Source: Candidatus Moraniibacteriota bacterium (GTDB lineage Bacteria > Patescibacteriota > Minisyncoccia > Moranbacterales > GCA-2747515). Taken from it: DNA of 60,830 nucleotides. Made by a program: the position numbers and the translations under genes. Under the pieces are notes generated by a model, which had not been told where the DNA came from, did no database searches, and worked only from the letters and a program-made list of their open reading frames with translations. Below are positions 1-60,830 of this stretch, piece after piece. Numbering within the stretch: the first letter of the stretch is position 1; each line of letters opens with the position of its first letter. The DNA lies in NCBI GenBank assembly GCA_002747515.1, contig PDPP01000019.1:1-60830 (forward strand), in the 5' to 3' direction.

Positions 1-74
1 AGATTATTACTGCTGGAGTCGAGCATTCTGATACTATGATGGTATGCCACATCATTGAAGTAAAAGTATATTAG
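1..74 (+). CDS. C-terminal fragment of an unidentified CDS cut by the window edge
   Basis: Frame 3..74 is open (..IITAGVEHSDTMMVCHIIEVKVY*) and stops at TAG 72-74. A strong terminator hairpin follows within 10 nt. Too short to name. Confidence 0.3.
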   Translation, partial: IITAGVEHSDTMMVCHIIEVKVY

Positions 75-81
75 TTTTTTT

Positions 82-123
82 AAAAAAGCCATGTATTTTT
101 TGTATAAAATACTTGGCTTTTTT
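82..123. terminator. Rho-independent terminator with symmetrical A6/T6 flanks
   Basis: aaaaaagccatgtatttt (82-99) pairs with aaaatacttggctttttt (106-123), 17/18 complementary, 6-nt loop, followed by a T-run. Confidence 0.75.
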
Positions 124-191
124 ATTTATGATATAACGTTTTTGTGTTACATGTGATGTGAAAGAGAATAAATTATTTTTTTGTCGAAATG

Positions 192-220
192 TTGACGTTT
201 TTTCTTTCAGGATTTATACT
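192..220 (+). promoter_or_regulatory. sigma70-type promoter for ugd
   Basis: TTGACG (192-197), 17-nt spacer, TATACT (215-220). It lies about 80 nt upstream of ATG 301. GGAGG RBS at 290-294. Confidence 0.6.
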
Positions 221-300
221 GCGACACAGTTCTTTTTATGTGGAAAAATCGTATATTTTTTTAGAGATCGAATAGTCAGTAGTTATAAAGGAGGAAAAAC

Positions 301-1620
301 ATGAATATTGTCATGGTTGGTGCAGGGTACGTTGGTTTAGTGACCAGTGCATGTTTTGCAAAATTTGGACATCGTGTTTTTTGCGTTGATACAGATCAAA
401 ACAAGATTAATCAGTTGCGTGATGGCATTATGCCGATTTATGAACCAGGTCTTGAGGAATTGGTTGTAAAAAATGTGCAAGAAGGGCGATTAGTGTTTAC
501 TACAAATCTACGTGCGTGTGTTCCTAACGGAAAGGCGATATTTATTGCCGTTGGCACTCCAACAAGTCGTCGTGGTGATGGATTTACTGATTTGCAGTAT
601 GTATATACAGCTGCACGGAATATAGCAAAATATCTTAATGCAGAAAATTATACTGTTGTTATAAATAAAAGCACTGTTCCTATTGGAACAGCACGTCAGG
701 TTGCGCGCAGAATTAAGGAAGTAAATAAAAGTGCAAATTTTGATGTGGTATCCAATCCCGAGTTTTTGCGTGAAGGTGCTGCAATAAAGGATTTCACACA
801 TCCAGATCGTGTTGTGATTGGTGTAGAATCTGAGCAAGCAGAAATGGTGTTGCGTGATATTTATCGACCACTTTCTCTGCAAGAAGCGCCAATTCTTTGT
901 ACTGATATCGAAAGTGCTGAGATGATCAAGTATGCATCAAATGCATTTTTGGCTGTGAAAATCAGTTTTATTAATGAGGTTGCTAATTTGTGTGAGCAAG
1001 TTGAGGCAAATGTCAATGATGTGGCTCGAGGTATTGGCATGGACAATCGGATTGGTTCAAAGTTTCTACATCCAGGTCCTGGGTATGGTGGCTCATGTTT
1101 TCCCAAAGACACAAAAGCATTTTCTACTACTGCACGAGAGTTTGGATTACATTTGCGTATTGTGGAGTCAGCTATTGAAGTCAACGATACACAAAAGGTG
1201 CGTATGATCAAAAAAATCCGTGATGCTATAGGCGGAAGTGAATTTGGTAAAGTAATTGCTGTTCTAGGTTTGGCATTTAAGCCGGAGACGGATGATATGC
1301 GTGATGCAGCAGCATTGACAATTTTACCAGTTCTATTGGAGAAAGGTGCACGTGTTCGCACACATGATCCACAAGCAATGAACGAAGCAAAAAAATTTTT
1401 GCCGGATTCTGTTGTGTATTGTAAAAATGCGTATGATGCTTGTGTGGGTGCAGATGTAGTTGTTATTCTTACTGAGTGGAATCAGTATAGGGCACTTGAT
1501 TTGAATAAAATCAGTGAATGCATGAATGATAATCCTGTATTTATCGATCTCAGGAATGTGTATCCACCATCTCAAGTGAGAGCATTTGGGTTTGAATATA
1601 TCGGTATTGGACGTAAATAA
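301..1620 (+). CDS. ugd: UDP-glucose 6-dehydrogenase
   Basis: 439-aa ORF with Rossmann motif VGAGYVGL at the N-terminus and catalytic-Cys motif GGSCFPKD. Length and domain order are typical of the UDP-glucose/GDP-mannose dehydrogenase family. Strong RBS. Confidence 0.93.
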   Translation: MNIVMVGAGYVGLVTSACFAKFGHRVFCVDTDQNKINQLRDGIMPIYEPGLEELVVKNVQEGRLVFTTNLRACVPNGKAIFIAVGTPTSRRGDGFTDLQYVYTAARNIAKYLNAENYTVVINKSTVPIGTARQVARRIKEVNKSANFDVVSNPEFLREGAAIKDFTHPDRVVIGVESEQAEMVLRDIYRPLSLQEAPILCTDIESAEMIKYASNAFLAVKISFINEVANLCEQVEANVNDVARGIGMDNRIGSKFLHPGPGYGGSCFPKDTKAFSTTAREFGLHLRIVESAIEVNDTQKVRMIKKIRDAIGGSEFGKVIAVLGLAFKPETDDMRDAAALTILPVLLEKGARVRTHDPQAMNEAKKFLPDSVVYCKNAYDACVGADVVVILTEWNQYRALDLNKISECMNDNPVFIDLRNVYPPSQVRAFGFEYIGIGRK

Positions 1621-1644
1621 ATATTTGAATACTGATATGAATAT

Positions 1645-1685
1645 GTTGCCGAAGAACCATATATGGTTTTCGGCAACTTTTTTTT
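1645..1685 (+). terminator. Rho-independent terminator after ugd
   Basis: gttgccgaagaacca (1645-1659) pairs with tggttttcggcaac (1664-1677) with one bulge, followed by T8 (1678-1685). Confidence 0.8.
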
Positions 1686-1702
1686 GGTGTATAATTTTGA
1701 AT

Positions 1703-2881
1703 ATGAAACGTATATTATTTTTCAATTACGAATATCCACCACTTGGTGGTGGTGCGGCAAATGCGACGAAGCATATTCTTTTAGAATATACAAAATATGA
1801 TGATATATATGTCGATTTTGTTACTAGCGCTATTGATAAAAATTTTGTTGAGAAAAAAATTGGTAACAATGTTACAATGTATCGTTTGCCAATTGGTAAA
1901 GATTTACACAATTTGAATTATCAAACAAAAAAAGATTTGATGACATATACATGGAAAGCATATAAATTTTCCAAAAAATTAATCAAAAAAAATCAGTATG
2001 ATTTAACACACAGTTTTTTTGCTGTGCCATGTGGCGTAATATCACAACGTATTAAACATATATTTGGTATCCCATATATCGTATCTCTTAGAGGTTCAGA
2101 TGTACCAGGTTATAGTGAACGTTTTGAAAATATATATGTTATTTTAACACCAATCATTCACAGTGTATGGAAGGATGCTGAATATGTTGTAACTAATAGT
2201 AATGGTTTGACTGATCTTGCAAAGAAAAGTTTGTCAACACAAAAATTTGAACAAATTTTTAATGGCATTGATACAAATTTTTATAACAAAGGAAAACGAA
2301 CTGTTAAGGATCGTACAAAAGAATTTCGTATACTTTTAGCATCGCGACTCTCTCGACGAAAGGGATTTAATTATGCAATTGATGCATTTGTCGAGTTATT
2401 TGATTTTTATCCACACATTCGCATGACGATTGCAGGTGGTGAGGGCAATGCGATGAAGGATTTGCAAGCACAGGTCAAAAAATACCGACTTGATGGTCGT
2501 GTGACATTTACAGGTGCATATGTTAAGGAAGAATCACCAAAAATCTATAATGATGCTGACGTGTTTGTTATGCCTTCGCTCAATGAGGGGATGAGTAATA
2601 ATTTACTTGAAGCACTTGCTTCTGGATTACCTGTTTTGATGACGCCAACAGGTGGTGCGGAAGAATTGGTGCGTGATGGGCAAAATGGATTTCTTATTAA
2701 AATGAAGGATGTAGATTCCATTGTTGAAAAATTAAAAATTCTTATAGAGAATCCAGAATTATGCGATGCATTTGGCAATGCGAGTCGCAAAATTGCAGAA
2801 GACATGAGTTGGGCTCAAGCTGCAGAAAAATATATTCATCTTTATAATAAAATTAATGAAAAAAAAGACAAAAAAAATTAG
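1703..2881 (+). CDS. glycosyltransferase family 4 (GT-B fold)
   Basis: ORF-track frame 1586..2881 trimmed to ATG 1703 because 1645-1685 is the ugd terminator. The protein begins MKRILFFNYEYPPLGGGAANAT and carries the C-terminal EGMSNNLLEALASGLPVLMTPTGGAEE block typical of retaining GT4 enzymes. Confidence 0.85.
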   Translation: MKRILFFNYEYPPLGGGAANATKHILLEYTKYDDIYVDFVTSAIDKNFVEKKIGNNVTMYRLPIGKDLHNLNYQTKKDLMTYTWKAYKFSKKLIKKNQYDLTHSFFAVPCGVISQRIKHIFGIPYIVSLRGSDVPGYSERFENIYVILTPIIHSVWKDAEYVVTNSNGLTDLAKKSLSTQKFEQIFNGIDTNFYNKGKRTVKDRTKEFRILLASRLSRRKGFNYAIDAFVELFDFYPHIRMTIAGGEGNAMKDLQAQVKKYRLDGRVTFTGAYVKEESPKIYNDADVFVMPSLNEGMSNNLLEALASGLPVLMTPTGGAEELVRDGQNGFLIKMKDVDSIVEKLKILIENPELCDAFGNASRKIAEDMSWAQAAEKYIHLYNKINEKKDKKN

Positions 2882-3788
2882 CAAAATTCTTTGTGCAAGT
2901 ATTCTTGTCAGTTTTTTGATATATACTGTTGATTGGCAAGAAGTTTTTTTGTATGTGCGTGGCGTGAAACCATTTTTTCTTTCTCTTTTTGTGCTATTTT
3001 ACTTTTTTGGTATACTCATCAGTGCGTATAAATGGCAAGTTCTTGGAAAAATAATGCAATTTCATCGACCATATTATTTCTATTTTAAAACATATCTTTT
3101 GGGCACATTTTTTAATAATTTTTTCCCTTCATTTGTTGGCGGAGATGCGTATCGTACAGTCGCATTGGGAAAGGGTGAAAAGCGAATGAAAGAAAGTTCA
3201 GCAACAGTTATTGTTGATCGTATTACAGGTTTCATAGCAATTATTTGTCTTGCATCAGTTTTAGGTTTTTTACATTATCCAGTTTTATCACAAAATGTTT
3301 TGATTATTATCTTTCTTTTTATTTTTTTTATAATATTTATAGGATGCGTGATTGGTGTGATATTTTTCAAAGGAGTTTTTGTACAAAAAATTATTTCATT
3401 TTTTCCACGGTTTATCAGGAGGTATATAGATACTTTTATATTATTTCATTCACGTGATATTGTATTTCAATCTTTTTTTATTTCGGTTTTGTTTTCTCTT
3501 GTAGGGATTGCTGTGGCAAATTATATGATGTTTATCGCTGTGGGAGTTGATATTAATTTTATGGATTATATGAGTGTGATTTTTTTGACTAATCTTATTG
3601 CATCTTTACCGATTAGTATCGGCAATATTGGGACAAAGGAATTTGCATACATCTTCCTTTTTGGTTTTTTTGGTGTAAGTAGTAGTGCATTGATTGTTAT
3701 TGTTGTATTATCACGTGTTTTGCAAATGATGGTAAGTTTTGTAGTTTTTCCAATGTATTTAAATGAAAAACATCATATGATACAGTAA
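2856..3788 (+). CDS. flippase-like / LPG-synthase-TM family membrane protein (UPF0104)
   Basis: 310-aa polytopic protein with the family-typical FFPSFVGGDAYR motif. Its start overlaps the stop of the upstream GT4 gene by 26 nt. Confidence 0.7.
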   Translation: MKKKTKKISKILCASILVSFLIYTVDWQEVFLYVRGVKPFFLSLFVLFYFFGILISAYKWQVLGKIMQFHRPYYFYFKTYLLGTFFNNFFPSFVGGDAYRTVALGKGEKRMKESSATVIVDRITGFIAIICLASVLGFLHYPVLSQNVLIIIFLFIFFIIFIGCVIGVIFFKGVFVQKIISFFPRFIRRYIDTFILFHSRDIVFQSFFISVLFSLVGIAVANYMMFIAVGVDINFMDYMSVIFLTNLIASLPISIGNIGTKEFAYIFLFGFFGVSSSALIVIVVLSRVLQMMVSFVVFPMYLNEKHHMIQ

Positions 3789-3872
3789 TTTTTTTTGACG
3801 CTCATTTATTTTTCTTATAGAATGTATATTTGCACAGTACGTTAAATAAAAACATGGATTAGGAGGAAGAAC

Positions 3873-4274
3873 GTGGAGAGATTTCGTATAAATGAAATTA
3901 TTGCAAATAAAAACAATCCTTATGAAAAAGGTTTTTTGTGTGGTAATATTCGCGGAATTGATGAGGAAGGATATATCATTTGGTATCCAGGCGACATTAT
4001 TGTACGGATAAGAGAATCTGATGCTGTGTTGCTTCGCGATGTATTAGATGAGTATATTGACACAGATTTAATTATTGCAGATCGGCAATACATTAGGAAA
4101 AACTTATTTATTGGTGGGAGACGATCTCGTTCAGCACTTGGTTCATTGGATCAGGCGCATTCGTGCATTGAGCTTATTGATGGAAAAAGTTTTTACATTC
4201 TACATGATGATGAAATTTCTGCAATTGAAGCATTGCGTAAAATTGAAACATGTCCGCGAACACAAAATCGCTAA
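3873..4274 (+). CDS. hypothetical protein (133 aa, soluble)
   Basis: GTG start 6 nt after AGGAGG (3861-3866). No motif recognised. Confidence 0.6.
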   Translation: MERFRINEIIANKNNPYEKGFLCGNIRGIDEEGYIIWYPGDIIVRIRESDAVLLRDVLDEYIDTDLIIADRQYIRKNLFIGGRRSRSALGSLDQAHSCIELIDGKSFYILHDDEISAIEALRKIETCPRTQNR

Positions 4275-4299
4275 TGTTTTAAAAAAGAGGTGTGGTAAA

Positions 4300-4503
4300 A
4301 TGAATATTTTTAAAAAAGGGGATCATATTGCAAGTAGAAAAGCTGCTCAAAAAGATGGGATTTTGGGGGCAGGGACAGTAACAGCCAGATCAAGTGATGC
4401 ATATTGGATTAGAGGAATTGTTTCATTATGTGGTATAAAAATTTATGCTTCTGATGCAATTTCCGTAGAAGATGCTCTTGATATTTTAAAAAAACGTACA
4501 TAG
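4300..4503 (+). CDS. hypothetical small protein (67 aa)
   Basis: In-frame ATG 4300 of ORF 4075..4503, chosen because the upstream part overlaps 3873..4274. AGAGG lies 9 nt upstream and a terminator follows immediately. No motif recognised. Confidence 0.45.
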   Translation: MNIFKKGDHIASRKAAQKDGILGAGTVTARSSDAYWIRGIVSLCGIKIYASDAISVEDALDILKKRT

Positions 4504-4510
4504 TGCTCAG

Positions 4511-4550
4511 GCTCTATCAAGATATTATTCTTGATAGAGCTTTTATTTTT
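4511..4550 (+). terminator. Rho-independent terminator
   Basis: gctctatcaaga (4511-4522) pairs perfectly with tcttgatagagc (4529-4540), followed by ttttatttttt. It overlaps the 3' end of the convergent gene 4543..6537. Confidence 0.8.
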
Positions 4551-6537
4551 TGACCTTTACTACTTTGATGAAGTTTTTGGGACGCTTTCCAATAGGAAAA
4601 TTAAAAACAGTTTGTTTCTGTAAAAAATTTTCATCGTAATACAGTTGTTTTGTGATATTATGTGGATTATTTCCTATTGGATGAAATGATTTTGTAATCA
4701 TACCACGTCGTGAAAATACAAAATAATCAATTGGAGTATGTTCGAGATATAATTCATTGGAAACAATACATTTGCCAATAAAGAACTGACAGATAGCACG
4801 ATGATCAGTCCAAATAACTTTTTCAGTGGCATTTTGTTGTGCATTGAGATATTGCGCTGCTTCATAGGCGCCATATCCCCACGAATCAGTGACAACATAT
4901 TTTTTAGGAAGAAGAATGCTTGTGTAGTTAAAATAAAATGGTTTAATGGTCCATAATGCAAAAAATTGTATTGTAATTAGACATAAAAGAGTGATGAAAT
5001 AAAATGTGTTTTGTGATATTTTATTTGAAATAATTGTTTTTTGAGATAATTCATATAATGCAATTCCTCCGAGAAGTGTATATGGTACATAGAGCATAAT
5101 ACTATAACGTACATTTACAAAAATATCTGCCAGAAGGCCACCAACGATAAAAACAAATGGCATTAATGATAAAAGATAAATGATTGGGATGAATTTTTTA
5201 TTATGAATAGTGTTTTTTATAAGAATGAACCAAAGAAAAAATACCAGAAAAACGATCAGAGGAGAAAGTGAAAAAATAAAATTTTGTGCCTGCACAGTAA
5301 GTGCTTTGAGATAAAAAAGAGGTGCAGGATTGGAAGCAAAATCAGGAAATTGTAATGTACCACTGACACGGGAGTTTTCTTTGATGTCATCTAGAGAAAA
5401 AAATGGCGTATTTGTCCATGCATTAATTAAAGAAAAAACAAAAATAAACATCAAAAATAGAATTCCAGTATTAAGAATTTTTTTGATATAATTTATTTTT
5501 TTTGCTAAGAATTTTGCACATAGCAAAGGAACTAAGATTGTAATGCAAATAAAAATAAGAAAAGAAATTATACCAATGGGAATTGTTTTATATTTTGTTG
5601 GTGAAATATAAAAGACGTTTTTGAGGTGTGTTGCGTGTAAAAATGTATCAACAATAGGGGAAAGTGTTGGGGAATATATTGTGCCATAAAGAAAATGGTG
5701 TGGCGCATGAAATATCGATGGCATAAAAATAATGAACAAACTACATGAAATAATAAAGATAATCAAAAAAGATTTGATATATGGTACACCATCTTTTCTC
5801 CAAGAGAAATGTTTTTTTTCAAAAATAATGTAGAGAACAAATAAGGCTGGATAAAAAAGAAAAAGAAGATTAGCGGTGTATTTTGATAAAAGTGCAAATC
5901 CCGTAAAAAGACTTGCGATAATGAGAAATTTCTTTTCTTTTCTGTAAAGATGTGTAGCAAATGCCAAAAGCGCTATCGAAGACGTACCCCACAAAAGTGC
6001 ATCAGGATTGATGATTTGGCTAATACCAATGATAATCGGATTGAGACCAATTAAAATGATTGTTGTATTTGTGATAAAAAAGTTTTTTGTTAGAGAATAG
6101 AGCAGGTAATATATGAGCGGTAAAATAATGAGTGCATTGAAAAGCAAAATTGGATAGCGGAGGGAAAAGTTTATTTTTTCGGTCAATTCTGTGTGATACA
6201 TGTCATAAAGAGATTTAGTTTTTTTGGTTTTTTCATCGTAAAATGTATATTTTTTCTCTCCTACATCGTCAATGTGGCTTTCTGGATTTGGTCCGTAAAG
6301 TTTTCCTATTCCTGCAATAAGTGCGACAGTTATACCTGGTTTATCATTAATGTGTGTTTTTTTCCAATTATTATGTGTAAACCCTTCTTGGAGACCATTG
6401 TAATATTTATTGATACGGTCATATTTCCAGAAGTGTTCATCTGTTGTTTCAAATTGTGCAATATGAAATGTTCCGTATCCGATGAAAAATAATACAGCGA
6501 TAAAAAGAGGAATGTGTTGTATGACATGTTTTTTCAT
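4543..6537 (-). CDS. polytopic membrane glycosyltransferase, GT-C fold (ArnT/PMT-like, GT39/GT83 type)
   Basis: 664 aa with many hydrophobic helices. The first loop carries the acidic motif TTDEHFWKYDR followed by NDKPGITV. It has a soluble C-terminal domain. Clear paralogue of 6543..8753. Confidence 0.8.
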   Translation of the reverse strand: MKKHVIQHIPLFIAVLFFIGYGTFHIAQFETTDEHFWKYDRINKYYNGLQEGFTHNNWKKTHINDKPGITVALIAGIGKLYGPNPESHIDDVGEKKYTFYDEKTKKTKSLYDMYHTELTEKINFSLRYPILLFNALIILPLIYYLLYSLTKNFFITNTTIILIGLNPIIIGISQIINPDALLWGTSSIALLAFATHLYRKEKKFLIIASLFTGFALLSKYTANLLFLFYPALFVLYIIFEKKHFSWRKDGVPYIKSFLIIFIISCSLFIIFMPSIFHAPHHFLYGTIYSPTLSPIVDTFLHATHLKNVFYISPTKYKTIPIGIISFLIFICITILVPLLCAKFLAKKINYIKKILNTGILFLMFIFVFSLINAWTNTPFFSLDDIKENSRVSGTLQFPDFASNPAPLFYLKALTVQAQNFIFSLSPLIVFLVFFLWFILIKNTIHNKKFIPIIYLLSLMPFVFIVGGLLADIFVNVRYSIMLYVPYTLLGGIALYELSQKTIISNKISQNTFYFITLLCLITIQFFALWTIKPFYFNYTSILLPKKYVVTDSWGYGAYEAAQYLNAQQNATEKVIWTDHRAICQFFIGKCIVSNELYLEHTPIDYFVFSRRGMITKSFHPIGNNPHNITKQLYYDENFLQKQTVFNFPIGKRPKNFIKVVKVKK

Positions 6538-6542
6538 AATGT

Positions 6543-8753
6543 TTATTCAATGATATTTATTGCTTTTGCATCAATGATTTTGATATAGTGAGCGTGTCGT
6601 TTGCTAGGGTATATTTCATATACAGAAGGAATGTTTTCACTGTACAATCTATCAAGGTGTACATTGTGCGATGATTTCGTTGTGAGGTTTTTCGTGACAT
6701 GTGTGATGTAGTTTTTGCGGTTCTGAGAAATGATATAATAATCAATGTTTGGTGCAATATACCTTAACTCCTTGTCTTTGATCATATTGTTACAGGTGCC
6801 AACAAAAAATTGGCACACACCACGTTTATCTGTCCAAATTAAGAGATCTTTTGCATTTGATAAATTATTGAGATATTGTGCAATTTCATAATTTCCATCA
6901 CCCATATCTTTTGTATTGATTACATATTGTTTTGGAAGTAGTGGGCTGTTGTAGGAAAAATAAAAATGCGACATATGTGCTAATTGCCAAGAACTGAGAC
7001 ATATAATTACGATACTTGTGATGTAAAATATATATTGTTTTTTTGAAAAAATACGTGTGAGCATATTGATGCCAATGCTTGCTATGAGAATAAAAAAAGG
7101 ATAAAGAATAATTTGATAACGGACAATCGGTACGACATTATTTATAGTAGAAGCAAAATAATATACTAATATAAAAAGTGTGCAATATGTTATTATAATT
7201 GTTTTTTGAGATAATTTTTTGTGTGCAAATATTGTATAATATGAAAAAAAAGCAAAAATAAACACAAGTGGCGTAACACCAAAAAGAAGTGGAAAAAATG
7301 ATGTAAAATATATTGCGAGGTCACTGACTTCTTTATAAATAGATTTTGGTGATTCAATAATACGCGAAAAATCAAAAAATGGCATTTGTGTATAAACATT
7401 ACATATAGTGATAAGTGCTGAAATAGTGAATATGCTGATGATAGTATATACAAGAATGTTTTTGTATTTTTGGCATGTTGTGATTATTTTTGTGAGTACA
7501 AAGTTTTTGAAAAGAAATGTATCAATGAGAATTAGTATAATGACACAAAAAAAGTATATCCATGTGGAAGAAAATGCTTCTGAGTAAATGGTGGCAATGA
7601 GTAGGCGGTCATGTTTTACCCATACACCGGGATAGAGTACATAAAACACTGACAGTGCAGTAAATGTCATAATTGTATAGTGGATGAGTTTATCTTTGAT
7701 GTGTGTATTGAGATTATGTGGTAGTTTTTTGTGGATGATACTATCCACAAAAAGAAGAAGAAAGAAAAATACAAAAAAAATATTTGCGATATATTTAGTG
7801 AGCAGGGCAAGTCCCAGTAAGATGCCGGTGAGATATATCCACTGTAGCGTATGTTCGCGGAGATATAGGAGAAAGCTTATAAAACATAAAAAGAGAATAA
7901 TCCACAACAATGCATCCGGATTGATGATACGTGATATACCCAATAAAAGTGGTGAAAGGAGAAGTAATATCGTTGTATATACGGCGACATGTGTATCAAG
8001 TAGTCTGCGTACAAGTGGGAAAACGCATAAAGAGAGAAGAGTGATGATGAGGAATTGTGGTGTGCGTAGTGCGGTGAATAGGGATGCAATCTGTTCTTTT
8101 TGTATAGTGCCTTTAGCAAACGCAGTTGGATCAAAAAACAAGAGTCCTGGACCAGTAACAATTGCTGTAGTAACACCTGGTTTATCACTCGGACGCGTGT
8201 TTTTCCAGTCACGTTCCAACACATTATCCCAATATTGTTCAATGCGGTCATATATCCATAGTCGTTCATCTACATATGATGCTTTGCCAATATCACTGAG
8301 ACCGAAAAATAAGTGTATTGCGGTGGCAATACTGATGGTGATAAATATTGCTTTGTGTGTGTGATGACATTTTTTTTCTTTTGTAGGATGTTGTAGTTGA
8401 TATTTTTTGTGGTATTTATAAATGTATATAGCACCAAATGCAATACAATAAAATCCAATCATTGCAGAAAAAATCCAATGAAGTTGTGTTGTGGTAAAAT
8501 TAACAGTGATGAAAAATAAAATAAAAGAGAGAATGCTAGAAAAAAAGAATTGGAAAATGTTTTTGTTTTTGTAAAAAAAGAAAAATGATCCCGCAAGAAT
8601 AGTAAAAAAACTTACATATAAAATTTTGAGTGATGGAAGAATATGTAATGTGTCAAATTGATCAATTTTATGTACGATGATAATTATGGAAATAAAAGAA
8701 AGAACTATAGATAACAGTTTTGTAATCTGCAGATGTGAGATTTTTATTTGCAT
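6543..8753 (-). CDS. polytopic membrane glycosyltransferase, GT-C fold (ArnT/PMT-like), tandem paralogue
   Basis: 736 aa. It shares VDERLWIYDR..SDKPGVTT and the C-terminal CQFFVGTC (versus CQFFIGKC) with 4543..6537. It has an extra N-terminal cluster of about 4 helices. The two genes are only 5 nt apart. Confidence 0.8.
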   Translation of the reverse strand: MQIKISHLQITKLLSIVLSFISIIIIVHKIDQFDTLHILPSLKILYVSFFTILAGSFFFFYKNKNIFQFFFSSILSFILFFITVNFTTTQLHWIFSAMIGFYCIAFGAIYIYKYHKKYQLQHPTKEKKCHHTHKAIFITISIATAIHLFFGLSDIGKASYVDERLWIYDRIEQYWDNVLERDWKNTRPSDKPGVTTAIVTGPGLLFFDPTAFAKGTIQKEQIASLFTALRTPQFLIITLLSLCVFPLVRRLLDTHVAVYTTILLLLSPLLLGISRIINPDALLWIILFLCFISFLLYLREHTLQWIYLTGILLGLALLTKYIANIFFVFFFLLLFVDSIIHKKLPHNLNTHIKDKLIHYTIMTFTALSVFYVLYPGVWVKHDRLLIATIYSEAFSSTWIYFFCVIILILIDTFLFKNFVLTKIITTCQKYKNILVYTIISIFTISALITICNVYTQMPFFDFSRIIESPKSIYKEVSDLAIYFTSFFPLLFGVTPLVFIFAFFSYYTIFAHKKLSQKTIIITYCTLFILVYYFASTINNVVPIVRYQIILYPFFILIASIGINMLTRIFSKKQYIFYITSIVIICLSSWQLAHMSHFYFSYNSPLLPKQYVINTKDMGDGNYEIAQYLNNLSNAKDLLIWTDKRGVCQFFVGTCNNMIKDKELRYIAPNIDYYIISQNRKNYITHVTKNLTTKSSHNVHLDRLYSENIPSVYEIYPSKRHAHYIKIIDAKAINIIE

Positions 8754-8798
8754 ACTTATCCAAAAAAAATATTATAATACATTTAGTATAGAGGAAGT

Positions 8799-10550
8799 AT
8801 GGGCAAAATCAAGAAAATTATAAAAAAATTATTACAATATAAAATAATATATTTATGTTTAGTTATTTTTTTTGCCATAGGGGTGTTTTTGCGCGTGTAT
8901 CATTTTTCATCGTGGTTGCACTTTGAGTTGGATCAAGCGCGGGATGTTTTTGTGATTTATGATGCGGTGCATGGTGGGATTGATGATATGCCACTACATG
9001 GTCCGCAGGCGCGTGGGCGTGAATTGTATCTTGGTCCGATTTTTTATTATTTTCAGTATGGCAGCGCACTGCTTTTTGGTGTATCACCGGAATCAGCTGC
9101 ACTGCCTGATCTCTTGTTTTCCATTTTGGCGATGCCGCTGTTTTATGCGTTTGCCTGCTTGTTTTTTGCGCGGCCTATTTCTGTTCTGTTGACGGGTCTC
9201 GTGTCGGTCTCGCTGTTTTTGGTGGTGTATGGGCGTTTTGCGTGGAATCCCAACGCGTTGTTTTTTTGGTCACTTGTGACATTTTATGCTTTGTTGCGGG
9301 CATGGGATGGTGTGCAGTTGGACAAAAGATGGTTTGTGGGCGCAGTGGGTGCGTTGGCGGTGGTGACGCAGTTGCATTTCATCGCGTTTATCGTAGTGCC
9401 GTTGACGTTCGGTGTGTATATGATTGTTGTACGCATGAAAGTGCCGTTTCGCGCTGTGCTTGCGAGCTGTGCGGTGTGTCTAGTGTTGTATCTGCCTCTG
9501 ATTGTGCATGACATAAAGCACAGTGGACAAAACATGACCGCATTTATAGCATCGGTGACGATGAGTGAAAATGACAGTGCACAGGCACAAACGGCAAGTG
9601 ACAAAAAACACCACATGACAGAACGCTTTTTTCGCGCCGCACAAGAGACAAGTACATTTTTTGCCACAATCGTGAGTGCGGATCATCATGGACGGTATCA
9701 TATCCGGACAAAAAACGACGACGGACACATCACATTTGTGTGTGACAAAAAATGCAAAAATGCACTGCCATATCACATCGGTGCAATCGGTGCGTGTGTC
9801 TTTGTCATCGGTGTGTTTTATATCACGTGTGTGCGCATGTGGCGCCGCGGTGTCACAGCAAACGCTGATGACGTGCAAAAACGCAACCGATATACGCTTG
9901 TGTGTCTCTGGACGGGTTTTGCAGGTGTGTTTTTTGTGTTGGTCGCATATCAGATTTCACCACGGTTTTATTTGTTTGTCGCTGTGCCGTTTTTTATCAT
10001 GTGTGGTGCACTTATAGAATCTCTGTGGAAATGGAAACGCTATGGTCCGTGGGTGAGTGGTGGTATCGTCGGGTGTCTCATCATCGCCAATCTCGTGGTG
10101 TGTGCACAGTACTTTGGCGTGTTGCAACGTGCACAATATGAAGTCGTTTCGTGGCGCGACACTGCGATGAATCGGCACGACATCGTGACATTGGGGCAAC
10201 TGCGCCGCGCCGCGCCGTATATCAGCGGAGACGACATGCACAATCCATTCGTTATTGTCGGAGACAATCGCTATGCACGCGCGCTGTATTATCTCGTTCA
10301 TGTGGAAAAAGAAAATGCGCGTGCACAGTGCTACATGAAACGTGGCGGTTTTGACGTGAAAAATGTAGAAGGTATCCCATACTATCTACTCGTGCGCACA
10401 AAATCCAAAACACACGTGACCGACGACATGCGCCTGCACCACACCATCGCCAATCACACACAATTTGGCACAATTACAATATACAAAATGATGCCACATG
10501 GACCATCACCTCTACTATCTGCACAACCGACGCACTGTTTTGTGCGCTGA
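8799..10550 (+). CDS. polytopic membrane glycosyltransferase, GT-C-like (GC-rich paralogue group B)
   Basis: 583 aa. After TM1 it has HFELDQARD..HGPQARGRELYLGPIFYYFQYGSALLFG, aligned by eye along the full length with 14338..16128. GAGGAAG RBS. Visibly GC-rich coding sequence. Confidence 0.75.
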   Translation: MGKIKKIIKKLLQYKIIYLCLVIFFAIGVFLRVYHFSSWLHFELDQARDVFVIYDAVHGGIDDMPLHGPQARGRELYLGPIFYYFQYGSALLFGVSPESAALPDLLFSILAMPLFYAFACLFFARPISVLLTGLVSVSLFLVVYGRFAWNPNALFFWSLVTFYALLRAWDGVQLDKRWFVGAVGALAVVTQLHFIAFIVVPLTFGVYMIVVRMKVPFRAVLASCAVCLVLYLPLIVHDIKHSGQNMTAFIASVTMSENDSAQAQTASDKKHHMTERFFRAAQETSTFFATIVSADHHGRYHIRTKNDDGHITFVCDKKCKNALPYHIGAIGACVFVIGVFYITCVRMWRRGVTANADDVQKRNRYTLVCLWTGFAGVFFVLVAYQISPRFYLFVAVPFFIMCGALIESLWKWKRYGPWVSGGIVGCLIIANLVVCAQYFGVLQRAQYEVVSWRDTAMNRHDIVTLGQLRRAAPYISGDDMHNPFVIVGDNRYARALYYLVHVEKENARAQCYMKRGGFDVKNVEGIPYYLLVRTKSKTHVTDDMRLHHTIANHTQFGTITIYKMMPHGPSPLLSAQPTHCFVR

Positions 10551-10597
10551 TTTGCGTTTTTCACAATTATTTTCTATATTAGAGTCACTGCACAATA

Positions 10598-10712
10598 ACC
10601 GGAAGGAAGTAATTATTCTCTCATCCATGCCACGATTATAGACTTCCGGTGTAGAGGCTGTGAAAGAATGGTTCGTTCTACACAATGGAGAACAAGGATG
10701 AGAGATTTCTCA
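10598..10712 (+). promoter_or_regulatory. structured RNA leader upstream of the zinc-finger gene (class unknown)
   Basis: Three helices. accggaag (10598-10605) pairs with cttccggt (10643-10650). gtgtaga (10649-10655) pairs with tctacac (10677-10683). A perfect 10-bp long-range pairing joins tctctcatcc (10617-10626) to ggatgagaga (10696-10705). The last is topologically a pseudoknot with, or an alternative to, the first. Confidence 0.3.
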
Positions 10713-10728
10713 CAAAAAGGAGGGTAGT

Positions 10729-11109
10729 GTGAAGAAAAAAACATATGAAACTCCACAGTCGTACTTTGACAAAATTAATGACATTTCACTGACCGCAATT
10801 TTTCATATTCTTGGTATAAAAGTTGAAAACACGCGAGGTGGAAAATCAGATTTTTCTATTCACGCATATTATGTGAAATGCCCATTTCATAGAGAAAAAA
10901 CAGCATCGCTAGCTTTTTCGAGAACAAGACGATGTTTTTCTTGTCGGGGTTGCGGACAAAGTGGTACGGTTTTTGATTTTGTTAAATACACTTTAAAGGA
11001 GCAAACTCGTGGCGATTATGATAACGTCGGAGTGTACAAATGGTTCAAAAAACATTTCGGCATCCCATTGCCGTGGGAAAAACGAAATGGGAAGTTTATT
11101 TATAAGTAG
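10729..11109 (+). CDS. stand-alone CHC2 (DnaG-primase-type) zinc-finger protein
   Basis: 126 aa. The motif CPFHREKTASLAFSRTRRCFSCRGCGQSGTVFDF matches the CPFH-x-EKT-PS..C-x-GC-G CHC2 zinc-finger signature. No TOPRIM or polymerase domain follows. GTG start 4 nt after AGGAGGG. Confidence 0.8.
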   Translation: MKKKTYETPQSYFDKINDISLTAIFHILGIKVENTRGGKSDFSIHAYYVKCPFHREKTASLAFSRTRRCFSCRGCGQSGTVFDFVKYTLKEQTRGDYDNVGVYKWFKKHFGIPLPWEKRNGKFIYK

Positions 11110-11129
11110 CATTTTCTTACACACAAAAT

Positions 11130-11156
11130 CTGTAGCATAATATGTTACAGGTTTTT
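11130..11156 (+). terminator. Rho-independent terminator
   Basis: ctgtagcat (11130-11138) pairs with atgttacag (11142-11150) with one mismatch, then gttttt. Confidence 0.55.
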
Positions 11157-11220
11157 AATTTTCAAAGTAGCTTGATGCGTTTTGGAGGTTGAGTTTAAGT
11201 TGGAAAAATTGACAAAAAAA

Positions 11221-11249
11221 TTGACAAAGTAATGGTGAGATGTTACTAT
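11221..11249 (+). promoter_or_regulatory. sigma70-type promoter
   Basis: TTGACA (11221-11226), 17-nt spacer, TACTAT (11244-11249). A second aaattgacaaa copy lies 11 nt upstream. Confidence 0.5.
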
Positions 11250-11358
11250 TTATTGTCGTTTTTTAACAATGTGACAATGAAACAATGGAGCGGTGATGTG
11301 TGTGATGTTTTGTATGAAATTATAGTAAATGATTAGTGCAGAGGAGGAGGTAAATGTT

Positions 11359-11703
11359 ATGGTAGAAAAGATATTTAGAGGTGTTTTTGCCGGTATTTTT
11401 TGTGGGGTGATGGGCACAATTTTGGCAGTTGAAAAAATCCGGCAATTGTGTCGCACAAAAATTGATGATTATCGTATTTTTGATCAATACATCGAATTTT
11501 ATGCAAAAGGGAAGTGTGTTTTTACACTGAAGAAATATGACAAATATTCTATTTTCTTTGAGAAAAATATTATACGATTTTCATATTTTGGATGTGGGAA
11601 AGATTGGTATGAATTTCGTTTTTCGGAAAAATTGCAAAAATCTATCACATCTTCTTTACATCCATCATGTTCTCCATACGAAAGAGGGTCTTATGTTTTT
11701 TAG
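11359..11703 (+). CDS. hypothetical membrane-anchored protein (114 aa)
   Basis: ORF 11329..11703 trimmed to ATG 11359, which sits 8 nt after GAGGAGGAGG. N-terminal hydrophobic helix FRGVFAGIFCGVMGTILAV. A terminator follows. No motif recognised. Confidence 0.5.
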   Translation: MVEKIFRGVFAGIFCGVMGTILAVEKIRQLCRTKIDDYRIFDQYIEFYAKGKCVFTLKKYDKYSIFFEKNIIRFSYFGCGKDWYEFRFSEKLQKSITSSLHPSCSPYERGSYVF

Positions 11704-11725
11704 TAAGATGCACAACGACTCTCAC

Positions 11726-11761
11726 ACACTTCAATACTCTAGAGTATTGAAGTGTTTTTTT
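11726..11761 (+). terminator. Rho-independent terminator
   Basis: Perfect 15-nt arms acacttcaatactct / agagtattgaagtgt (11726-11755), followed by a T-run to 11761. Confidence 0.85.
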
Positions 11762-11821
11762 ATGATTGCTAAAATGGGGGAAAATCTTTACAATGAATGT
11801 GTGATTGGTAATACAAATAGT

Positions 11822-13423
11822 ATGCGTAGAATTGTAAAAGATATTGTGGCACATAAGAGATTTTATGGAGTGTTGTGTCTAGTTTTTGTGTGTGCGGCAG
11901 TGGTGCGGTTGTGGGGATTGGGCGCTGTGCCGTTTGTGGCAGATGAGTTTTTGGATGTGAATGCGACGTATGGGTATCACAAGACGGGGCAATGGCAGGC
12001 GTGGGACTTTAATCATGATGCCGTGAGTGTGCGGGACAATGCAGCGTCTGACAAGCGTGCGTGGTTGTACCGTGCGCAGGTTGCGTTTTTATATCAGTAT
12101 TTGCCACCGACTGAGACGACAGTGCGATTGGTGAGTGCGCTGTGGGGGATTGTGATGACACTGCTGTTATATGCTGTGACGCTCAGTTTGACCAAAAACC
12201 GGTGGATTGCGCTTATTGCAGCGTTTTTGTGGGCGGTGAGCGTGCCGGCGATTGAAATCAATCGCAAAGTGCGGATGTATAGCATGTTTGCACCGGTGTT
12301 TCTTTTGTTTTGGTGGAGCGTATTTCAATTTATTGAGGCGCGTAGAGACGCGATTGATCGCGTCTGTAGGAAGGCAAGAGAAAATAATACATGGAAAGAC
12401 GCGATAAATTGCGTCTCTACAATTGTGTGCTGGTGGTATCTGGTGCCAGTGGTGTGTTTTGGTGCGGTGTCGTATCATCTGCATCCATTGACGGGTAATA
12501 TTGTGCTGGTGGTTTTTGTGTACTGTGTGGTGATGGCGTGGGTCGCTCGAGAAGCGCGCATGAAAAAGCGGTATGGGATATATAGCGTTCTGATGCTCTG
12601 TGGTGCGGTGTGTGCATGGTGGTTTGTACCACATGTGTGGGTGCAATTTACGAGTGCACTGGTGTTTTTTGAAAATCATTGGAGTTATGTCGGGCATATT
12701 TTGCGCGGGTATTGGCATCCGCTCATCGGTGTGGCGCTGATTTTGCTTGGTGCGTGGCACATGACAAAGGCGAAACACAACAGGCATGCGGGCATGTGGG
12801 TAGTGAGTTCGTTTTTCACAATTCTCTGTGCGGCGATATTTTTGTGGCGGCGCAATGTCGGACCGCAGTATATTTTTTTCATACAATCATTTGGGTGTAT
12901 GTTGGCGGGCGCGGGTGTGTATGCGCTGGCGAATTTTGTGAAAAAACATGTGCCACATCGCAACGCATTTCTTTTTGCACTTCTCACTGGTGTGATTTTT
13001 GTGCCGTTTTATGGATACTTTTTTCTCGAAAACAATACCTATCACATCACATCACGTGGCGAGCAACCACATTACCGCAAAGTGTTTGATTATGTCAAAA
13101 GACACACCGAGCGCGGAGATGTAATGATCACGCGCAATTTTCGCAATTATTACTGGAGTGGGCTTGATATACCAGTCTATGACTTTGGCACGGAGCGCAG
13201 CGCACAAGAGATTCAAAAAGAAGGTAAAGTACAAAAAATCACAGTGGCACACATCGAAGGTATCGTCACCACACACCCACAGGGATGGATAGTGTTTACA
13301 GACAACGACACCGTCTTTATCACCAAAGAAGCCCGCGCATACTGTGACGCGCATTTCACAAGAATTACCGATTCCCCACTAGTGCGGGGGAAGGTGTTTG
13401 TGTATCGGTGGGATTTAGAATAG
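11822..13423 (+). CDS. polytopic membrane glycosyltransferase, GT-C fold (ArnT/PMT-like; GC-rich group C)
   Basis: ORF 11537..13423 trimmed because its 5' part overlaps the upstream gene and terminator. Candidate starts are 11762, 11774 and 11822. The first loop has AVPFVADEFLDVNATYGYHKTGQW (DE-type motif). About 11 helices and a soluble C-terminal domain. Confidence 0.72.
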   Translation: MRRIVKDIVAHKRFYGVLCLVFVCAAVVRLWGLGAVPFVADEFLDVNATYGYHKTGQWQAWDFNHDAVSVRDNAASDKRAWLYRAQVAFLYQYLPPTETTVRLVSALWGIVMTLLLYAVTLSLTKNRWIALIAAFLWAVSVPAIEINRKVRMYSMFAPVFLLFWWSVFQFIEARRDAIDRVCRKARENNTWKDAINCVSTIVCWWYLVPVVCFGAVSYHLHPLTGNIVLVVFVYCVVMAWVAREARMKKRYGIYSVLMLCGAVCAWWFVPHVWVQFTSALVFFENHWSYVGHILRGYWHPLIGVALILLGAWHMTKAKHNRHAGMWVVSSFFTILCAAIFLWRRNVGPQYIFFIQSFGCMLAGAGVYALANFVKKHVPHRNAFLFALLTGVIFVPFYGYFFLENNTYHITSRGEQPHYRKVFDYVKRHTERGDVMITRNFRNYYWSGLDIPVYDFGTERSAQEIQKEGKVQKITVAHIEGIVTTHPQGWIVFTDNDTVFITKEARAYCDAHFTRITDSPLVRGKVFVYRWDLE

Positions 13424-13457
13424 TAATTAGTAACTTGTAACTCGTAATTAGTAATTA
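13423..13457. repeat. five tandem heptamers GTAAYTN
   Basis: gtaatta gtaactt gtaactc gtaatta gtaatta, read directly. It lies between the stop of 11822..13423 and the start of the SGNH gene. Confidence 0.9.
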
Positions 13458-13467
13458 ATGTGTTTGT

Positions 13468-14076
13468 ATGAGTAAAAGAATATGTGTTTTTGGGGATAGT
13501 ATTACACGTGGTGCATTTGACTTGGAAAAGGGTGGATGGGTGAATCGCTTGAAGATGTATTTTTGGAAAAATGAGGGGGTGGGTAGTGTTTATGAAATTG
13601 GTGTAAGCGGTGATTATGCAACAGATATTATACGGCGATTTGAAATAGAACTAGATGTGATGAAAAAACAGTTTGATTGTATTATATTTGCTATTGGCTT
13701 GAATGATGTAAGTCTTGATGATGGTGGAAATAGGGAATTTACTTCAGATGAGTTTAGAAAAAATATGCATTGTATTGCGAAGCGCTCTAGTAAAAGATTT
13801 GGTGCAGGTAATGTCTTTTTTGTTGGAATAACAAATGTTGATTGTGCTATTGCAGGTCAGTGGTTTGATAATAATCGAATAAAGAAATTTGATGGAATTG
13901 TGCAGGAAGTCGCGGTACAAAATAACTGTAGATATATTTCAGTATTTGACTTATTGGATAAAGATGATTTGTGTGATGATGGATTTCATCCAAATGCAAA
14001 AGGACATGAAAAAATTTTTCAGCAAGTGAAAAAGTGTCTTGTGGAAAGTGAGGTTGTGCAGTTAGAGGCGGTGTAG
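13468..14076 (+). CDS. SGNH/GDSL-family hydrolase (esterase/acylhydrolase)
   Basis: Block I VFGDSITRG, block III GLNDV, and block V DGFHPNAKGHEKI (catalytic D-x-x-H). Confidence 0.85.
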   Translation: MSKRICVFGDSITRGAFDLEKGGWVNRLKMYFWKNEGVGSVYEIGVSGDYATDIIRRFEIELDVMKKQFDCIIFAIGLNDVSLDDGGNREFTSDEFRKNMHCIAKRSSKRFGAGNVFFVGITNVDCAIAGQWFDNNRIKKFDGIVQEVAVQNNCRYISVFDLLDKDDLCDDGFHPNAKGHEKIFQQVKKCLVESEVVQLEAV

Positions 14077-14088
14077 AGGTGTGTGGTT

Positions 14089-14258
14089 AGATCTCTCCAC
14101 TCCGCATGTGCTCCGGTCGAGATGACATAATATTTAGAATATTAGATTGCTAGATCTCTAGATGATTAGATTATTCTTGAAAAAGCCTTTTTTGGTTATG
14201 TGACACAAATGTAAAAAAATGTCATTCCGACCGGAGCGCATGCGGAGTGGAGGAATCT
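14089..14258. repeat. REPIN-like doublet: two inverted 40-nt GC-rich hairpin elements around a 90-nt AT-rich spacer
   Basis: 14089-14128 matches the reverse complement of 14219-14258 at 35/40 positions (hand alignment). Each arm keeps its own internal 5-bp stem (atctc/gagat versus attcc/ggaat). Confidence 0.85.
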
Positions 14259-14337
14259 CTCGCGTGATATGTTTCGCACGCTGTCGACAGAAATCCTCTG
14301 GAGTGGCATAATGATAGGCAGATTATTGAAAATATAG

Positions 14338-16128
14338 ATGAAATATATGTGTAACATACAATCAGTGATGAAAAATAATATTGTGTGGGTGGTGTTGGGG
14401 ATTGTTTTTGTTGGGGCGTTTTTGCGGTTGTATCATTTTGAGGATTGGATGCATTATCAATTGGATCAGGCGCGAGATTTTCGTGTGGTGCATGCGGCGA
14501 TGGAGTATGGTCCGGGGGAATTGCCGTTGCAGGGGCCGCGTGCAGCAGGGTCGTTTTTGCGACTGGGTCCACTGTTGTATTACTTGGAGTATGGGAGCGC
14601 ACTTGTGTTTGGTGATACGCCGGCAGGGAGTGTGATGATTATTGCGCTTTTGAATATTTTGTCTATTGGGATTTTTTATCTTTTTGTGCGACGGTTTTTT
14701 GATGCGTTTATATCATGTGGACTAACGGGACTCTGGGCAACGTCACTATTTTTGATTGTGTACAGTCGTTTTGGGTGGAATCCGACATTATTGCCGTTTT
14801 TTGTGCTTTTGTTTGCCTATGCGCTACTCCGCGTCAATGATCGCAATAACAAACACGCCGGATGGTGGCTTGTTACAGCGGCAATTGCTACCGCGTTTAT
14901 TGTGAATATGCATTTTGTGGCGTTTGTTACTGTGCCAATTATTGCTATTTCGTATCTTATATGGACACGGCCACGGATTGGTTTTCGATATTGGGTCATG
15001 GCGATTGTGGCATTTATTTTTCTCAATGTACCACTCATTGTCAATGATGTGAAAACTGGTGGAGAAAATTTTCAGGAATTTTTTGCCGTAGTCCACGATC
15101 GTGGTGGTAATGATGTGGAAAGTGCACACAGTATCACTGACAAAGTGATCAAAAATACTGCGATGCACGTACAGTATTTTTGGTTGATAATCACAGGAGA
15201 TCAACGTGCAGGATTGCCGACACTCACGGGAATAGATATAAAATGTGGATATGACTGTCGGCATGGTATGATACGTGGTGGTATTGCTTTACTGTTTTGT
15301 GTGGCAGGTATCGCAAGTTTCATCATATTATATCGTCGGAAAAATAATTGTGATCAACGTATGTTTTTACGTTTGGTTGGTCTATGGTCTGTAGTACTTT
15401 TTGTCGTGTATACGCCGTTGGCATATGATATTGCACCGCGGTTTTTCTTACTCAATGCGCCACTGTTTTTTGTGTTTGTGGGGTGTATTTTTGCAGTAAT
15501 TAGTACAAAATCGCAAAAATGGAGTCATATCAGTGTAGTGGTTATAATTGTTATAGCGATAGGTGCGCAGTCATTTTTTGTTGTGCAGTATTTTCACGGA
15601 TTGGCACATGCTGCAACGGATACTAAACTGGTATTATCACATCCTGATCGCATCCTCAAAGAAAAAACACGTGTGACATTTGTACAAATGGAGGACATTG
15701 TGGATTGGATGGAGCAGAAGCACCGAGAAAATCATGAACCGGTTTTTGTGCATGCACAGCCGGAGTATAAGCGGGCTTTTTGGGAGCGTGTAGATGTGCG
15801 CGATATCCCACGTGCGCATATCCCAAAAGACCTCACACCACTGTACCGGAAAGGAAATTATTTCATCATTATTCGTACGCAGTCAGATCAGTCAGATTTC
15901 TTGGAAAAGTTTCTTGTCGGACTGGACATCGTGGAGCGCAAAACATTTGGTACGCTTACGGGGTATTATCTGCGCGCACGTCCCAGCGCTGTGACAGCAG
16001 AAGAAAAAATATTTACACCAAAACACAGAGATCCACGCTTTAGCAAGGGCGTCCAACCACGCTATTTGTGGCGACAAGTTTTTGATGGGTGTACATATAA
16101 TCATCAGACAGACCTGTGTGAAAAATGA
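14338..16128 (+). CDS. polytopic membrane glycosyltransferase, GT-C-like (GC-rich paralogue group B)
   Basis: 596 aa. HYQLDQARD..QGPRAAGSFLRLGPLLYYLEYGSALVFG and the C-terminal YFIIIRTQSD..FGTLTGYYL parallel 8799..10550. Alternative start at ATG 14368. Confidence 0.75.
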   Translation: MKYMCNIQSVMKNNIVWVVLGIVFVGAFLRLYHFEDWMHYQLDQARDFRVVHAAMEYGPGELPLQGPRAAGSFLRLGPLLYYLEYGSALVFGDTPAGSVMIIALLNILSIGIFYLFVRRFFDAFISCGLTGLWATSLFLIVYSRFGWNPTLLPFFVLLFAYALLRVNDRNNKHAGWWLVTAAIATAFIVNMHFVAFVTVPIIAISYLIWTRPRIGFRYWVMAIVAFIFLNVPLIVNDVKTGGENFQEFFAVVHDRGGNDVESAHSITDKVIKNTAMHVQYFWLIITGDQRAGLPTLTGIDIKCGYDCRHGMIRGGIALLFCVAGIASFIILYRRKNNCDQRMFLRLVGLWSVVLFVVYTPLAYDIAPRFFLLNAPLFFVFVGCIFAVISTKSQKWSHISVVVIIVIAIGAQSFFVVQYFHGLAHAATDTKLVLSHPDRILKEKTRVTFVQMEDIVDWMEQKHRENHEPVFVHAQPEYKRAFWERVDVRDIPRAHIPKDLTPLYRKGNYFIIIRTQSDQSDFLEKFLVGLDIVERKTFGTLTGYYLRARPSAVTAEEKIFTPKHRDPRFSKGVQPRYLWRQVFDGCTYNHQTDLCEK

Positions 16129-16219
16129 TGATAGGTTTTGTGAGTGTTATTGTGTGCAGTAATGCTCTGATATATAATATGGATTGTAAAGTGCAAATAA
16201 CTATTAATAAAAATGTTTT

Positions 16220-16582
16220 ATGAAAAAGGAGATCATTAGCGTTTTTGCTATGATAGCATTTTTGTGTGGGTGTAGTGCAAATACTGCACAGAATGATGAT
16301 GATGCGTCGCAGACAATGTCGGATGCGAATACGGTGCTGTACTATTGTGGTGATCAAGAATTGAAAGCGGAGTTTGATGCTGAGGGAGAGACTGTAGAAT
16401 TGTTTTTCACGGGGAAAAAACATGAGCCGATTGTGCTGAATTCTGTTGTGAGTGCGTCAGGTGCAAAATATTCTGATGGCACAATTATCTTTTGGGAACA
16501 TCAGGGCGAGGCATATCTGCAGCTTGATGGCGAGGAAAGCAAAAGTGCAACATGTACGATAAAAAATGGAGAAGAAATGTAA
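16220..16582 (+). CDS. MliC-family lipoprotein (putative inhibitor of c-type lysozyme)
   Basis: 120 aa. Lipobox-like AFLCGC signal end. Y-x-C..ELKAEF..VVSASGAKYSDG..FWEHQGEAYL..ATC matches the MliC pattern as I recall it (SxSGxxY and a conserved Cys pair). Confidence 0.7.
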   Translation: MKKEIISVFAMIAFLCGCSANTAQNDDDASQTMSDANTVLYYCGDQELKAEFDAEGETVELFFTGKKHEPIVLNSVVSASGAKYSDGTIIFWEHQGEAYLQLDGEESKSATCTIKNGEEM

Positions 16583-16611
16583 TATTTTTTCTGTGTAAAA
16601 TAGTATGAAAG

Positions 16612-16637
16612 AAAGTCACAGTATCGTGGCTTTTTTT
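16612..16637 (+). terminator. Rho-independent terminator
   Basis: aaagtcac (16612-16619) pairs with gtggcttt (16626-16633), including one G-U pair, followed by T7. Confidence 0.55.
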
Positions 16638-16683
16638 GTTGCGTGTTTGTGATATACTTGTAGTAATGGTTACTTATTAATAT

Positions 16684-17439
16684 ATGACGATTATGGAATC
16701 ACATAAATTGACAAACATTCTTTTGGTGTTGGTATTTATCGCGCTAGCATATCTCACTTTTACGCATCGAGATATTAGTGTAGATATGAGTACTGGAGAA
16801 CGTGATCGCACAATTTCTGTTACTGGGGAGGCAGAGACATTTGTTGCGCCGGATACAGCGAGCGTGTCGTTTTCTGTGACAAAAAAAGCACAAACAACAG
16901 AAAATGCAATGAATTCAATTAATGAACGTATGAATGTATTACTTGCACAATTAAAAGGTTTTGATGTGAAAGAAAAAGATATTAAAACAGTAAATTATTC
17001 TGTACAACCACAGTATTCATATAATAACAACAAACAAATATTTGAAGGGTACCGTGCAACACAAAGAATACAGGTGAAAATACGTGATCTTGAGAAAACA
17101 TCAGATATTTTATCGACAGTTAATAGTGCTGGTGTTGATAATGTATCACAGTTAACATTTTTTGTAGATAATGAAGAAGAAGTGAAAGAAAAATTGCGCA
17201 AAGAGGCGATAAAAAATGCAAAAGAAAAAGCAAAAGTATTAGCGCAAGATCTTGGTGTGAATTTAAATGAGATTGTTGGATATAGTAATGGTAATTTTAA
17301 TGATGGATTTGAACCGGCGTATCGTTCACAAGATTTTGCATATAGTATGAATGCAAAAGAAGAAGTTGCAGAAGCAGTTGTGCCAACAGGAGAGAATCAA
17401 TTTAAGGTTATTGTTACTGTTATGTATAAAATTAATTAA
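16684..17439 (+). CDS. SIMPL-domain (DUF541/BP26-like) protein
   Basis: 251 aa with an N-terminal anchor helix. ISVTGEAETFVAPDTASVSFSV and the later GYRATQRIQVKIRDL and ..ENQFKVIVTVMYKI are typical of the SIMPL/BP26 family. Confidence 0.78.
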   Translation: MTIMESHKLTNILLVLVFIALAYLTFTHRDISVDMSTGERDRTISVTGEAETFVAPDTASVSFSVTKKAQTTENAMNSINERMNVLLAQLKGFDVKEKDIKTVNYSVQPQYSYNNNKQIFEGYRATQRIQVKIRDLEKTSDILSTVNSAGVDNVSQLTFFVDNEEEVKEKLRKEAIKNAKEKAKVLAQDLGVNLNEIVGYSNGNFNDGFEPAYRSQDFAYSMNAKEEVAEAVVPTGENQFKVIVTVMYKIN

Positions 17440-17463
17440 TTTTTTTACTTCACTATAAACATG

Positions 17464-17497
17464 GAGACGTAATTATGTACGTCTCTTTGTTGTTTTT
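17464..17497 (+). terminator. Rho-independent terminator
   Basis: gagacgta (17464-17471) pairs with tacgtctc (17478-17485), followed by tttgttgttttt. Confidence 0.65.
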
Positions 17498-17517
17498 GAT
17501 GGTAAATTTATTTTGTT

Positions 17518-18057
17518 ATGGAAAAAATATACTTTATTACAGGAAATGCACAGAAAATGCAAGAAGCGCGAGATATTGTGTCTTATCTTGTACAATTAGA
17601 TATTAACTTGCTAGAGATTCAGGAGATTGATCCGCAGGAAATTATCAGACATAAGCTCAAAGAAGCGTTAAAGCATTGTGATGGACCCGTGGTTGTGGAA
17701 GATACATCTTTGCATTTAGAGTGTCTTGGGGGGCTACCTGGCCCATTTGTTAAGTGGTTTTTAGCTTCTATAGGATGTGGAGGTCTTTATGATATTGCGC
17801 AAAAAAATAATGAAACTACGGCGCAGGCACGAGCAATTGTGGGATATAGTAATGGACGGAGAACGGAATATTTTGAAGGTGTGGTTGATGGGCATATTGT
17901 GGCACCACAAGGGGAAAAGAGTTTTGGGTGGGATCCCATTTTTAAACCAGATGGATTTGAACAAACATTTGCACAAATGACAATTGATCAAAAAAATGCT
18001 ATAAGCCATAGACGACAAGCATTTGAAAAACTGAAAAATTTTCTTGAAGAAATGTAG
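17518..18057 (+). CDS. non-canonical purine NTP pyrophosphatase (HAM1/ITPA-type)
   Basis: FITGNAQKMQEA, VVEDTSL, GLPGPFVKWF, FGWDPIFKP..TFAQM and the terminal ISHR motif. Confidence 0.88.
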   Translation: MEKIYFITGNAQKMQEARDIVSYLVQLDINLLEIQEIDPQEIIRHKLKEALKHCDGPVVVEDTSLHLECLGGLPGPFVKWFLASIGCGGLYDIAQKNNETTAQARAIVGYSNGRRTEYFEGVVDGHIVAPQGEKSFGWDPIFKPDGFEQTFAQMTIDQKNAISHRRQAFEKLKNFLEEM

Positions 18058-18105
18058 TTATATTTTTTTAAAAAAAATGGTATAATAAAAATATAATTTC
18101 ATAAC

Positions 18106-20472
18106 ATGCACTATATGACAAAAAAAATACTTTTAAGCCTTGTAGGTCTTAATGTTGTTTTTCTGATTATTTTTTGTAGTTTTATTTTCTTTCATAAAAA
18201 TAATTTTAGTGAAAAAAAGGTACACACACATAAAAATACTTCACATATGGGACCTTCTTTAAAAGAATATTCTTTTGCAGAATTTGTGGATGATAAGACG
18301 CAATTTCAGCCACAATTACCAGAATATACAATTGCATCTAATGAACTCTCTAATTTAAAAGATTTTGAAAATAGTATCAAGAAAAATTTTACACCAGAAC
18401 AAATTGCGACATTGGAAAAAGATCATTTTTTTATTACTAAAAATGATGATCAGTTTTATCAGAGTGATCCATCAAAAGAAGATGCGCGTTCTGATGATTG
18501 GACGAGTTTATATAAAAACATTGGAGGTGATGCATGGAAGCAGTTTCGTAAGCCGGAGAATGCGGTTTTTGTGACATCAGATTTTCTTTTACACACTTAT
18601 CATCGATTATTGGAAAAAGAATTTGAATATATCGAATTCATGGAATTTTACCCAAGAATACAAGAAATTTCTCAAAGCATGTTAATGGAGGCTGTGAAGG
18701 AATATGAATCAGCGAAAGATGAAAAACAAAAAGAAAGTTTTGAGAGACTAATTGCATATTTCGCAGTGCCTACATCAATTTTGAATGTTGTGGAAGATGA
18801 TTTTATACAAGCTTCAGGTAATGATAGTCAATTGGACGATATAAAAAAAGTAGAAGCAGAATTAAATGAGCTAAAGAGTCAAATCCCTGCCAATGCATTT
18901 AAATGGGCAAGTGAAGAAATACATGCAGTATATGAAGCAAAAGAAATGAAGTTTTCTCCAATTTTTGGACTATTTTTAGAATCTGAAGGTTTGCAGTCTT
19001 TGTCTGATTATACACAATATCAACCGCGTAGTCATTATAATAAAAATGCAGTTTTGCGTGCATATTTTCGTTCTATGATGTGGTATGGTCGAAATAATTT
19101 TGCTCTAAAAAGTGATGCGTTGACGAGAGATGCTGCAAATATCACAAAAAACATGCAAAAATTACATTTGACAAAAAAATGGGAAGAGATTTACAATCCA
19201 ACAACATTTTTTGTAGGTGCTAGTGATGATTTAGGTATGTATGAGTATGGCAATGCAATTACATCAATAGGACAAAATAAACGTATTGATCATAAATTTT
19301 TATCACAGATGAAGGAGATTTTAGCAAAAGAAGATGGTCCACAAATTATGTCTTCAGTTATTGTTGGTGATGCAGTTTTTAGTACATCGGAGGAAGAACT
19401 TTTAGAACAAACAAAAGGGTTTCGTTTTATGGGACAGAGATTTACACCAGATGCATTTATATTTTCTTCTCTCACACAAGGAGATACGACACCTGATCCA
19501 GAGACGGGAGAATTTTTGCCGAGTACACCTACAGCAATGATGTTTTTTCAGATTATGGGAGATCAAACAGCAAAACCAATTATGAATCAATGGATTGCTA
19601 CAGAAGCACCTAATTCAAAAAATGTTTTAGCAAATAAGATGTCGCACTTGCAATCTACATTTGAAGAAGTATCAGTTGAACAATGGACACAAAATATTTA
19701 TTGGAGTTGGATTTATACAATTAATTCTTTGCTGGATAATGGTACAAAAAATGTGGAAGGTTTTCCGATGTTTGTTAAAAACGATAATTGGAAAAAGAAG
19801 AATTTACAATGCGCAGCTAGTTCATGGACCGAATTAAAACACGACACTCTTTTATATGCAAAACAATCTTATGCAGAAATGGGTGGCGGTGGTCCAGAAG
19901 AAGGAGAAATACCTCCTGTGCCAAAGGGATATGTTGAACCAAATATTGTATTTTTTGATCGATTAATTGGATTAACTAAATTATCAACAGAGGGATTGAA
20001 AAATGCGGGCGTATTGGATCAAGGTATGGAGAGTAGAAATAAAGAATTTATAAAGTCATTGACTTTTTTTCGAAAAATTGCTGTTGCACAATTGCAAAAT
20101 GAACAGATTTCTGATAAGGATTTTGAACGATTGCGAAATGAAGCAGGAAGATTGTCAAATATACTGCGACCATTTTTTGTGAATGAAACGACGACTGAAA
20201 ACAATGCACGTTCTGCTCTTATTGCTGATGTACATACTGATGTACCGGGAGGTCAAATTCTTTATGAGGCAACTGGCATACCAAATTATATTTACGTTGC
20301 AGTAAAAGATACAAATGGTGTGAGATTGACAAAAGGGTTGGTATTTTCTTATCACGAATTTACACATCCAATTGGAAAAAGGTTGACAGATGAAGTGTGG
20401 CGTAATTGGGTATATCAAGAAAAAGAAAAAGTTCCACAAATGGATGAATGGAATAAATCACTTGTTAAATAA
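18106..20472 (+). CDS. large membrane-anchored exported protein, probably DUF3160 family
   Basis: 788 aa with N-terminal helix LLSLVGLNVVFLIIFCSFIFF. YTQYQPRSHYNKNAVLRAYFRSMMWYGR resembles DUF3160 as I remember it. The family name needs an HMM search; the ORF itself is solid. Confidence 0.55.
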   Translation: MHYMTKKILLSLVGLNVVFLIIFCSFIFFHKNNFSEKKVHTHKNTSHMGPSLKEYSFAEFVDDKTQFQPQLPEYTIASNELSNLKDFENSIKKNFTPEQIATLEKDHFFITKNDDQFYQSDPSKEDARSDDWTSLYKNIGGDAWKQFRKPENAVFVTSDFLLHTYHRLLEKEFEYIEFMEFYPRIQEISQSMLMEAVKEYESAKDEKQKESFERLIAYFAVPTSILNVVEDDFIQASGNDSQLDDIKKVEAELNELKSQIPANAFKWASEEIHAVYEAKEMKFSPIFGLFLESEGLQSLSDYTQYQPRSHYNKNAVLRAYFRSMMWYGRNNFALKSDALTRDAANITKNMQKLHLTKKWEEIYNPTTFFVGASDDLGMYEYGNAITSIGQNKRIDHKFLSQMKEILAKEDGPQIMSSVIVGDAVFSTSEEELLEQTKGFRFMGQRFTPDAFIFSSLTQGDTTPDPETGEFLPSTPTAMMFFQIMGDQTAKPIMNQWIATEAPNSKNVLANKMSHLQSTFEEVSVEQWTQNIYWSWIYTINSLLDNGTKNVEGFPMFVKNDNWKKKNLQCAASSWTELKHDTLLYAKQSYAEMGGGGPEEGEIPPVPKGYVEPNIVFFDRLIGLTKLSTEGLKNAGVLDQGMESRNKEFIKSLTFFRKIAVAQLQNEQISDKDFERLRNEAGRLSNILRPFFVNETTTENNARSALIADVHTDVPGGQILYEATGIPNYIYVAVKDTNGVRLTKGLVFSYHEFTHPIGKRLTDEVWRNWVYQEKEKVPQMDEWNKSLVK

Positions 20473-21402
20473 ATGAGTAATTTTTGCAAAAAAGTAATTA
20501 TTGTTTCAGTAATTATGTGGATTGCTGGTGCGGGCTTTTTGTGGTGGGTATTGGGTACATCATATAGTGAGGAAGAGCTAGTAATTCCAGAAGTTGATAC
20601 AGTACGTTCTTGTAAAAAGATGATTGATTTACGTCAATTGAATAATGTTTCTGTTTGTGAGGAGATTGCTTTAACACAAAAACGGCCTGTTTCCAAAGAA
20701 ATTACAGCAATTATTGTGCCACATCACTTACTTGCTAAAGAGATGATTGAAGAGGTTTTTAGTGCGACAGTAAATCAAAAATATGACAGAATATTTTTGG
20801 TGGGACCAGATCATTTTAATCGTTTAATTCAAGAAAAATTTACGGTGGCTGTGTGTGATGCAAGTTGGAAAATATGCGATAAAGAGGTTTTTGCTGATGA
20901 GAAAATGATAAATCAATTAAATAAAAATGATATAGTACAAATCACATGGAATCCTTTTTATCATGATCATGCTGTGCTGGCGCTTTTGCCGTACATTTCT
21001 CAATTTCATCCTGATGCAAAAATTGTTCCAATGCTTGTACGTCAAGATGCGCATCTTGATAGTGTTTTTCGTTTAGGATATGAATTACAAAAGATAGATG
21101 GTGGAAATAGTTTGTTCGTTATCAGTTCAGATTTTAGTCATGGAAGAAATAATGCAAAAGAAGTAGAGCGTGTTGATCAAAAAAGTATAGAATCAATTCA
21201 ACAGGTCTTTAATGGAGATAGAGATAGCATAAATTTTATTGAAAATGATTGTAAAGCGTGCATAGCATTTTTGGAAGGATTTTTTTCTGAAAAAACAGGT
21301 GTGCAATTTACTCTTTTAAATAACAAAAATTCTACTCATTTTGGAGGTCCTCAAAAGAAAATCACAAGTTATGTTACGGGATATTTTTTTACAGAAAAAT
21401 AA
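20473..21402 (+). CDS. Memo-like / AmmeMemoRadiSam-system-protein-B-like protein with N-terminal membrane anchor
   Basis: IVPHHLLA, LVGPDHFN and VISSDFSHG resemble the Memo/LigB-superfamily metal-site motifs. The ATG directly abuts the TAA of the upstream gene (20470-20475). Confidence 0.55.
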   Translation: MSNFCKKVIIVSVIMWIAGAGFLWWVLGTSYSEEELVIPEVDTVRSCKKMIDLRQLNNVSVCEEIALTQKRPVSKEITAIIVPHHLLAKEMIEEVFSATVNQKYDRIFLVGPDHFNRLIQEKFTVAVCDASWKICDKEVFADEKMINQLNKNDIVQITWNPFYHDHAVLALLPYISQFHPDAKIVPMLVRQDAHLDSVFRLGYELQKIDGGNSLFVISSDFSHGRNNAKEVERVDQKSIESIQQVFNGDRDSINFIENDCKACIAFLEGFFSEKTGVQFTLLNNKNSTHFGGPQKKITSYVTGYFFTEK

Positions 21403-21441
21403 TGATATATAGATTGATGAAAAAAGTTTGTGATAAATGTG

Positions 21442-22620
21442 TTAATGATGTATTTGTGATTTTTGAAGACGGATTGTGTTTACAGAGAGCGTAGCAATTG
21501 CTGCAATGAGAAATGTCCATTCAATATTGATAAAAGAGGCGAGGGTAATTGTTGAACCGTAGAGGACGATACGACCGCAATTTAATGCCATTTCCTTAAT
21601 GACAGTGAACTCATCAACATAATGGCCGTGATCAGCTGAGATATCATAAGTAATTGCGCTAAATGTTCCTTTTGATAGGGCATTTGTAATTTTGTGATAA
21701 GCGTCAATGATGAAAATATGAAATCCTGTGACAATAAATATTTTTGCAATCCAACCACATGCATACAAGATAGAATTAATTTTAAGCATATCTTTCTTAT
21801 TTCTTTTGCTATCAGCATATTTTCCAAGGATTAGTTCTAATAAAACAGTGATGCTAATTGTTGCAGCAGAAATTGCTCCAATGGATATATAATCACCATG
21901 TAATATGCTATACACAAAGATTGGCCAAATGACTATTCCAATACCAGACTCTATACCATCTGCAAAATATGCAATCATTGCTGGTCGATATTTTTTTGCA
22001 CATAAGTTTTTCCATGTTTCAAAATATGTCCATGAGTATTTTTCAAAGACATTGGAAAGTGATATAAGTGGGAAAAGGGAACATGCATACACACATAATC
22101 CTGAGATAAACAATGTTTGGTAAGATGTTTTTGAAATGATAATACCTGCAATAAGTGGAGTAATAATACCAATTAAATGCATTGTTGCCATAAATGCGCT
22201 TACTTCGCGCATGCGATTTTTTTGATCTGAAAATGTGGTAAATATTGTATGATATGGGAGCCAATAAAATAAACGAAAAATTGTAAGAAAAAATATAGCC
22301 ACGATAATTGTGTTGTGAATGTTTTCTTTTGTTGTGATACTCATCGTGAGGAGAAAGAATATATTTGCAATTGTTGCGATGAAGAGTGCATTTTTGAGAT
22401 TGAATTTTTCAATGTGTTTTGTGCTAAGCGGATAAAGAATAAGGCAAAGCAGTGCACCGATGAGATAGAAAAATAACACAGAATTCAGATTTTCTGAAAA
22501 AGTTTTGTAGAGAAATATTGGAAAAAACATCGAAAAAAAACCATTTGAAAAGTAAACAATTGCTCTACTAATATAAAGATATGTGAGATCTTGAGAAATT
22601 TTTCCACTGAAATATGTCAT
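21442..22620 (-). CDS. MFS-type transporter-like membrane protein
   Basis: 392 aa with about 12 hydrophobic helices in two halves. No diagnostic motif read with certainty. Confidence 0.5.
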   Translation of the reverse strand: MTYFSGKISQDLTYLYISRAIVYFSNGFFSMFFPIFLYKTFSENLNSVLFFYLIGALLCLILYPLSTKHIEKFNLKNALFIATIANIFFLLTMSITTKENIHNTIIVAIFFLTIFRLFYWLPYHTIFTTFSDQKNRMREVSAFMATMHLIGIITPLIAGIIISKTSYQTLFISGLCVYACSLFPLISLSNVFEKYSWTYFETWKNLCAKKYRPAMIAYFADGIESGIGIVIWPIFVYSILHGDYISIGAISAATISITVLLELILGKYADSKRNKKDMLKINSILYACGWIAKIFIVTGFHIFIIDAYHKITNALSKGTFSAITYDISADHGHYVDEFTVIKEMALNCGRIVLYGSTITLASFINIEWTFLIAAIATLSVNTIRLQKSQIHH

Positions 22621-22634
22621 TGTATTTTATAAAT

Positions 22635-23912
22635 TTATTTTTTATTTTTTGTATGTTTTCTAAAAAAGGTGATGTACATCATAACTAATGATGTGAGTCC
22701 CATAAATGTTGCTGTACAAGAAAAAATAATTGCCGTTGCTGTGATGCCAAAAATAGGAAGATAAATCATATTTGCACTAAACCCACATATGAGTGCTATA
22801 GCTGTAATTATAGCTGGTACACGTGTCATATCAGCTCCATTAAAAACGGATGCAAGAACATAAAATATTGTAATAAATATTGTTGCACCTGTCATAAGAG
22901 GAATAAGTGGTGCTGCTGCAATAAATTTCTGACCAAAGAAAAAAGTAATAAGAAATTCTGGCATAATTGCCATGATTATAACAGCAGGAATGAGAAGGGA
23001 AAAAAGAAAAGTGAGTACGTGTACAAGTGTTTTTTTAATGTTTGTGAAATCTTTTTTCTTAGTGAGTTCGGACATGGTCGGAAAAAGAATGAATGTGAGG
23101 GCAAACATTACAAAATACGGAATGAGTGCAACCGTAAAAGCGGCATTGTACAGTCCTGTATAGTAATCACTGCCAGTGAGTGATTTGATAATATACATAT
23201 CAAAACGAATATAAAATTCATAAAATACCAAAAACACAATGAATCCACTAGCATATGAAATAATGTTTTTCCATGGATATTTTTCCAATTTTTTTATAGG
23301 ATTTGTTGTATTTTTTTTAATAAATAAATATTCAATGACGAGTGCAACACAAAAAACACTCAATGGTGCTATAATAGAGCCAAAAAGAGCACCTTCTAGC
23401 TTGAGCGTATAAGCAAGTCCTAAAATCCATACAATGCGAAAAACACCTCGTGTCATTTTCATTATAGTCATTGCTTTGAAAAATTTTAGGCCATTGAAAT
23501 AGAGTACATGAAAAGAGGAAAGAGCAAAAGCAGGAATTACAAATGCACTAATGCGAAATAGAGGTGTAAGAGTTATATCGTTAAAGGCATGTGCAATAAG
23601 CGGTGATGAAAAATAAAAAATAACAGTTAATGTACAAATTATGAGGAATTGGATTCGTGCGGATGCATTGCGAATTGATCGAATTTTTTTCCAATCACCG
23701 ATGTGTTCGCTGATGCGTTTTGCCATTGCAGTTGGTACGCCACGTCCAACCAAAATAATAATCATAGTTGTAAATCCAACCACAAGAGAATATCGACCAT
23801 AACTAGATACACTGAGCATGCGACCAAGTCCCATATTGATTATGTAGCTAGAAATATTGTATATGAATTCTGCTATTGCAAGAATAAAAAATGAATATTT
23901 AAGTTTGGACAT
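22635..23912 (-). CDS. polysaccharide/oligosaccharide flippase (Wzx-like, MOP superfamily)
   Basis: ORF 22635..24014 trimmed to ATG 23912 (MSKLKYSFF..) to avoid overlapping the upstream gene. About 12-14 helices and polysaccharide-locus context. Confidence 0.65.
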   Translation of the reverse strand: MSKLKYSFFILAIAEFIYNISSYIINMGLGRMLSVSSYGRYSLVVGFTTMIIILVGRGVPTAMAKRISEHIGDWKKIRSIRNASARIQFLIICTLTVIFYFSSPLIAHAFNDITLTPLFRISAFVIPAFALSSFHVLYFNGLKFFKAMTIMKMTRGVFRIVWILGLAYTLKLEGALFGSIIAPLSVFCVALVIEYLFIKKNTTNPIKKLEKYPWKNIISYASGFIVFLVFYEFYIRFDMYIIKSLTGSDYYTGLYNAAFTVALIPYFVMFALTFILFPTMSELTKKKDFTNIKKTLVHVLTFLFSLLIPAVIIMAIMPEFLITFFFGQKFIAAAPLIPLMTGATIFITIFYVLASVFNGADMTRVPAIITAIALICGFSANMIYLPIFGITATAIIFSCTATFMGLTSLVMMYITFFRKHTKNKK

Positions 23913-23952
23913 ATTTTTTAGAAAATAGCTAATGAGCAGAGTTTTTTGACTG

Positions 23953-24537
23953 CTAATTGCGAATTTTTTGCAAAATATCAGCAAAGACAACGTCAACGTA
24001 TTTGCTACCATCAATGACTGTCAAATGATATGTGTTGAAAGCGTTGTGAAAAAGGTCGTTTTTTGCTACGAGATAGTCATGGCCTTGTGCTGGTGGATTG
24101 TCACGCATCATGATGTACTCGGGATTGACACTGAGAAAAAATCGTTTGTCTGGTACAGTAATCCAATGAAAAAAAAACGGGTGATATGTCTTTTTTTGCA
24201 AATACGAAATATTAACAATTATGTCATAAAAATACCGATCTGTGAGCAAGTAGTCATGTGTCTTAGCCACTTTTTTCACAAAAAAACGAAAACGAATCAC
24301 ATCAATCAACAGTGCCACTTTGCGCAAAAAAATCGCTCCCCACGATGCCTGCGACACGTCTTTTGTCTTGCCGTCGGCATTTTTCTTTTTGCCTGCATTT
24401 AACACATGCGCAACAGAAAACTGCACCGCATGAAAATACAACACTTTTTTGCCATTTTTTTCAAAATGCGCCCGCAATTTCTCTATTTGTGTACTTTTCC
24501 CAGACCCATCAAGCCCAGAGATACTAATGATTTTCAT
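23953..24537 (-). CDS. thymidylate-kinase-like P-loop kinase
   Basis: Trimmed to ATG 24537. MKIISISGLDGSGKSTQ P-loop plus TDRYFYD (DRY-type motif of the dTMP kinase family). Divergent, so the substrate is uncertain. Confidence 0.55.
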   Translation of the reverse strand: MKIISISGLDGSGKSTQIEKLRAHFEKNGKKVLYFHAVQFSVAHVLNAGKKKNADGKTKDVSQASWGAIFLRKVALLIDVIRFRFFVKKVAKTHDYLLTDRYFYDIIVNISYLQKKTYHPFFFHWITVPDKRFFLSVNPEYIMMRDNPPAQGHDYLVAKNDLFHNAFNTYHLTVIDGSKYVDVVFADILQKIRN

Positions 24538-24572
24538 TTTTTTAGTATAGCATTTTGAGGAGAATTTTACCA

Positions 24573-24601
24573 TTGACAATATAGTTGTTTCATGATATAT
24601 T
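24573..24601 (+). promoter_or_regulatory. sigma70-type promoter for the M16 peptidase gene
   Basis: TTGACA (24573-24578), 17-nt spacer, TATATT (24596-24601). Confidence 0.55.
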
Positions 24602-24683
24602 TTTTTGTTGGTTGTGTGATTTTTTGTATAATCAACAAGGGATAAAGAACATTAACATAAATATATATAGGAGGAGAGAGAAT

Positions 24684-25934
24684 ATGTGGGATCCGTATGC
24701 AGATTTCAAAAAATTTGTACTGGCAAATGGGTTAGAAATTTTTATTAGTCATTGGTCAGGTAAGCCATGGATAAAACTTGGTTGTATTGTACATGCAGGC
24801 TCATTTCATGATCCGAGTGATGGAGATGGCGTGGCGCATTTTGTAGAACATCTTGTTTCTGAAAATGCTCCAGTGTCCCTAGAGGATATGGAATATTTTT
24901 TTCAACACCTTGGAGGTGGATGTGATTTCGGGTCAACAAGAATTTTTGATGCGAGGTATACGTTTAAAATTCCTGCAAATGTAATACATTTGCAAAGTGG
25001 TTTGCAGTATTTTTCAGATATGTTGTTAGGATCAAATTTGATTAAACATATTGAAGAAGAGCGTGATATTATCATACAAGAATGGCATGATAGGCACACG
25101 GTACAGTGTTTCTATGATGAAATTTTGCATCAAAATACTGTTGTTTTTGATGGTTTTAATCTTGCAAAACCTTATCTGATTTTAGGTTCGGTAAGTTCTT
25201 TAAATGAGATGAGTCAATCTGTTTTACAGGATTTTTATGATGAGTATTACGTTCCATCAAATATGAGCTTGGTCGTTGTAACGGGTTTGCCATGTGATCA
25301 GGTTGTTGAAATTATAGGAAAATCAGATTTTGGACAAAGCTGTACATATTTTCGTACAGAAATCCCAAATTCAGTTACCTCTGTACATCCCTTAAGAGAG
25401 ACATGCAGAAAGATGTGTATGTCTGAACATGGTATTCGTGCTATTGATCGTTGCTTGTATAGAAATGCAGGTAAAGTGCCACATATGCCGAATCAGCTAG
25501 TAGTGCTTATATTGAGAGAAATGTTAAATGACATGATTTTTAAGGAGGTTCGTGGCAAAAGAGGTGTAACATATAATTTTGCGTCATTCGATAGGTTTTT
25601 AGGGTATTTTACAGAAATTACATTTGAAGGATGGGTAGAGTTCGGTGCTGAAAGAGTAATTTCTGATATCGTGAAGAATGTTATTAACAACATTAATCAA
25701 AAAGAAGAACTTTTTGATAAAATAAAGGAGGCGTTTATTCAAAATTTAAAAATGATAGATGTTAATGGGGAAGGGTTGCGTAATAGAACAATGAGCGATA
25801 TTGCTAATAGTAGACGTATCATTTCTGCTCAGGAAGAAATTGAGCAATTTCGAGCGATTACATTTGATGATATCATATATATTGCGTCATTTCTCTCCCC
25901 AGAGTATCGATATGAATATATACAAGTGCCATAA
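24684..25934 (+). CDS. M16-family (pitrilysin/insulinase-like) zinc peptidase
   Basis: Trimmed to ATG 24684, which lies 8 nt after GGAGGAGAG. Inverted zinc motif HFVEH (HxxEH) near the N-terminus. 416 aa. Confidence 0.8.
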   Translation: MWDPYADFKKFVLANGLEIFISHWSGKPWIKLGCIVHAGSFHDPSDGDGVAHFVEHLVSENAPVSLEDMEYFFQHLGGGCDFGSTRIFDARYTFKIPANVIHLQSGLQYFSDMLLGSNLIKHIEEERDIIIQEWHDRHTVQCFYDEILHQNTVVFDGFNLAKPYLILGSVSSLNEMSQSVLQDFYDEYYVPSNMSLVVVTGLPCDQVVEIIGKSDFGQSCTYFRTEIPNSVTSVHPLRETCRKMCMSEHGIRAIDRCLYRNAGKVPHMPNQLVVLILREMLNDMIFKEVRGKRGVTYNFASFDRFLGYFTEITFEGWVEFGAERVISDIVKNVINNINQKEELFDKIKEAFIQNLKMIDVNGEGLRNRTMSDIANSRRIISAQEEIEQFRAITFDDIIYIASFLSPEYRYEYIQVP

Positions 25935-25972
25935 GAGTGGCTTTGTATAAAAAATATACGTTCAAATTCAAC

Positions 25973-26010
25973 AAAGCAACTAATCTCAATGAGTTAGTTG
26001 CTTTTTTATT
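25973..26010. terminator. terminator hairpin between convergent genes
   Basis: aaagcaactaa (25973-25983) pairs with ttagttgcttt (25994-26004), followed by tttatttt. Confidence 0.75.
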
Positions 26011-26025
26011 TTTCTCAAGAGTTTT

Positions 26026-27546
26026 TTAATACATAATCACACTCACCGGACGCATTTTAGCAACGACGTGTCCGATGCCATTGTCTTCGACGCCTTCGAT
26101 GACGCGAGAGATGTCTTTGTAGCGGGCGGAGTCTTGGTTGATGACGATGGAGGATTGGGCGTTGTAGAGTTTGACGCCTTTTTCTTCCATTTTTTGGAAG
26201 AGTTCGTCTTTGTTGGTGATTTCTTTTTCGTTTTTATTTGTGCCTTTACCTGTACCGTGTGGTGCGGAATAGAAGCTTTCTGTGTTTTTGTCTGTGCCGA
26301 CACAGATGTAGGCATCTGTGCTCATTGATGATGGGATAAATGCCGGTTCACCAATTTCTTTGTAGAGAGGGTGGTGCGTCATTTTGCTCGGTCCGTAGGC
26401 ACGGGATGTGTTTGAACGGTGTACCCAGACATCTGTGTCAAAGTGATTTTCTTGTGTGATAGAAATGTGTGGGAGATCATAAATAAGGTCCATTTCCGGA
26501 TCACGTCCGAGTGTTTTTTTGATTGCTTTTGATACATTGTGCGCGATGATGGCACGGTTTGCTGTGCCAAAGTTTGATGCAGCTGCACGAGCTGTCATGT
26601 ACATCTCACCATCTGGTCCGTCACCGTTAAATTTAAGAAGAGAATCATCATGTGACATGTGTTTTTTGATATCTGCTTGCATTTTTTTGTATACATCTTT
26701 TTTGCGTGTATTAAATGTCATGCGTCCGAGTGTCACCATGAGCGCTTGTGAGAGATGTTCGCGTTTTTTTGCTGTGTGTGTGTACATCGTGTATTGTCCG
26801 AGTATGCCAGAGCCAGTGTGTACCATAAAGAGGTATTGTCCTTTTTTGATACCCATTTTTTCTGCTTTTTCTACATCCACAATATCAGTAACTTTCATCA
26901 TATCGAGGAAATGGTTGCCAGCAGCACCGAGTATGCCGAGGCGATATTTTGCAAAGTGGAGATAGAGTTTTGGGATGACATCAAAGATGTCTTGACGAGA
27001 TAATTCTCTGTTGTGGAAATTACCGCCACACTGTGTGTTTTCTAGTTCATTTTTTGTTTTGATGCCAAAGTGATCAATTGCAGCAACAGTGCCTTTGCGA
27101 CAAATATCAGTGACGACATCAAACGGTGCTTTTGTGCCGATAAATTTTTTAGTTGGGACATCTTGCACGAGTTGATTAAAAAGCATGTGAATGTCTTCTT
27201 CGCCGATGTTGTTTTCTGTGAGACTGGTTTTGAGGAGGCGCATCCCACAGTTTGGGTCGGAGTCATTGACTTGTGGGAGGATGTATTTTTCTGAGACAAT
27301 TGTTGTGCCGGATGCGTTTTTGCGTCCAGGTTTTGAGCACACATCTGGCATGGCGACTGTGCGCTTGAAGAGTGTGTCTTTGTTTGATGCGATGTCTTCT
27401 GCTTTTGCAAATGTCTCTGTGTCTGGCAGCAAGTCTTCACTCATGAAAAACCGTGCCGGTACATCCATTTTGTCTGTTTGAAAATCAAACTGATGTTCGG
27501 TGATTTTTTTTATGTTATTCTTATAGTTCTTTGTAGATTTGTCCAT
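26026..27546 (-). CDS. rtcB: RtcB-family RNA 3'-phosphate ligase
   Basis: MPDVCSKPG, DPNCGMR (Asp/Cys metal site), GAAGNHFLD, MVHTGSGILG and SAPHGTGKG (position of the GMP-histidine) follow the RtcB motif order. 506 aa. Confidence 0.85.
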   Translation of the reverse strand: MDKSTKNYKNNIKKITEHQFDFQTDKMDVPARFFMSEDLLPDTETFAKAEDIASNKDTLFKRTVAMPDVCSKPGRKNASGTTIVSEKYILPQVNDSDPNCGMRLLKTSLTENNIGEEDIHMLFNQLVQDVPTKKFIGTKAPFDVVTDICRKGTVAAIDHFGIKTKNELENTQCGGNFHNRELSRQDIFDVIPKLYLHFAKYRLGILGAAGNHFLDMMKVTDIVDVEKAEKMGIKKGQYLFMVHTGSGILGQYTMYTHTAKKREHLSQALMVTLGRMTFNTRKKDVYKKMQADIKKHMSHDDSLLKFNGDGPDGEMYMTARAAASNFGTANRAIIAHNVSKAIKKTLGRDPEMDLIYDLPHISITQENHFDTDVWVHRSNTSRAYGPSKMTHHPLYKEIGEPAFIPSSMSTDAYICVGTDKNTESFYSAPHGTGKGTNKNEKEITNKDELFQKMEEKGVKLYNAQSSIVINQDSARYKDISRVIEGVEDNGIGHVVAKMRPVSVIMY

Positions 27547-28669
27547 ATTGTTTTGCTGTCTGAGTTATATTAAATGTTTTGTGTGCAAATGCAAATGCAT
27601 TTTCACCAAGATTTGTGCATTTTTCTGGATTATTTACTAGTTCACAAATCATATTTTTTAATGCGTCAGAATTTGCTTTTGGTATTATAGCATTGATCTC
27701 GGGACTAGAAAACTCTTTGAATAGGGGAAGATCTGATGCGATTACTGGTTTTTTGCATGCATACGGCTCTATCATTGCAAGTGGCACATCAAATTTACCA
27801 CGCATATTTTCTACAGGAAAGATGATAATGTCAGAAAGGTTATATATGGCATTCATATCGTAGACTGTGTCAGTAAATACAACCTTGTTTGCATGTCCTG
27901 CTAATGCAAATTTTTTTTGTACTTCTTTTTTCTTTGACGCATCTAAATCATTTTTTACACGACAGTTACAGAGATAGAGGATATCATAATTTTTTTTATC
28001 TTGCCATAAATCTATGAAAGCATCGACAATCATATCCGTTGCTCCAAGTCGGACATATTCTCCAGAATATGTTACAATCTTTTTTTTTGAAGAAATTTTC
28101 CATTTTTCCATAAGTGCAGAATTTTTTTCTTCTGGTATATATTTACTCAAATCAATACCAGGATAAATGTGATATACATTTGTAAATCCGAGATTGCGTA
28201 ATTTTTTTTGTCCCCATTGGGAATACATTACAAGCACATCACCAAAAAACATGTGTTTCAAATCTTTTGTAGAATACAAATCATCACGCACAGTTGCAAT
28301 GGTTTGTACAACTTTTACTTTTTTATTTTTGAGAAGCATCTTTATCACAAAACTATTGATTTTTGTTGGTGTAAAGAGTAGGTGAATGACATCAAAATCA
28401 TCACTATTTTTTCGCAGATAATTCACAAGACGTAATTTTTGCGAAAGAGAAAAATGGTTTTGTGTATATATCTTTTTTTGCGTGATATGCTCGGGTGTAT
28501 TGGAAATTTTTTTGTCCACAAGGATTGTAATATCGTGATCTGTAACATTTTTTGCAAGATCAAAGGCAAAATTTTTACTTGCTTCATCCCACGGCGGAGA
28601 GAGTGGACGTGTGATAAAAAGAATTTTTTTGCGTGATTGAGATGTTGACATTTTATTGAAATTGTACAA
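27521..28669 (-). CDS. glycosyltransferase family 4 (GT-B fold)
   Basis: 382 aa. N-terminal KKILFITRPLSPPWDEASKN and a C-terminal nucleotide-sugar half (FDVPLAMIEPYACKKPVIASD). Its stop overlaps the rtcB start by 26 nt. Confidence 0.78.
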   Translation of the reverse strand: MYNFNKMSTSQSRKKILFITRPLSPPWDEASKNFAFDLAKNVTDHDITILVDKKISNTPEHITQKKIYTQNHFSLSQKLRLVNYLRKNSDDFDVIHLLFTPTKINSFVIKMLLKNKKVKVVQTIATVRDDLYSTKDLKHMFFGDVLVMYSQWGQKKLRNLGFTNVYHIYPGIDLSKYIPEEKNSALMEKWKISSKKKIVTYSGEYVRLGATDMIVDAFIDLWQDKKNYDILYLCNCRVKNDLDASKKKEVQKKFALAGHANKVVFTDTVYDMNAIYNLSDIIIFPVENMRGKFDVPLAMIEPYACKKPVIASDLPLFKEFSSPEINAIIPKANSDALKNMICELVNNPEKCTNLGENAFAFAHKTFNITQTAKQYGQIYKEL

Positions 28670-28732
28670 TAATGGTTAATTGTTCTTTATAATAGTATCC
28701 TAGCATACATTTTTAAGAAAAAGGAGGAAGAA

Positions 28733-29059
28733 ATGGATATCATAGCGTTTGTTAAAGCAGGTGTGTTTGGAGTTTTTTGTGGTATATTGTTTATTTTTGT
28801 TGGATGGATAAAGCTAAGCTTTGTAAAATCTCTGAAAAGTGAAATACTAATTCATTTATACAAGAGAAGTATTATCATATGTGCATTCGGAACATTGTTT
28901 GGGATACCTTTTTATATGACAGTACAATATTTTGATATAAACATGAATCCTTTCGTAGGTATCTTCATTCTTTCATGTGTCAGTTTTTGGCCTATTGTAA
29001 TGATAGGTAACATCCTTATTGCAAAAATAAAAGATAGACACGAACACTGTACAAAATAA
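28733..29059 (+). CDS. hypothetical small membrane protein (108 aa, about 3 helices)
   Basis: AAGGAGGAAG RBS 5 nt upstream. No motif recognised. Confidence 0.5.
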   Translation: MDIIAFVKAGVFGVFCGILFIFVGWIKLSFVKSLKSEILIHLYKRSIIICAFGTLFGIPFYMTVQYFDINMNPFVGIFILSCVSFWPIVMIGNILIAKIKDRHEHCTK

Positions 29060-29084
29060 TATTTTGTACAGTGTTATTTTTTTT
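29044..29084. terminator. terminator hairpin between convergent genes
   Basis: Perfect 14-bp stem acactgtacaaaat (29044-29057) / attttgtacagtgt (29061-29074), followed by T-run tatttttttt. Confidence 0.85.
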
Positions 29085-29421
29085 CAATTGTTTTTTCTGT
29101 TTCGCCATCTGTAACTGTGATGGTAATTGGTTTGATATTTTTGCTATTTTCTACTTTTATTAATTTTTGCTCACCGTTATTTAATGGGATGTCATTAGAT
29201 TCTAATTCTTTTTCTTTGGAGTGTACTTTATAAATAAAAAGATTCTTTTTAGATGCATTGTCAATGATAAATGCGTTATCACTTCCGATAGGATCCACAA
29301 AATAAATACTCCAAAAATCTTGACTGTCTTTGCGTTGTTTTTGCTCAGTATAAAATAAAAATAATATACTGATGACGAGCGTGATGATTGTTATAGTAAT
29401 AATAATGTATTGTGATTTCAT
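29074..29421 (-). CDS. hypothetical membrane-anchored protein (115 aa)
   Basis: N-terminal helix IIITITIITLVISILFLF followed by a small soluble domain. No motif recognised. Confidence 0.5.
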   Translation of the reverse strand: MKSQYIIITITIITLVISILFLFYTEQKQRKDSQDFWSIYFVDPIGSDNAFIIDNASKKNLFIYKVHSKEKELESNDIPLNNGEQKLIKVENSKNIKPITITVTDGETEKTIEKK

Positions 29422-29485
29422 TTTTTTGAAAATTAGCAGGTAATAAATGGTGTGTGAAATGATAATTGTTTTTGTAAAGAAAGTG

Positions 29486-31477
29486 CTATTTTCTTACAAA
29501 AAGACTTAATTCATTGTTTTGATAGATGCGATAAAAGTTTTCAGAATGTAAAAATTGGGAAGCATCTTGTTCTGTGTTGACAAGTATGATTTTAGTTGAA
29601 AGATTAGTGAAGCAACTTTGTGCTTCAGGGGATTCTGGGGAAGATATCATGTGCAGTGTGCAACGTTCACGATTTGGATTGGTCTCATAACGTTTAAAAT
29701 AACTGCGGGATAATGGATAAGAATAATCATGAGCAAAAAATACTTTAAGCCATGTATCTGCTGTAATGTAATTATGATCTTTAATCATCCAATAATCATT
29801 ATTTTCAGCATTTTTGCCAAAAGCTTTATTGGCGTAATGTCCAGCGTGAAATGTTTGAAGAGCGCTATTCGTTTTTGGCATGTCATTCATGCTTGTGGAA
29901 TTGTCACGCATGCCTGTGGCAAATGCATATGTAAGTGTGATGAAAAAAAATGTCAATATGATACCTTGTGGAATGAAAAATCTTTTATCTTTGTTTCGTA
30001 GGAGTGTTGTGCCAAGCCATACAAGAGAAAAAGCGGAAAGAATTGCGAGAGGAAATGCACTATATGTGGCAATACGTGATGAAATAATATTAACTTGAAG
30101 GATATGTGGGAACATGCTCATACCAAGAAGCGCTCCGCACCACCCTAAGATAAGTGATCCAGCATAAATATTGACTGGATAGTGTTTTTTGTCGATGTGA
30201 TCAAGTTTGCCATATCGCCATAAGGACATAAATCCAGTAACTGCAAAAAAGCCAATAAGACCAAGTATAAATCGTGTCTCTCCAAGCATGTACATCATCT
30301 GATTAAAATGAATTCCTGTGCGTGTAGATTTGCTCGGAGCTCCAACAGAAGAAGAAACAGTTTCACCATTGAGATAGGAGGGAGGATGAAGAAAAAAGAG
30401 TGATGCAATGACAATGATAAGCAAAGGAATGATATAATAGTTTTTAATTAGCAAAAAAATATTTTTATATCCTCTAAGTCCTTTCCTTTGAAAAATAATA
30501 AATGTTATGATGCTAAAGATAAATATATAACCAAATATGAACGTACTGAGATGATGTGTGTAAGCAAGAGCGGTTGCCGTTATGATTGCAGGGATGAGTA
30601 ATGTGGGTTTTTTTTCGCAAAAAGCACGATAGAGAAAATAAATTATTGTTGGAATTAATAAATTTCCAATAATATTGCCGATTACACCACCACTGACAAA
30701 TTTTGCACCAGCACCGCTAATTGCCCACAATGGTCCAGTAAAAAGCAAGGAAAAAATTGATACAATATCTCCATGTGTATATGTACTGGTTAATTGTCGT
30801 GTAAGTATAAATATCATGAGTACTGTGAAGATGTTGATGATAAAAAGTATAAGGGAAGGAAATATACTTACAGTTGTTTGACCAGTAAATGTTTTAATTG
30901 TAGCAAAAATAACGTGTTCTCCTACGATAAAATCAGCAATAGGTTTTGGTTTTGAAAGAAATATTTCATCATTTTTAACGAGTATTTCAGTTTTTTTGTA
31001 TTCTGGAAGTGATTGTTCTTTTGTAATTTTTTCAACCCAGAACATGTGATGGCCGAGATCTGTTGCAGTAGGAAATATTGCATTTATGAGAAATGTGCCT
31101 TTTATTACAATTGTGAAGACAATCAATATTGTGATTAATATTGCTTGCTTTTTAGTAAATGTAAATATTTGATTTGTATTGTGTTTAAGTTCTTTTTTCT
31201 TTCGAAATATACCAAAACAAAGAAGTGCTAAAACAACACCTAAAACAGAAATTAATGTTGTTTGTGTTAAGGCAAATCCACAGGCATTTGTGATGATAAT
31301 TGCCAAAGTTGTGATAACAAAGCTCATTGGTACAGCGAGTACAAATTTTTCAAGTGGTGCAAATTGTTTGCGATGAAAAAATGCAAGAAGAAAAAGCCAT
31401 CCAGGCATAAAGAGAAGAAAAGATGTAATAGCGATAAATATGATTTGTTCATTAAAAAATATTCCTATCATAGGCAT
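29486..31477 (-). CDS. large polytopic membrane protein, possibly another GT-C-type glycosyltransferase (function unassigned)
   Basis: 663 aa with more than 12 helices, an early loop with TATDLGHHMFW, and a C-terminal soluble domain. The architecture resembles GT-C/YfhO-like proteins but I saw no diagnostic motif. Confidence 0.5.
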   Translation of the reverse strand: MPMIGIFFNEQIIFIAITSFLLFMPGWLFLLAFFHRKQFAPLEKFVLAVPMSFVITTLAIIITNACGFALTQTTLISVLGVVLALLCFGIFRKKKELKHNTNQIFTFTKKQAILITILIVFTIVIKGTFLINAIFPTATDLGHHMFWVEKITKEQSLPEYKKTEILVKNDEIFLSKPKPIADFIVGEHVIFATIKTFTGQTTVSIFPSLILFIINIFTVLMIFILTRQLTSTYTHGDIVSIFSLLFTGPLWAISGAGAKFVSGGVIGNIIGNLLIPTIIYFLYRAFCEKKPTLLIPAIITATALAYTHHLSTFIFGYIFIFSIITFIIFQRKGLRGYKNIFLLIKNYYIIPLLIIVIASLFFLHPPSYLNGETVSSSVGAPSKSTRTGIHFNQMMYMLGETRFILGLIGFFAVTGFMSLWRYGKLDHIDKKHYPVNIYAGSLILGWCGALLGMSMFPHILQVNIISSRIATYSAFPLAILSAFSLVWLGTTLLRNKDKRFFIPQGIILTFFFITLTYAFATGMRDNSTSMNDMPKTNSALQTFHAGHYANKAFGKNAENNDYWMIKDHNYITADTWLKVFFAHDYSYPLSRSYFKRYETNPNRERCTLHMISSPESPEAQSCFTNLSTKIILVNTEQDASQFLHSENFYRIYQNNELSLFVRK

Positions 31478-31567
31478 TATTGACTATTTTTGTATATGTT
31501 GTACAATGATTTTTCATCTAGTTCTTTATCATTATTAATTGTAGCATATATTAAGGAGGAGGTGTGT

Positions 31568-32062
31568 ATGCAAGGTATTATAATATCTTCAATATTGTTT
31601 TTTGTTTTACTCGGTGTTTTGGCAAGTGTCCTTTTTTGTCTTTTAGTTCGGTATGTAATGCGTAAGATCAGGGATGAAGTGGTGATAAATTTATTTATTA
31701 GTCATGCAATTGATGTGTATATGATTAGATTACATCGTGATCTTATGGACAAAGGACTAAATGTAGATGTTTTATATCAAGAATTTGAAGATATTATCAG
31801 GAATTGTGGCGATGATCAGAACTGTATTACTACTGTGAGAAAAAAAATTCACATACTATCTGAACGATATAAAATGTATGCAGACATTAGCAAATATAGC
31901 ACACAATTAATTTGTTTTCTTGGCACAATAGATGAATTTTATTTTTTGCCGATAAAAGCATTTTATTTTTCAGATATTCGAAAAGAGATTGATGACAATA
32001 TAAAACAGGTTGAAAAAGAATATCATAAATTTTTCTTTGCTACTATGTTGACAAAGAATTGA
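31568..32062 (+). CDS. hypothetical membrane-anchored protein (164 aa)
   Basis: Trimmed to ATG 31568, 5 nt after AAGGAGGAGG. One N-terminal helix. No motif recognised. Confidence 0.5.
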   Translation: MQGIIISSILFFVLLGVLASVLFCLLVRYVMRKIRDEVVINLFISHAIDVYMIRLHRDLMDKGLNVDVLYQEFEDIIRNCGDDQNCITTVRKKIHILSERYKMYADISKYSTQLICFLGTIDEFYFLPIKAFYFSDIRKEIDDNIKQVEKEYHKFFFATMLTKN

Positions 32063-32075
32063 AGATGAAACTGAG

Positions 32076-32106
32076 AAAAAGGTTTGTAAAAATACAAACC
32101 TTTTTT
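32076..32106. terminator. bidirectional Rho-independent terminator
   Basis: aaaaaggtttgta (32076-32088) pairs with tacaaaccttttt (32093-32105). A and T runs on both sides. Confidence 0.85.
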
Positions 32107-33202
32107 ATATTTGCGAGAGGATATCAAGATATCTGCGAGAGATTTTTCTCCAGCTTAAATTTTCTACAATGTACGCACGTGCTTGTAGTCCAAAAATTTT
32201 TCTATCAAAATTATCGTCGAATACTTCTTCAATTTTTTGTTTCCATGCAATTGCATCTTCTGATTTAATGAGTATGCCATTTTTGCCATCAGTAATTGCA
32301 TCTTTGAGACCTTCAAGGCGTGCAGCAAGCACTGGAAGACCAGAAACACCTGCTTCGATTACGCTGATTCCAAAACCTTCCATATCATCAGCAACCTTGA
32401 TATTTGGTTGGACAAGTATATCTGAACCAGCAAACAGTGTTTCACGAGTAGAATCGGATACGATACCAAGTAGAACCACACGATCCTCGAGATGTTTTTC
32501 TTTGATGGCAGTTTGTACGTTTTCTTTGTCGATACCATCACCAGCGACAATATAAATATAATTATTATCAAGTTTTGGAAGAACATTTCGGATAAACCAT
32601 GCTACACCTTTTCTTTTTGCTAAACGACCAAATGTGAGAATGCGTTTTTTGTCTTTATATTTTTCACCAATAATATTATAAATCTCATCGTGAGAAATCT
32701 CATCGTGTATAAATTTTTCTGGATGTATGCCATTTGGGATAAAAGTGAAAAGGCTTTTATCAATATTGCGTTTTATACCTTCTGTGATTGTTTGATTACC
32801 AACGGCAATAAGTTTGTCGCATGTAGGGATAAATTTTTGCACCCACCACTTTTGGTAGAAATTATTTTTATATGTAAGATCGAGTCCATGAACAATGCAG
32901 GCGAATTTTTTGTTTTTGTGAAAAAGTTTTGTCCACCATGATGCAATGCCAAGCACACCATCGCCAAGAAGTATTACATCGTATTTGTGAGATATGAATG
33001 GAAGAATGATTAATATGTACAAAAGAAAAAGAGGAAGTGTTTTTTTCCCATGTGTATTAGCAATTGTCTTAGTTGGTGTAATTTTTGGAAGCCAAACAGA
33101 TAATTCATAATTTTGATTTTCTATACCACCAATGATTGGGGGATATGCTCGTGAGATGAAAAGGATTTTCAATTTTTTGTTGTGTTGTTTTGTATGGAAC
33201 AT
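32105..33202 (-). CDS. glycosyltransferase family 4 (GT-B fold)
   Basis: KILFISRAYPPIIGGIENQ at the N-terminus. EGFGISVIEAGVSGLPVLAARLEGLKDAI (E-x7-E region). Confidence 0.85.
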   Translation of the reverse strand: MFHTKQHNKKLKILFISRAYPPIIGGIENQNYELSVWLPKITPTKTIANTHGKKTLPLFLLYILIILPFISHKYDVILLGDGVLGIASWWTKLFHKNKKFACIVHGLDLTYKNNFYQKWWVQKFIPTCDKLIAVGNQTITEGIKRNIDKSLFTFIPNGIHPEKFIHDEISHDEIYNIIGEKYKDKKRILTFGRLAKRKGVAWFIRNVLPKLDNNYIYIVAGDGIDKENVQTAIKEKHLEDRVVLLGIVSDSTRETLFAGSDILVQPNIKVADDMEGFGISVIEAGVSGLPVLAARLEGLKDAITDGKNGILIKSEDAIAWKQKIEEVFDDNFDRKIFGLQARAYIVENLSWRKISRRYLDILSQI

Positions 33203-33284
33203 ATGGTCGAGTTATTTTTGAGATTAGGGTTTTGTCCTAAAATGAAACACCATGTAGATATGAAACATGCATATAGTTATATAT

Positions 33285-34241
33285 TTATGATTTTTTGTTG
33301 TATTTTTCTTTACGCATGCGGTACATTAATTCTTCTGTCAATTGCCGATTTGTTTTAATCATATCAGCAATTAAAGCAAAAACGAGGAATTGTAAGCCAA
33401 TAAGAAAAAGTATTGTAGAAGTTAGGAGATAATTGTAATAGGGAGTGATTTTAAATGTTGAAAGGTAAAGGTGGAGGAAAAAACCAAAAATGATAAGAGA
33501 GATAAATATCAAAAAAAGACCAGGAATGCCAAAAAATTTCATTGGACGCACATCTCGCACAGCTTTAATGATGATTTTTGTGCTATTGCTTACAAATCTC
33601 CATACACTTTTTACAATACGTGATTTTCGATTTTGAAAATATTGGACGTTTACAGGAATCCATTTTAATTTGAGATTTTTTCCAATGGCGTCAATAATCG
33701 TTTCTTGTGTATAAGTAAATCCTGTTACAGAGTTGAGTCGCAGAAGTGCTTCACGGCTATGTGATCGAAATCCACATGTTAAATCATCAATTTTTACATC
33801 AAGAAATTCTCCGACAATGTGAGCTGCAAATGTATTAAGGAATTTTTTGATAAACGGAATACCATCAGCTTTACCACTGGTAAATCTATCACCAATAACG
33901 ATATCAGCCTCACCTTTGAGAATAGGAGTGAGAAAATGTGAAATTTCACTAGAATCAAATTGGCCATCAGCATCAATATTTACCATGATATCAGCGTCAT
34001 TTTTGAGTGCGCTACGAACAGCAGAATTAAAAGCAAAACCGAGTTTACGGTTTGTTTTGTGTACAACGACAATGTCAGCACCCGCTTCACGAGCAATGTC
34101 AGCTGTGCCGTCATGTGATCCATCATCAATAACTTGGATGAGCACTTCATCGATGCCGTCATAAGAACGTGGGATATTTTGGATTGTTTTTCCAATAACC
34201 TGTGCTTCGTTGTATGCTGGAATGTTTATAATTAATTTCAT
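33285..34241 (-). CDS. GT2 polyprenol-phosphate sugar synthase (Dpm1/ArnC/GtrB-like)
   Basis: IPAYNE, VIDDGSHDGT and NIDADGQF motifs, plus two C-terminal helices (FFGIPGLFLIFISLIIFGFF and LLTSTILFLIGLQFLVFALIADMI), as in membrane-anchored polyprenyl-phosphate glycosyltransferases. Confidence 0.82.
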   Translation of the reverse strand: MKLIINIPAYNEAQVIGKTIQNIPRSYDGIDEVLIQVIDDGSHDGTADIAREAGADIVVVHKTNRKLGFAFNSAVRSALKNDADIMVNIDADGQFDSSEISHFLTPILKGEADIVIGDRFTSGKADGIPFIKKFLNTFAAHIVGEFLDVKIDDLTCGFRSHSREALLRLNSVTGFTYTQETIIDAIGKNLKLKWIPVNVQYFQNRKSRIVKSVWRFVSNSTKIIIKAVRDVRPMKFFGIPGLFLIFISLIIFGFFLHLYLSTFKITPYYNYLLTSTILFLIGLQFLVFALIADMIKTNRQLTEELMYRMRKEKYNKKS

Positions 34242-34552
34242 ATATTTTGTTTATTTAATAGTGATATTAATACAATATAAATACTCACCATAACCAATCA
34301 AAATACTATACAGTATTTAATATGTATTGTCTATTATTGTACACGAGTATAGATGCTTGACAAAATAGTATTTTGTATATGTCAGTGCATGTTTTTGAGG
34401 CCGCATTTCAGATGATGTTTACTATATAGAATGTGATGACTATATGACTAAAAGTTCTTACAGTTTCAACCTCTTATTTTTCATCAGGATATTATTACAA
34501 AAAACCAGTTTTGTAACGCAAAACCAGTTTTTTTATTTTTTTATGTAAGATT

Positions 34553-35827
34553 TTATCGTCCTATGCCTTTATAACGAATCTTGTTTTTTGTGATGTCTTT
34601 TTTATTAAGGACATTTTTTCCATCCACAACTACTTTGATATTGTATTTTTTGAGAAATGCACCATCAATTTTATCAAATTCTCCATGATTTGTTACAAGG
34701 ACAAGAGCATCTGATCTTTTGAGAAGTGTTTCTAGTGTTTTGCAAGAAGATTTATTTTTTACATGTGGATCAAATGAGTGCACTTTAGCACCATGATTTT
34801 TCAGAGATTTTTCAATATCATAATATGGTGATTCACGATCATCATCTACATTTGCTTTATACGCAATACCAAGAAGACCGATATTTGTTCCTTTGAGAGG
34901 TAATTTAACTTGGTTAAGTTCATCTTGAAGTAGCTCAACTGTCCAGCTAGGCATGGAATTATTGATTGCTCGCGATGTACGAAGAAACTTGTGGTCAAAA
35001 CCAGCACGTTTTGCACGTTCAATGAGATAGTAGGGGTCAACTGGAATACAGTGTCCACCAATTCCGCAAGAAGGATAGTGTGGCATAAAGGCAAATGGTT
35101 TTGTCGCAGCACCATCGATTACATCTTTTACATCGATGTCAAGACGTTCAAATGATTTTGCAAGTTCGTTGACAAAAGCGATATTAATATCACGAAATGA
35201 ATTTTCCACAACTTTACAGGCTTCTGCTTCACGAATATGTTTCATTGGTCGAATTTCACCGTCAACAATTGTTTCATAAAAGTCGACAGATTTTTTAAGT
35301 CCCTTCTTGGTAAATGCGCCAACGACACGAGGAATATTTGTAACATTCCATTTAGAATCACCAGGATTGATACGTTCTGGACAGTGTGCAATAAACACAT
35401 CTTTACCAACTGCAAAACCCTGTTTTTCAAAAATTGGTCGAACAATTTCTTCAGACACTCCAGGATTTACTGTTGACTCAAGGATAACAAGTGCTTCTTT
35501 TTTAAGGTTTTTTGCAGCCATTTCACAGGCATGGCGTACGGGTTTGAGGTTTGGGTTATAATATTGGTCTACAGGTGTAGGTACGCAAATTAAGACGATA
35601 TCAGCTTTTTTGATTTGTGATTCATCTGATGTTGCAGTGATAGGAAATTTGGGAAGATTTTCATAGAGATATTTTTCTTCAATTGGAGATTTTTTTTTGT
35701 TGATGAGTGTAATTTTTTTTTCATCAAGTTCAATGCCAATTACGTTAAATCCTTTTTCTCGTGCACGAATTGCAAGGGGGAGGCCGACATATCCAAGGCC
35801 GATTACTGCAACAGTTTGCTTTTTCAT
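34553..35827 (-). CDS. nucleotide-sugar dehydrogenase (UDP-N-acetyl-hexosamine dehydrogenase type, WecC/TviB-like)
   Basis: VIGLGYVGLPLA Rossmann motif and catalytic-Cys motif GIGGHCIPVDPYYL. 424 aa. Confidence 0.87.
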   Translation of the reverse strand: MKKQTVAVIGLGYVGLPLAIRAREKGFNVIGIELDEKKITLINKKKSPIEEKYLYENLPKFPITATSDESQIKKADIVLICVPTPVDQYYNPNLKPVRHACEMAAKNLKKEALVILESTVNPGVSEEIVRPIFEKQGFAVGKDVFIAHCPERINPGDSKWNVTNIPRVVGAFTKKGLKKSVDFYETIVDGEIRPMKHIREAEACKVVENSFRDINIAFVNELAKSFERLDIDVKDVIDGAATKPFAFMPHYPSCGIGGHCIPVDPYYLIERAKRAGFDHKFLRTSRAINNSMPSWTVELLQDELNQVKLPLKGTNIGLLGIAYKANVDDDRESPYYDIEKSLKNHGAKVHSFDPHVKNKSSCKTLETLLKRSDALVLVTNHGEFDKIDGAFLKKYNIKVVVDGKNVLNKKDITKNKIRYKGIGR

Positions 35828-35906
35828 AGAGTTTTCATTAAAAATATCACTTCAGTATATAATACTGTATTTTGCATAAATTGCAAAAATATGCAACACT
35901 ACTTCT

Positions 35907-35935
35907 TTGAATACTGGGTGGCTTCATAGTATAAT
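35907..35935 (+). promoter_or_regulatory. sigma70-type promoter
   Basis: TTGAAT (35907-35912), 17-nt spacer, TATAAT (35930-35935), 60 nt upstream of ATG 35996. Confidence 0.55.
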
Positions 35936-35995
35936 GAATGTATTCAGTATGATGGACATGTGTGAAAATTTTTTATTATTTTTTAGGGGGTTATT

Positions 35996-37147
35996 ATGAA
36001 TATTGGAATTAACGCATCTTTTTTACGTAAACCAAATACAGGTATCGGTCAAGTGACGACGCATTTTCTCGAAACACTTGTTAATTTAGAAAGAAGTGAA
36101 AAATCTTTAAAGAATTATAAATTTATTATCTATACAGAAGAAAAGAGCGGTGTGAAATGGCCAAGGAATTTTGTAGAGGAGACTTTTTTGCCATGGTATA
36201 AACGTGATGATTTGTTTCGAAAGTTATTGTGGGAAAAATGGTATTTACCACGTAAAGCTCATAAGAATAAATGTGATGTGCTCATCAGTCTTTATCAATC
36301 AGCAACAGTTATTCACTATACAGATATGAAGCATGTTATGATTGTACATGATATTATTCCACAAATTTTTCCTGAATATCTCAATAATTTGCGTAAAAAA
36401 ATCTATTGGGCAAAAGTAGAAAAAGGAATTTATGCAGCAAATAAAATTGTTACAGTTTCTGAACATACAAAAGTTGATCTAGAATTACGTCTCAATGTAA
36501 AAGCATATAAAACATTTGTGTCAAAGATCGCAGTGGATAATATTTTTGCAGATGATGTTTCTGAGAAGGATTTGAATCGTGTAATGAAAAAATATGGTTT
36601 AGAGAAAGGGAATTATCTCTATACAGGCGGTGGATTGGAAATGCGAAAAGATGTAGATCGAACACTTCGTGCATATAAAAAATTAAAAGAAAGAAATGAA
36701 GATGTACCAAAACTTGTTGTTTCTGGAAAACTGATGCCAGAACTTGCACCGCTAATTATCGATGTAGAACAAATTGTTTTGGATTTGAATCTTGTTGATG
36801 ATGTTGTTATATTGGGATTTGTCGAACAAAAAGATCTTCCTGCACTCTATAAGGGTGCAAAAGTGTTTATTTATCCATCACTTTATGAGGGATTTGGTAT
36901 GCCAGTACTGGAATCAATGAGTGTAGGCACACCTGTGATTACAGCACGTGATACAAGTATTTATGAGGTGAGTGGGGATGCAGCAGTATATGCAGATCAT
37001 GATGATGAGGATTTATGCAATAAGATTGCAGATACTATTGTGGATAAAAACCTTCTCGTTAAGATGAGCTTAGAGGGCAAAGAAAGATCAAAAGAGTTTT
37101 CGTGGTGCAGTTTTGTGAAGGATGTGTTTAATGTTGTTAATTCATAG
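35996..37147 (+). CDS. glycosyltransferase family 4 (GT-B fold)
   Basis: YPSLYEGFGMPVLESMSVGTPVITA (E-x7-E region). 383 aa. AGGGGG RBS. Confidence 0.85.
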   Translation: MNIGINASFLRKPNTGIGQVTTHFLETLVNLERSEKSLKNYKFIIYTEEKSGVKWPRNFVEETFLPWYKRDDLFRKLLWEKWYLPRKAHKNKCDVLISLYQSATVIHYTDMKHVMIVHDIIPQIFPEYLNNLRKKIYWAKVEKGIYAANKIVTVSEHTKVDLELRLNVKAYKTFVSKIAVDNIFADDVSEKDLNRVMKKYGLEKGNYLYTGGGLEMRKDVDRTLRAYKKLKERNEDVPKLVVSGKLMPELAPLIIDVEQIVLDLNLVDDVVILGFVEQKDLPALYKGAKVFIYPSLYEGFGMPVLESMSVGTPVITARDTSIYEVSGDAAVYADHDDEDLCNKIADTIVDKNLLVKMSLEGKERSKEFSWCSFVKDVFNVVNS

Positions 37148-37159
37148 TGTGATATACGT

Positions 37160-38710
37160 ATGAATTTTTCAGTAAAATATACAAAAATACTAACAGTTAT
37201 CAATGTAGCTATTTTGGGCATGTTGATTTTTTTGTATCACATGGGGTATGTAACTCATGTGCCATTTTGGGTGTTTATTATATTTTGTATTGTAGTATTT
37301 GGATTGACATTATATCGGCCAATCATGATTTTTGCATTGTTTGTGGGTTTATTACCTTTGGAAATTATTAGCATTGCACCAGAAATGTTTGACTTTTCTG
37401 TACGGCCATATCAGGCGATGGCTGTTTTTATGACTTTAGGAATGATTGGTGTGACAGTTGTTCGTCCTGATATACGTGAGAAGTTTGTATGGAATATTTT
37501 TGACACTGTTATTACACTTTTTTTGTTTTCGGGCATTATAAGTGCTGTGTGTACAGATATTTCACAACATGTATGGATGCAAACAGTAATTTTTTGTACA
37601 TTTGGATTATTGTATTTTGTAACTCGGTTTTTTGTCACAGAAAAAACAAATATTATCGAATTAATGCCGATTATCATATCAAGTGGTGGTGTAATTGGTG
37701 CATATGCAATCGCACAAAATATTTTTTTTGCAGTGGGTTGGTTGCATATGGAAATTATGCCCGGAAGACCAAATGCAACTTTTGCAGAACCTGATTGGCT
37801 TGGATTTTATTTCGTTTTTGTGCTTGCAGTATATCTTTCGTATTTATATTACAATGCAAAACAAAAACATATAAGGAAATTTTGTGATGTTGTATTGTAT
37901 AGTATAATGCTTTTAATCTCAATTGCACTTATATTGACTGTGGCGCGTAGTGCGTGGCTTGGAGCAGGTGTGGTATTTTGTGTGTATTTTTTAGTGTTGA
38001 TTGTACAAAAAAGATATAAACTTTTCTTGAGACATGTTTTGTGGAATGGATCTTTGGTTGTGTGTAGTATTTTTTTAGTGCTTACTTTTGATTTGACGAT
38101 ATTTGAATTAGGTAATCGTGTACAAAGCACGGGAACAGGTGATCAAGAGATTACAGTATCATGTGTTTCAAATGCGTCGCAGAAGACACTCATTGACATG
38201 GGTCATATCTCGAATATTGGAGTTTTGGATGAATACGAATGTCGTCATATTGATTTAGAAGAAATTCAGGCAGAAGAACTCGCAGGGCATCATGTGTTTA
38301 AAATGATGCGCGATGATCCAAATATCACTATACGAGCAAATGTGTACAAAAAAATAATAACAGCGATTGCAGAACAACCAATTACTGGGCGTGGATGGGG
38401 GAGTGGTGGTGAGATTCTTGGTACTGATGAGGCAGGCACGTCACTGAATACAAGTAATATCTTTTTGGAGATTGCATTAGCTTCAGGCATTCTCGGCATA
38501 GGCACTTTTCTTTCTTTGCTCTTTGTAATTATTTTCTATACGTTCCATATTTTACGAAAGTCACGTGATGTAGTGGATAATAGCATTGCACTTTTTGCTT
38601 TACTTGGATTGGTGGCGATTTTTGTACCAAATATGTTTAATGCGGGATTACTCATGGGATTTGTGTGGGTATATTTTGGTTTTGTTGCAATTTTACGAAA
38701 ATTGTCGTAG
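37160..38710 (+). CDS. O-antigen ligase / Wzy-like polymerase family membrane protein
   Basis: 516 aa with more than 10 helices and a large external loop. LTVARSAWLGAG resembles the Wzy_C/O-antigen-ligase arginine motif. Confidence 0.68.
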   Translation: MNFSVKYTKILTVINVAILGMLIFLYHMGYVTHVPFWVFIIFCIVVFGLTLYRPIMIFALFVGLLPLEIISIAPEMFDFSVRPYQAMAVFMTLGMIGVTVVRPDIREKFVWNIFDTVITLFLFSGIISAVCTDISQHVWMQTVIFCTFGLLYFVTRFFVTEKTNIIELMPIIISSGGVIGAYAIAQNIFFAVGWLHMEIMPGRPNATFAEPDWLGFYFVFVLAVYLSYLYYNAKQKHIRKFCDVVLYSIMLLISIALILTVARSAWLGAGVVFCVYFLVLIVQKRYKLFLRHVLWNGSLVVCSIFLVLTFDLTIFELGNRVQSTGTGDQEITVSCVSNASQKTLIDMGHISNIGVLDEYECRHIDLEEIQAEELAGHHVFKMMRDDPNITIRANVYKKIITAIAEQPITGRGWGSGGEILGTDEAGTSLNTSNIFLEIALASGILGIGTFLSLLFVIIFYTFHILRKSRDVVDNSIALFALLGLVAIFVPNMFNAGLLMGFVWVYFGFVAILRKLS

Positions 38711-38758
38711 GCTTGTAGCAAGCACTACCAAAACAATCAAAAAAACAAGGAGATAGTG

Positions 38759-38965
38759 ATGAGCGCACTAAAAAACATCATTGGCAGAAACATTATATAT
38801 GCACCGACTGATGAAATTGAGTTTTTCTGTATTTGTGAAGAAGCGGATAATGGTTTGTGTCGTTTACGAGAAGTAGACACTGGTCATGTGCATTGTATGT
38901 TTGGTGAATTAATGGCACAAAGTTTGTTAGAAGGAAAAGAGGTGTCTCAAATGGAGTTAGTGTAG
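38759..38965 (+). CDS. hypothetical small Cys/His-containing protein (68 aa)
   Basis: ATG 38759, with GGAG 6 nt upstream. FFCICEE..GLCRL..GHVHC. A strong terminator follows. Confidence 0.4.
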   Translation: MSALKNIIGRNIIYAPTDEIEFFCICEEADNGLCRLREVDTGHVHCMFGELMAQSLLEGKEVSQMELV

Positions 38966-38973
38966 TATTTTTT

Positions 38974-39014
38974 GCAGGATTATGACAAATGTCATAATCC
39001 TGCTTTTCTTTATT
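38974..39014 (+). terminator. Rho-independent terminator
   Basis: Perfect 13-bp stem gcaggattatgac (38974-38986) / gtcataatcctgc (38991-39003), followed by ttttctttattttt. Confidence 0.85.
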
Positions 39015-39083
39015 TTTAATGTGGAGAATGTTATAATGCGTATCATTGTATGATGTATTTTATATTTTTTTTCGGCAGTAATT

Positions 39084-39638
39084 ATGAGTAAAGTTATTAT
39101 TGTCACAGGTGCACCAGGAACAGGAAAAACGTTTTTTGTAAATCGCATTTCTACAGAGTTTTCGTTGCCAGTATTTGCAAAAGACACTATAAAGGAAGTT
39201 CTTTTTGAAACGATTGATATGACAGATCGTGCGTTTGGAAAGAAGCTTGGCGCTGCTAGTTTTGAGTTGATGTATGTTATTGTAGAGCAATTAATGTGTT
39301 CTGGAATGACATGTGTTTTAGAGGGAAATTTTGATAGTCAATTTGCAAGTCCAATTTTGAATCAATTATCTAAAAAGTATACATGTAATTTTTTACAATT
39401 TAATTTCTTTGCAGATGTAGATGAAACGGTAAAAAGAGTAAAAGACAGATGGGAAAGCGGTGAGCGACATAAAGGTCATATGGATTTTAAGAATTATGAA
39501 TTAGTAAAAAGATATGGTGGAAAAATTAAACCAGTGCACATTAAAGGGGAGTTAGTTGAAGTTGATACAACGGATTTTACTATCGTGAATTATGATGAAT
39601 TGACAGATAAAATAAAACAATTTTTAGAGAAGAAATAA
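39084..39638 (+). CDS. P-loop NTPase / small-molecule kinase-like protein (AAA_33-like)
   Basis: Walker A motif VIIVTGAPGTGKT. 184 aa. Overall size and layout match shikimate/gluconate/chloramphenicol-phosphotransferase-like kinases. Substrate unknown. Confidence 0.6.
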   Translation: MSKVIIVTGAPGTGKTFFVNRISTEFSLPVFAKDTIKEVLFETIDMTDRAFGKKLGAASFELMYVIVEQLMCSGMTCVLEGNFDSQFASPILNQLSKKYTCNFLQFNFFADVDETVKRVKDRWESGERHKGHMDFKNYELVKRYGGKIKPVHIKGELVEVDTTDFTIVNYDELTDKIKQFLEKK

Positions 39639-39653
39639 TTAATGAAGTAGAAC

Positions 39654-40781
39654 ATGAAAATCGCGATTGATATACGAAATATTGGCAAAAAACGCACAGG
39701 AGATGAGGTAGTGTTTTTTGAATTAGTGCGTCATCTTACAAATATTGATTGTGACAATGAATATCACCTTTTGATTGATAATCGGCCTGAAGAAGATATT
39801 ATACAAATTAAAAATCGCTTGAGGATTGCACAGAAGAAAAATTTTACTATTGTGCAAGTTGGAAGTGGTAATAAATTTGTGTGGAATGGATGGATGGTTT
39901 CACAGTATTGTCGTCAAGAAAAAATTGATATTTACCACACGCAGTATATTGTGCCGATTTTTATGCCAAAATTTACAAAAATTGTGACACATATTCACGA
40001 TGTGTCTTTTCGTGTGTATAAAAATTTGATTTCTAAAAAAGATTCTTTTTTTCTTAATACGCTCATTCCATGGTCATTGCGCCGTGCAGATAAAATTATT
40101 GCTGTGTCACAATTTACAAAAGAGGAAATTATAAAATTTTATCATGTGCCAGAGGATAAAATTTTTGTAGTACATAATGCATCAAGCATGATATGTAATG
40201 ATGTGAATATGGAAACTATACGTGTAAAATATCATTTGCCACAAAAATATATTCTTACGCTTGGTACGATGCAGCCACGAAAAAATATTCCATGTGTGAT
40301 TCGGGCATTTGCACAAATTGCAGATAAAATTCCAGATACTTTTTTGGTTCTTGCAGGGAAAAAAGCACATAATTTTGATGAAACGATTGAAAAAATTATT
40401 GCGGATAAAGTAAATATAAAAAATCGTATTATTTTTACAGGATATATTGATGAAGAAGATAAATGTGCAGTGTATGCAATGGCAGATGTTTTTGTATTCC
40501 CATCTCTTTATGAAGGATTTGGTGTGCCAATATTAGAAGCACTTTGTGCAGGTGTACCGGTAATTGCAAGTAATATTGCGCCACACAAGGAAGTGGCTGG
40601 GAATGCGGTGAAATATTTTGATCCAAAAAATATTGACCAGTGTGCAAGAGTGTTGTATGATGTTTTGGATAATGATAATATAAGGAAGACTGTTGATACA
40701 ATTGCAACAATGCAAAAAGAAAAATTTTCATGGCATAAATCAGCTAAGGATTTATACATGATTTACCAGTCTTTTTTATAA
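39654..40781 (+). CDS. glycosyltransferase family 4 (GT-B fold)
   Basis: FPSLYEGFGVPILEALCAGVPVIASN (E-x7-E region). 375 aa. Confidence 0.85.
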   Translation: MKIAIDIRNIGKKRTGDEVVFFELVRHLTNIDCDNEYHLLIDNRPEEDIIQIKNRLRIAQKKNFTIVQVGSGNKFVWNGWMVSQYCRQEKIDIYHTQYIVPIFMPKFTKIVTHIHDVSFRVYKNLISKKDSFFLNTLIPWSLRRADKIIAVSQFTKEEIIKFYHVPEDKIFVVHNASSMICNDVNMETIRVKYHLPQKYILTLGTMQPRKNIPCVIRAFAQIADKIPDTFLVLAGKKAHNFDETIEKIIADKVNIKNRIIFTGYIDEEDKCAVYAMADVFVFPSLYEGFGVPILEALCAGVPVIASNIAPHKEVAGNAVKYFDPKNIDQCARVLYDVLDNDNIRKTVDTIATMQKEKFSWHKSAKDLYMIYQSFL

Positions 40782-40822
40782 AAGAAGTTGAGGTTTATTT
40801 TTTATTTTAATGTACAAGTTAC

Positions 40823-42007
40823 ATGAAAAAACAAAATGTATCAGGACCATTTAATAATAATCAATGGGAAAAGCCTGTAAAAAAACGTAGTAAGAAAAAG
40901 TGGATTATTACAAGTATTATTATTACACTTTTTCTTGGGGGAGGTGTGTTTGCTGTGACATATATAATTAATAAAGTCGCACCAAATAGTAATGTTTTAG
41001 GGTCTTTGGCAAAAAATTTGTCAATTACGGAAAACAAGCTTGATGGCGAAGAAGAGGGGCGTATAAATGTTGTGCTTTTAGGTATGCGTGGTAAAGGTGT
41101 TGAGGGCGGCGGTACGCTTGCTGATACGATTATGGTATTAAGTATTCATCGTTATGCGGATGCAGAAGGTAAAGATCAGTATAAAGCAGCAATGGTGTCT
41201 GTTCCTCGTGATCTTTATGTAACGATGCCGGGCACAACAAATAACATGAAAATTAATACAGTATATCATTACGGAGAAAAGGAAGGTAAAGGACAGGGCA
41301 TGGAGGCGATGAAACAAATTTTACAAGATATTTCAGGTCAAAAAATGCATTATGCCGCAGAAGTAAATTTTGCAGGATTTAAACAAATTGTCGATGCACT
41401 TGGTGGTGTTGAGGTGAATCTTTCAGAAGATTTTATTGAGCCAGTACAATTTCATGAAGAGCGAGTGTGTGATGGTGCAAATGGAGGAGTGTTTACAGTG
41501 AAGAGTGGAAATTTTGAAACAAAAATTGATCATAGAGGGAAAGTTGTTGCACAATATCCATTATGTTATAACGAAACAGAAGAATGTGGTGGTGTTTTCA
41601 GAGTGCCTGCGGGTGTGTCAATTCTTGATGGAGAAAAGGCGTTGTGTTATGTGCGAGCTCGAGCGACATCTAGTGACTTTGATCGTGCACGACGGCAACA
41701 AGAGGTAATTGGTCAAGTGAAGCAAAAGGCATTATCACTTGGTATACTTTCAGACTTTGGTAAAATACAAGAAATGTTCACCGCACTTGCAGATAATGCA
41801 AATACAGATATGGAACTCTGGGAGATGCAGCGATTCTATAATCTTTATCAGAAGATGGGTGATGATATCTCAGTAGAGCATAAGGTGCTTGAAAATTCCG
41901 AAGAAGGACTGTTGTATTCACACGAGGGTGATGCAAGGGGATATATTCTCATGCCACGTGGTGATACATATGATAAAATTCGTGAGATGTTTGCAAATAT
42001 TATTTAA
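40823..42007 (+). CDS. LytR-CpsA-Psr (LCP) family glycopolymer-peptidoglycan ligase
   Basis: N-terminal anchor helix, then NVVLLGMRG, LADTIMVLSI, VSVPRDLYV and KINTVY, the canonical LCP blocks. Confidence 0.85.
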   Translation: MKKQNVSGPFNNNQWEKPVKKRSKKKWIITSIIITLFLGGGVFAVTYIINKVAPNSNVLGSLAKNLSITENKLDGEEEGRINVVLLGMRGKGVEGGGTLADTIMVLSIHRYADAEGKDQYKAAMVSVPRDLYVTMPGTTNNMKINTVYHYGEKEGKGQGMEAMKQILQDISGQKMHYAAEVNFAGFKQIVDALGGVEVNLSEDFIEPVQFHEERVCDGANGGVFTVKSGNFETKIDHRGKVVAQYPLCYNETEECGGVFRVPAGVSILDGEKALCYVRARATSSDFDRARRQQEVIGQVKQKALSLGILSDFGKIQEMFTALADNANTDMELWEMQRFYNLYQKMGDDISVEHKVLENSEEGLLYSHEGDARGYILMPRGDTYDKIREMFANII

Positions 42008-42096
42008 CAGGTAAAGTAGCGGTAAGTAGTAAAATGTGCTTGTCTTCACTTAATTGTGAAATGTGTTTTGCAATCTATACGCTTCTAATCAATCTA

Positions 42097-42918
42097 ATGC
42101 CGAAGGTTTCAATAGCAGTACAAAGTTATAAAAATCCAGAGATGCTTTCTCTTTGCATTAAATCAATACAAAAACATTGTGCTGATTTTGATTATGAATT
42201 AATTGTGGCTGATAGTGCAACGGAAGAAGATACAAAGATGATGATGCGCGAAGATTTTTCTGATGTAATTTTTTTGCCACACAAAGAAAATGTGGGATTT
42301 GGTGCAATGGTTAATGCGTGTATTGATCAGGCGAAAGGTGAATATGTGTTTTTTATCAATGCTGATACAATTTTGGAAAATCACACAGTTGAAAAATTTA
42401 TTGCATTTATGGATGAGCATAAAAATGTCGGATTGTGTGGTCCAAAGCAAAAGAATTTTAATGGAAAATATGAAAATACGCGGTTTCGTTTTTATCAACC
42501 ATTGACAATTCTTTATCGACGAACATTTCTTGGAAAAATGAAATTTGCACAAAAACATCTTGAACGATTTGAAATGAAAGATGTAGAAAAAGATGGTCCG
42601 TATCCAGTAGAATGGGTAATTGGTAGTGCAATGTTTGTTCGTAGGAGTATGATGGAAGAAGTGGGAAAGATGGATAGTCGGTTTTTTATGTATATGGAAG
42701 ATGTGGATTGGTGTCGGCGATTTTGGGAGAAAGGGTTTCTTGTATGTTACAACCCACAAATTACGATGTATCACTTCTACGGTAAGGGAAGTGCAAAAGG
42801 TGGTATATTAAAAGGATTATTGTTCAATCGCTTGACTTGGATACATATTTCAAGTGGTATTAAATATTTTAAGAAATACAAAGATCGACCAATGCCAGAA
42901 ATTGCAGAGTCGCTTTAA
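42097..42918 (+). CDS. glycosyltransferase family 2
   Basis: Trimmed to ATG 42097 (MPKVSIAVQSYKN). LIVADSATEEDT, FINADT and YMEDVDWCRR are GT2 (rhamnosyltransferase-like) blocks. Confidence 0.83.
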   Translation: MPKVSIAVQSYKNPEMLSLCIKSIQKHCADFDYELIVADSATEEDTKMMMREDFSDVIFLPHKENVGFGAMVNACIDQAKGEYVFFINADTILENHTVEKFIAFMDEHKNVGLCGPKQKNFNGKYENTRFRFYQPLTILYRRTFLGKMKFAQKHLERFEMKDVEKDGPYPVEWVIGSAMFVRRSMMEEVGKMDSRFFMYMEDVDWCRRFWEKGFLVCYNPQITMYHFYGKGSAKGGILKGLLFNRLTWIHISSGIKYFKKYKDRPMPEIAESL

Positions 42919-42926
42919 AATCAATT

Positions 42927-44228
42927 ATGGATCATAAAAATGCTACAATTAATACAGATACTACACAAAATAGTATAAAAAGCAAAAAAGGTACGTCACG
43001 TGTTTTAGTCTTTTTTTCTGCATTGTTTTTTTCTGCATTGTTTTTTGCTATTGGATTTAACATGGGAAAAGATCAGGTAAAAAAAGATGTACCATTTGAT
43101 CTTGCGATTGTAGAAAATAAAGAGGGAGAAAATGTTGATTTTGGATTGTTTTGGGATGTGTGGGATCTCGTTAAAGAAAAATACGTTGATCATGACAATC
43201 TGAAAGCAGAAGACATGATTCACGGAGCGATTAATGGAATGCTTTCTGCAACGGGAGATCCGTATACAAACTTTCTTGATCCAGAACAATTTGCAGAACT
43301 GAGTGAAGAACTCAGAGGGAGTTTTGAAGGAATTGGTGCAGAGGTCGGTATGAAAGATGGAATTGTGACAATTGTTGCGCCACTTGAAGATTCTCCAGCA
43401 GAAAAAGCGGGTCTGAGAGCAGGAGATAAAGTCGTGGAGATTGAGGGGGAGTCCACATCTGATATGACAATTGACGATGCAGTTAAGCGTATGCGTGGAG
43501 AAAAGGGGACAGAATTGCATTTGAGAATTTTTCGACTTAAGGATGAAACAACAGACACACAGGATATTACCGTAATTCGTGATGTAATTCGCTTAGATAG
43601 TGTGAAGACAGAATTTTTGGATGGTGGTATCGCGCATGTAAAAATTATGCAATTTGGGGACAATACAATTCGGGAATTCAATCAAGCAGTTGTGGATATT
43701 CGTAAAAATCAAGTCAAAGGGATGATTGTTGATTTGCGTAATAATCCTGGTGGTATTTTGAATACAGCAGTTGTGCTTTCAAGTAAATTTTTGTCAAATG
43801 ATGTAGTAGTTGTGATTGAAGAGGATGCAAAAGATCATCGGAAAAATCATTATACAACGGGCAAACATCCATTTGTGCATATGCCTATAGTAATCCTCAT
43901 TAATGAGGGAAGTGCAAGTGCGTCTGAGATTCTTGCTGGAGCACTGAGAGATAATCGTGAAGATGTGAAAATTGTGGGCGAGCAGTCATTTGGAAAAGGT
44001 TCTGTACAAGAGCTTATCCCTACATCTGCAACGACAGCAGCAAAAATCACAGTGGCAAAATGGCTTACGCCAAATGGAGAACAAATCAATGATCATGGGA
44101 TTACGCCAGATGAGGTGGTTGAATATACAAGTGAAGATTATGAAAATGATCGTGATCCACAACGTGATCGTGCGATTGAGATTATAACCGAATCAATTAA
44201 AGAGAAGGAAAAAGAGATGGACAATTAA
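42927..44228 (+). CDS. ctpA: S41-family carboxy-terminal processing peptidase
   Basis: PDZ segment GLRAGDKVVEIEG, DLRNNPGG, ILINEGSASASEI (catalytic Ser) and SFGKGSVQ (catalytic Lys). The TM anchor contains a perfect 15-bp tandem duplication (43011-43040). Confidence 0.9.
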   Translation: MDHKNATINTDTTQNSIKSKKGTSRVLVFFSALFFSALFFAIGFNMGKDQVKKDVPFDLAIVENKEGENVDFGLFWDVWDLVKEKYVDHDNLKAEDMIHGAINGMLSATGDPYTNFLDPEQFAELSEELRGSFEGIGAEVGMKDGIVTIVAPLEDSPAEKAGLRAGDKVVEIEGESTSDMTIDDAVKRMRGEKGTELHLRIFRLKDETTDTQDITVIRDVIRLDSVKTEFLDGGIAHVKIMQFGDNTIREFNQAVVDIRKNQVKGMIVDLRNNPGGILNTAVVLSSKFLSNDVVVVIEEDAKDHRKNHYTTGKHPFVHMPIVILINEGSASASEILAGALRDNREDVKIVGEQSFGKGSVQELIPTSATTAAKITVAKWLTPNGEQINDHGITPDEVVEYTSEDYENDRDPQRDRAIEIITESIKEKEKEMDN

Positions 44229-44276
44229 TATCATTTTAGACAGGTTCTTGGTAACGAGTAACAAACAAGCACACAG

Positions 44277-44310
44277 AGGACAGAATATTTTTCTGTCCTT
44301 ATTGTTTTTA
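44277..44310 (+). terminator. Rho-independent terminator
   Basis: aggacagaa (44277-44285) pairs with ttctgtcct (44291-44299), followed by tattgttttt. Confidence 0.75.
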
Positions 44311-44489
44311 TAGTCTTTGTTATGGTGATAGTGTGCTTGTAGATATTTTTTGATGCAACACTTCCCAAGACAACACAATCAGATCAAACACAAATCAAAA
44401 CAAGAGGAATCACAAAATGGTTTGGAAATATACGGATGAAGAATTAGGGTTTTGGGAATAGTGTGTGCATTGATGAAATAATAGAAGTT

Positions 44490-44516
44490 TTAGCACTGTA
44501 CTTGACCAAGTGCTAG
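44490..44516. promoter_or_regulatory. CIRCE operator (HrcA binding site)
   Basis: ttagcactg-N9-aagtgctag compared with consensus TTAGCACTC-N9-GAGTGCTAA. It lies directly upstream of groES. Confidence 0.8.
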
Positions 44517-44529
44517 TTTTTGGTATAAT
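44502..44529 (+). promoter_or_regulatory. sigma70-type promoter of groES, overlapping CIRCE
   Basis: TTGACC (44502-44507, inside the CIRCE spacer), 16-nt spacer, TATAAT (44524-44529). Confidence 0.65.
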
Positions 44530-44567
44530 TTAGTGTGTTTGATGAGTTATTTTTTAACCTAAAAGAT

Positions 44568-44840
44568 ATGAGTACAACGATTACGCCACTTGGCGAAAAT
44601 GTATTGATTAAAATGGAGGTGCCAGAGACACAGACTGCAGCAGGTATTTATATTCCAGAGACTGCTTCAAATGATAAATCACAACAGGGTGTTGTAGAGG
44701 CAATTGGAGAAAGTGAAAAAATTACAGTTAAAAAAGGACAAACTGTGATTTTTAAAAAATATGGTGGAGAAGAAGTAAAGGTTGATGGAAAGGAATATGT
44801 CATTGTGAAAATAGAAGATGTGATTGCAGTTGTCGAATAA
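44568..44840 (+). CDS. groES: co-chaperonin GroES
   Basis: Trimmed to ATG 44568. ITPLGENVLIK..TAAGIYIPE..QGVVEAIG..VKKGQTVIFKKYGGEEV. 90 aa. Confidence 0.92.
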   Translation: MSTTITPLGENVLIKMEVPETQTAAGIYIPETASNDKSQQGVVEAIGESEKITVKKGQTVIFKKYGGEEVKVDGKEYVIVKIEDVIAVVE

Positions 44841-44850
44841 ATTTATATAA

Positions 44851-44878
44851 AAAACTCGGGATTGAACCGAGTTTTTTC
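44851..44878 (+). terminator. Rho-independent terminator immediately after groES
   Basis: aaaactcgg (44851-44859) pairs with ccgagtttt (44868-44876), followed by a T-run. Confidence 0.8.
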
Positions 44879-44891
44879 TATAGGTAAATGT

Positions 44892-45875
44892 ATGTATATA
44901 AAAGATCGTATTTATGGGGAAGTGAAAATTGACGAAGATGTAATTGTTGCAATTATAAATTCAGAGGATTTTCAACGTCTTAAGGGTGTGGATCAGGCTG
45001 GATATTTTGATGTATATTTTCCTGGCACGAAACATTCACGGTTTGAACATTCTGTCGGTTGTTACATTTTATTAAAAAAATTTGGCGCATCTCTAGAAGA
45101 ACAAATTGCTGGTCTCATCCATGATTTGTCGCATACAGCTTTTTCTCATACAGCTGATTATGTGTTTAGAGAGGGAAGTGAAGCAAAGCACAATTATCAG
45201 GATAATATTTTTGAGGATTTTGTGAAAACAACAGAAATCTCGCATATTTTAGAAAAATATGGCTATGATATTGCGTATATTTTGAATGAAGAAAACTTTC
45301 CTTTACAAGAAAATGATTTGCCAGATATTTGTGCAGATCGTATTGATTATTCTCTTAGAGGCATGTGTATTTATATGAACATAGAGCAAAAAGAGATAAA
45401 GTATTTTTTGGATCATCTTTTAGCAAAAGAAGGGCAATGGTTTTTTGATACATATGAGGTGGCAATGCGTTATGCCGAGCTGTTCAAGGATCTCAACGAC
45501 GTATATTATGCAAATAAAGAAACGGCAGCAATGTTTTATAATACGGCACAATGGTTACTACATGCTATTGAACATCAATATATTAAGCACGCTGATGTTT
45601 TTACAACAGATGTGACTGTAATTAATAAGATTAATAAACATTTGTCAAAAGATGCGGATTTGTGTATGAAGTGGCAAAAAATGAATGATCCACACATTAT
45701 ACTCGGTCAAAATGGTGAAGAAGGAGTTGTAGAGGTGGTTGTAAAATCGCGTGTTATTGATCCATTTTTCTATGAAAAAGGGCATATAATGCGTGTTTCA
45801 GAAAAAAATGATAAATGGAAAGATGTTGTGCGAAAAGGATTGGAGCCAAAAATGCATTATTTGAAGACTGTTTGA
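44892..45875 (+). CDS. HD-domain phosphohydrolase (COG1078/SAMHD1-like family)
   Basis: Trimmed to ATG 44892 because the terminator occupies 44851-44878. FQRLKGVDQAG..HSRFEHSVG..AGLIHDLSH matches the N-terminal pattern of this HD family. Confidence 0.75.
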   Translation: MYIKDRIYGEVKIDEDVIVAIINSEDFQRLKGVDQAGYFDVYFPGTKHSRFEHSVGCYILLKKFGASLEEQIAGLIHDLSHTAFSHTADYVFREGSEAKHNYQDNIFEDFVKTTEISHILEKYGYDIAYILNEENFPLQENDLPDICADRIDYSLRGMCIYMNIEQKEIKYFLDHLLAKEGQWFFDTYEVAMRYAELFKDLNDVYYANKETAAMFYNTAQWLLHAIEHQYIKHADVFTTDVTVINKINKHLSKDADLCMKWQKMNDPHIILGQNGEEGVVEVVVKSRVIDPFFYEKGHIMRVSEKNDKWKDVVRKGLEPKMHYLKTV

Positions 45876-45997
45876 GTTAAAAAAATGTTCAAGAACTGAT
45901 ATTTGCGTACAGACGTCAAAAATGGTATACTTATTTCGTTTACAATGCTTTTTGATAAGTATTGTGTTATACAATCAATAGATATTTCACAAAAAAT

Positions 45998-46600
45998 ATG
46001 ATTGAAGAAAAAGAACAGGAAAATATGAAAGACTTTATTATTGAAGTTGTAAAAATGTTTTTTTTGGCACTTATTATTATCGTGCCAGTTCGTATGTTTC
46101 TTTTTCAGCCATTTATTGTGCGTGGTGCAAGTATGGAGCCAAATTTTTCAGAAAAAGAATATCTTATTATCAATGAATTTGGATATAAGAACACACCAGT
46201 AACAATTCTTGGTAAGGATGTCGTTACTGTAAAGCCACGAAAAGAATTGAAACGATATGAAGTTGTGGTATTTCGAGCGCCACATGATGAAAAACAATTT
46301 TATATTAAGCGTATTGTTGGTTTGCCAGGCGAGACTGTTAAAATTGCTAAGGGCGAAGTGACAATATACAATGATAAAAATCCAGATGGAATCTTATTAA
46401 ATGAGAGTGCGTATTTACCAGAAGGACGCAAAACAAATGGATTGATAGAGATAAAACTTGCAGATGATGAATATTATGTTTTGGGGGATAATCGTCCAGC
46501 AAGTAGTGATTCACGTATGTTTGGTCCATTGCATAAAAATGATGTAATCGGTCGTGTGCTCTTGCGTGCGTGGCCAATTGGTGCATTTGATCTTTTCTAA
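45998..46600 (+). CDS. lepB: signal peptidase I
   Basis: Trimmed to ATG 45998. VRGASMEPN (catalytic Ser), YIKRIVGLPGE (catalytic Lys) and VLGDNRPASSDSR. Confidence 0.9.
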   Translation: MIEEKEQENMKDFIIEVVKMFFLALIIIVPVRMFLFQPFIVRGASMEPNFSEKEYLIINEFGYKNTPVTILGKDVVTVKPRKELKRYEVVVFRAPHDEKQFYIKRIVGLPGETVKIAKGEVTIYNDKNPDGILLNESAYLPEGRKTNGLIEIKLADDEYYVLGDNRPASSDSRMFGPLHKNDVIGRVLLRAWPIGAFDLF

Positions 46601-46617
46601 AGCTAACTTACTAAAAA

Positions 46618-48030
46618 ATGATTATGGCACGAAAGAAGGCAGCAAAGAAGAAAGTAACGATAAAGAAAAAGACAACAAAACATACAACAAAAAAAGCGAC
46701 AGGGAAAATTTCGAGAAAGAAAAAGGTTGAGCAGCAGTTTGTTTTGCAGACGGTGCGTGGTATGAGGGATGTGTTGCCAGGTGATCAACCGTATTGGCAA
46801 CAGATTAGAAAAGTTTTGGAAAAGCGATCAGTTGAATATGGGTTTTCTCGTGTTGATACACCAGTTGTTGAGATGGAAAATGTCTTTTCACGATCTATCG
46901 GTGAGGGAAATGATGTTGTCAAAAAAGAATTGTATACATTTCGCACAAAGGGAGGGGATAATGTTGCACTTCGACCAGAGCTTACTACTTCAGTTGCACG
47001 TGCATATTTGCAACATGGGATGACTATTTTGCCAAAACCAGTGAAATTATTTTCAATTGGTTCGGCTTATCGATATGATCGACCACAAGAGGGGCGTTTT
47101 AGAGAATTTCAACAAGCAGAATTTAATATTTTTGGGGAAGAAGATCCAATATTAGATGCACAAGTCATGCAGATTGCATATAGAGTTTTAAATAGTCTTG
47201 GTGTTAAGAATATAATTTTTCACGTGAATTCTATTGGAACAGAAGAATCGCGCAAAGAATATCTCAAATTACTCAAGGTATATTTTCGATCAAAGAAAAA
47301 TAAATTATCTTCTCAATATAGAGATATGATTGAAATAAATCCAATTCGGATTTTTGATGCCAAAGATGATAAATGTATGCAGGTATGTGCTGGTGCGCCA
47401 CAAGCAATCGATCATCTAGATAAAGATTCACGAGATCATTTCAAACATCTTTTAGAATATCTTGACGAGTTGGATATTCCATATATGATTGATCCGCAGC
47501 TTGTTCGAGGGTTAGATTATTATACACGTACAGTTTTTGAGATTTTTGTTGATGATAATGAGGAACGACAGATTTCACTTGGAGGTGGCGGTCGATTTGA
47601 CGGTCTTGTAGAAGCATTTGGCGGTGAGCCAACACCTGCAATTGGGTTTGCATTTGGAATTGATCGATTAATTACTGAAATGAAACGTGTGAAAGCAAAG
47701 AAATATCAGTCACCACAACCACGCGTATTTCTCGCGCAATTAGGAGATCTGGCAAAAAAGAAAAGTCTGAATCTCTTTGCAAATATCGAACAATCAGGTA
47801 TATTGGTAGCAGAGAGCTTTGGTCGTGGAACACTCAAAACGCAGTTGCGTCATGCGAATAAACTTGGTGTGGAGTTGACGCTTATAATTGGACAGCAGGA
47901 GGCGCTAGATGAAACTGTAATTGTGAAAAATATGATTACAGGGACACAAGAAACTGTTTCATGGAAAAAAATTGTTAATTATGTGAAAAAAAGCCTTAAA
48001 GAATCAGCAAAGCTTGTAAAAGTAAAATAA
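46618..48030 (+). CDS. hisS: histidine--tRNA ligase with a lysine-rich N-terminal extension
   Basis: RGMRDVLP, LRPELT, YRYDRPQEGRFREFQQ and GGGGRFDGL class-II/HisRS motifs, plus a C-terminal anticodon-binding domain. The first 40 aa or so are MARKKAAKKKVTIKKKTTKHTTKKATGKISRKKK. Confidence 0.92.
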   Translation: MIMARKKAAKKKVTIKKKTTKHTTKKATGKISRKKKVEQQFVLQTVRGMRDVLPGDQPYWQQIRKVLEKRSVEYGFSRVDTPVVEMENVFSRSIGEGNDVVKKELYTFRTKGGDNVALRPELTTSVARAYLQHGMTILPKPVKLFSIGSAYRYDRPQEGRFREFQQAEFNIFGEEDPILDAQVMQIAYRVLNSLGVKNIIFHVNSIGTEESRKEYLKLLKVYFRSKKNKLSSQYRDMIEINPIRIFDAKDDKCMQVCAGAPQAIDHLDKDSRDHFKHLLEYLDELDIPYMIDPQLVRGLDYYTRTVFEIFVDDNEERQISLGGGGRFDGLVEAFGGEPTPAIGFAFGIDRLITEMKRVKAKKYQSPQPRVFLAQLGDLAKKKSLNLFANIEQSGILVAESFGRGTLKTQLRHANKLGVELTLIIGQQEALDETVIVKNMITGTQETVSWKKIVNYVKKSLKESAKLVKVK

Positions 48031-48040
48031 TTATGATACT

Positions 48041-48391
48041 ATGAAGGATTGTGTTTTTTGTAAAATAACGCGCGGAGAAGTTTTAACGGAATTGCATTAT
48101 GAATCAAAAAATGTGATTGCATTTTCTGATATTAATCCAGTTGCGCCAGTACATATTCTCATTATACCGGTGGAACATGTTGAATCAGCCAATGATCTTG
48201 AGAAAGAGCATTATAAAGTTATTGGAGAAATGTTTTTAACGGCAAAGCAATTGGCAAAGGAAAATGATATTGCAGATTCAGGATATAAATTACTTATTCG
48301 TACAGGAGCTGATGGTGGACAAGAGGTGCCACATTTACATTTACATCTTATCGGTGGAGCGCCATTATCTGAGGATATTCACCCAAAATAA
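48041..48391 (+). CDS. HIT-family (histidine triad) nucleotide hydrolase
   Basis: CVFCKI near the N-terminus and the HLHLHLIGG histidine triad. Confidence 0.9.
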   Translation: MKDCVFCKITRGEVLTELHYESKNVIAFSDINPVAPVHILIIPVEHVESANDLEKEHYKVIGEMFLTAKQLAKENDIADSGYKLLIRTGADGGQEVPHLHLHLIGGAPLSEDIHPK

Positions 48392-48490
48392 AAAAACGGT
48401 GATGTAAAATACATATTTTTTTAAATTGAAATGTTTGTTTTATCATCCACGTTTTTGTGGTTTTTAGAATATAGAAAGGAGTGTGACCTG

Positions 48491-48751
48491 ATGGTATACG
48501 TATATAAGAAGAATGATCGAGAAACAACTGAAAACATGATTAAACGCTTTACGCGCAGAATGCAGCAAAGTGGTGTTTTGATGCATGTCCGTAAGAATCG
48601 TTTTGAGACATCTCCAAAAAGTAAAACAGCACGTCGACAAGAAGCGCTTTATAAAAACAAAATGCGCAAAGAAGTAGATAAACTTAAGAAACTTGGACGT
48701 TTTGATGACGATGCTTTCAAAGAGCTTAAGAAAAAAATCAAGAAAGGATAA
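48491..48751 (+). CDS. rpsU: 30S ribosomal protein S21
   Basis: Trimmed to ATG 48491, which lies 9 nt after AAGGAG. ENMIKRFTRRMQQSGVLMHVRKNRFETSPKSKTARRQ fits the S21 pattern. 86 aa, very basic. Confidence 0.85.
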   Translation: MVYVYKKNDRETTENMIKRFTRRMQQSGVLMHVRKNRFETSPKSKTARRQEALYKNKMRKEVDKLKKLGRFDDDAFKELKKKIKKG

Positions 48752-48766
48752 TTGATATCTTTTTTT

Positions 48767-48796
48767 ATACACACGAAGTAGAAACTTCGTGTGTAT
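48767..48796 (+). terminator. strong hairpin after rpsU (terminator or stabiliser)
   Basis: Perfect 13-bp stem atacacacgaagt / acttcgtgtgtat with a 4-nt loop. Only a 2-nt T tail follows, so termination is uncertain. Confidence 0.4.
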
Positions 48797-48832
48797 TTAA
48801 AGAAAGTATCTTTATTAGTAAAATAAAACAGT

Positions 48833-49285
48833 ATGTTATTGAGAAAACAAATTGTAGAGGATTTAAAAGTAGCTATGAAATCAGGTGATGTTGCAGCGCG
48901 AGATACGCTTCGTTCACTTGATAGTATGATCAAAAATGAAGAAATTGCACAGAATAAACGTGAAGAGGGGCTTGGTGATGTTGAGACGGTTTCCCTTGTG
49001 AAGCGAGCAATTAAACAACGTAAGGATAGTGCACAACAATATCGAGATGGGGATCGAGAAGAATTAGCACAAAAAGAAGAGGAAGAAATTGCTGTTATAG
49101 AAAAATATCTTCCTGAACAAATGAGCGAGAAAGAAGTACGGTCTATTGTAGAAAAGGTTATTGCGGAGGTTGGGGCAGAGAAAAAATCGGATATAGGACA
49201 AGTGATGGGAAAGGTTATGTCTGAGGTTGGAGAAAGCGCTGATGGTAATACTGTGCGTGCAATAGTAGAAGAATTACTTGGGTAA
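48833..49285 (+). CDS. yqeY: GatB/YqeY-domain protein
   Basis: LKVAMKSGDVAARDTLRSL..IKNEEI..KQRKDSAQQYRDGDREELAQKEEEEI fits the YqeY family. Confidence 0.85.
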   Translation: MLLRKQIVEDLKVAMKSGDVAARDTLRSLDSMIKNEEIAQNKREEGLGDVETVSLVKRAIKQRKDSAQQYRDGDREELAQKEEEEIAVIEKYLPEQMSEKEVRSIVEKVIAEVGAEKKSDIGQVMGKVMSEVGESADGNTVRAIVEELLG

Positions 49286-49309
49286 TTTGAAATTTCTTTA
49301 AATTTTGAT

Positions 49310-49762
49310 ATGCGAGTAATTATTGAACTTAACTCTGGGGATGTATCTGTATATAATAAAAATCTACTATCCCAAATTGCACAGGAAGTAATTGAATGTT
49401 CTCATTTTTTTAAAAGTACTGACGATATAGTTATTACAATCAGTATTGCTTTTGTGTCTTCTGAAGATATTCAAAGGATTAATAGAAGATTTCGCGGAAA
49501 AGATCAGGAAACAGATGTGATATCAGTTGGTGATTATAGTGATGAAAAAGATATTTTAAAGGAAAAAAGTGGTGACATTTTTCTTGGAGAGATTATTTTG
49601 TGCTATAATTACATCGTGCAAAGTGCTAAAGAGAATCAGATAAGTGTTGATCGTGAATTTTTTACGGTGTATGCACATGGCATTCTACATCTTTTAGGTT
49701 TTGATCATGGAGAAAAAATGTTTACATTACAAGATAATATTGCTAAAAAATTCAGTGATTAG
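49310..49762 (+). CDS. ybeY: rRNA maturation endoribonuclease YbeY
   Basis: HGILHLLGFDH zinc motif. 150 aa. Confidence 0.88.
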   Translation: MRVIIELNSGDVSVYNKNLLSQIAQEVIECSHFFKSTDDIVITISIAFVSSEDIQRINRRFRGKDQETDVISVGDYSDEKDILKEKSGDIFLGEIILCYNYIVQSAKENQISVDREFFTVYAHGILHLLGFDHGEKMFTLQDNIAKKFSD

Positions 49763-49781
49763 ATGATAAAAAATTGTGTTT

Positions 49782-50147
49782 ATGAAAGGATATTCAATTA
49801 AACAAAGTGTAAAAGCAGCGATGAGGGGTGTGATATATGCATTTAAAAATGAACGAAATTTTCGTGTAGAGATTTATATTGCGATTTTTGTAATTACTGC
49901 TTTACTTGTTTTAAAAGCTTCTCTTGTACAAACTGCAATTATAATTATGATGATTTTTTTGGTTCTTATGATAGAATTGATGAATACAGTTATTGAACGC
50001 ATTGTGGATATACTTAAACCACGAAAACATCCGTATGCTGGTGTAATTAAGGATTTGTCAGCATCTATGGTATTAGTGTTAAGTATTGGAGCGAGCATTG
50101 TTGGCTTGATTATATTTGTGCCACTTTTTCTTGTGGCAGTAAAATAA
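49782..50147 (+). CDS. dgkA: diacylglycerol/undecaprenol kinase (DgkA family)
   Basis: NFRVE and ELMNTVIERIVD motifs with three helices. ATG 49782 chosen over GTG 49776. Confidence 0.85.
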   Translation: MKGYSIKQSVKAAMRGVIYAFKNERNFRVEIYIAIFVITALLVLKASLVQTAIIIMMIFLVLMIELMNTVIERIVDILKPRKHPYAGVIKDLSASMVLVLSIGASIVGLIIFVPLFLVAVK

Positions 50148-50160
50148 AAAAGAAAATTAT

Positions 50161-51414
50161 ATGAAGGGGAATATCATTACAAGTATAGATTTAGGGTCAT
50201 CTGTTGTACGATGTGTGATTGCTGATGTTGCACAAGAAGATGGTCAAGTTCGTGTTCTTGGCGTGGGTATTGTGCCGGCTGAAGGTATGCGTCGTGGCGC
50301 AGTGGTTGATATTGGTGATGCAGCAGACTCTATTGCAGCTGCTGTGGAAAAAGCTGAGCAAATGAGTGGTGAGCATGTGAAAAATGCAATCGTAAGCATT
50401 GGTGGAGCAGGGATTACTGTTAATGAAACACAGGGTGTGATTGCAATCGGTCGCGCTGATGGTGAGGTGATTGAGGATGATGTGGTGCGTGTAATTGAAG
50501 CAGCGCAGGCGATATCAATTCCAACAAATAATGACATTATCCATGTGATTCCACGATCTTTTCGATTGGATGACCAAAGAGATATTAAAGATCCTGTGGG
50601 GCTTCGTGGTGTGCGACTGGAAGTAGATGCAGTGATTGTAGAAGCACCAAATAATCATGTGAAAAATCTCACGGCAGCAATGGAGCGTGCAGATGTTTTG
50701 ATTGATGATTTTATCATAGAACCGCTTGCTGCAGCAGAATCAACACTTACAAAAAAACAAAAAGAACTTGGTGTAGCATTGGTGAATCTCGGTGCGAGTA
50801 CGACATCAATTGCTGTTTACGAAGAGGGAGAACTTATGCATACAGCTGTTTTGCCAGTTGGCTCTGATTTTATTACTAATGATATTGCTATTGGACTTCG
50901 TACGGAGATTGATATTGCTGAACGAGTAAAATTTGAATACGGTAGTGCAGATATGGAAAGTATTGATAAAAAAAGTATTGTGGATCTGTCGCATATAGAT
51001 GAGCGTGAAACTGAGGGAGTTTATCATCATCATATTTTAGAAATTATAAATGCACGCCTTGATGAGATTTTTGATCTTGTTGTAAAAGAGTTGGAGAAAA
51101 TCGGAAAGGATCAACTCTTACCAGCAGGAGCTGTATTAACAGGTGGCGGTGCACATATGCCGCATATTGTAGAATTTGCAAAAGAAAAGTTACGACTGCC
51201 AGTGTCGATTGGTCAGCCAGCAAACTTACTTGGCGTGGTGGATCATGTGGATGATTCTTCATATGCAACAGTAATTGGTCTTGTGCTTTGGGCAATGCAT
51301 GGCATAGATGGTGGCGGCACAAGTTTTGGCAGTGGTGCAATAAGCGGTTTCAGCAATGGTGTTGGTAGTATTTTTGATAAAACGAAAAAAACATTCGGAC
51401 GTTTTTTGCCATAA
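50161..51414 (+). CDS. ftsA: cell division protein FtsA
   Basis: Actin-fold phosphate motifs SIDLGSS and LTGGGA. 417 aa. Located immediately upstream of ftsZ. Confidence 0.92.
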   Translation: MKGNIITSIDLGSSVVRCVIADVAQEDGQVRVLGVGIVPAEGMRRGAVVDIGDAADSIAAAVEKAEQMSGEHVKNAIVSIGGAGITVNETQGVIAIGRADGEVIEDDVVRVIEAAQAISIPTNNDIIHVIPRSFRLDDQRDIKDPVGLRGVRLEVDAVIVEAPNNHVKNLTAAMERADVLIDDFIIEPLAAAESTLTKKQKELGVALVNLGASTTSIAVYEEGELMHTAVLPVGSDFITNDIAIGLRTEIDIAERVKFEYGSADMESIDKKSIVDLSHIDERETEGVYHHHILEIINARLDEIFDLVVKELEKIGKDQLLPAGAVLTGGGAHMPHIVEFAKEKLRLPVSIGQPANLLGVVDHVDDSSYATVIGLVLWAMHGIDGGGTSFGSGAISGFSNGVGSIFDKTKKTFGRFLP

Positions 51415-51527
51415 AGAGATTATGGCATTTTTGTCAATATTGACAGTTATCTTTTGTGCGTGGTACAGTGAAAAACTGTAAGGTATCAATAATTATTTGC
51501 GTATATTTTAACTACTATAATAACTTT

Positions 51528-52967
51528 ATGGCAGAGGTAAAAACCGATATAGAAACATTTTCACGGATCAAAGTTATCGGTGTTGGTGGTGGAGGAGGGA
51601 ATGCAATTTCTCGTATGATTGATGCAAATTTAAAGGGCGTTGAATTTGTTGCGATTAACACTGACACACAGGCTTTGCATCATTCGAAGGCAGAAGAAAA
51701 GGTGCACATTGGAAAAAGTCTTACTAAAGGACTTGGTGCTGGGATGAATCCTGAAGTTGGACGTCAGGCTGCAGAAGAAAGTCGTGAAGAGATTCAGAAC
51801 GTTCTTAAGGGGGCAGATATGGTGTTTGTCACATGTGGACTTGGTGGTGGTACTGGCACAGGAGCAGCACCAGTGGTTGCAGAAACTGCAAAAGAACTTG
51901 GCATCCTCACGGTTGCTGTTGTGACACGACCATTTTCATTTGAGGGTGCGCGCCGTAAGGCAATTGCAGAAGAGGGATTGGCATCACTTAAAAAACGTGT
52001 TGATACAATCATTTCTATTCAAAATGATAAAATTCTTTCGATTATAGACAAAAACACAAGTCTTGTAAATTCTTTTCGTATCGTAGACGATGTGTTGCGT
52101 CAGGGTGTACAAGGTATTTCGGATATAATTTGTAATAGTAGTTCAGAGGCGGTAAATGTTGATTTCAAAGATGTTGAAACAACAATGTCAAATAGTGGTG
52201 ATGCACTCATGGGTATTGGTATCGCAACTGGTGAAAATCGTGCTGCAGAAGCAGCAAAAGCCGCTGTGAATAGTCCATTATTAGATCTCTCTATTGATGG
52301 CGCACGGCGTGTGCTATTTAATATCACAGGTGGTGGAGATATTACAATGTTTGAAGTGGAAGAGGCATCAAATGTTATTACAGAATCTGTTGATCCAGAT
52401 GCAAAAATTATTTTTGGTACAGTGATTGATGAGGCAGCTGCAAAAGGTGAAATTCAAATTACTGTAGTTGCAACAGGATTTGATGAAGAGTTTGATGATG
52501 AGATTTCTTCTGAGGAGGAAAGAATTGAGCCAAAAAAAGAAATGCATGGTTTTGTTAATCAGGTAGTTACAGAAAAAAAACAAACAGTTTTTAACGAGAA
52601 AAAAGAAGTTGTGGAACCAGTTCGATCAGAATCGCGGATAGTACAATCACAATCCCAAACACAAAAACCGCAACAGAATGTCAGTATACACAGAAGAGAT
52701 CCTGCTGTTGTCAGTCCAGAAACATCATCACAATCACAACCTGCGCAAAGCGTTGATACGATTAGTAGCACGTCACAATCACAAAGTAATTCTAATAACA
52801 CAAATACTAGTTCAAATCCAATGGAATCAACTATGATTATTGATGAACCAGTTGGACCGCCAACACGATCAATTACGCCGTCAGTAAAAAATATTGTGAC
52901 AGAAAGTGAGGAAGAAACAGATTTTGATATTCCTGCATTTATCAGAAAGAAAATGAAGAAAGATTAA
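51528..52967 (+). CDS. ftsZ: cell division protein FtsZ
   Basis: Trimmed to ATG 51528. GVGGGGGNA, the tubulin signature [15 protein letters not shown], and the C-terminal peptide DIPAFIRKK. It has a long S/Q/T/N-rich linker. Confidence 0.95.
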
Positions 52968-52997
52968 TACTTGCATATTTATTACTATAAACAAAAA

Positions 52998-53027
52998 ACT
53001 CTCGGGACGCTGCCCGAGAGTTTTTTG
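52998..53027. terminator. bidirectional Rho-independent terminator
   Basis: actctcggg (52998-53006) pairs with cccgagagt (53013-53021), flanked by A6 and T6. Confidence 0.85.
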
Positions 53028-53060
53028 TTTAAAAAGAACGAGATTGTGACCTAGATTGGT

Positions 53061-53840
53061 TTATAATCCAGGAACATTTTGTGCATAAAATGCAAGGTTG
53101 TGCAATTGAGCTTCTGTTAATGTTCGTGATTTCTCGATTGCTTCTGAAATATCAGACTTTGTAAATTGGATTTCCGTGTTCACATTAATTTTGCGATTCG
53201 TTTGCTTTTTTCTCAAATAATCTTCGATATAGATTTTATGAGAAGGAGTAAGATTTTCAACATTGTTCTTGTTAATGTATGATTTCGCCGCCTTACGTGC
53301 AAGTGTTGTCATGCTATCTCCGCGAATTGCGGTTACTGCAATAACACCATTTTCTTGTCGTGTCTGATCTTCAGTCGAATGTGATTCAATGACCTCTCGT
53401 GCAATATCTTCTGCCTTTTGAGATTCTTCCTTTTGTCTTTTTGCTTCTTCTGATTCTCGCTCTGCTTGCTCTTGAGTCTTCTTTTCTTCTGCTAAACGTG
53501 CTTTTTCAGATTCTGCTGTTTTTTGTTCTGTTTGTTCGGTTACATTATCTGTTGCGTTTGCGTCTATATCACTTGTGATTACATCAGCTTCTTCTGCATT
53601 TTCTTGATCATCTCTGATCTCACTAATGATATCGCTGATTTCATCACCATTTTCTTCCCCTGCTGTCATCGCAATTTCTTCAATTTGGGAATCGTCTACA
53701 ACAACATCTGTTCGAGAATTTCGTTTCGAATATGAATAAATTGCAAAAACAAGGAGAATCACAATACCAACACTGATAATGATACGAAGATTGTCTTGAA
53801 ACCAATTCGATGCGTTATTTTCTTCAGTCATTGTTTTCAC
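53061..53840 (-). CDS. hypothetical membrane-anchored protein with a Glu-rich coiled region
   Basis: 259 aa. One helix (IIISVGIVILLVFAIY), a long acidic E/Q/K segment, and a C-terminal GDSMTTLARKA stretch faintly LysM-like. AGGAAGGA RBS. Confidence 0.55.
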   Translation of the reverse strand: MKTMTEENNASNWFQDNLRIIISVGIVILLVFAIYSYSKRNSRTDVVVDDSQIEEIAMTAGEENGDEISDIISEIRDDQENAEEADVITSDIDANATDNVTEQTEQKTAESEKARLAEEKKTQEQAERESEEAKRQKEESQKAEDIAREVIESHSTEDQTRQENGVIAVTAIRGDSMTTLARKAAKSYINKNNVENLTPSHKIYIEDYLRKKQTNRKINVNTEIQFTKSDISEAIEKSRTLTEAQLHNLAFYAQNVPGL

Positions 53841-54226
53841 CGTCCTTCCTAGTTTTAAATTTTTAAATAGCTTACGTTGAAGCCGTCTACCTAAACGTAG
53901 ACAACAAATTCACCCTCTATTGTACAAGTATTGAAAGTAGCGTCAACATAGACAAAAATGTATTTTTTTGGCCTAATTATAAATGGCATGTTATTGTATT
54001 GTTTATGTCAATCACATCTTTCTTATTATTCGTTAGAATTTTTAGTATCGTCTTGTCAGTAATTTCGAGTTTGTATTGATGTCATTGGTGTTTTGCAGGT
54101 CTTATTTTTTTAATGTTGTTGATTTTATAGGAAAAAGATTTTATAATATTTGATAAGGAGTGAAAAATTTTTAAATAAAAATTTTTTTACAATAAGTAAA
54201 ATTATATTAGAAAGGAAGGTGACAAT

Positions 54227-54496
54227 ATGGCTCCACGAAAAAAAACAAAACGAAAAGTAACAAAGAAAAAAGTTTCTCGTAAACCAGCAAAGCGTAAAGT
54301 AGCAAAAAAGAAAGTTACAAAACGCAAAGCAACAAAGAAAAAAACATCAAAGAAAAAAGTTTCTCGTAAACCAGCGAAACGTAAAGTTGCGAAGAAAAAA
54401 GTAGCAAAAAAGAAAGTTACAAAACGCAAAGCAACAAAGAAAAAGGCGACACGTAAAATTGCAAAACGCAAAACTGTGCGTCGAAAGAAAAAATAA
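54227..54496 (+). CDS. lysine-rich histone-H1-like / nucleoid-associated basic protein
   Basis: 89 aa made almost only of K/R/A/V/T/P (KKKVSRKPAKRKVAKKKVTKRKATKKK, twice). GGAAGG RBS and a terminator directly after. Confidence 0.65.
   Translation: MAPRKKTKRKVTKKKVSRKPAKRKVAKKKVTKRKATKKKTSKKKVSRKPAKRKVAKKKVAKKKVTKRKATKKKATRKIAKRKTVRRKKK
54263..54445 (+). repeat. in-frame tandem duplication inside the basic protein gene
   Basis: Codons 13-39 are repeated as codons 42-73. Every nucleotide difference I found is synonymous, and there is one extra VAKKK block. Confidence 0.85.
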
Positions 54497-54525
54497 ATTT
54501 TTATACTTTATACAATATATACACG

Positions 54526-54552
54526 AAAACCCCCGGCAATGACCGGGGTTTT
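54526..54552. terminator. bidirectional Rho-independent terminator
   Basis: aaaacccccgg pairs with ccggggtttt with one bulged C and a 6-nt loop. It lies between convergent genes. Confidence 0.8.
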
Positions 54553-54559
54553 GTGTTGA

Positions 54560-55459
54560 TTAGATATTCCACTGAATGACACGCGGTCTTTCAGAAAGGT
54601 CTTTGAATACAAGTATTGTGGAATTTGGATTTCTCTCTGAAATATAGTTTTGTAGTTCTTCAGATTGATTAGGGTCAATCTCATAAAATACTGAGATGTT
54701 TTTTTCAGGTAACACATGTGTATGAAGTATGGTGAGTTGTTGGATTAATTTTTTGTAGTGCTTCATGCCACTGTCTTCTGACCATAACGCCTCAGAAGGT
54801 TCATATTTCAGTGCTTGTGATTCTTTTTTCGTAAAAAATTCTTCCCTTTTTTTTATATCAACATATGGGAGATTTGCAGTGATAATAATATTTTGTTTTT
54901 TTGTTTGTGCAACAGCATCAAGAACACTATCATTGATTAAGCTTGTGTTATACAGAACGATATCATGAATGCTATAATATTTAATGTTTTTTTGGGCGAT
55001 ACTAAGCGCGTGTTTTGATGTGTCACTTGCGATAATGGAACAGTTGATTTTTTCTTTCTCTAATTCTTTTTTGATTGTGATTGGTATTACGCCGCTACCT
55101 GTACCAATATCACATAGGAGAACGTCATGTATTTTTTGTTGTTTGATGTTATTAATTACAGAAGAAATAATTAACTCTGTTTCACTTCTGGGAATAAGTG
55201 TGTCTTCTGAAATAAAAAACTCTCGTCCAAAAAAATCTTTATACCCAGTAATATAAGCAAGAGGGTAACCAGTTTTTCGTTTTTCACATAGGGAAATAAT
55301 TGTGTTATATTTTTCTTCTGATATATTCATATCAGCATGCGTTATGACGAATGCGCGATCTTTTTCTAATACAAAAGCGATGATGAGTTCGATATCAATC
55401 CTTTCAAGATTATGTGCGTAGCGTGCAATGATAGTATCAATTGTTATTTTTGAGTTCAT
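54560..55459 (-). CDS. prmC: release-factor glutamine N5-methyltransferase
   Basis: SAM motif LLCDIGTGSGVI and substrate motif ANLPYV (NPPY-type). 299 aa. Confidence 0.87.
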   Translation of the reverse strand: MNSKITIDTIIARYAHNLERIDIELIIAFVLEKDRAFVITHADMNISEEKYNTIISLCEKRKTGYPLAYITGYKDFFGREFFISEDTLIPRSETELIISSVINNIKQQKIHDVLLCDIGTGSGVIPITIKKELEKEKINCSIIASDTSKHALSIAQKNIKYYSIHDIVLYNTSLINDSVLDAVAQTKKQNIIITANLPYVDIKKREEFFTKKESQALKYEPSEALWSEDSGMKHYKKLIQQLTILHTHVLPEKNISVFYEIDPNQSEELQNYISERNPNSTILVFKDLSERPRVIQWNI

Positions 55460-55732
55460 GATTTGTGAAATTTACGTATTTTTTAGTAAGAATTATAAAA
55501 TAAGTGATCTATTTTTTAAGCAAATATGTAAGGAATTAAGTGGATTATCAAAGATTTTTTTGCGAAAGTGGAGATTAAATTCATATATTATTTTATTATT
55601 TTTTTCTTAAACATGCATTTTGTAGATACTTGTTGTGCTATTATGCATAGCAATGAGTTATATTTTGATGTTTGTTTATTACATAATTATTATATTTGAT
55701 TCATTTGCTTTATATTACCCCTTTTTATCTTA

Positions 55733-55761
55733 TTGACAAAAAAGATGCAATTTGGTAAAAT
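55733..55761 (+). promoter_or_regulatory. sigma70-type promoter
   Basis: TTGACA (55733-55738), 17-nt spacer, TAAAAT (55756-55761). Confidence 0.55.
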
Positions 55762-55833
55762 TGTAAGTCATAAAAATAAAAGAGAATTGAGTGTTTTTAC
55801 CTAAAGCGTGAGTATTAGAGCGAAATTTTACAT

Positions 55834-56739
55834 ATGATACGATTATATACATTCTTAATATTTAGTGCAATCATTGTGGTTTTAGGATATATTCTGTTTA
55901 TCTTACCACGTCATGATTATATTTCTCAAACGCGGCTTCTAATTATACCACAAAATGCCGTTGTTGCAGCGCACACAGATAATGTCATGAATAATATGGC
56001 ACTAATTGCAGAGGAAGCTGCAAATGATAATGATGTAGTAAAACGCTATAATGCACGTGTTGAAGTGCATCATTTAGAAAAACATAGCGTGTTGTCTATC
56101 TCTGTTTTTTCACATACAGTTGCTGATTCTGCAAATTTACAAAAAACTGTTTTGAGAGATATTTTGAAAGAAATTAATCAGAGTTATTCATTGACTAGTG
56201 ATGTGTCTATCACAGTTTTGTCACAGCAAAATATGCCAGCAGAAAAGACATTAAGTGCAGTGTTTGCTCCATATATATTAATATTTTTCATATTAGTAGG
56301 AATTGTGGCGGGAGTATTTGCAATATTTTATATTGTTGATTGCATGCGGGAAGAAAAAGAGTATAATGAAGTAATTGATGGGAAAAAGATTTTTGAGAGA
56401 TATAATGATGTTGGACAGAAAAATGATGTGCATATCATCGAGCAAGATAAGAAAGATATGATTAAAGAAGGTGTTATTGATGAAGTGAAGGTAAGAGAAA
56501 AAAACAAAGTGATAAAAGAAGATATCCAAAAAGAAAAGTATAGTAACCCACAAAAAGAAGATGCAATACCAAGTGGACTGCCGACGACACCAGGGAATTT
56601 GCCTGTTGTTGATGTAAATGTTCTTGGTTTTTCACAAGATAAAAATACAAATGACGCAAAAGAGATTGAAAATAATAAAGAACCAACCGAGGAGGAGTTA
56701 AAAGCTCGGTTGAATGAGCTTTTAAGTGGTAAATTATAA
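55834..56739 (+). CDS. bitopic membrane protein, possibly a Wzz-like chain-length regulator
   Basis: 301 aa. Helix 1 is at the N-terminus and helix 2 (YILIFFILVGIVAGVFAIFYIV) lies about 150 aa later, which is the PCP/Wzz topology. K/E-rich tail. The function is inferred from topology and context only. Confidence 0.4.
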   Translation: MIRLYTFLIFSAIIVVLGYILFILPRHDYISQTRLLIIPQNAVVAAHTDNVMNNMALIAEEAANDNDVVKRYNARVEVHHLEKHSVLSISVFSHTVADSANLQKTVLRDILKEINQSYSLTSDVSITVLSQQNMPAEKTLSAVFAPYILIFFILVGIVAGVFAIFYIVDCMREEKEYNEVIDGKKIFERYNDVGQKNDVHIIEQDKKDMIKEGVIDEVKVREKNKVIKEDIQKEKYSNPQKEDAIPSGLPTTPGNLPVVDVNVLGFSQDKNTNDAKEIENNKEPTEEELKARLNELLSGKL

Positions 56740-56742
56740 CAA

Positions 56743-58125
56743 ATGGTAAAGAAAACTTCGACTAAAACAATGGTGATTTTTTTAGTTATTACGATTTTTT
56801 TGTTTATCGTAGGATATTTTGTCTTTCAATGGAAAAATGATCCTAGACGACTTGTAAATATTGCATATAATGTGTCTCGTGTTTTTCCTTTGGGCGATAA
56901 ACATAATACTGCAATTGAAATTGTACATTATTTTATGCAAAAGGATGACGTTGAGAGAAATTATTTGATTTTACTTCAAAACAACATGGAGCTGAGGCCA
57001 GGTGGTGGATATATTGGTTCATTTGCAATTGTAAAAGTAAAAAATGGTGAAGTAATCGATAGTGCTGTACATGATACAGCAAACTTTGATGGGCGTATAC
57101 CTGATAAGATTGATCCACCATATCCAATAAAAGAGGTTCTGAATGTTCCGTCATGGAAACTTCGCGATAGTAACTGGTTGCCTGATTTTCCATCAAATGC
57201 ACGTGTAGTTGAAAACTTTTATAAGCTCGGTGGTGGGAAAGATGAATTTGATGGCGTATTTGCAGTTAATGCAACGATTCTTGACACGATCTTGGATATT
57301 ACTGGTCCGATAAAACTGGATGGTTATCCAGATACCTATAAAAGTGGTGATGCAATTATCACTCTTGAATATCAAGTTGAGCGAGGTTATGTGAAGCAGG
57401 GAATTGCAAAAGGAGATCGAAAGGTTGTGATGAATGATTTGGCAGATGAGATTATTGCGCGTGTAAAAGATTTTTCATTGACTGAAAAATTGTCGATTGT
57501 TGATGATATTTTGCATATTTTCGAAAATAAGGATATACAGATGTATTTTAAAGATGAGCGTATGGCACAGTTGGTTGATGCTATTGGATGGAGTGGTGCA
57601 GTTGATCAAGTGTGGGATAAAGATTATCTTATGGTGGTTGATGCAAATCTTGCATCATACAAAACAGATAATGTTATGAAGCGTTCAATTAATTATGATA
57701 TTGATTTGTCTGGTACGATTCCACAGGCAATACTTACAGTGCATTATGAAAACACTGCAAAAAAAAGAGATTGGATGACATATGACTATCAAACATATCT
57801 TCGGGTGTATGTTCCAGAGGGTGTATGGTTTACAAGTATTGAAGGTTGCGTGTTGGACCCACAGTATGGCACAAAGCATGGAAAAAAATATATTGGGTGT
57901 CTTGTGCACACACAACTTGGGACACAAAAGGATGTGGTCGTGCATTATAATCTTCCAATGAATCTCAAAAATAAATATCCATATAATCTTAAGATCCAAA
58001 AGCAATCAGGTGTACATAATGTGCCAGTGAGTGTTTCTGTAAAAAATCCTAGTCCAGATTTGTTGCAAAAATATGATTTTGTGATGGATTCAGATATAAT
58101 TTTATCTGAAATTAAGCAGAAATAA
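56743..58125 (+). CDS. DUF4012-domain protein
   Basis: N-terminal anchor, then YLILLQNNMELRPGGGYIGSFAIVKVKNGEV, the DUF4012 signature as I recall it. 460 aa. Confidence 0.68.
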   Translation: MVKKTSTKTMVIFLVITIFLFIVGYFVFQWKNDPRRLVNIAYNVSRVFPLGDKHNTAIEIVHYFMQKDDVERNYLILLQNNMELRPGGGYIGSFAIVKVKNGEVIDSAVHDTANFDGRIPDKIDPPYPIKEVLNVPSWKLRDSNWLPDFPSNARVVENFYKLGGGKDEFDGVFAVNATILDTILDITGPIKLDGYPDTYKSGDAIITLEYQVERGYVKQGIAKGDRKVVMNDLADEIIARVKDFSLTEKLSIVDDILHIFENKDIQMYFKDERMAQLVDAIGWSGAVDQVWDKDYLMVVDANLASYKTDNVMKRSINYDIDLSGTIPQAILTVHYENTAKKRDWMTYDYQTYLRVYVPEGVWFTSIEGCVLDPQYGTKHGKKYIGCLVHTQLGTQKDVVVHYNLPMNLKNKYPYNLKIQKQSGVHNVPVSVSVKNPSPDLLQKYDFVMDSDIILSEIKQK

Positions 58126-58206
58126 AAACAACATGCATGGGGTTGTGTATGTGAAATTTTTCAAATACTTTTTGTGTTATTATAAATATAAAATTTATTA
58201 TTTTTT

Positions 58207-58770
58207 ATGAATGTTACACAGACGAAAATTGATGGACCTTTAATTATTGAGCCACGCGTGTTTGGAGATAGGCGAGGATTTTTTATCGAGACATATAATG
58301 TCAATCGGTATAAAGAAATAGGAATTGATGTAGATTTTATGCAAGATAATCTTTCTGCATCAGTCAAAGGTGTGCTTAGAGGTTTGCATTTCCAAAAACC
58401 GCCATTTGCACAAGGAAAACTTGTGCAAGTGATTAAGGGTGCAGTTTTAGATGTTGCAGTGGATATTCGTACTGGATCAGATACATATGGTCAGTGGGAA
58501 AGTGTTTTGCTAACAGAAAAAAATAAAAAACAGTTTTGGATTCCAGAAGGGTTTGCACATGGTTTTGTTGCGCTTGAAGATGATACAATTTTTAGTTATA
58601 AATGTACAAATGTATACGCACCAGAATGTGACGGAGGTATCATGTGGAATGATCCAATGGTGAATGTTGATTGGCAATTGGAAAAATACGGTATTAAAGA
58701 GCCAATTATTTCAGAAAAGGACAAGAAAAATATTGCATTTAAAGAACTTGATGCTATTTTTTATACATAG
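58207..58770 (+). CDS. rfbC: dTDP-4-dehydrorhamnose 3,5-epimerase
   Basis: IEPRVFGDRRGFF.E, RGLHFQ and GKLVQVIKGAVLDVAVDIR..S.TYGQW. 187 aa. Confidence 0.93.
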   Translation: MNVTQTKIDGPLIIEPRVFGDRRGFFIETYNVNRYKEIGIDVDFMQDNLSASVKGVLRGLHFQKPPFAQGKLVQVIKGAVLDVAVDIRTGSDTYGQWESVLLTEKNKKQFWIPEGFAHGFVALEDDTIFSYKCTNVYAPECDGGIMWNDPMVNVDWQLEKYGIKEPIISEKDKKNIAFKELDAIFYT

Positions 58771-58900
58771 AAGGTATTGCGTAACTAGGAAAATGTGTTA
58801 TATTTCTAATATTATCTTTACACAAAAAGCACGCGATAAATTCACGTGTTTTTTTGTTGGCAATAAAGCGGATTTTGTGCAATAATATGTTTTCACATAA

Positions 58901-59980
58901 GTGGATTATGTAAATTATATGGAATATTTTTACAATTTTAATTATAATCGTTTTTTAGAGCTTATCATCATTATTTGTGGAACAATTGTTGTTGCACAAG
59001 TTGTGACTTTTTTTCTTGTGTTTATTAGTAAACACATTGCCAAAAGAACAAAAACGCATGTTGATGATGAAATCATTGATTCTTTTAGAAATCCTGTTTT
59101 TTATACAATTGTGCTTTCGGGTGTATATTTTTTATTACGCACGTTGTTTTTTGGGGATGTGATTTTTGATGTAACATTGCCGCTATTTCGCACTACATTG
59201 ATTTTAATTTGGGCATTATTTTTTACTAAGCTTGTTAAAATTCTTTTATATTTTTTTCGCGATATAGAAAAAGTGAAATTTGTCACTATGCAGACAATTC
59301 CGCTTTTTACAAACATGAGCGTTGTGCTGATATGGACGATTGCATTGTATGTAGTATTTGTTGTATGGAATATTGATATGACGGCGTGGCTTGCATCAGC
59401 TGGAGTGGCAGGTATAGCAATTGGATTTGCAGCAAAAGATACTTTGGCAAATCTAATTTCGGGGATGTTTATACTTACTGATGCACCGTTTAAAATTGGA
59501 GATTATATATTGTTGGATAATGGTAGTCGAGGCAAGGTGACAAACATTGGCATGCGTACAACACGCATCAGAACAATGGATGACACAGAAGTGACAATTC
59601 CAAATGCTGTAATCGGAAATGCAACGCTGACAAATGAGTCAGGCGGCGAAGCAGGGAAGGTATTTCGTGTAAAAGTCCCTTTTGGTGTAGCATATGGCAC
59701 AGATGTGGATCAGGTAGAAAAAATCGTATATGACATCGCAATAAAAAATGAAAATGTACTCACAGAACCAGAACCTCGTATACGTTTTCGTCTTTTTGGA
59801 GCATCAAGTCTTGATTTTGAATTATTAGTTTGGGTAAAAAGCTCTTCAAAAAAAGGCATTGCAATTCATACACTTAATCATGCAATTTATAAAGAATTCA
59901 ATAAACACAACATTGAAATTCCCTATACAAAACAAGATTTGTATATCAAAGAATTACCACATAGATTACATAAACAATAA
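58901..59980 (+). CDS. mechanosensitive ion channel (MscS family)
   Basis: GVAGIAIGFAAKDTLANLISGMFILTDAPFKIGDYI..G.VTNIGMRTTRIRT.D..EVTIPN. The start is uncertain (GTG 58901 or ATG 58919). Confidence 0.87.
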   Translation: MDYVNYMEYFYNFNYNRFLELIIIICGTIVVAQVVTFFLVFISKHIAKRTKTHVDDEIIDSFRNPVFYTIVLSGVYFLLRTLFFGDVIFDVTLPLFRTTLILIWALFFTKLVKILLYFFRDIEKVKFVTMQTIPLFTNMSVVLIWTIALYVVFVVWNIDMTAWLASAGVAGIAIGFAAKDTLANLISGMFILTDAPFKIGDYILLDNGSRGKVTNIGMRTTRIRTMDDTEVTIPNAVIGNATLTNESGGEAGKVFRVKVPFGVAYGTDVDQVEKIVYDIAIKNENVLTEPEPRIRFRLFGASSLDFELLVWVKSSSKKGIAIHTLNHAIYKEFNKHNIEIPYTKQDLYIKELPHRLHKQ

Positions 59981-59991
59981 GATACAAAAAT

Positions 59992-60597
59992 ATGTCACAC
60001 AAAAAACACATCATTACAATATGCATCATTCTATTAGCCATAACAACAATTGGTGTGTTTTGGTATATACAAAAACACGCTGTCATTCCCGTGAAGATGG
60101 GAATCCAGGAGCATTTGCAAGATGAAACAGAAAATACAAATAAAAAAATATTATATAACAACGATGAAAAAATTGACACATCAAATTGGCAAACGTATAG
60201 GAATGAGAAATATGGGTTTGAAATAAAGTATCCAAAAGAATTAAGTAAAGTAAAAAAATATGATTCTGGTGAATTTTCAGATAGTGTGTTTACAATACAT
60301 TTTACAAAAGATATTGGTGGAATTTTGGTAAAAGTCCAGAATCAACCTTTTAATATAAATAAAGTTATAGGAATTCATGGAACTTTAATAAATAAAAAAA
60401 CTATCTCAGAAAAAGAATATAATAATATAAAAATGTATTCATACAAAACTGGAGATGCTGGGTGTGAATCGGATATATTTCACATCCCTAATAAGGATAT
60501 TACTTTAGTTGTCAACATCGGCGGTTGTACGGGTAGTGCTGTTTTAGCGGATCCGATTAAAGAAAAAGTTCTTCAAAATATCATTTTATTTAGATAG
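59992..60597 (+). CDS. hypothetical membrane-anchored exported protein
   Basis: 201 aa. One N-terminal helix, then WQTYRNEKYGFEIKYP. A palindromic element is embedded in frame (AVIPVKMGIQ). Confidence 0.6.
   Translation: MSHKKHIITICIILLAITTIGVFWYIQKHAVIPVKMGIQEHLQDETENTNKKILYNNDEKIDTSNWQTYRNEKYGFEIKYPKELSKVKKYDSGEFSDSVFTIHFTKDIGGILVKVQNQPFNINKVIGIHGTLINKKTISEKEYNNIKMYSYKTGDAGCESDIFHIPNKDITLVVNIGGCTGSAVLADPIKEKVLQNIILFR
60081..60106. repeat. REP-like hairpin element (GTCATTCC..GGAATC type) inside a CDS
   Basis: In tgtcattcccgtgaagatgggaatcc, attccc (60085-60090) pairs with gggaat (60099-60104). The terminal motifs are the same as in the right arm at 14219-14258. Confidence 0.6.
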
Positions 60598-60830
60598 TTT
60601 TTTGCAATGATTACTATAAAAAAGTAGTAATTTTGTAGGAAATTACAGGGATTTTCTATCAGGCACCTTAATTTTAAATATCTACAATCAGGAGTGAAAA
60701 ATGAGAAAAAATAATCATGACGAGCATCCTCCCAGAATATCGCACCGCACATATCACACCTACAAGAAAAGTACGACAAATTCTCGAAACGATTTCTGTT
60801 GAAGAAAGTAATACCCGGTAGTTTTTATGT

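Follow-up and report, generated by a model that had tools for sequence, protein, structure and literature searches.

Probable in-place replacement of glycosyltransferase gene cores by GC-richer alleles in a conserved envelope-glycan locus of a Moraniibacteriota bacterium

We analysed a 60,830-nucleotide window of the AT-rich chromosome of an uncultivated Moraniibacteriota bacterium (CPR/Patescibacteria; contig PDPP01000019.1), hereafter labelled W in trees and comparisons. In three of its glycosyltransferase genes, GT1, GT2 and GT3, the coding cores were probably exchanged in place for alleles of GC-richer members of the same clade. An earlier note on this DNA had proposed a foreign origin of the three genes. 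Their foreign origin held up to differing degrees: strongly for GT1, on synonymous divergence, well for GT3, on its tree, and for GT2 on composition. Insertion from another lineage gave way to replacement of orthologues within the clade, given the equal gene order in six related loci. We regard this as a clean, real case of recombination at surface-sugar genes, which is a familiar process, and not as a new kind of system.

The comparison set comprised six related Moraniibacteriota loci (L001, L002, L043, L044/45, L046 and L051) with local GC from 0.32 to 0.56. All keep the order PMTa–PMTb–GT1–GT2–GDSL–GT3–SIMPL (Table 1), so the layout is not the undescribed one that the earlier note took it for. 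Orthologues of GT2 and GT3 occupy matching positions in L002, L043, L044/45 and L046. A GT1 orthologue is present in L001, L002, L044/45 and L046 and absent from L043 and L051. In L001, the 280 nt downstream of the GT1 homologue contain no GT2. Orthologues at equal positions in relatives indicate replacement rather than insertion. The locus encodes a UDP-glucose dehydrogenase, a GT4 enzyme, an LPG_synthase_TM protein, five GT-C enzymes, an SGNH esterase, SIMPL and a Wzx-type flippase, with Wzy_C and LytR-CpsA-Psr proteins farther along. The region thus belongs to a conserved locus for cell-envelope glycans on the Moraniibacteriota chromosome.

The closest backbone relative of W is L043. Backbone trees group the two at 100% bootstrap (98% after Dayhoff-6 recoding), as do those of PMTb and SIMPL (100% each), and SIMPL is 76% identical to its L043 counterpart. 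PMTa has syntenic orthologues in L001, L002 and L046. The GDSL gene sits at the matching position in L002 and L044 and is 73% identical to an L043 fragment that covers 40% of it; this gene between GT2 and GT3 stayed native, one of the two origins (native or other-source) that the earlier note had allowed for the AT-rich cassettes.

Table 1. Features of the glycan locus, in window coordinates (GC3, GC content at third codon positions; z, relative to the GC3 background)
Feature	Coordinates	Strand	Description	Pfam match (bits)	GC	GC3	z
PMTa	4543–6537	-	Native AT-rich GT-C (PMT_2), 664 aa	PMT_2 (35.1)		0.235	
PMTb	6543–8753	-	Native AT-rich GT-C (PMT_2/PMT), 736 aa	PMT_2 (57.8)		0.278	
GT1 ORF	8799–10550	+	GT-C/PMT_2, 583 aa		0.469	0.490	10.7
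GT1 ORF 5' end	8799–8875	+	AT-rich, first ~26 codons, native in composition, not alignable to L001				
GT1 core	8876–10556	+	GC-rich, probably imported; HMM tract 8874–10556	 	0.485 (tract)		
Zn-ribbon gene	10729–11109	+	AT-rich stand-alone DnaG-type CHC2 zinc-ribbon, 126 aa	Zn_ribbon_DnaG (47.8)		0.31	
124-aa ORF	11329–11703	+	AT-rich; followed by terminator-like hairpin 11726–11755 with 13-bp stem (terminator scan)			0.26	
GT2	11822–13423	+	GC-rich GT-C-fold glycosyltransferase, 533 aa; HMM tract 11888–13412	PMT_2 (21.9, sub-threshold)	0.479	0.521	12.1
GDSL	13468–14076	+	Native AT-rich SGNH/GDSL esterase, 202 aa	Lipase_GDSL_2 (68)		0.251	
REP/MITE-like hairpin	14089–14258	.	GDSL–GT3 spacer; two 40-nt inverted modules, 90-nt AT-rich loop				
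GT3	14338–16128	+	GC-rich GT-C (PMT_2), 596 aa; HMM tract 14227–16075 including upstream spacer	PMT_2 (30.7)	0.430	0.394	6.6
MliC	16220–16582	+	MliC-like lipoprotein, 120 aa; GC-rich core (HMM tract) 16264–16540	MliC (49.3)		0.388	6.3
SIMPL	16684–17439	+	Native AT-rich SIMPL/YggE-like, downstream backbone marker	SIMPL (165.8)		0.206	

The GC of the whole window is 0.349, and that of the recipient lineage about 33%. Against a GC3 background of 0.243 (sd 0.023, range 0.185–0.307; 42 other genes of the window), the three genes reach z scores of 6.6 to 12.1. Their tetranucleotide distances to the window background are 0.64, 0.59 and 0.43 for GT1, GT2 and GT3, compared with 0.237 (sd 0.033, maximum 0.34) for 119 background windows of 1.6 kb, and the signature of all three tracts is closest to L001. 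The mosaic described in the earlier note is therefore real, as are the AT-rich modules between the genes (GC3 0.25–0.31) and the G+T-rich coding strand (0.57–0.59 versus 0.47–0.50 elsewhere). The stop-codon depletion is also there (11.6–13.6 stops per kb in the five non-coding frames versus about 20–21 elsewhere) but is a trivial consequence of higher GC. Composition does not switch exactly at gene boundaries, as had been claimed: the GC-rich tract of GT1 begins at about 8876, inside the ORF, and in a two-state HMM segmentation the GT3 tract takes in 111 nt of upstream spacer. The GARP/FYMINK ratio is 0.80–0.87 in GT1–3 versus 0.30–0.38 in PMTa, PMTb and MFS, which are membrane proteins of native origin; this indicates a long stay in a GC-richer genome. 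Further GC3 outliers, missed by the earlier note, are MliC, RtcB (26026–27546) and Tmk (23953–24579); another HMM tract spans 26038–27466.

The GC anomaly is specific to the W genome. Glycosyltransferase orthologues match local GC in every one of the six relatives' loci, being AT-rich in L044 (GC3 0.21–0.24) and GC-rich in L051 (0.65–0.69). The L044 genes, AT-rich like their surroundings, show that nothing intrinsic to the family calls for high GC. The earlier note had reached this point through the AT-rich "paralogues" next door. PMTa and PMTb gave no significant BLASTP match to GT1–3 and are different, anciently diverged GT-C subfamilies; they are unsuitable as a control, and the L044 orthologues are the proper one.

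The sharpest signal comes from GT1. Its nucleotide identity to L001, a 43%-GC genome, is 0.48–0.55 at 8799–8875 and about 0.9 from 8880 on; over 8880–10490 it is 89.7%, the high identity ends at 10490–10550, and the flanks are unalignable. The first 25 codons have a GC of 0.12. Third codon positions hold 109 of the 166 differences (dS 0.37, dN 0.049, dN/dS 0.13), whereas dS between W and L001 for GT4, LPGs, PMTa and PMTb ranges from 1.29 to >2 or is undefined. At identical residues, 80% of codons are identical in GT1 versus 46–58% in the other genes. The import spans codon ~27 to the stop codon; its 5' breakpoint is intragenic, and the predicted product is a chimeric enzyme that is intact and still native at its N-terminus. 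On this sequence comparison, a foreign origin of GT1 is strongly supported. At differing sites W is GC-richer than L001 (90 versus 59), so L001 is not itself the donor but is either related to it or another recipient.

GT3 is a paralogue of GT1 (31% identity). Its tree recovers W with L043 at 0% and W with L046 at 99% (76% recoded), and the L043 GT3 is nearer those of L044 (75%) and L002 (73%) than that of W (65%). The GT3 tree conflicts with the backbone tree, also after Dayhoff recoding, and a foreign origin of GT3 is well supported. GT2 likely starts at 11822, not at 11537 as in the ORF lister. Its tree joins W and L043 at 13% with amino-acid data and at 49% with recoded data, so the argument for a foreign GT2 is a compositional one. 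The best database identity of GT2 and GT3 is 64–66% (amino acid), with no close donor for either in the databases compared.

Residues that are invariant across the family are all kept in GT1, GT2 and GT3 (49/49 in GT2, including D41, E42 and D45). The three proteins should therefore still work as polyprenyl-phosphate-sugar-dependent glycosyltransferases outside the membrane. As in ArnT/PMT enzymes (GT39/GT83-like, Pfam PMT_2), GT1 and GT3 have PMT_2 domain matches, and the first transmembrane helix is followed by an acidic motif, which reads LDQARD in GT1 and GT3 and ADEFLD in GT2. The AF2 model of GT2 (pLDDT 90.5) has a GT-C fold and matches ArnT, STT3 and PglB at probability 1.0. GT1–3 had no significant sequence match to solved structures and no NCBIfam equivalog match.

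We infer that DNA of co-occurring GC-richer relatives (~43–50% GC or more) entered the cell and recombined where short stretches of sequence are conserved, the genes holding their ancestral positions while their cores were exchanged. By analogy with surface-glycan loci in general, the new alleles may have been kept because a changed surface glycan was advantageous under phage or host-recognition pressure. Against replacement stands the divergence of the orthologues, which at ~65% nucleotide identity are too dissimilar for ordinary RecA recombination. The pattern resembles mosaic pneumococcal pbp2x/pbp2b/pbp1a and Neisseria penA, in which foreign blocks originating in related species have taken the place of part of a resident orthologue, breakpoints lie within the ORF, the chimeric protein is left intact, and foreign blocks are told by a jump in nucleotide divergence (here in GT1). 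It differs in the donor–recipient GC gap of 10–15 points and the saturated synonymous sites of the backbone (mitis-group streptococci are far less divergent), and in its targets, GT-C glycosyltransferases of an uncultivated CPR bacterium. Surface-polysaccharide loci (O-antigen rfb, capsule cps, glycosyltransferase "metagenomic islands" of aquatic bacteria) likewise combine a glycosyltransferase cluster, flippase, Wzy-like protein and sugar-nucleotide enzymes with atypical composition and gene-content variation between relatives; here the variation comprises an extra PMT_2 gene in L001, the missing GT1 in L043 and varied spacer cargo. In the classical examples, multi-gene cassettes that are usually poorer in GC than the genome change places between conserved flanking genes, whereas here order is conserved and single higher-GC gene cores are swapped with native genes between. 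Hypervariability of cell-surface modification genes has been ascribed to phage pressure (PMC9426551).

Misassembly, the earlier note's alternative, is largely excluded and highly improbable; the contig would here alternate between an AT-rich organism and one or more GC-richer syntenic relatives from one sample. Conservative k-mer contigs from an independent assembly (Logan, SRR6011893) are 100% identical to 6427–8951 (L048), 10404–11752 (L049), 13025–14116 (L047) and 14757–16887 (L050), and cross four of the six junctions unbroken (8.8, 10.55, 13.42 and 16.13 kb). L048 and L049 tie the two ends of GT1 to AT-rich DNA, L048 joining 46 nt of W-specific GC-rich sequence (7 mismatches to L001) to the AT-rich 5' end; L047 joins the last 400 nt of GT2 to native GDSL, and L050 joins GT3 from 14757 to MliC and native SIMPL. 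Every GC-rich gene is thus joined to native DNA on one side or both. The ORFs are all in frame and full length, invariant residues are kept, and the block order is the conserved synteny. In favour of a chimera, the ~11.8 and ~14.3 kb junctions are absent from the second assembly and adjoin strong hairpins or repeats (L049 stops inside the hairpin 11726–11755), the REP-like module is a ubiquitous repeat, and an L001-like allele evidently co-occurs in the sample, as Logan contigs end exactly at the outermost two stretches in which 31 nt or more are identical to L001 (8922–8972 and 10401–10433).

Native genes turned GC-rich in place, by GC-biased gene conversion, codon or mRNA selection, or by not following the genome's AT drift, are an unlikely explanation. 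It would suit the recoded GT2 tree, which fits vertical descent, the lack of a known donor for GT2 and GT3, and RtcB and Tmk, which are GC3-rich yet group with L043. It sits poorly with the low GT1 dS beside saturated neighbours, the sharp break in identity inside that ORF, the GT3 conflict after recoding, the AT-rich orthologues in L044 and the shifted amino-acid composition of whole proteins. We consider still less probable a classical genomic island bringing novel genes by phage, integrative element or transposon. In its favour, the spacers contain a primase-type zinc-ribbon fragment and a REP/MITE-like hairpin, and the GDSL–GT3 spacer of L044 has a Y1-transposase-like gene. However, the orthologues occupy equal positions in relatives (GT1 wherever the gene exists), and the GC-rich tracts span one gene each and do not adjoin. 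IMG/VR contained no relatives of GT1–3, the window had no tRNA or Rfam matches, and the subset of window proteins scanned included no integrase or transposase family. Within the replacement reading, a single event, in which discontinuous segments were integrated from one long donor molecule of the same gene order (spanning GT1 to GT3 and possibly MliC), is conceivable but less likely than three or four separate imports. The three tracts have a common tetranucleotide signature, the gene order of donors is identical, and transformation in pneumococci is known to integrate pieces of one donor molecule as a non-contiguous mosaic. GT3, however, is clearly less GC-rich (GC3 0.39 versus 0.49–0.52), GT1 has a 90% nucleotide match in the databases whereas no match of GT2 or GT3 exceeds 66% amino-acid identity, and GT2 is missing beside the GT1 homologue of L001.

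Two additions, the zinc-ribbon cassette and MliC, have no counterpart in any relative examined. The zinc-ribbon gene lies in a 1.27-kb insert in the GT1–GT2 spacer, which is 57–62 nt long in L002 and L046; it had no homologue in the fetched loci, and its PHROG primase matches are confined to the finger. The 124-aa ORF had no Pfam or PHROG match. MliC had no homologue in the fetched loci, and relatives do not have it at that position. The inverted repeat at 14089–14258 is 88% complementary (fold -98 kcal/mol, z = -7.8), and its REP-like module pattern is present in L007, in L030 and across many phyla.

We compared the base composition of GT1, GT2 and GT3, the three GC-rich GT-C glycosyltransferase genes, with that of the rest of the window (GC 34.9%; Table). 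GC at third codon positions (GC3) was 0.243 ± 0.023 in the 42 other window genes, with a maximum of 0.307. The compositional mosaic described in an earlier note is borne out by GC3 z-scores of 6.6–12.1, by the tracts found with a two-state Hidden Markov Model (HMM) and by tetranucleotide distances to the window background. All three genes thus deviate from their host in GC, GC3 and oligonucleotide usage, and the DNA that separates the three tracts is AT-rich. The tetranucleotide usage of the tracts is nearest that of L001 (a related locus on a 10.9-kb contig of GCA_002754915.1, local GC 0.43), yet lies beyond L001's own range. The GARP/FYMINK ratio is 0.80–0.87 for GT1–3 versus 0.30–0.38 for the native membrane proteins, a shift beyond synonymous change that indicates long residence in a GC-richer genome. 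Two further observations of the earlier note are real. GT1–3 have about 12–14 stops per kb versus about 20–21 elsewhere, and the resulting excess of alternative-frame ORFs simply reflects GC content; the coding strand is 57–59% G+T in these genes. The composition does not, however, switch exactly at gene boundaries as had been stated, because GC is only 12% over the first 25 codons of GT1, whose tract starts at ~8876. Three other GC3 outliers, MliC, RtcB and Tmk, had been overlooked.

Features of the window and their composition. GC3 z-scores are relative to the 42 other window genes; tetranucleotide distances are to the window background (119 background 1.6-kb windows: 0.237 ± 0.033, maximum 0.34).
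Feature	Position	Strand	GC	GC3	GC3 z	HMM GC-rich tract	Tetranucleotide distance
PMTa (AT-rich GT-C gene)	4543–6537	-					
PMTb (AT-rich GT-C gene)	6543–8753	-					
GT1	8799–10550	+	0.469	0.490	10.7	8874–10556	0.64
GT1–GT2 spacer	10557–11821						
Terminator-like hairpin 1	11125–11155						
Terminator-like hairpin 2	11726–11755						
GT2	11822–13423	+	0.479	0.521	12.1	11888–13412	0.59
Inverted repeat in GT2	12342–12420						
Hairpin in GDSL–GT3 spacer	14089–14258						
GT3	14338–16128	+	0.430	0.394	6.6	14227–16075	0.43
MliC-like lipoprotein gene	16220–16582				6.3		
GC-rich core of MliC	16264–16540						
DUF3160 and Memo-like genes	18106–21402						
Tmk	23953–24579	-		0.41	7.1		
RtcB	26026–27546	-	0.43	0.44	8.6	26038–27466	
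Logan contigs (100% identical)	6427–8951; 10404–11752; 13025–14116; 14757–16887						

The start of GT2 was set by family alignment and composition; the ORF lister gives 11537.

The genes around GT1–3 encode UDP-glucose dehydrogenase, GT4, LPG_synthase_TM, an SGNH esterase (GDSL), SIMPL, Ham1, MFS, a Wzx-type flippase, Wzy_C and LytR-CpsA-Psr, which identifies a cell-envelope glycopolymer region of the chromosome. This chromosome also carries HisRS, FtsA and FtsZ. Every homologue of GT1–3 that we found belongs to a Moraniibacteriota or Parcubacteria metagenome. The order PMTa(-) PMTb(-) GT1 GT2 GDSL GT3 SIMPL Ham1 ... MFS(-) flippase(-) Tmk(-) is found again, apart from minor gains and losses, in six related loci: L001, L002 (1.18-Mb contig, local GC 0.41), L043 (1.55-Mb contig, 0.37), L044/45 (CP175956, 1.29 Mb, 0.32), L046 (469-kb contig, 0.41) and L051 (28.3-kb contig, 0.556). 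This recurrence indicates that the layout, earlier thought to be undescribed, is ancestral. GT2 and GT3 orthologues sit at the same positions in L002, L043, L044/45 and L046, as does the GT1 orthologue wherever that gene exists (it is missing from L043, where GDSL is also truncated, and from L051). In every one of the six loci the GT orthologues carry the local composition; their GC3 is 0.21–0.24 in AT-rich L044, and reaches 0.69 (GT2) and 0.65 (GT3) in GC-rich L051. The fold therefore needs no GC-rich coding, and the anomaly is peculiar to the window's genome. The same conclusion about the fold had been drawn from the AT-rich neighbours PMTa and PMTb; it stands on the L044 orthologues, whereas the neighbours belong to old separate subfamilies and are not comparable paralogues.

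The history of GT1 was examined against L001. Nucleotide identity is 0.3–0.55 up to ~8876 and ~0.9 from there to ~10490; a short variable tail follows, the sequences become similar again over the last codons, and only noise is seen past the stop. Across 8880–10490, 1445 of 1611 positions are identical (89.7%), and third codon positions account for 109 of the 166 differences. The resulting dS of 0.37 (dN 0.049; NG86) contrasts with dS values of 1.29 for GT4, 2.19 for the LPG_synthase_TM protein and 1.89 for PMTb between the same two genomes, and with an undefined value for PMTa. The 5′ breakpoint is intragenic, at codon ~27 (8876–8880), and coincides with the composition flip in the window. Divergence thus changes sharply inside a gene whose frame is kept and whose ORF is intact, as in mosaic genes. 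From these sequence comparisons, GT1 very probably reflects a recent gene-core exchange between lineages with saturated backbones. Where the two sequences differ, the window is more often the GC-richer (90 vs 59), so L001 itself was probably not the donor but related to it, or else a second recipient.

An L001-like allele appears to be present in the same sample. The Logan contigs, assembled separately from run SRR6011893 by a conservative k-mer method, end at 8951 and resume at 10404, exactly at the last and first window-specific 31-mers, and the first and last runs of ≥ 31 nt in GT1 that are identical to L001 are 8922–8972 and 10401–10433. Because the contigs break where the window matches L001 over ≥ 31 nt, we infer that the read set holds an L001-like GT1 allele. 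Such co-occurrence is good support for transfer. The interior of the GT1 tract could in places merge two alleles into one consensus; the junctions are unaffected. The GT1 of the window was found nowhere else on record by exact look-up, the 90% clusters hold the window's own proteins only, and identity in GTDB species genomes is at most 34%.

For GT3, the evidence for import comes from phylogeny. L043 is the closest backbone relative of the window's genome, with protein identities of 76% (SIMPL), 80% (Ham1), 81% (MFS) and 77% (flippase), and a PMTb identity of 64% versus 38–40% for the other loci. The two group with 100% bootstrap in the backbone concatenate (98% after Dayhoff-6 recoding) and with 100% for PMTb alone. 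In the GT3 tree this grouping receives 0%, and the window groups instead with L046 (99%; 76% recoded). The L043 GT3 is 75% identical to that of L044, 73% to that of L002 and 65% to that of the window, and in a larger neighbor-joining tree the window's GT3 falls outside the clade holding L043, L044 and L002. Gene history therefore conflicts with that of the flanks both for GT1 (dS 0.37 vs ≥ 1.3) and for GT3 (0% vs 98–100%), and import of GT3 is likely. For GT2 the tree does not resolve its placement; its GC3, tetranucleotides and protein composition lead us to lean towards import here as well. The best identities to GT2 and GT3 in a database of 5.8 billion proteins were 64–66%, so that no close donor was found there. 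Sliding identity to L043 gave no mosaic structure inside either gene, and L051 is no nearer to the window than other relatives are, which removes it as a donor. Joint transfer of GT1 and GT2 from an L001-like donor was also rejected, as the 280 nt after the L001 GT1 homologue are all non-coding. The foreign origin proposed earlier is thus supported for GT1 by dS and for GT3 by the tree, with composition as the evidence for GT2, and the donors were probably GC-richer relatives of the same clade.

Misassembly had been raised as an alternative. Two of the six junctions (~11.8 and ~14.3 kb) lie beyond Logan coverage, directly after strong hairpins where the contigs end. The other four (8.8, 10.55, 13.42 and 16.13 kb) are reproduced at 100% identity, all ORFs are intact, and the contigs connect each GC-rich gene, on one side or both, to native AT-rich DNA. 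One contig (6427–8951) runs through the breakpoint inside GT1 and includes 46 nt of GC-rich sequence specific to the window. We therefore consider an assembly chimera very unlikely. Insertion, as a genomic island or mobile element, and replacement in place are inseparable by composition alone and require the synteny of relatives. Since orthologues already occupy the same sites in relatives, a classical island was rejected; no tRNA was found in the window, and Pfam scanning of the region gave no integrase or transposase family. A phage vector was discarded because none of the three proteins has a relative in IMG/VR. Replacement in place of the cores of GT1–3 by alleles of GC-richer relatives is, overall, the probable explanation. 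We favour more than one source, given the lower GC3 of GT3 and the lack of an L001-like match for GT2 and GT3.

Competence and pilus genes are common in CPR bacteria. The simplest account would be that DNA of co-occurring relatives was taken up and replaced the resident orthologue. In GT1 the 5′ crossover sits directly ahead of a conserved motif stretch (…FLRVYHF…DQARD), a location that keeps the native promoter region and N-terminus. Joints would have to form between sequences ~65% identical. Imported alleles could plausibly be retained by diversifying selection on surface glycans; hypervariability of surface-glycan genes under phage pressure is widely reported (e.g., PMC9426551). A bolder version, in which co-occurring Moraniibacteriota of very different GC repeatedly swap GT-C gene cores as cassettes, with crossovers in short conserved segments that encode motifs, located just within the 5′ end and at the stop codon, so that native promoters and N-termini are kept, seems improbable. 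If true, it would amount to gene-core shuffling that varies the surface glycans of CPR bacteria even at divergences expected to defeat ordinary homologous recombination, and RtcB, Tmk and MliC would then be evidence that the process operates genome-wide.

On this main reading, the case is an instance of a known process, with an unusually large compositional contrast and sub-genic resolution, and not a new molecular system. In its workings it resembles both mosaic genes in naturally transformable pathogens and O-antigen or capsule loci that recombine. Our literature search found nothing on SRR6011893 or on GT39 in Patescibacteria. The case is a well-resolved recent gene-core exchange among CPR bacteria that differ by ≥ 10 GC points, with a donor-like allele detectable in the same sample. 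It suggests that recombination turns over the envelope glycosyltransferases of these uncultivated and probably host-attached bacteria despite a conserved architecture, which fits phage or host-recognition pressure on surface glycans. One practical consequence is that contigs of this kind risk being mis-handled by compositional binning and by "foreign island" filters.

All five large membrane proteins match PMT_2 in Pfam. GT1 (29.6 bits) and GT3 (30.7 bits) score above the gathering cutoff of 26.1, whereas GT2 (21.9 bits) is sub-threshold and fails on sequence alone. An AlphaFold (AF2) model of GT2 built with 42 homologues (pLDDT 90.5, pTM 0.89) matches STT3, ArnT (5ezm), PglB and ALG9 with probability 1.0 and a TM of about 0.5, in keeping with the GT-C architecture of a multi-helix membrane domain and a C-terminal soluble domain. 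Together these results classify all three genes as predicted GT-C/PMT_2 superfamily enzymes. GT1 and GT3 are paralogues (31% identity), as are PMTa and PMTb (29%). BLASTP detected no significant similarity among GT2 and these two pairs, and thus the AT-rich neighbours represent different, old subfamilies. No significant match was returned by PDB sequence searches with GT1, GT2 and PMTb singly or with family profiles. An acidic motif in the first extracytoplasmic loop, after TM1, is invariant in the GT1/GT3 family (D45, Q46, R48, D49), as is one in the GT2 family (D41, E42, D45); by analogy, we assume these residues to be catalytic. GT1, GT2 and GT3 of the window keep all invariant family residues, the motif included. 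The 24-nt inverted repeat inside the GT2 ORF (92% complementary) maps to the least conserved, lowest-confidence protein loop (residues ~161–200) and may represent a small palindrome whose in-frame insertion was tolerated.

GDSL, one of the AT-rich segments, is native, since relatives have it in syntenic position and its nearest match is that of L043. The GT1–GT2 spacer, 57–62 nt long in L002 and L046, measures 1.27 kb in the window. Within it lie a stand-alone DnaG-type CHC2 zinc-ribbon gene (126 aa, lacking a catalytic primase domain), an orphan ORF of 124 aa and the two strong terminator-like hairpins; none of the related loci compared has a counterpart. The GDSL–GT3 spacer contains a 170-nt hairpin of two inverted 40-nt modules (GTCATYCCGASCG…GWSGAGGRATCT) flanking an AT-rich loop, with a fold of -98 kcal/mol (z = -7.8). 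The module is shared with two other Patescibacteria loci (L007 1313–1457 and L030 6252–6380) and recurs, frequently in inverted pairs, across > 120 genomes from many phyla, among them Acidobacteriota, Planctomycetota, Omnitrophota, Oscillospiraceae and CPR. It is a ubiquitous REP/MITE-like element. An Rfam search of the spacers, this hairpin included, returned only a chance plant miRNA match (32 bits vs a gathering cutoff of 136). Direct or tandem repeats were rejected as recombination substrates, since the search showed nothing beyond short similarities that encode motifs common to GT1 and its paralogue GT3.

The MliC gene (lysozyme-inhibitor family) lies between GT3 and SIMPL, where no relative examined has a gene, and may have arrived with GT3. 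RtcB and Tmk are in syntenic positions. RtcB is 90% identical to its L043 counterpart in amino acids with a dS of 1.45, which speaks against recent exchange with L043. Similar imports may thus extend beyond glycosyltransferase genes, to RtcB and Tmk.

Cargo differs among the relatives. L044/L045 carries a Y1-transposase-like gene (9353–9961) in the GDSL–GT3 spacer, and L001 (7104–8891) and L043 (1889–3505) have extra PMT_2 paralogues. In the window, genes for DUF3160 (788 aa) and a Memo-like protein (309 aa), both of native AT-rich composition, lie between Ham1 and MFS; the pair is missing from that position in L043, L044 and L046. Across the whole window, GC skew on the + strand is strongly positive regardless of gene orientation, and at codon position 3, C exceeds G in minus-strand genes and G greatly exceeds C in plus-strand genes. 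This skew is consistent with one replication arm with marked strand mutational bias.
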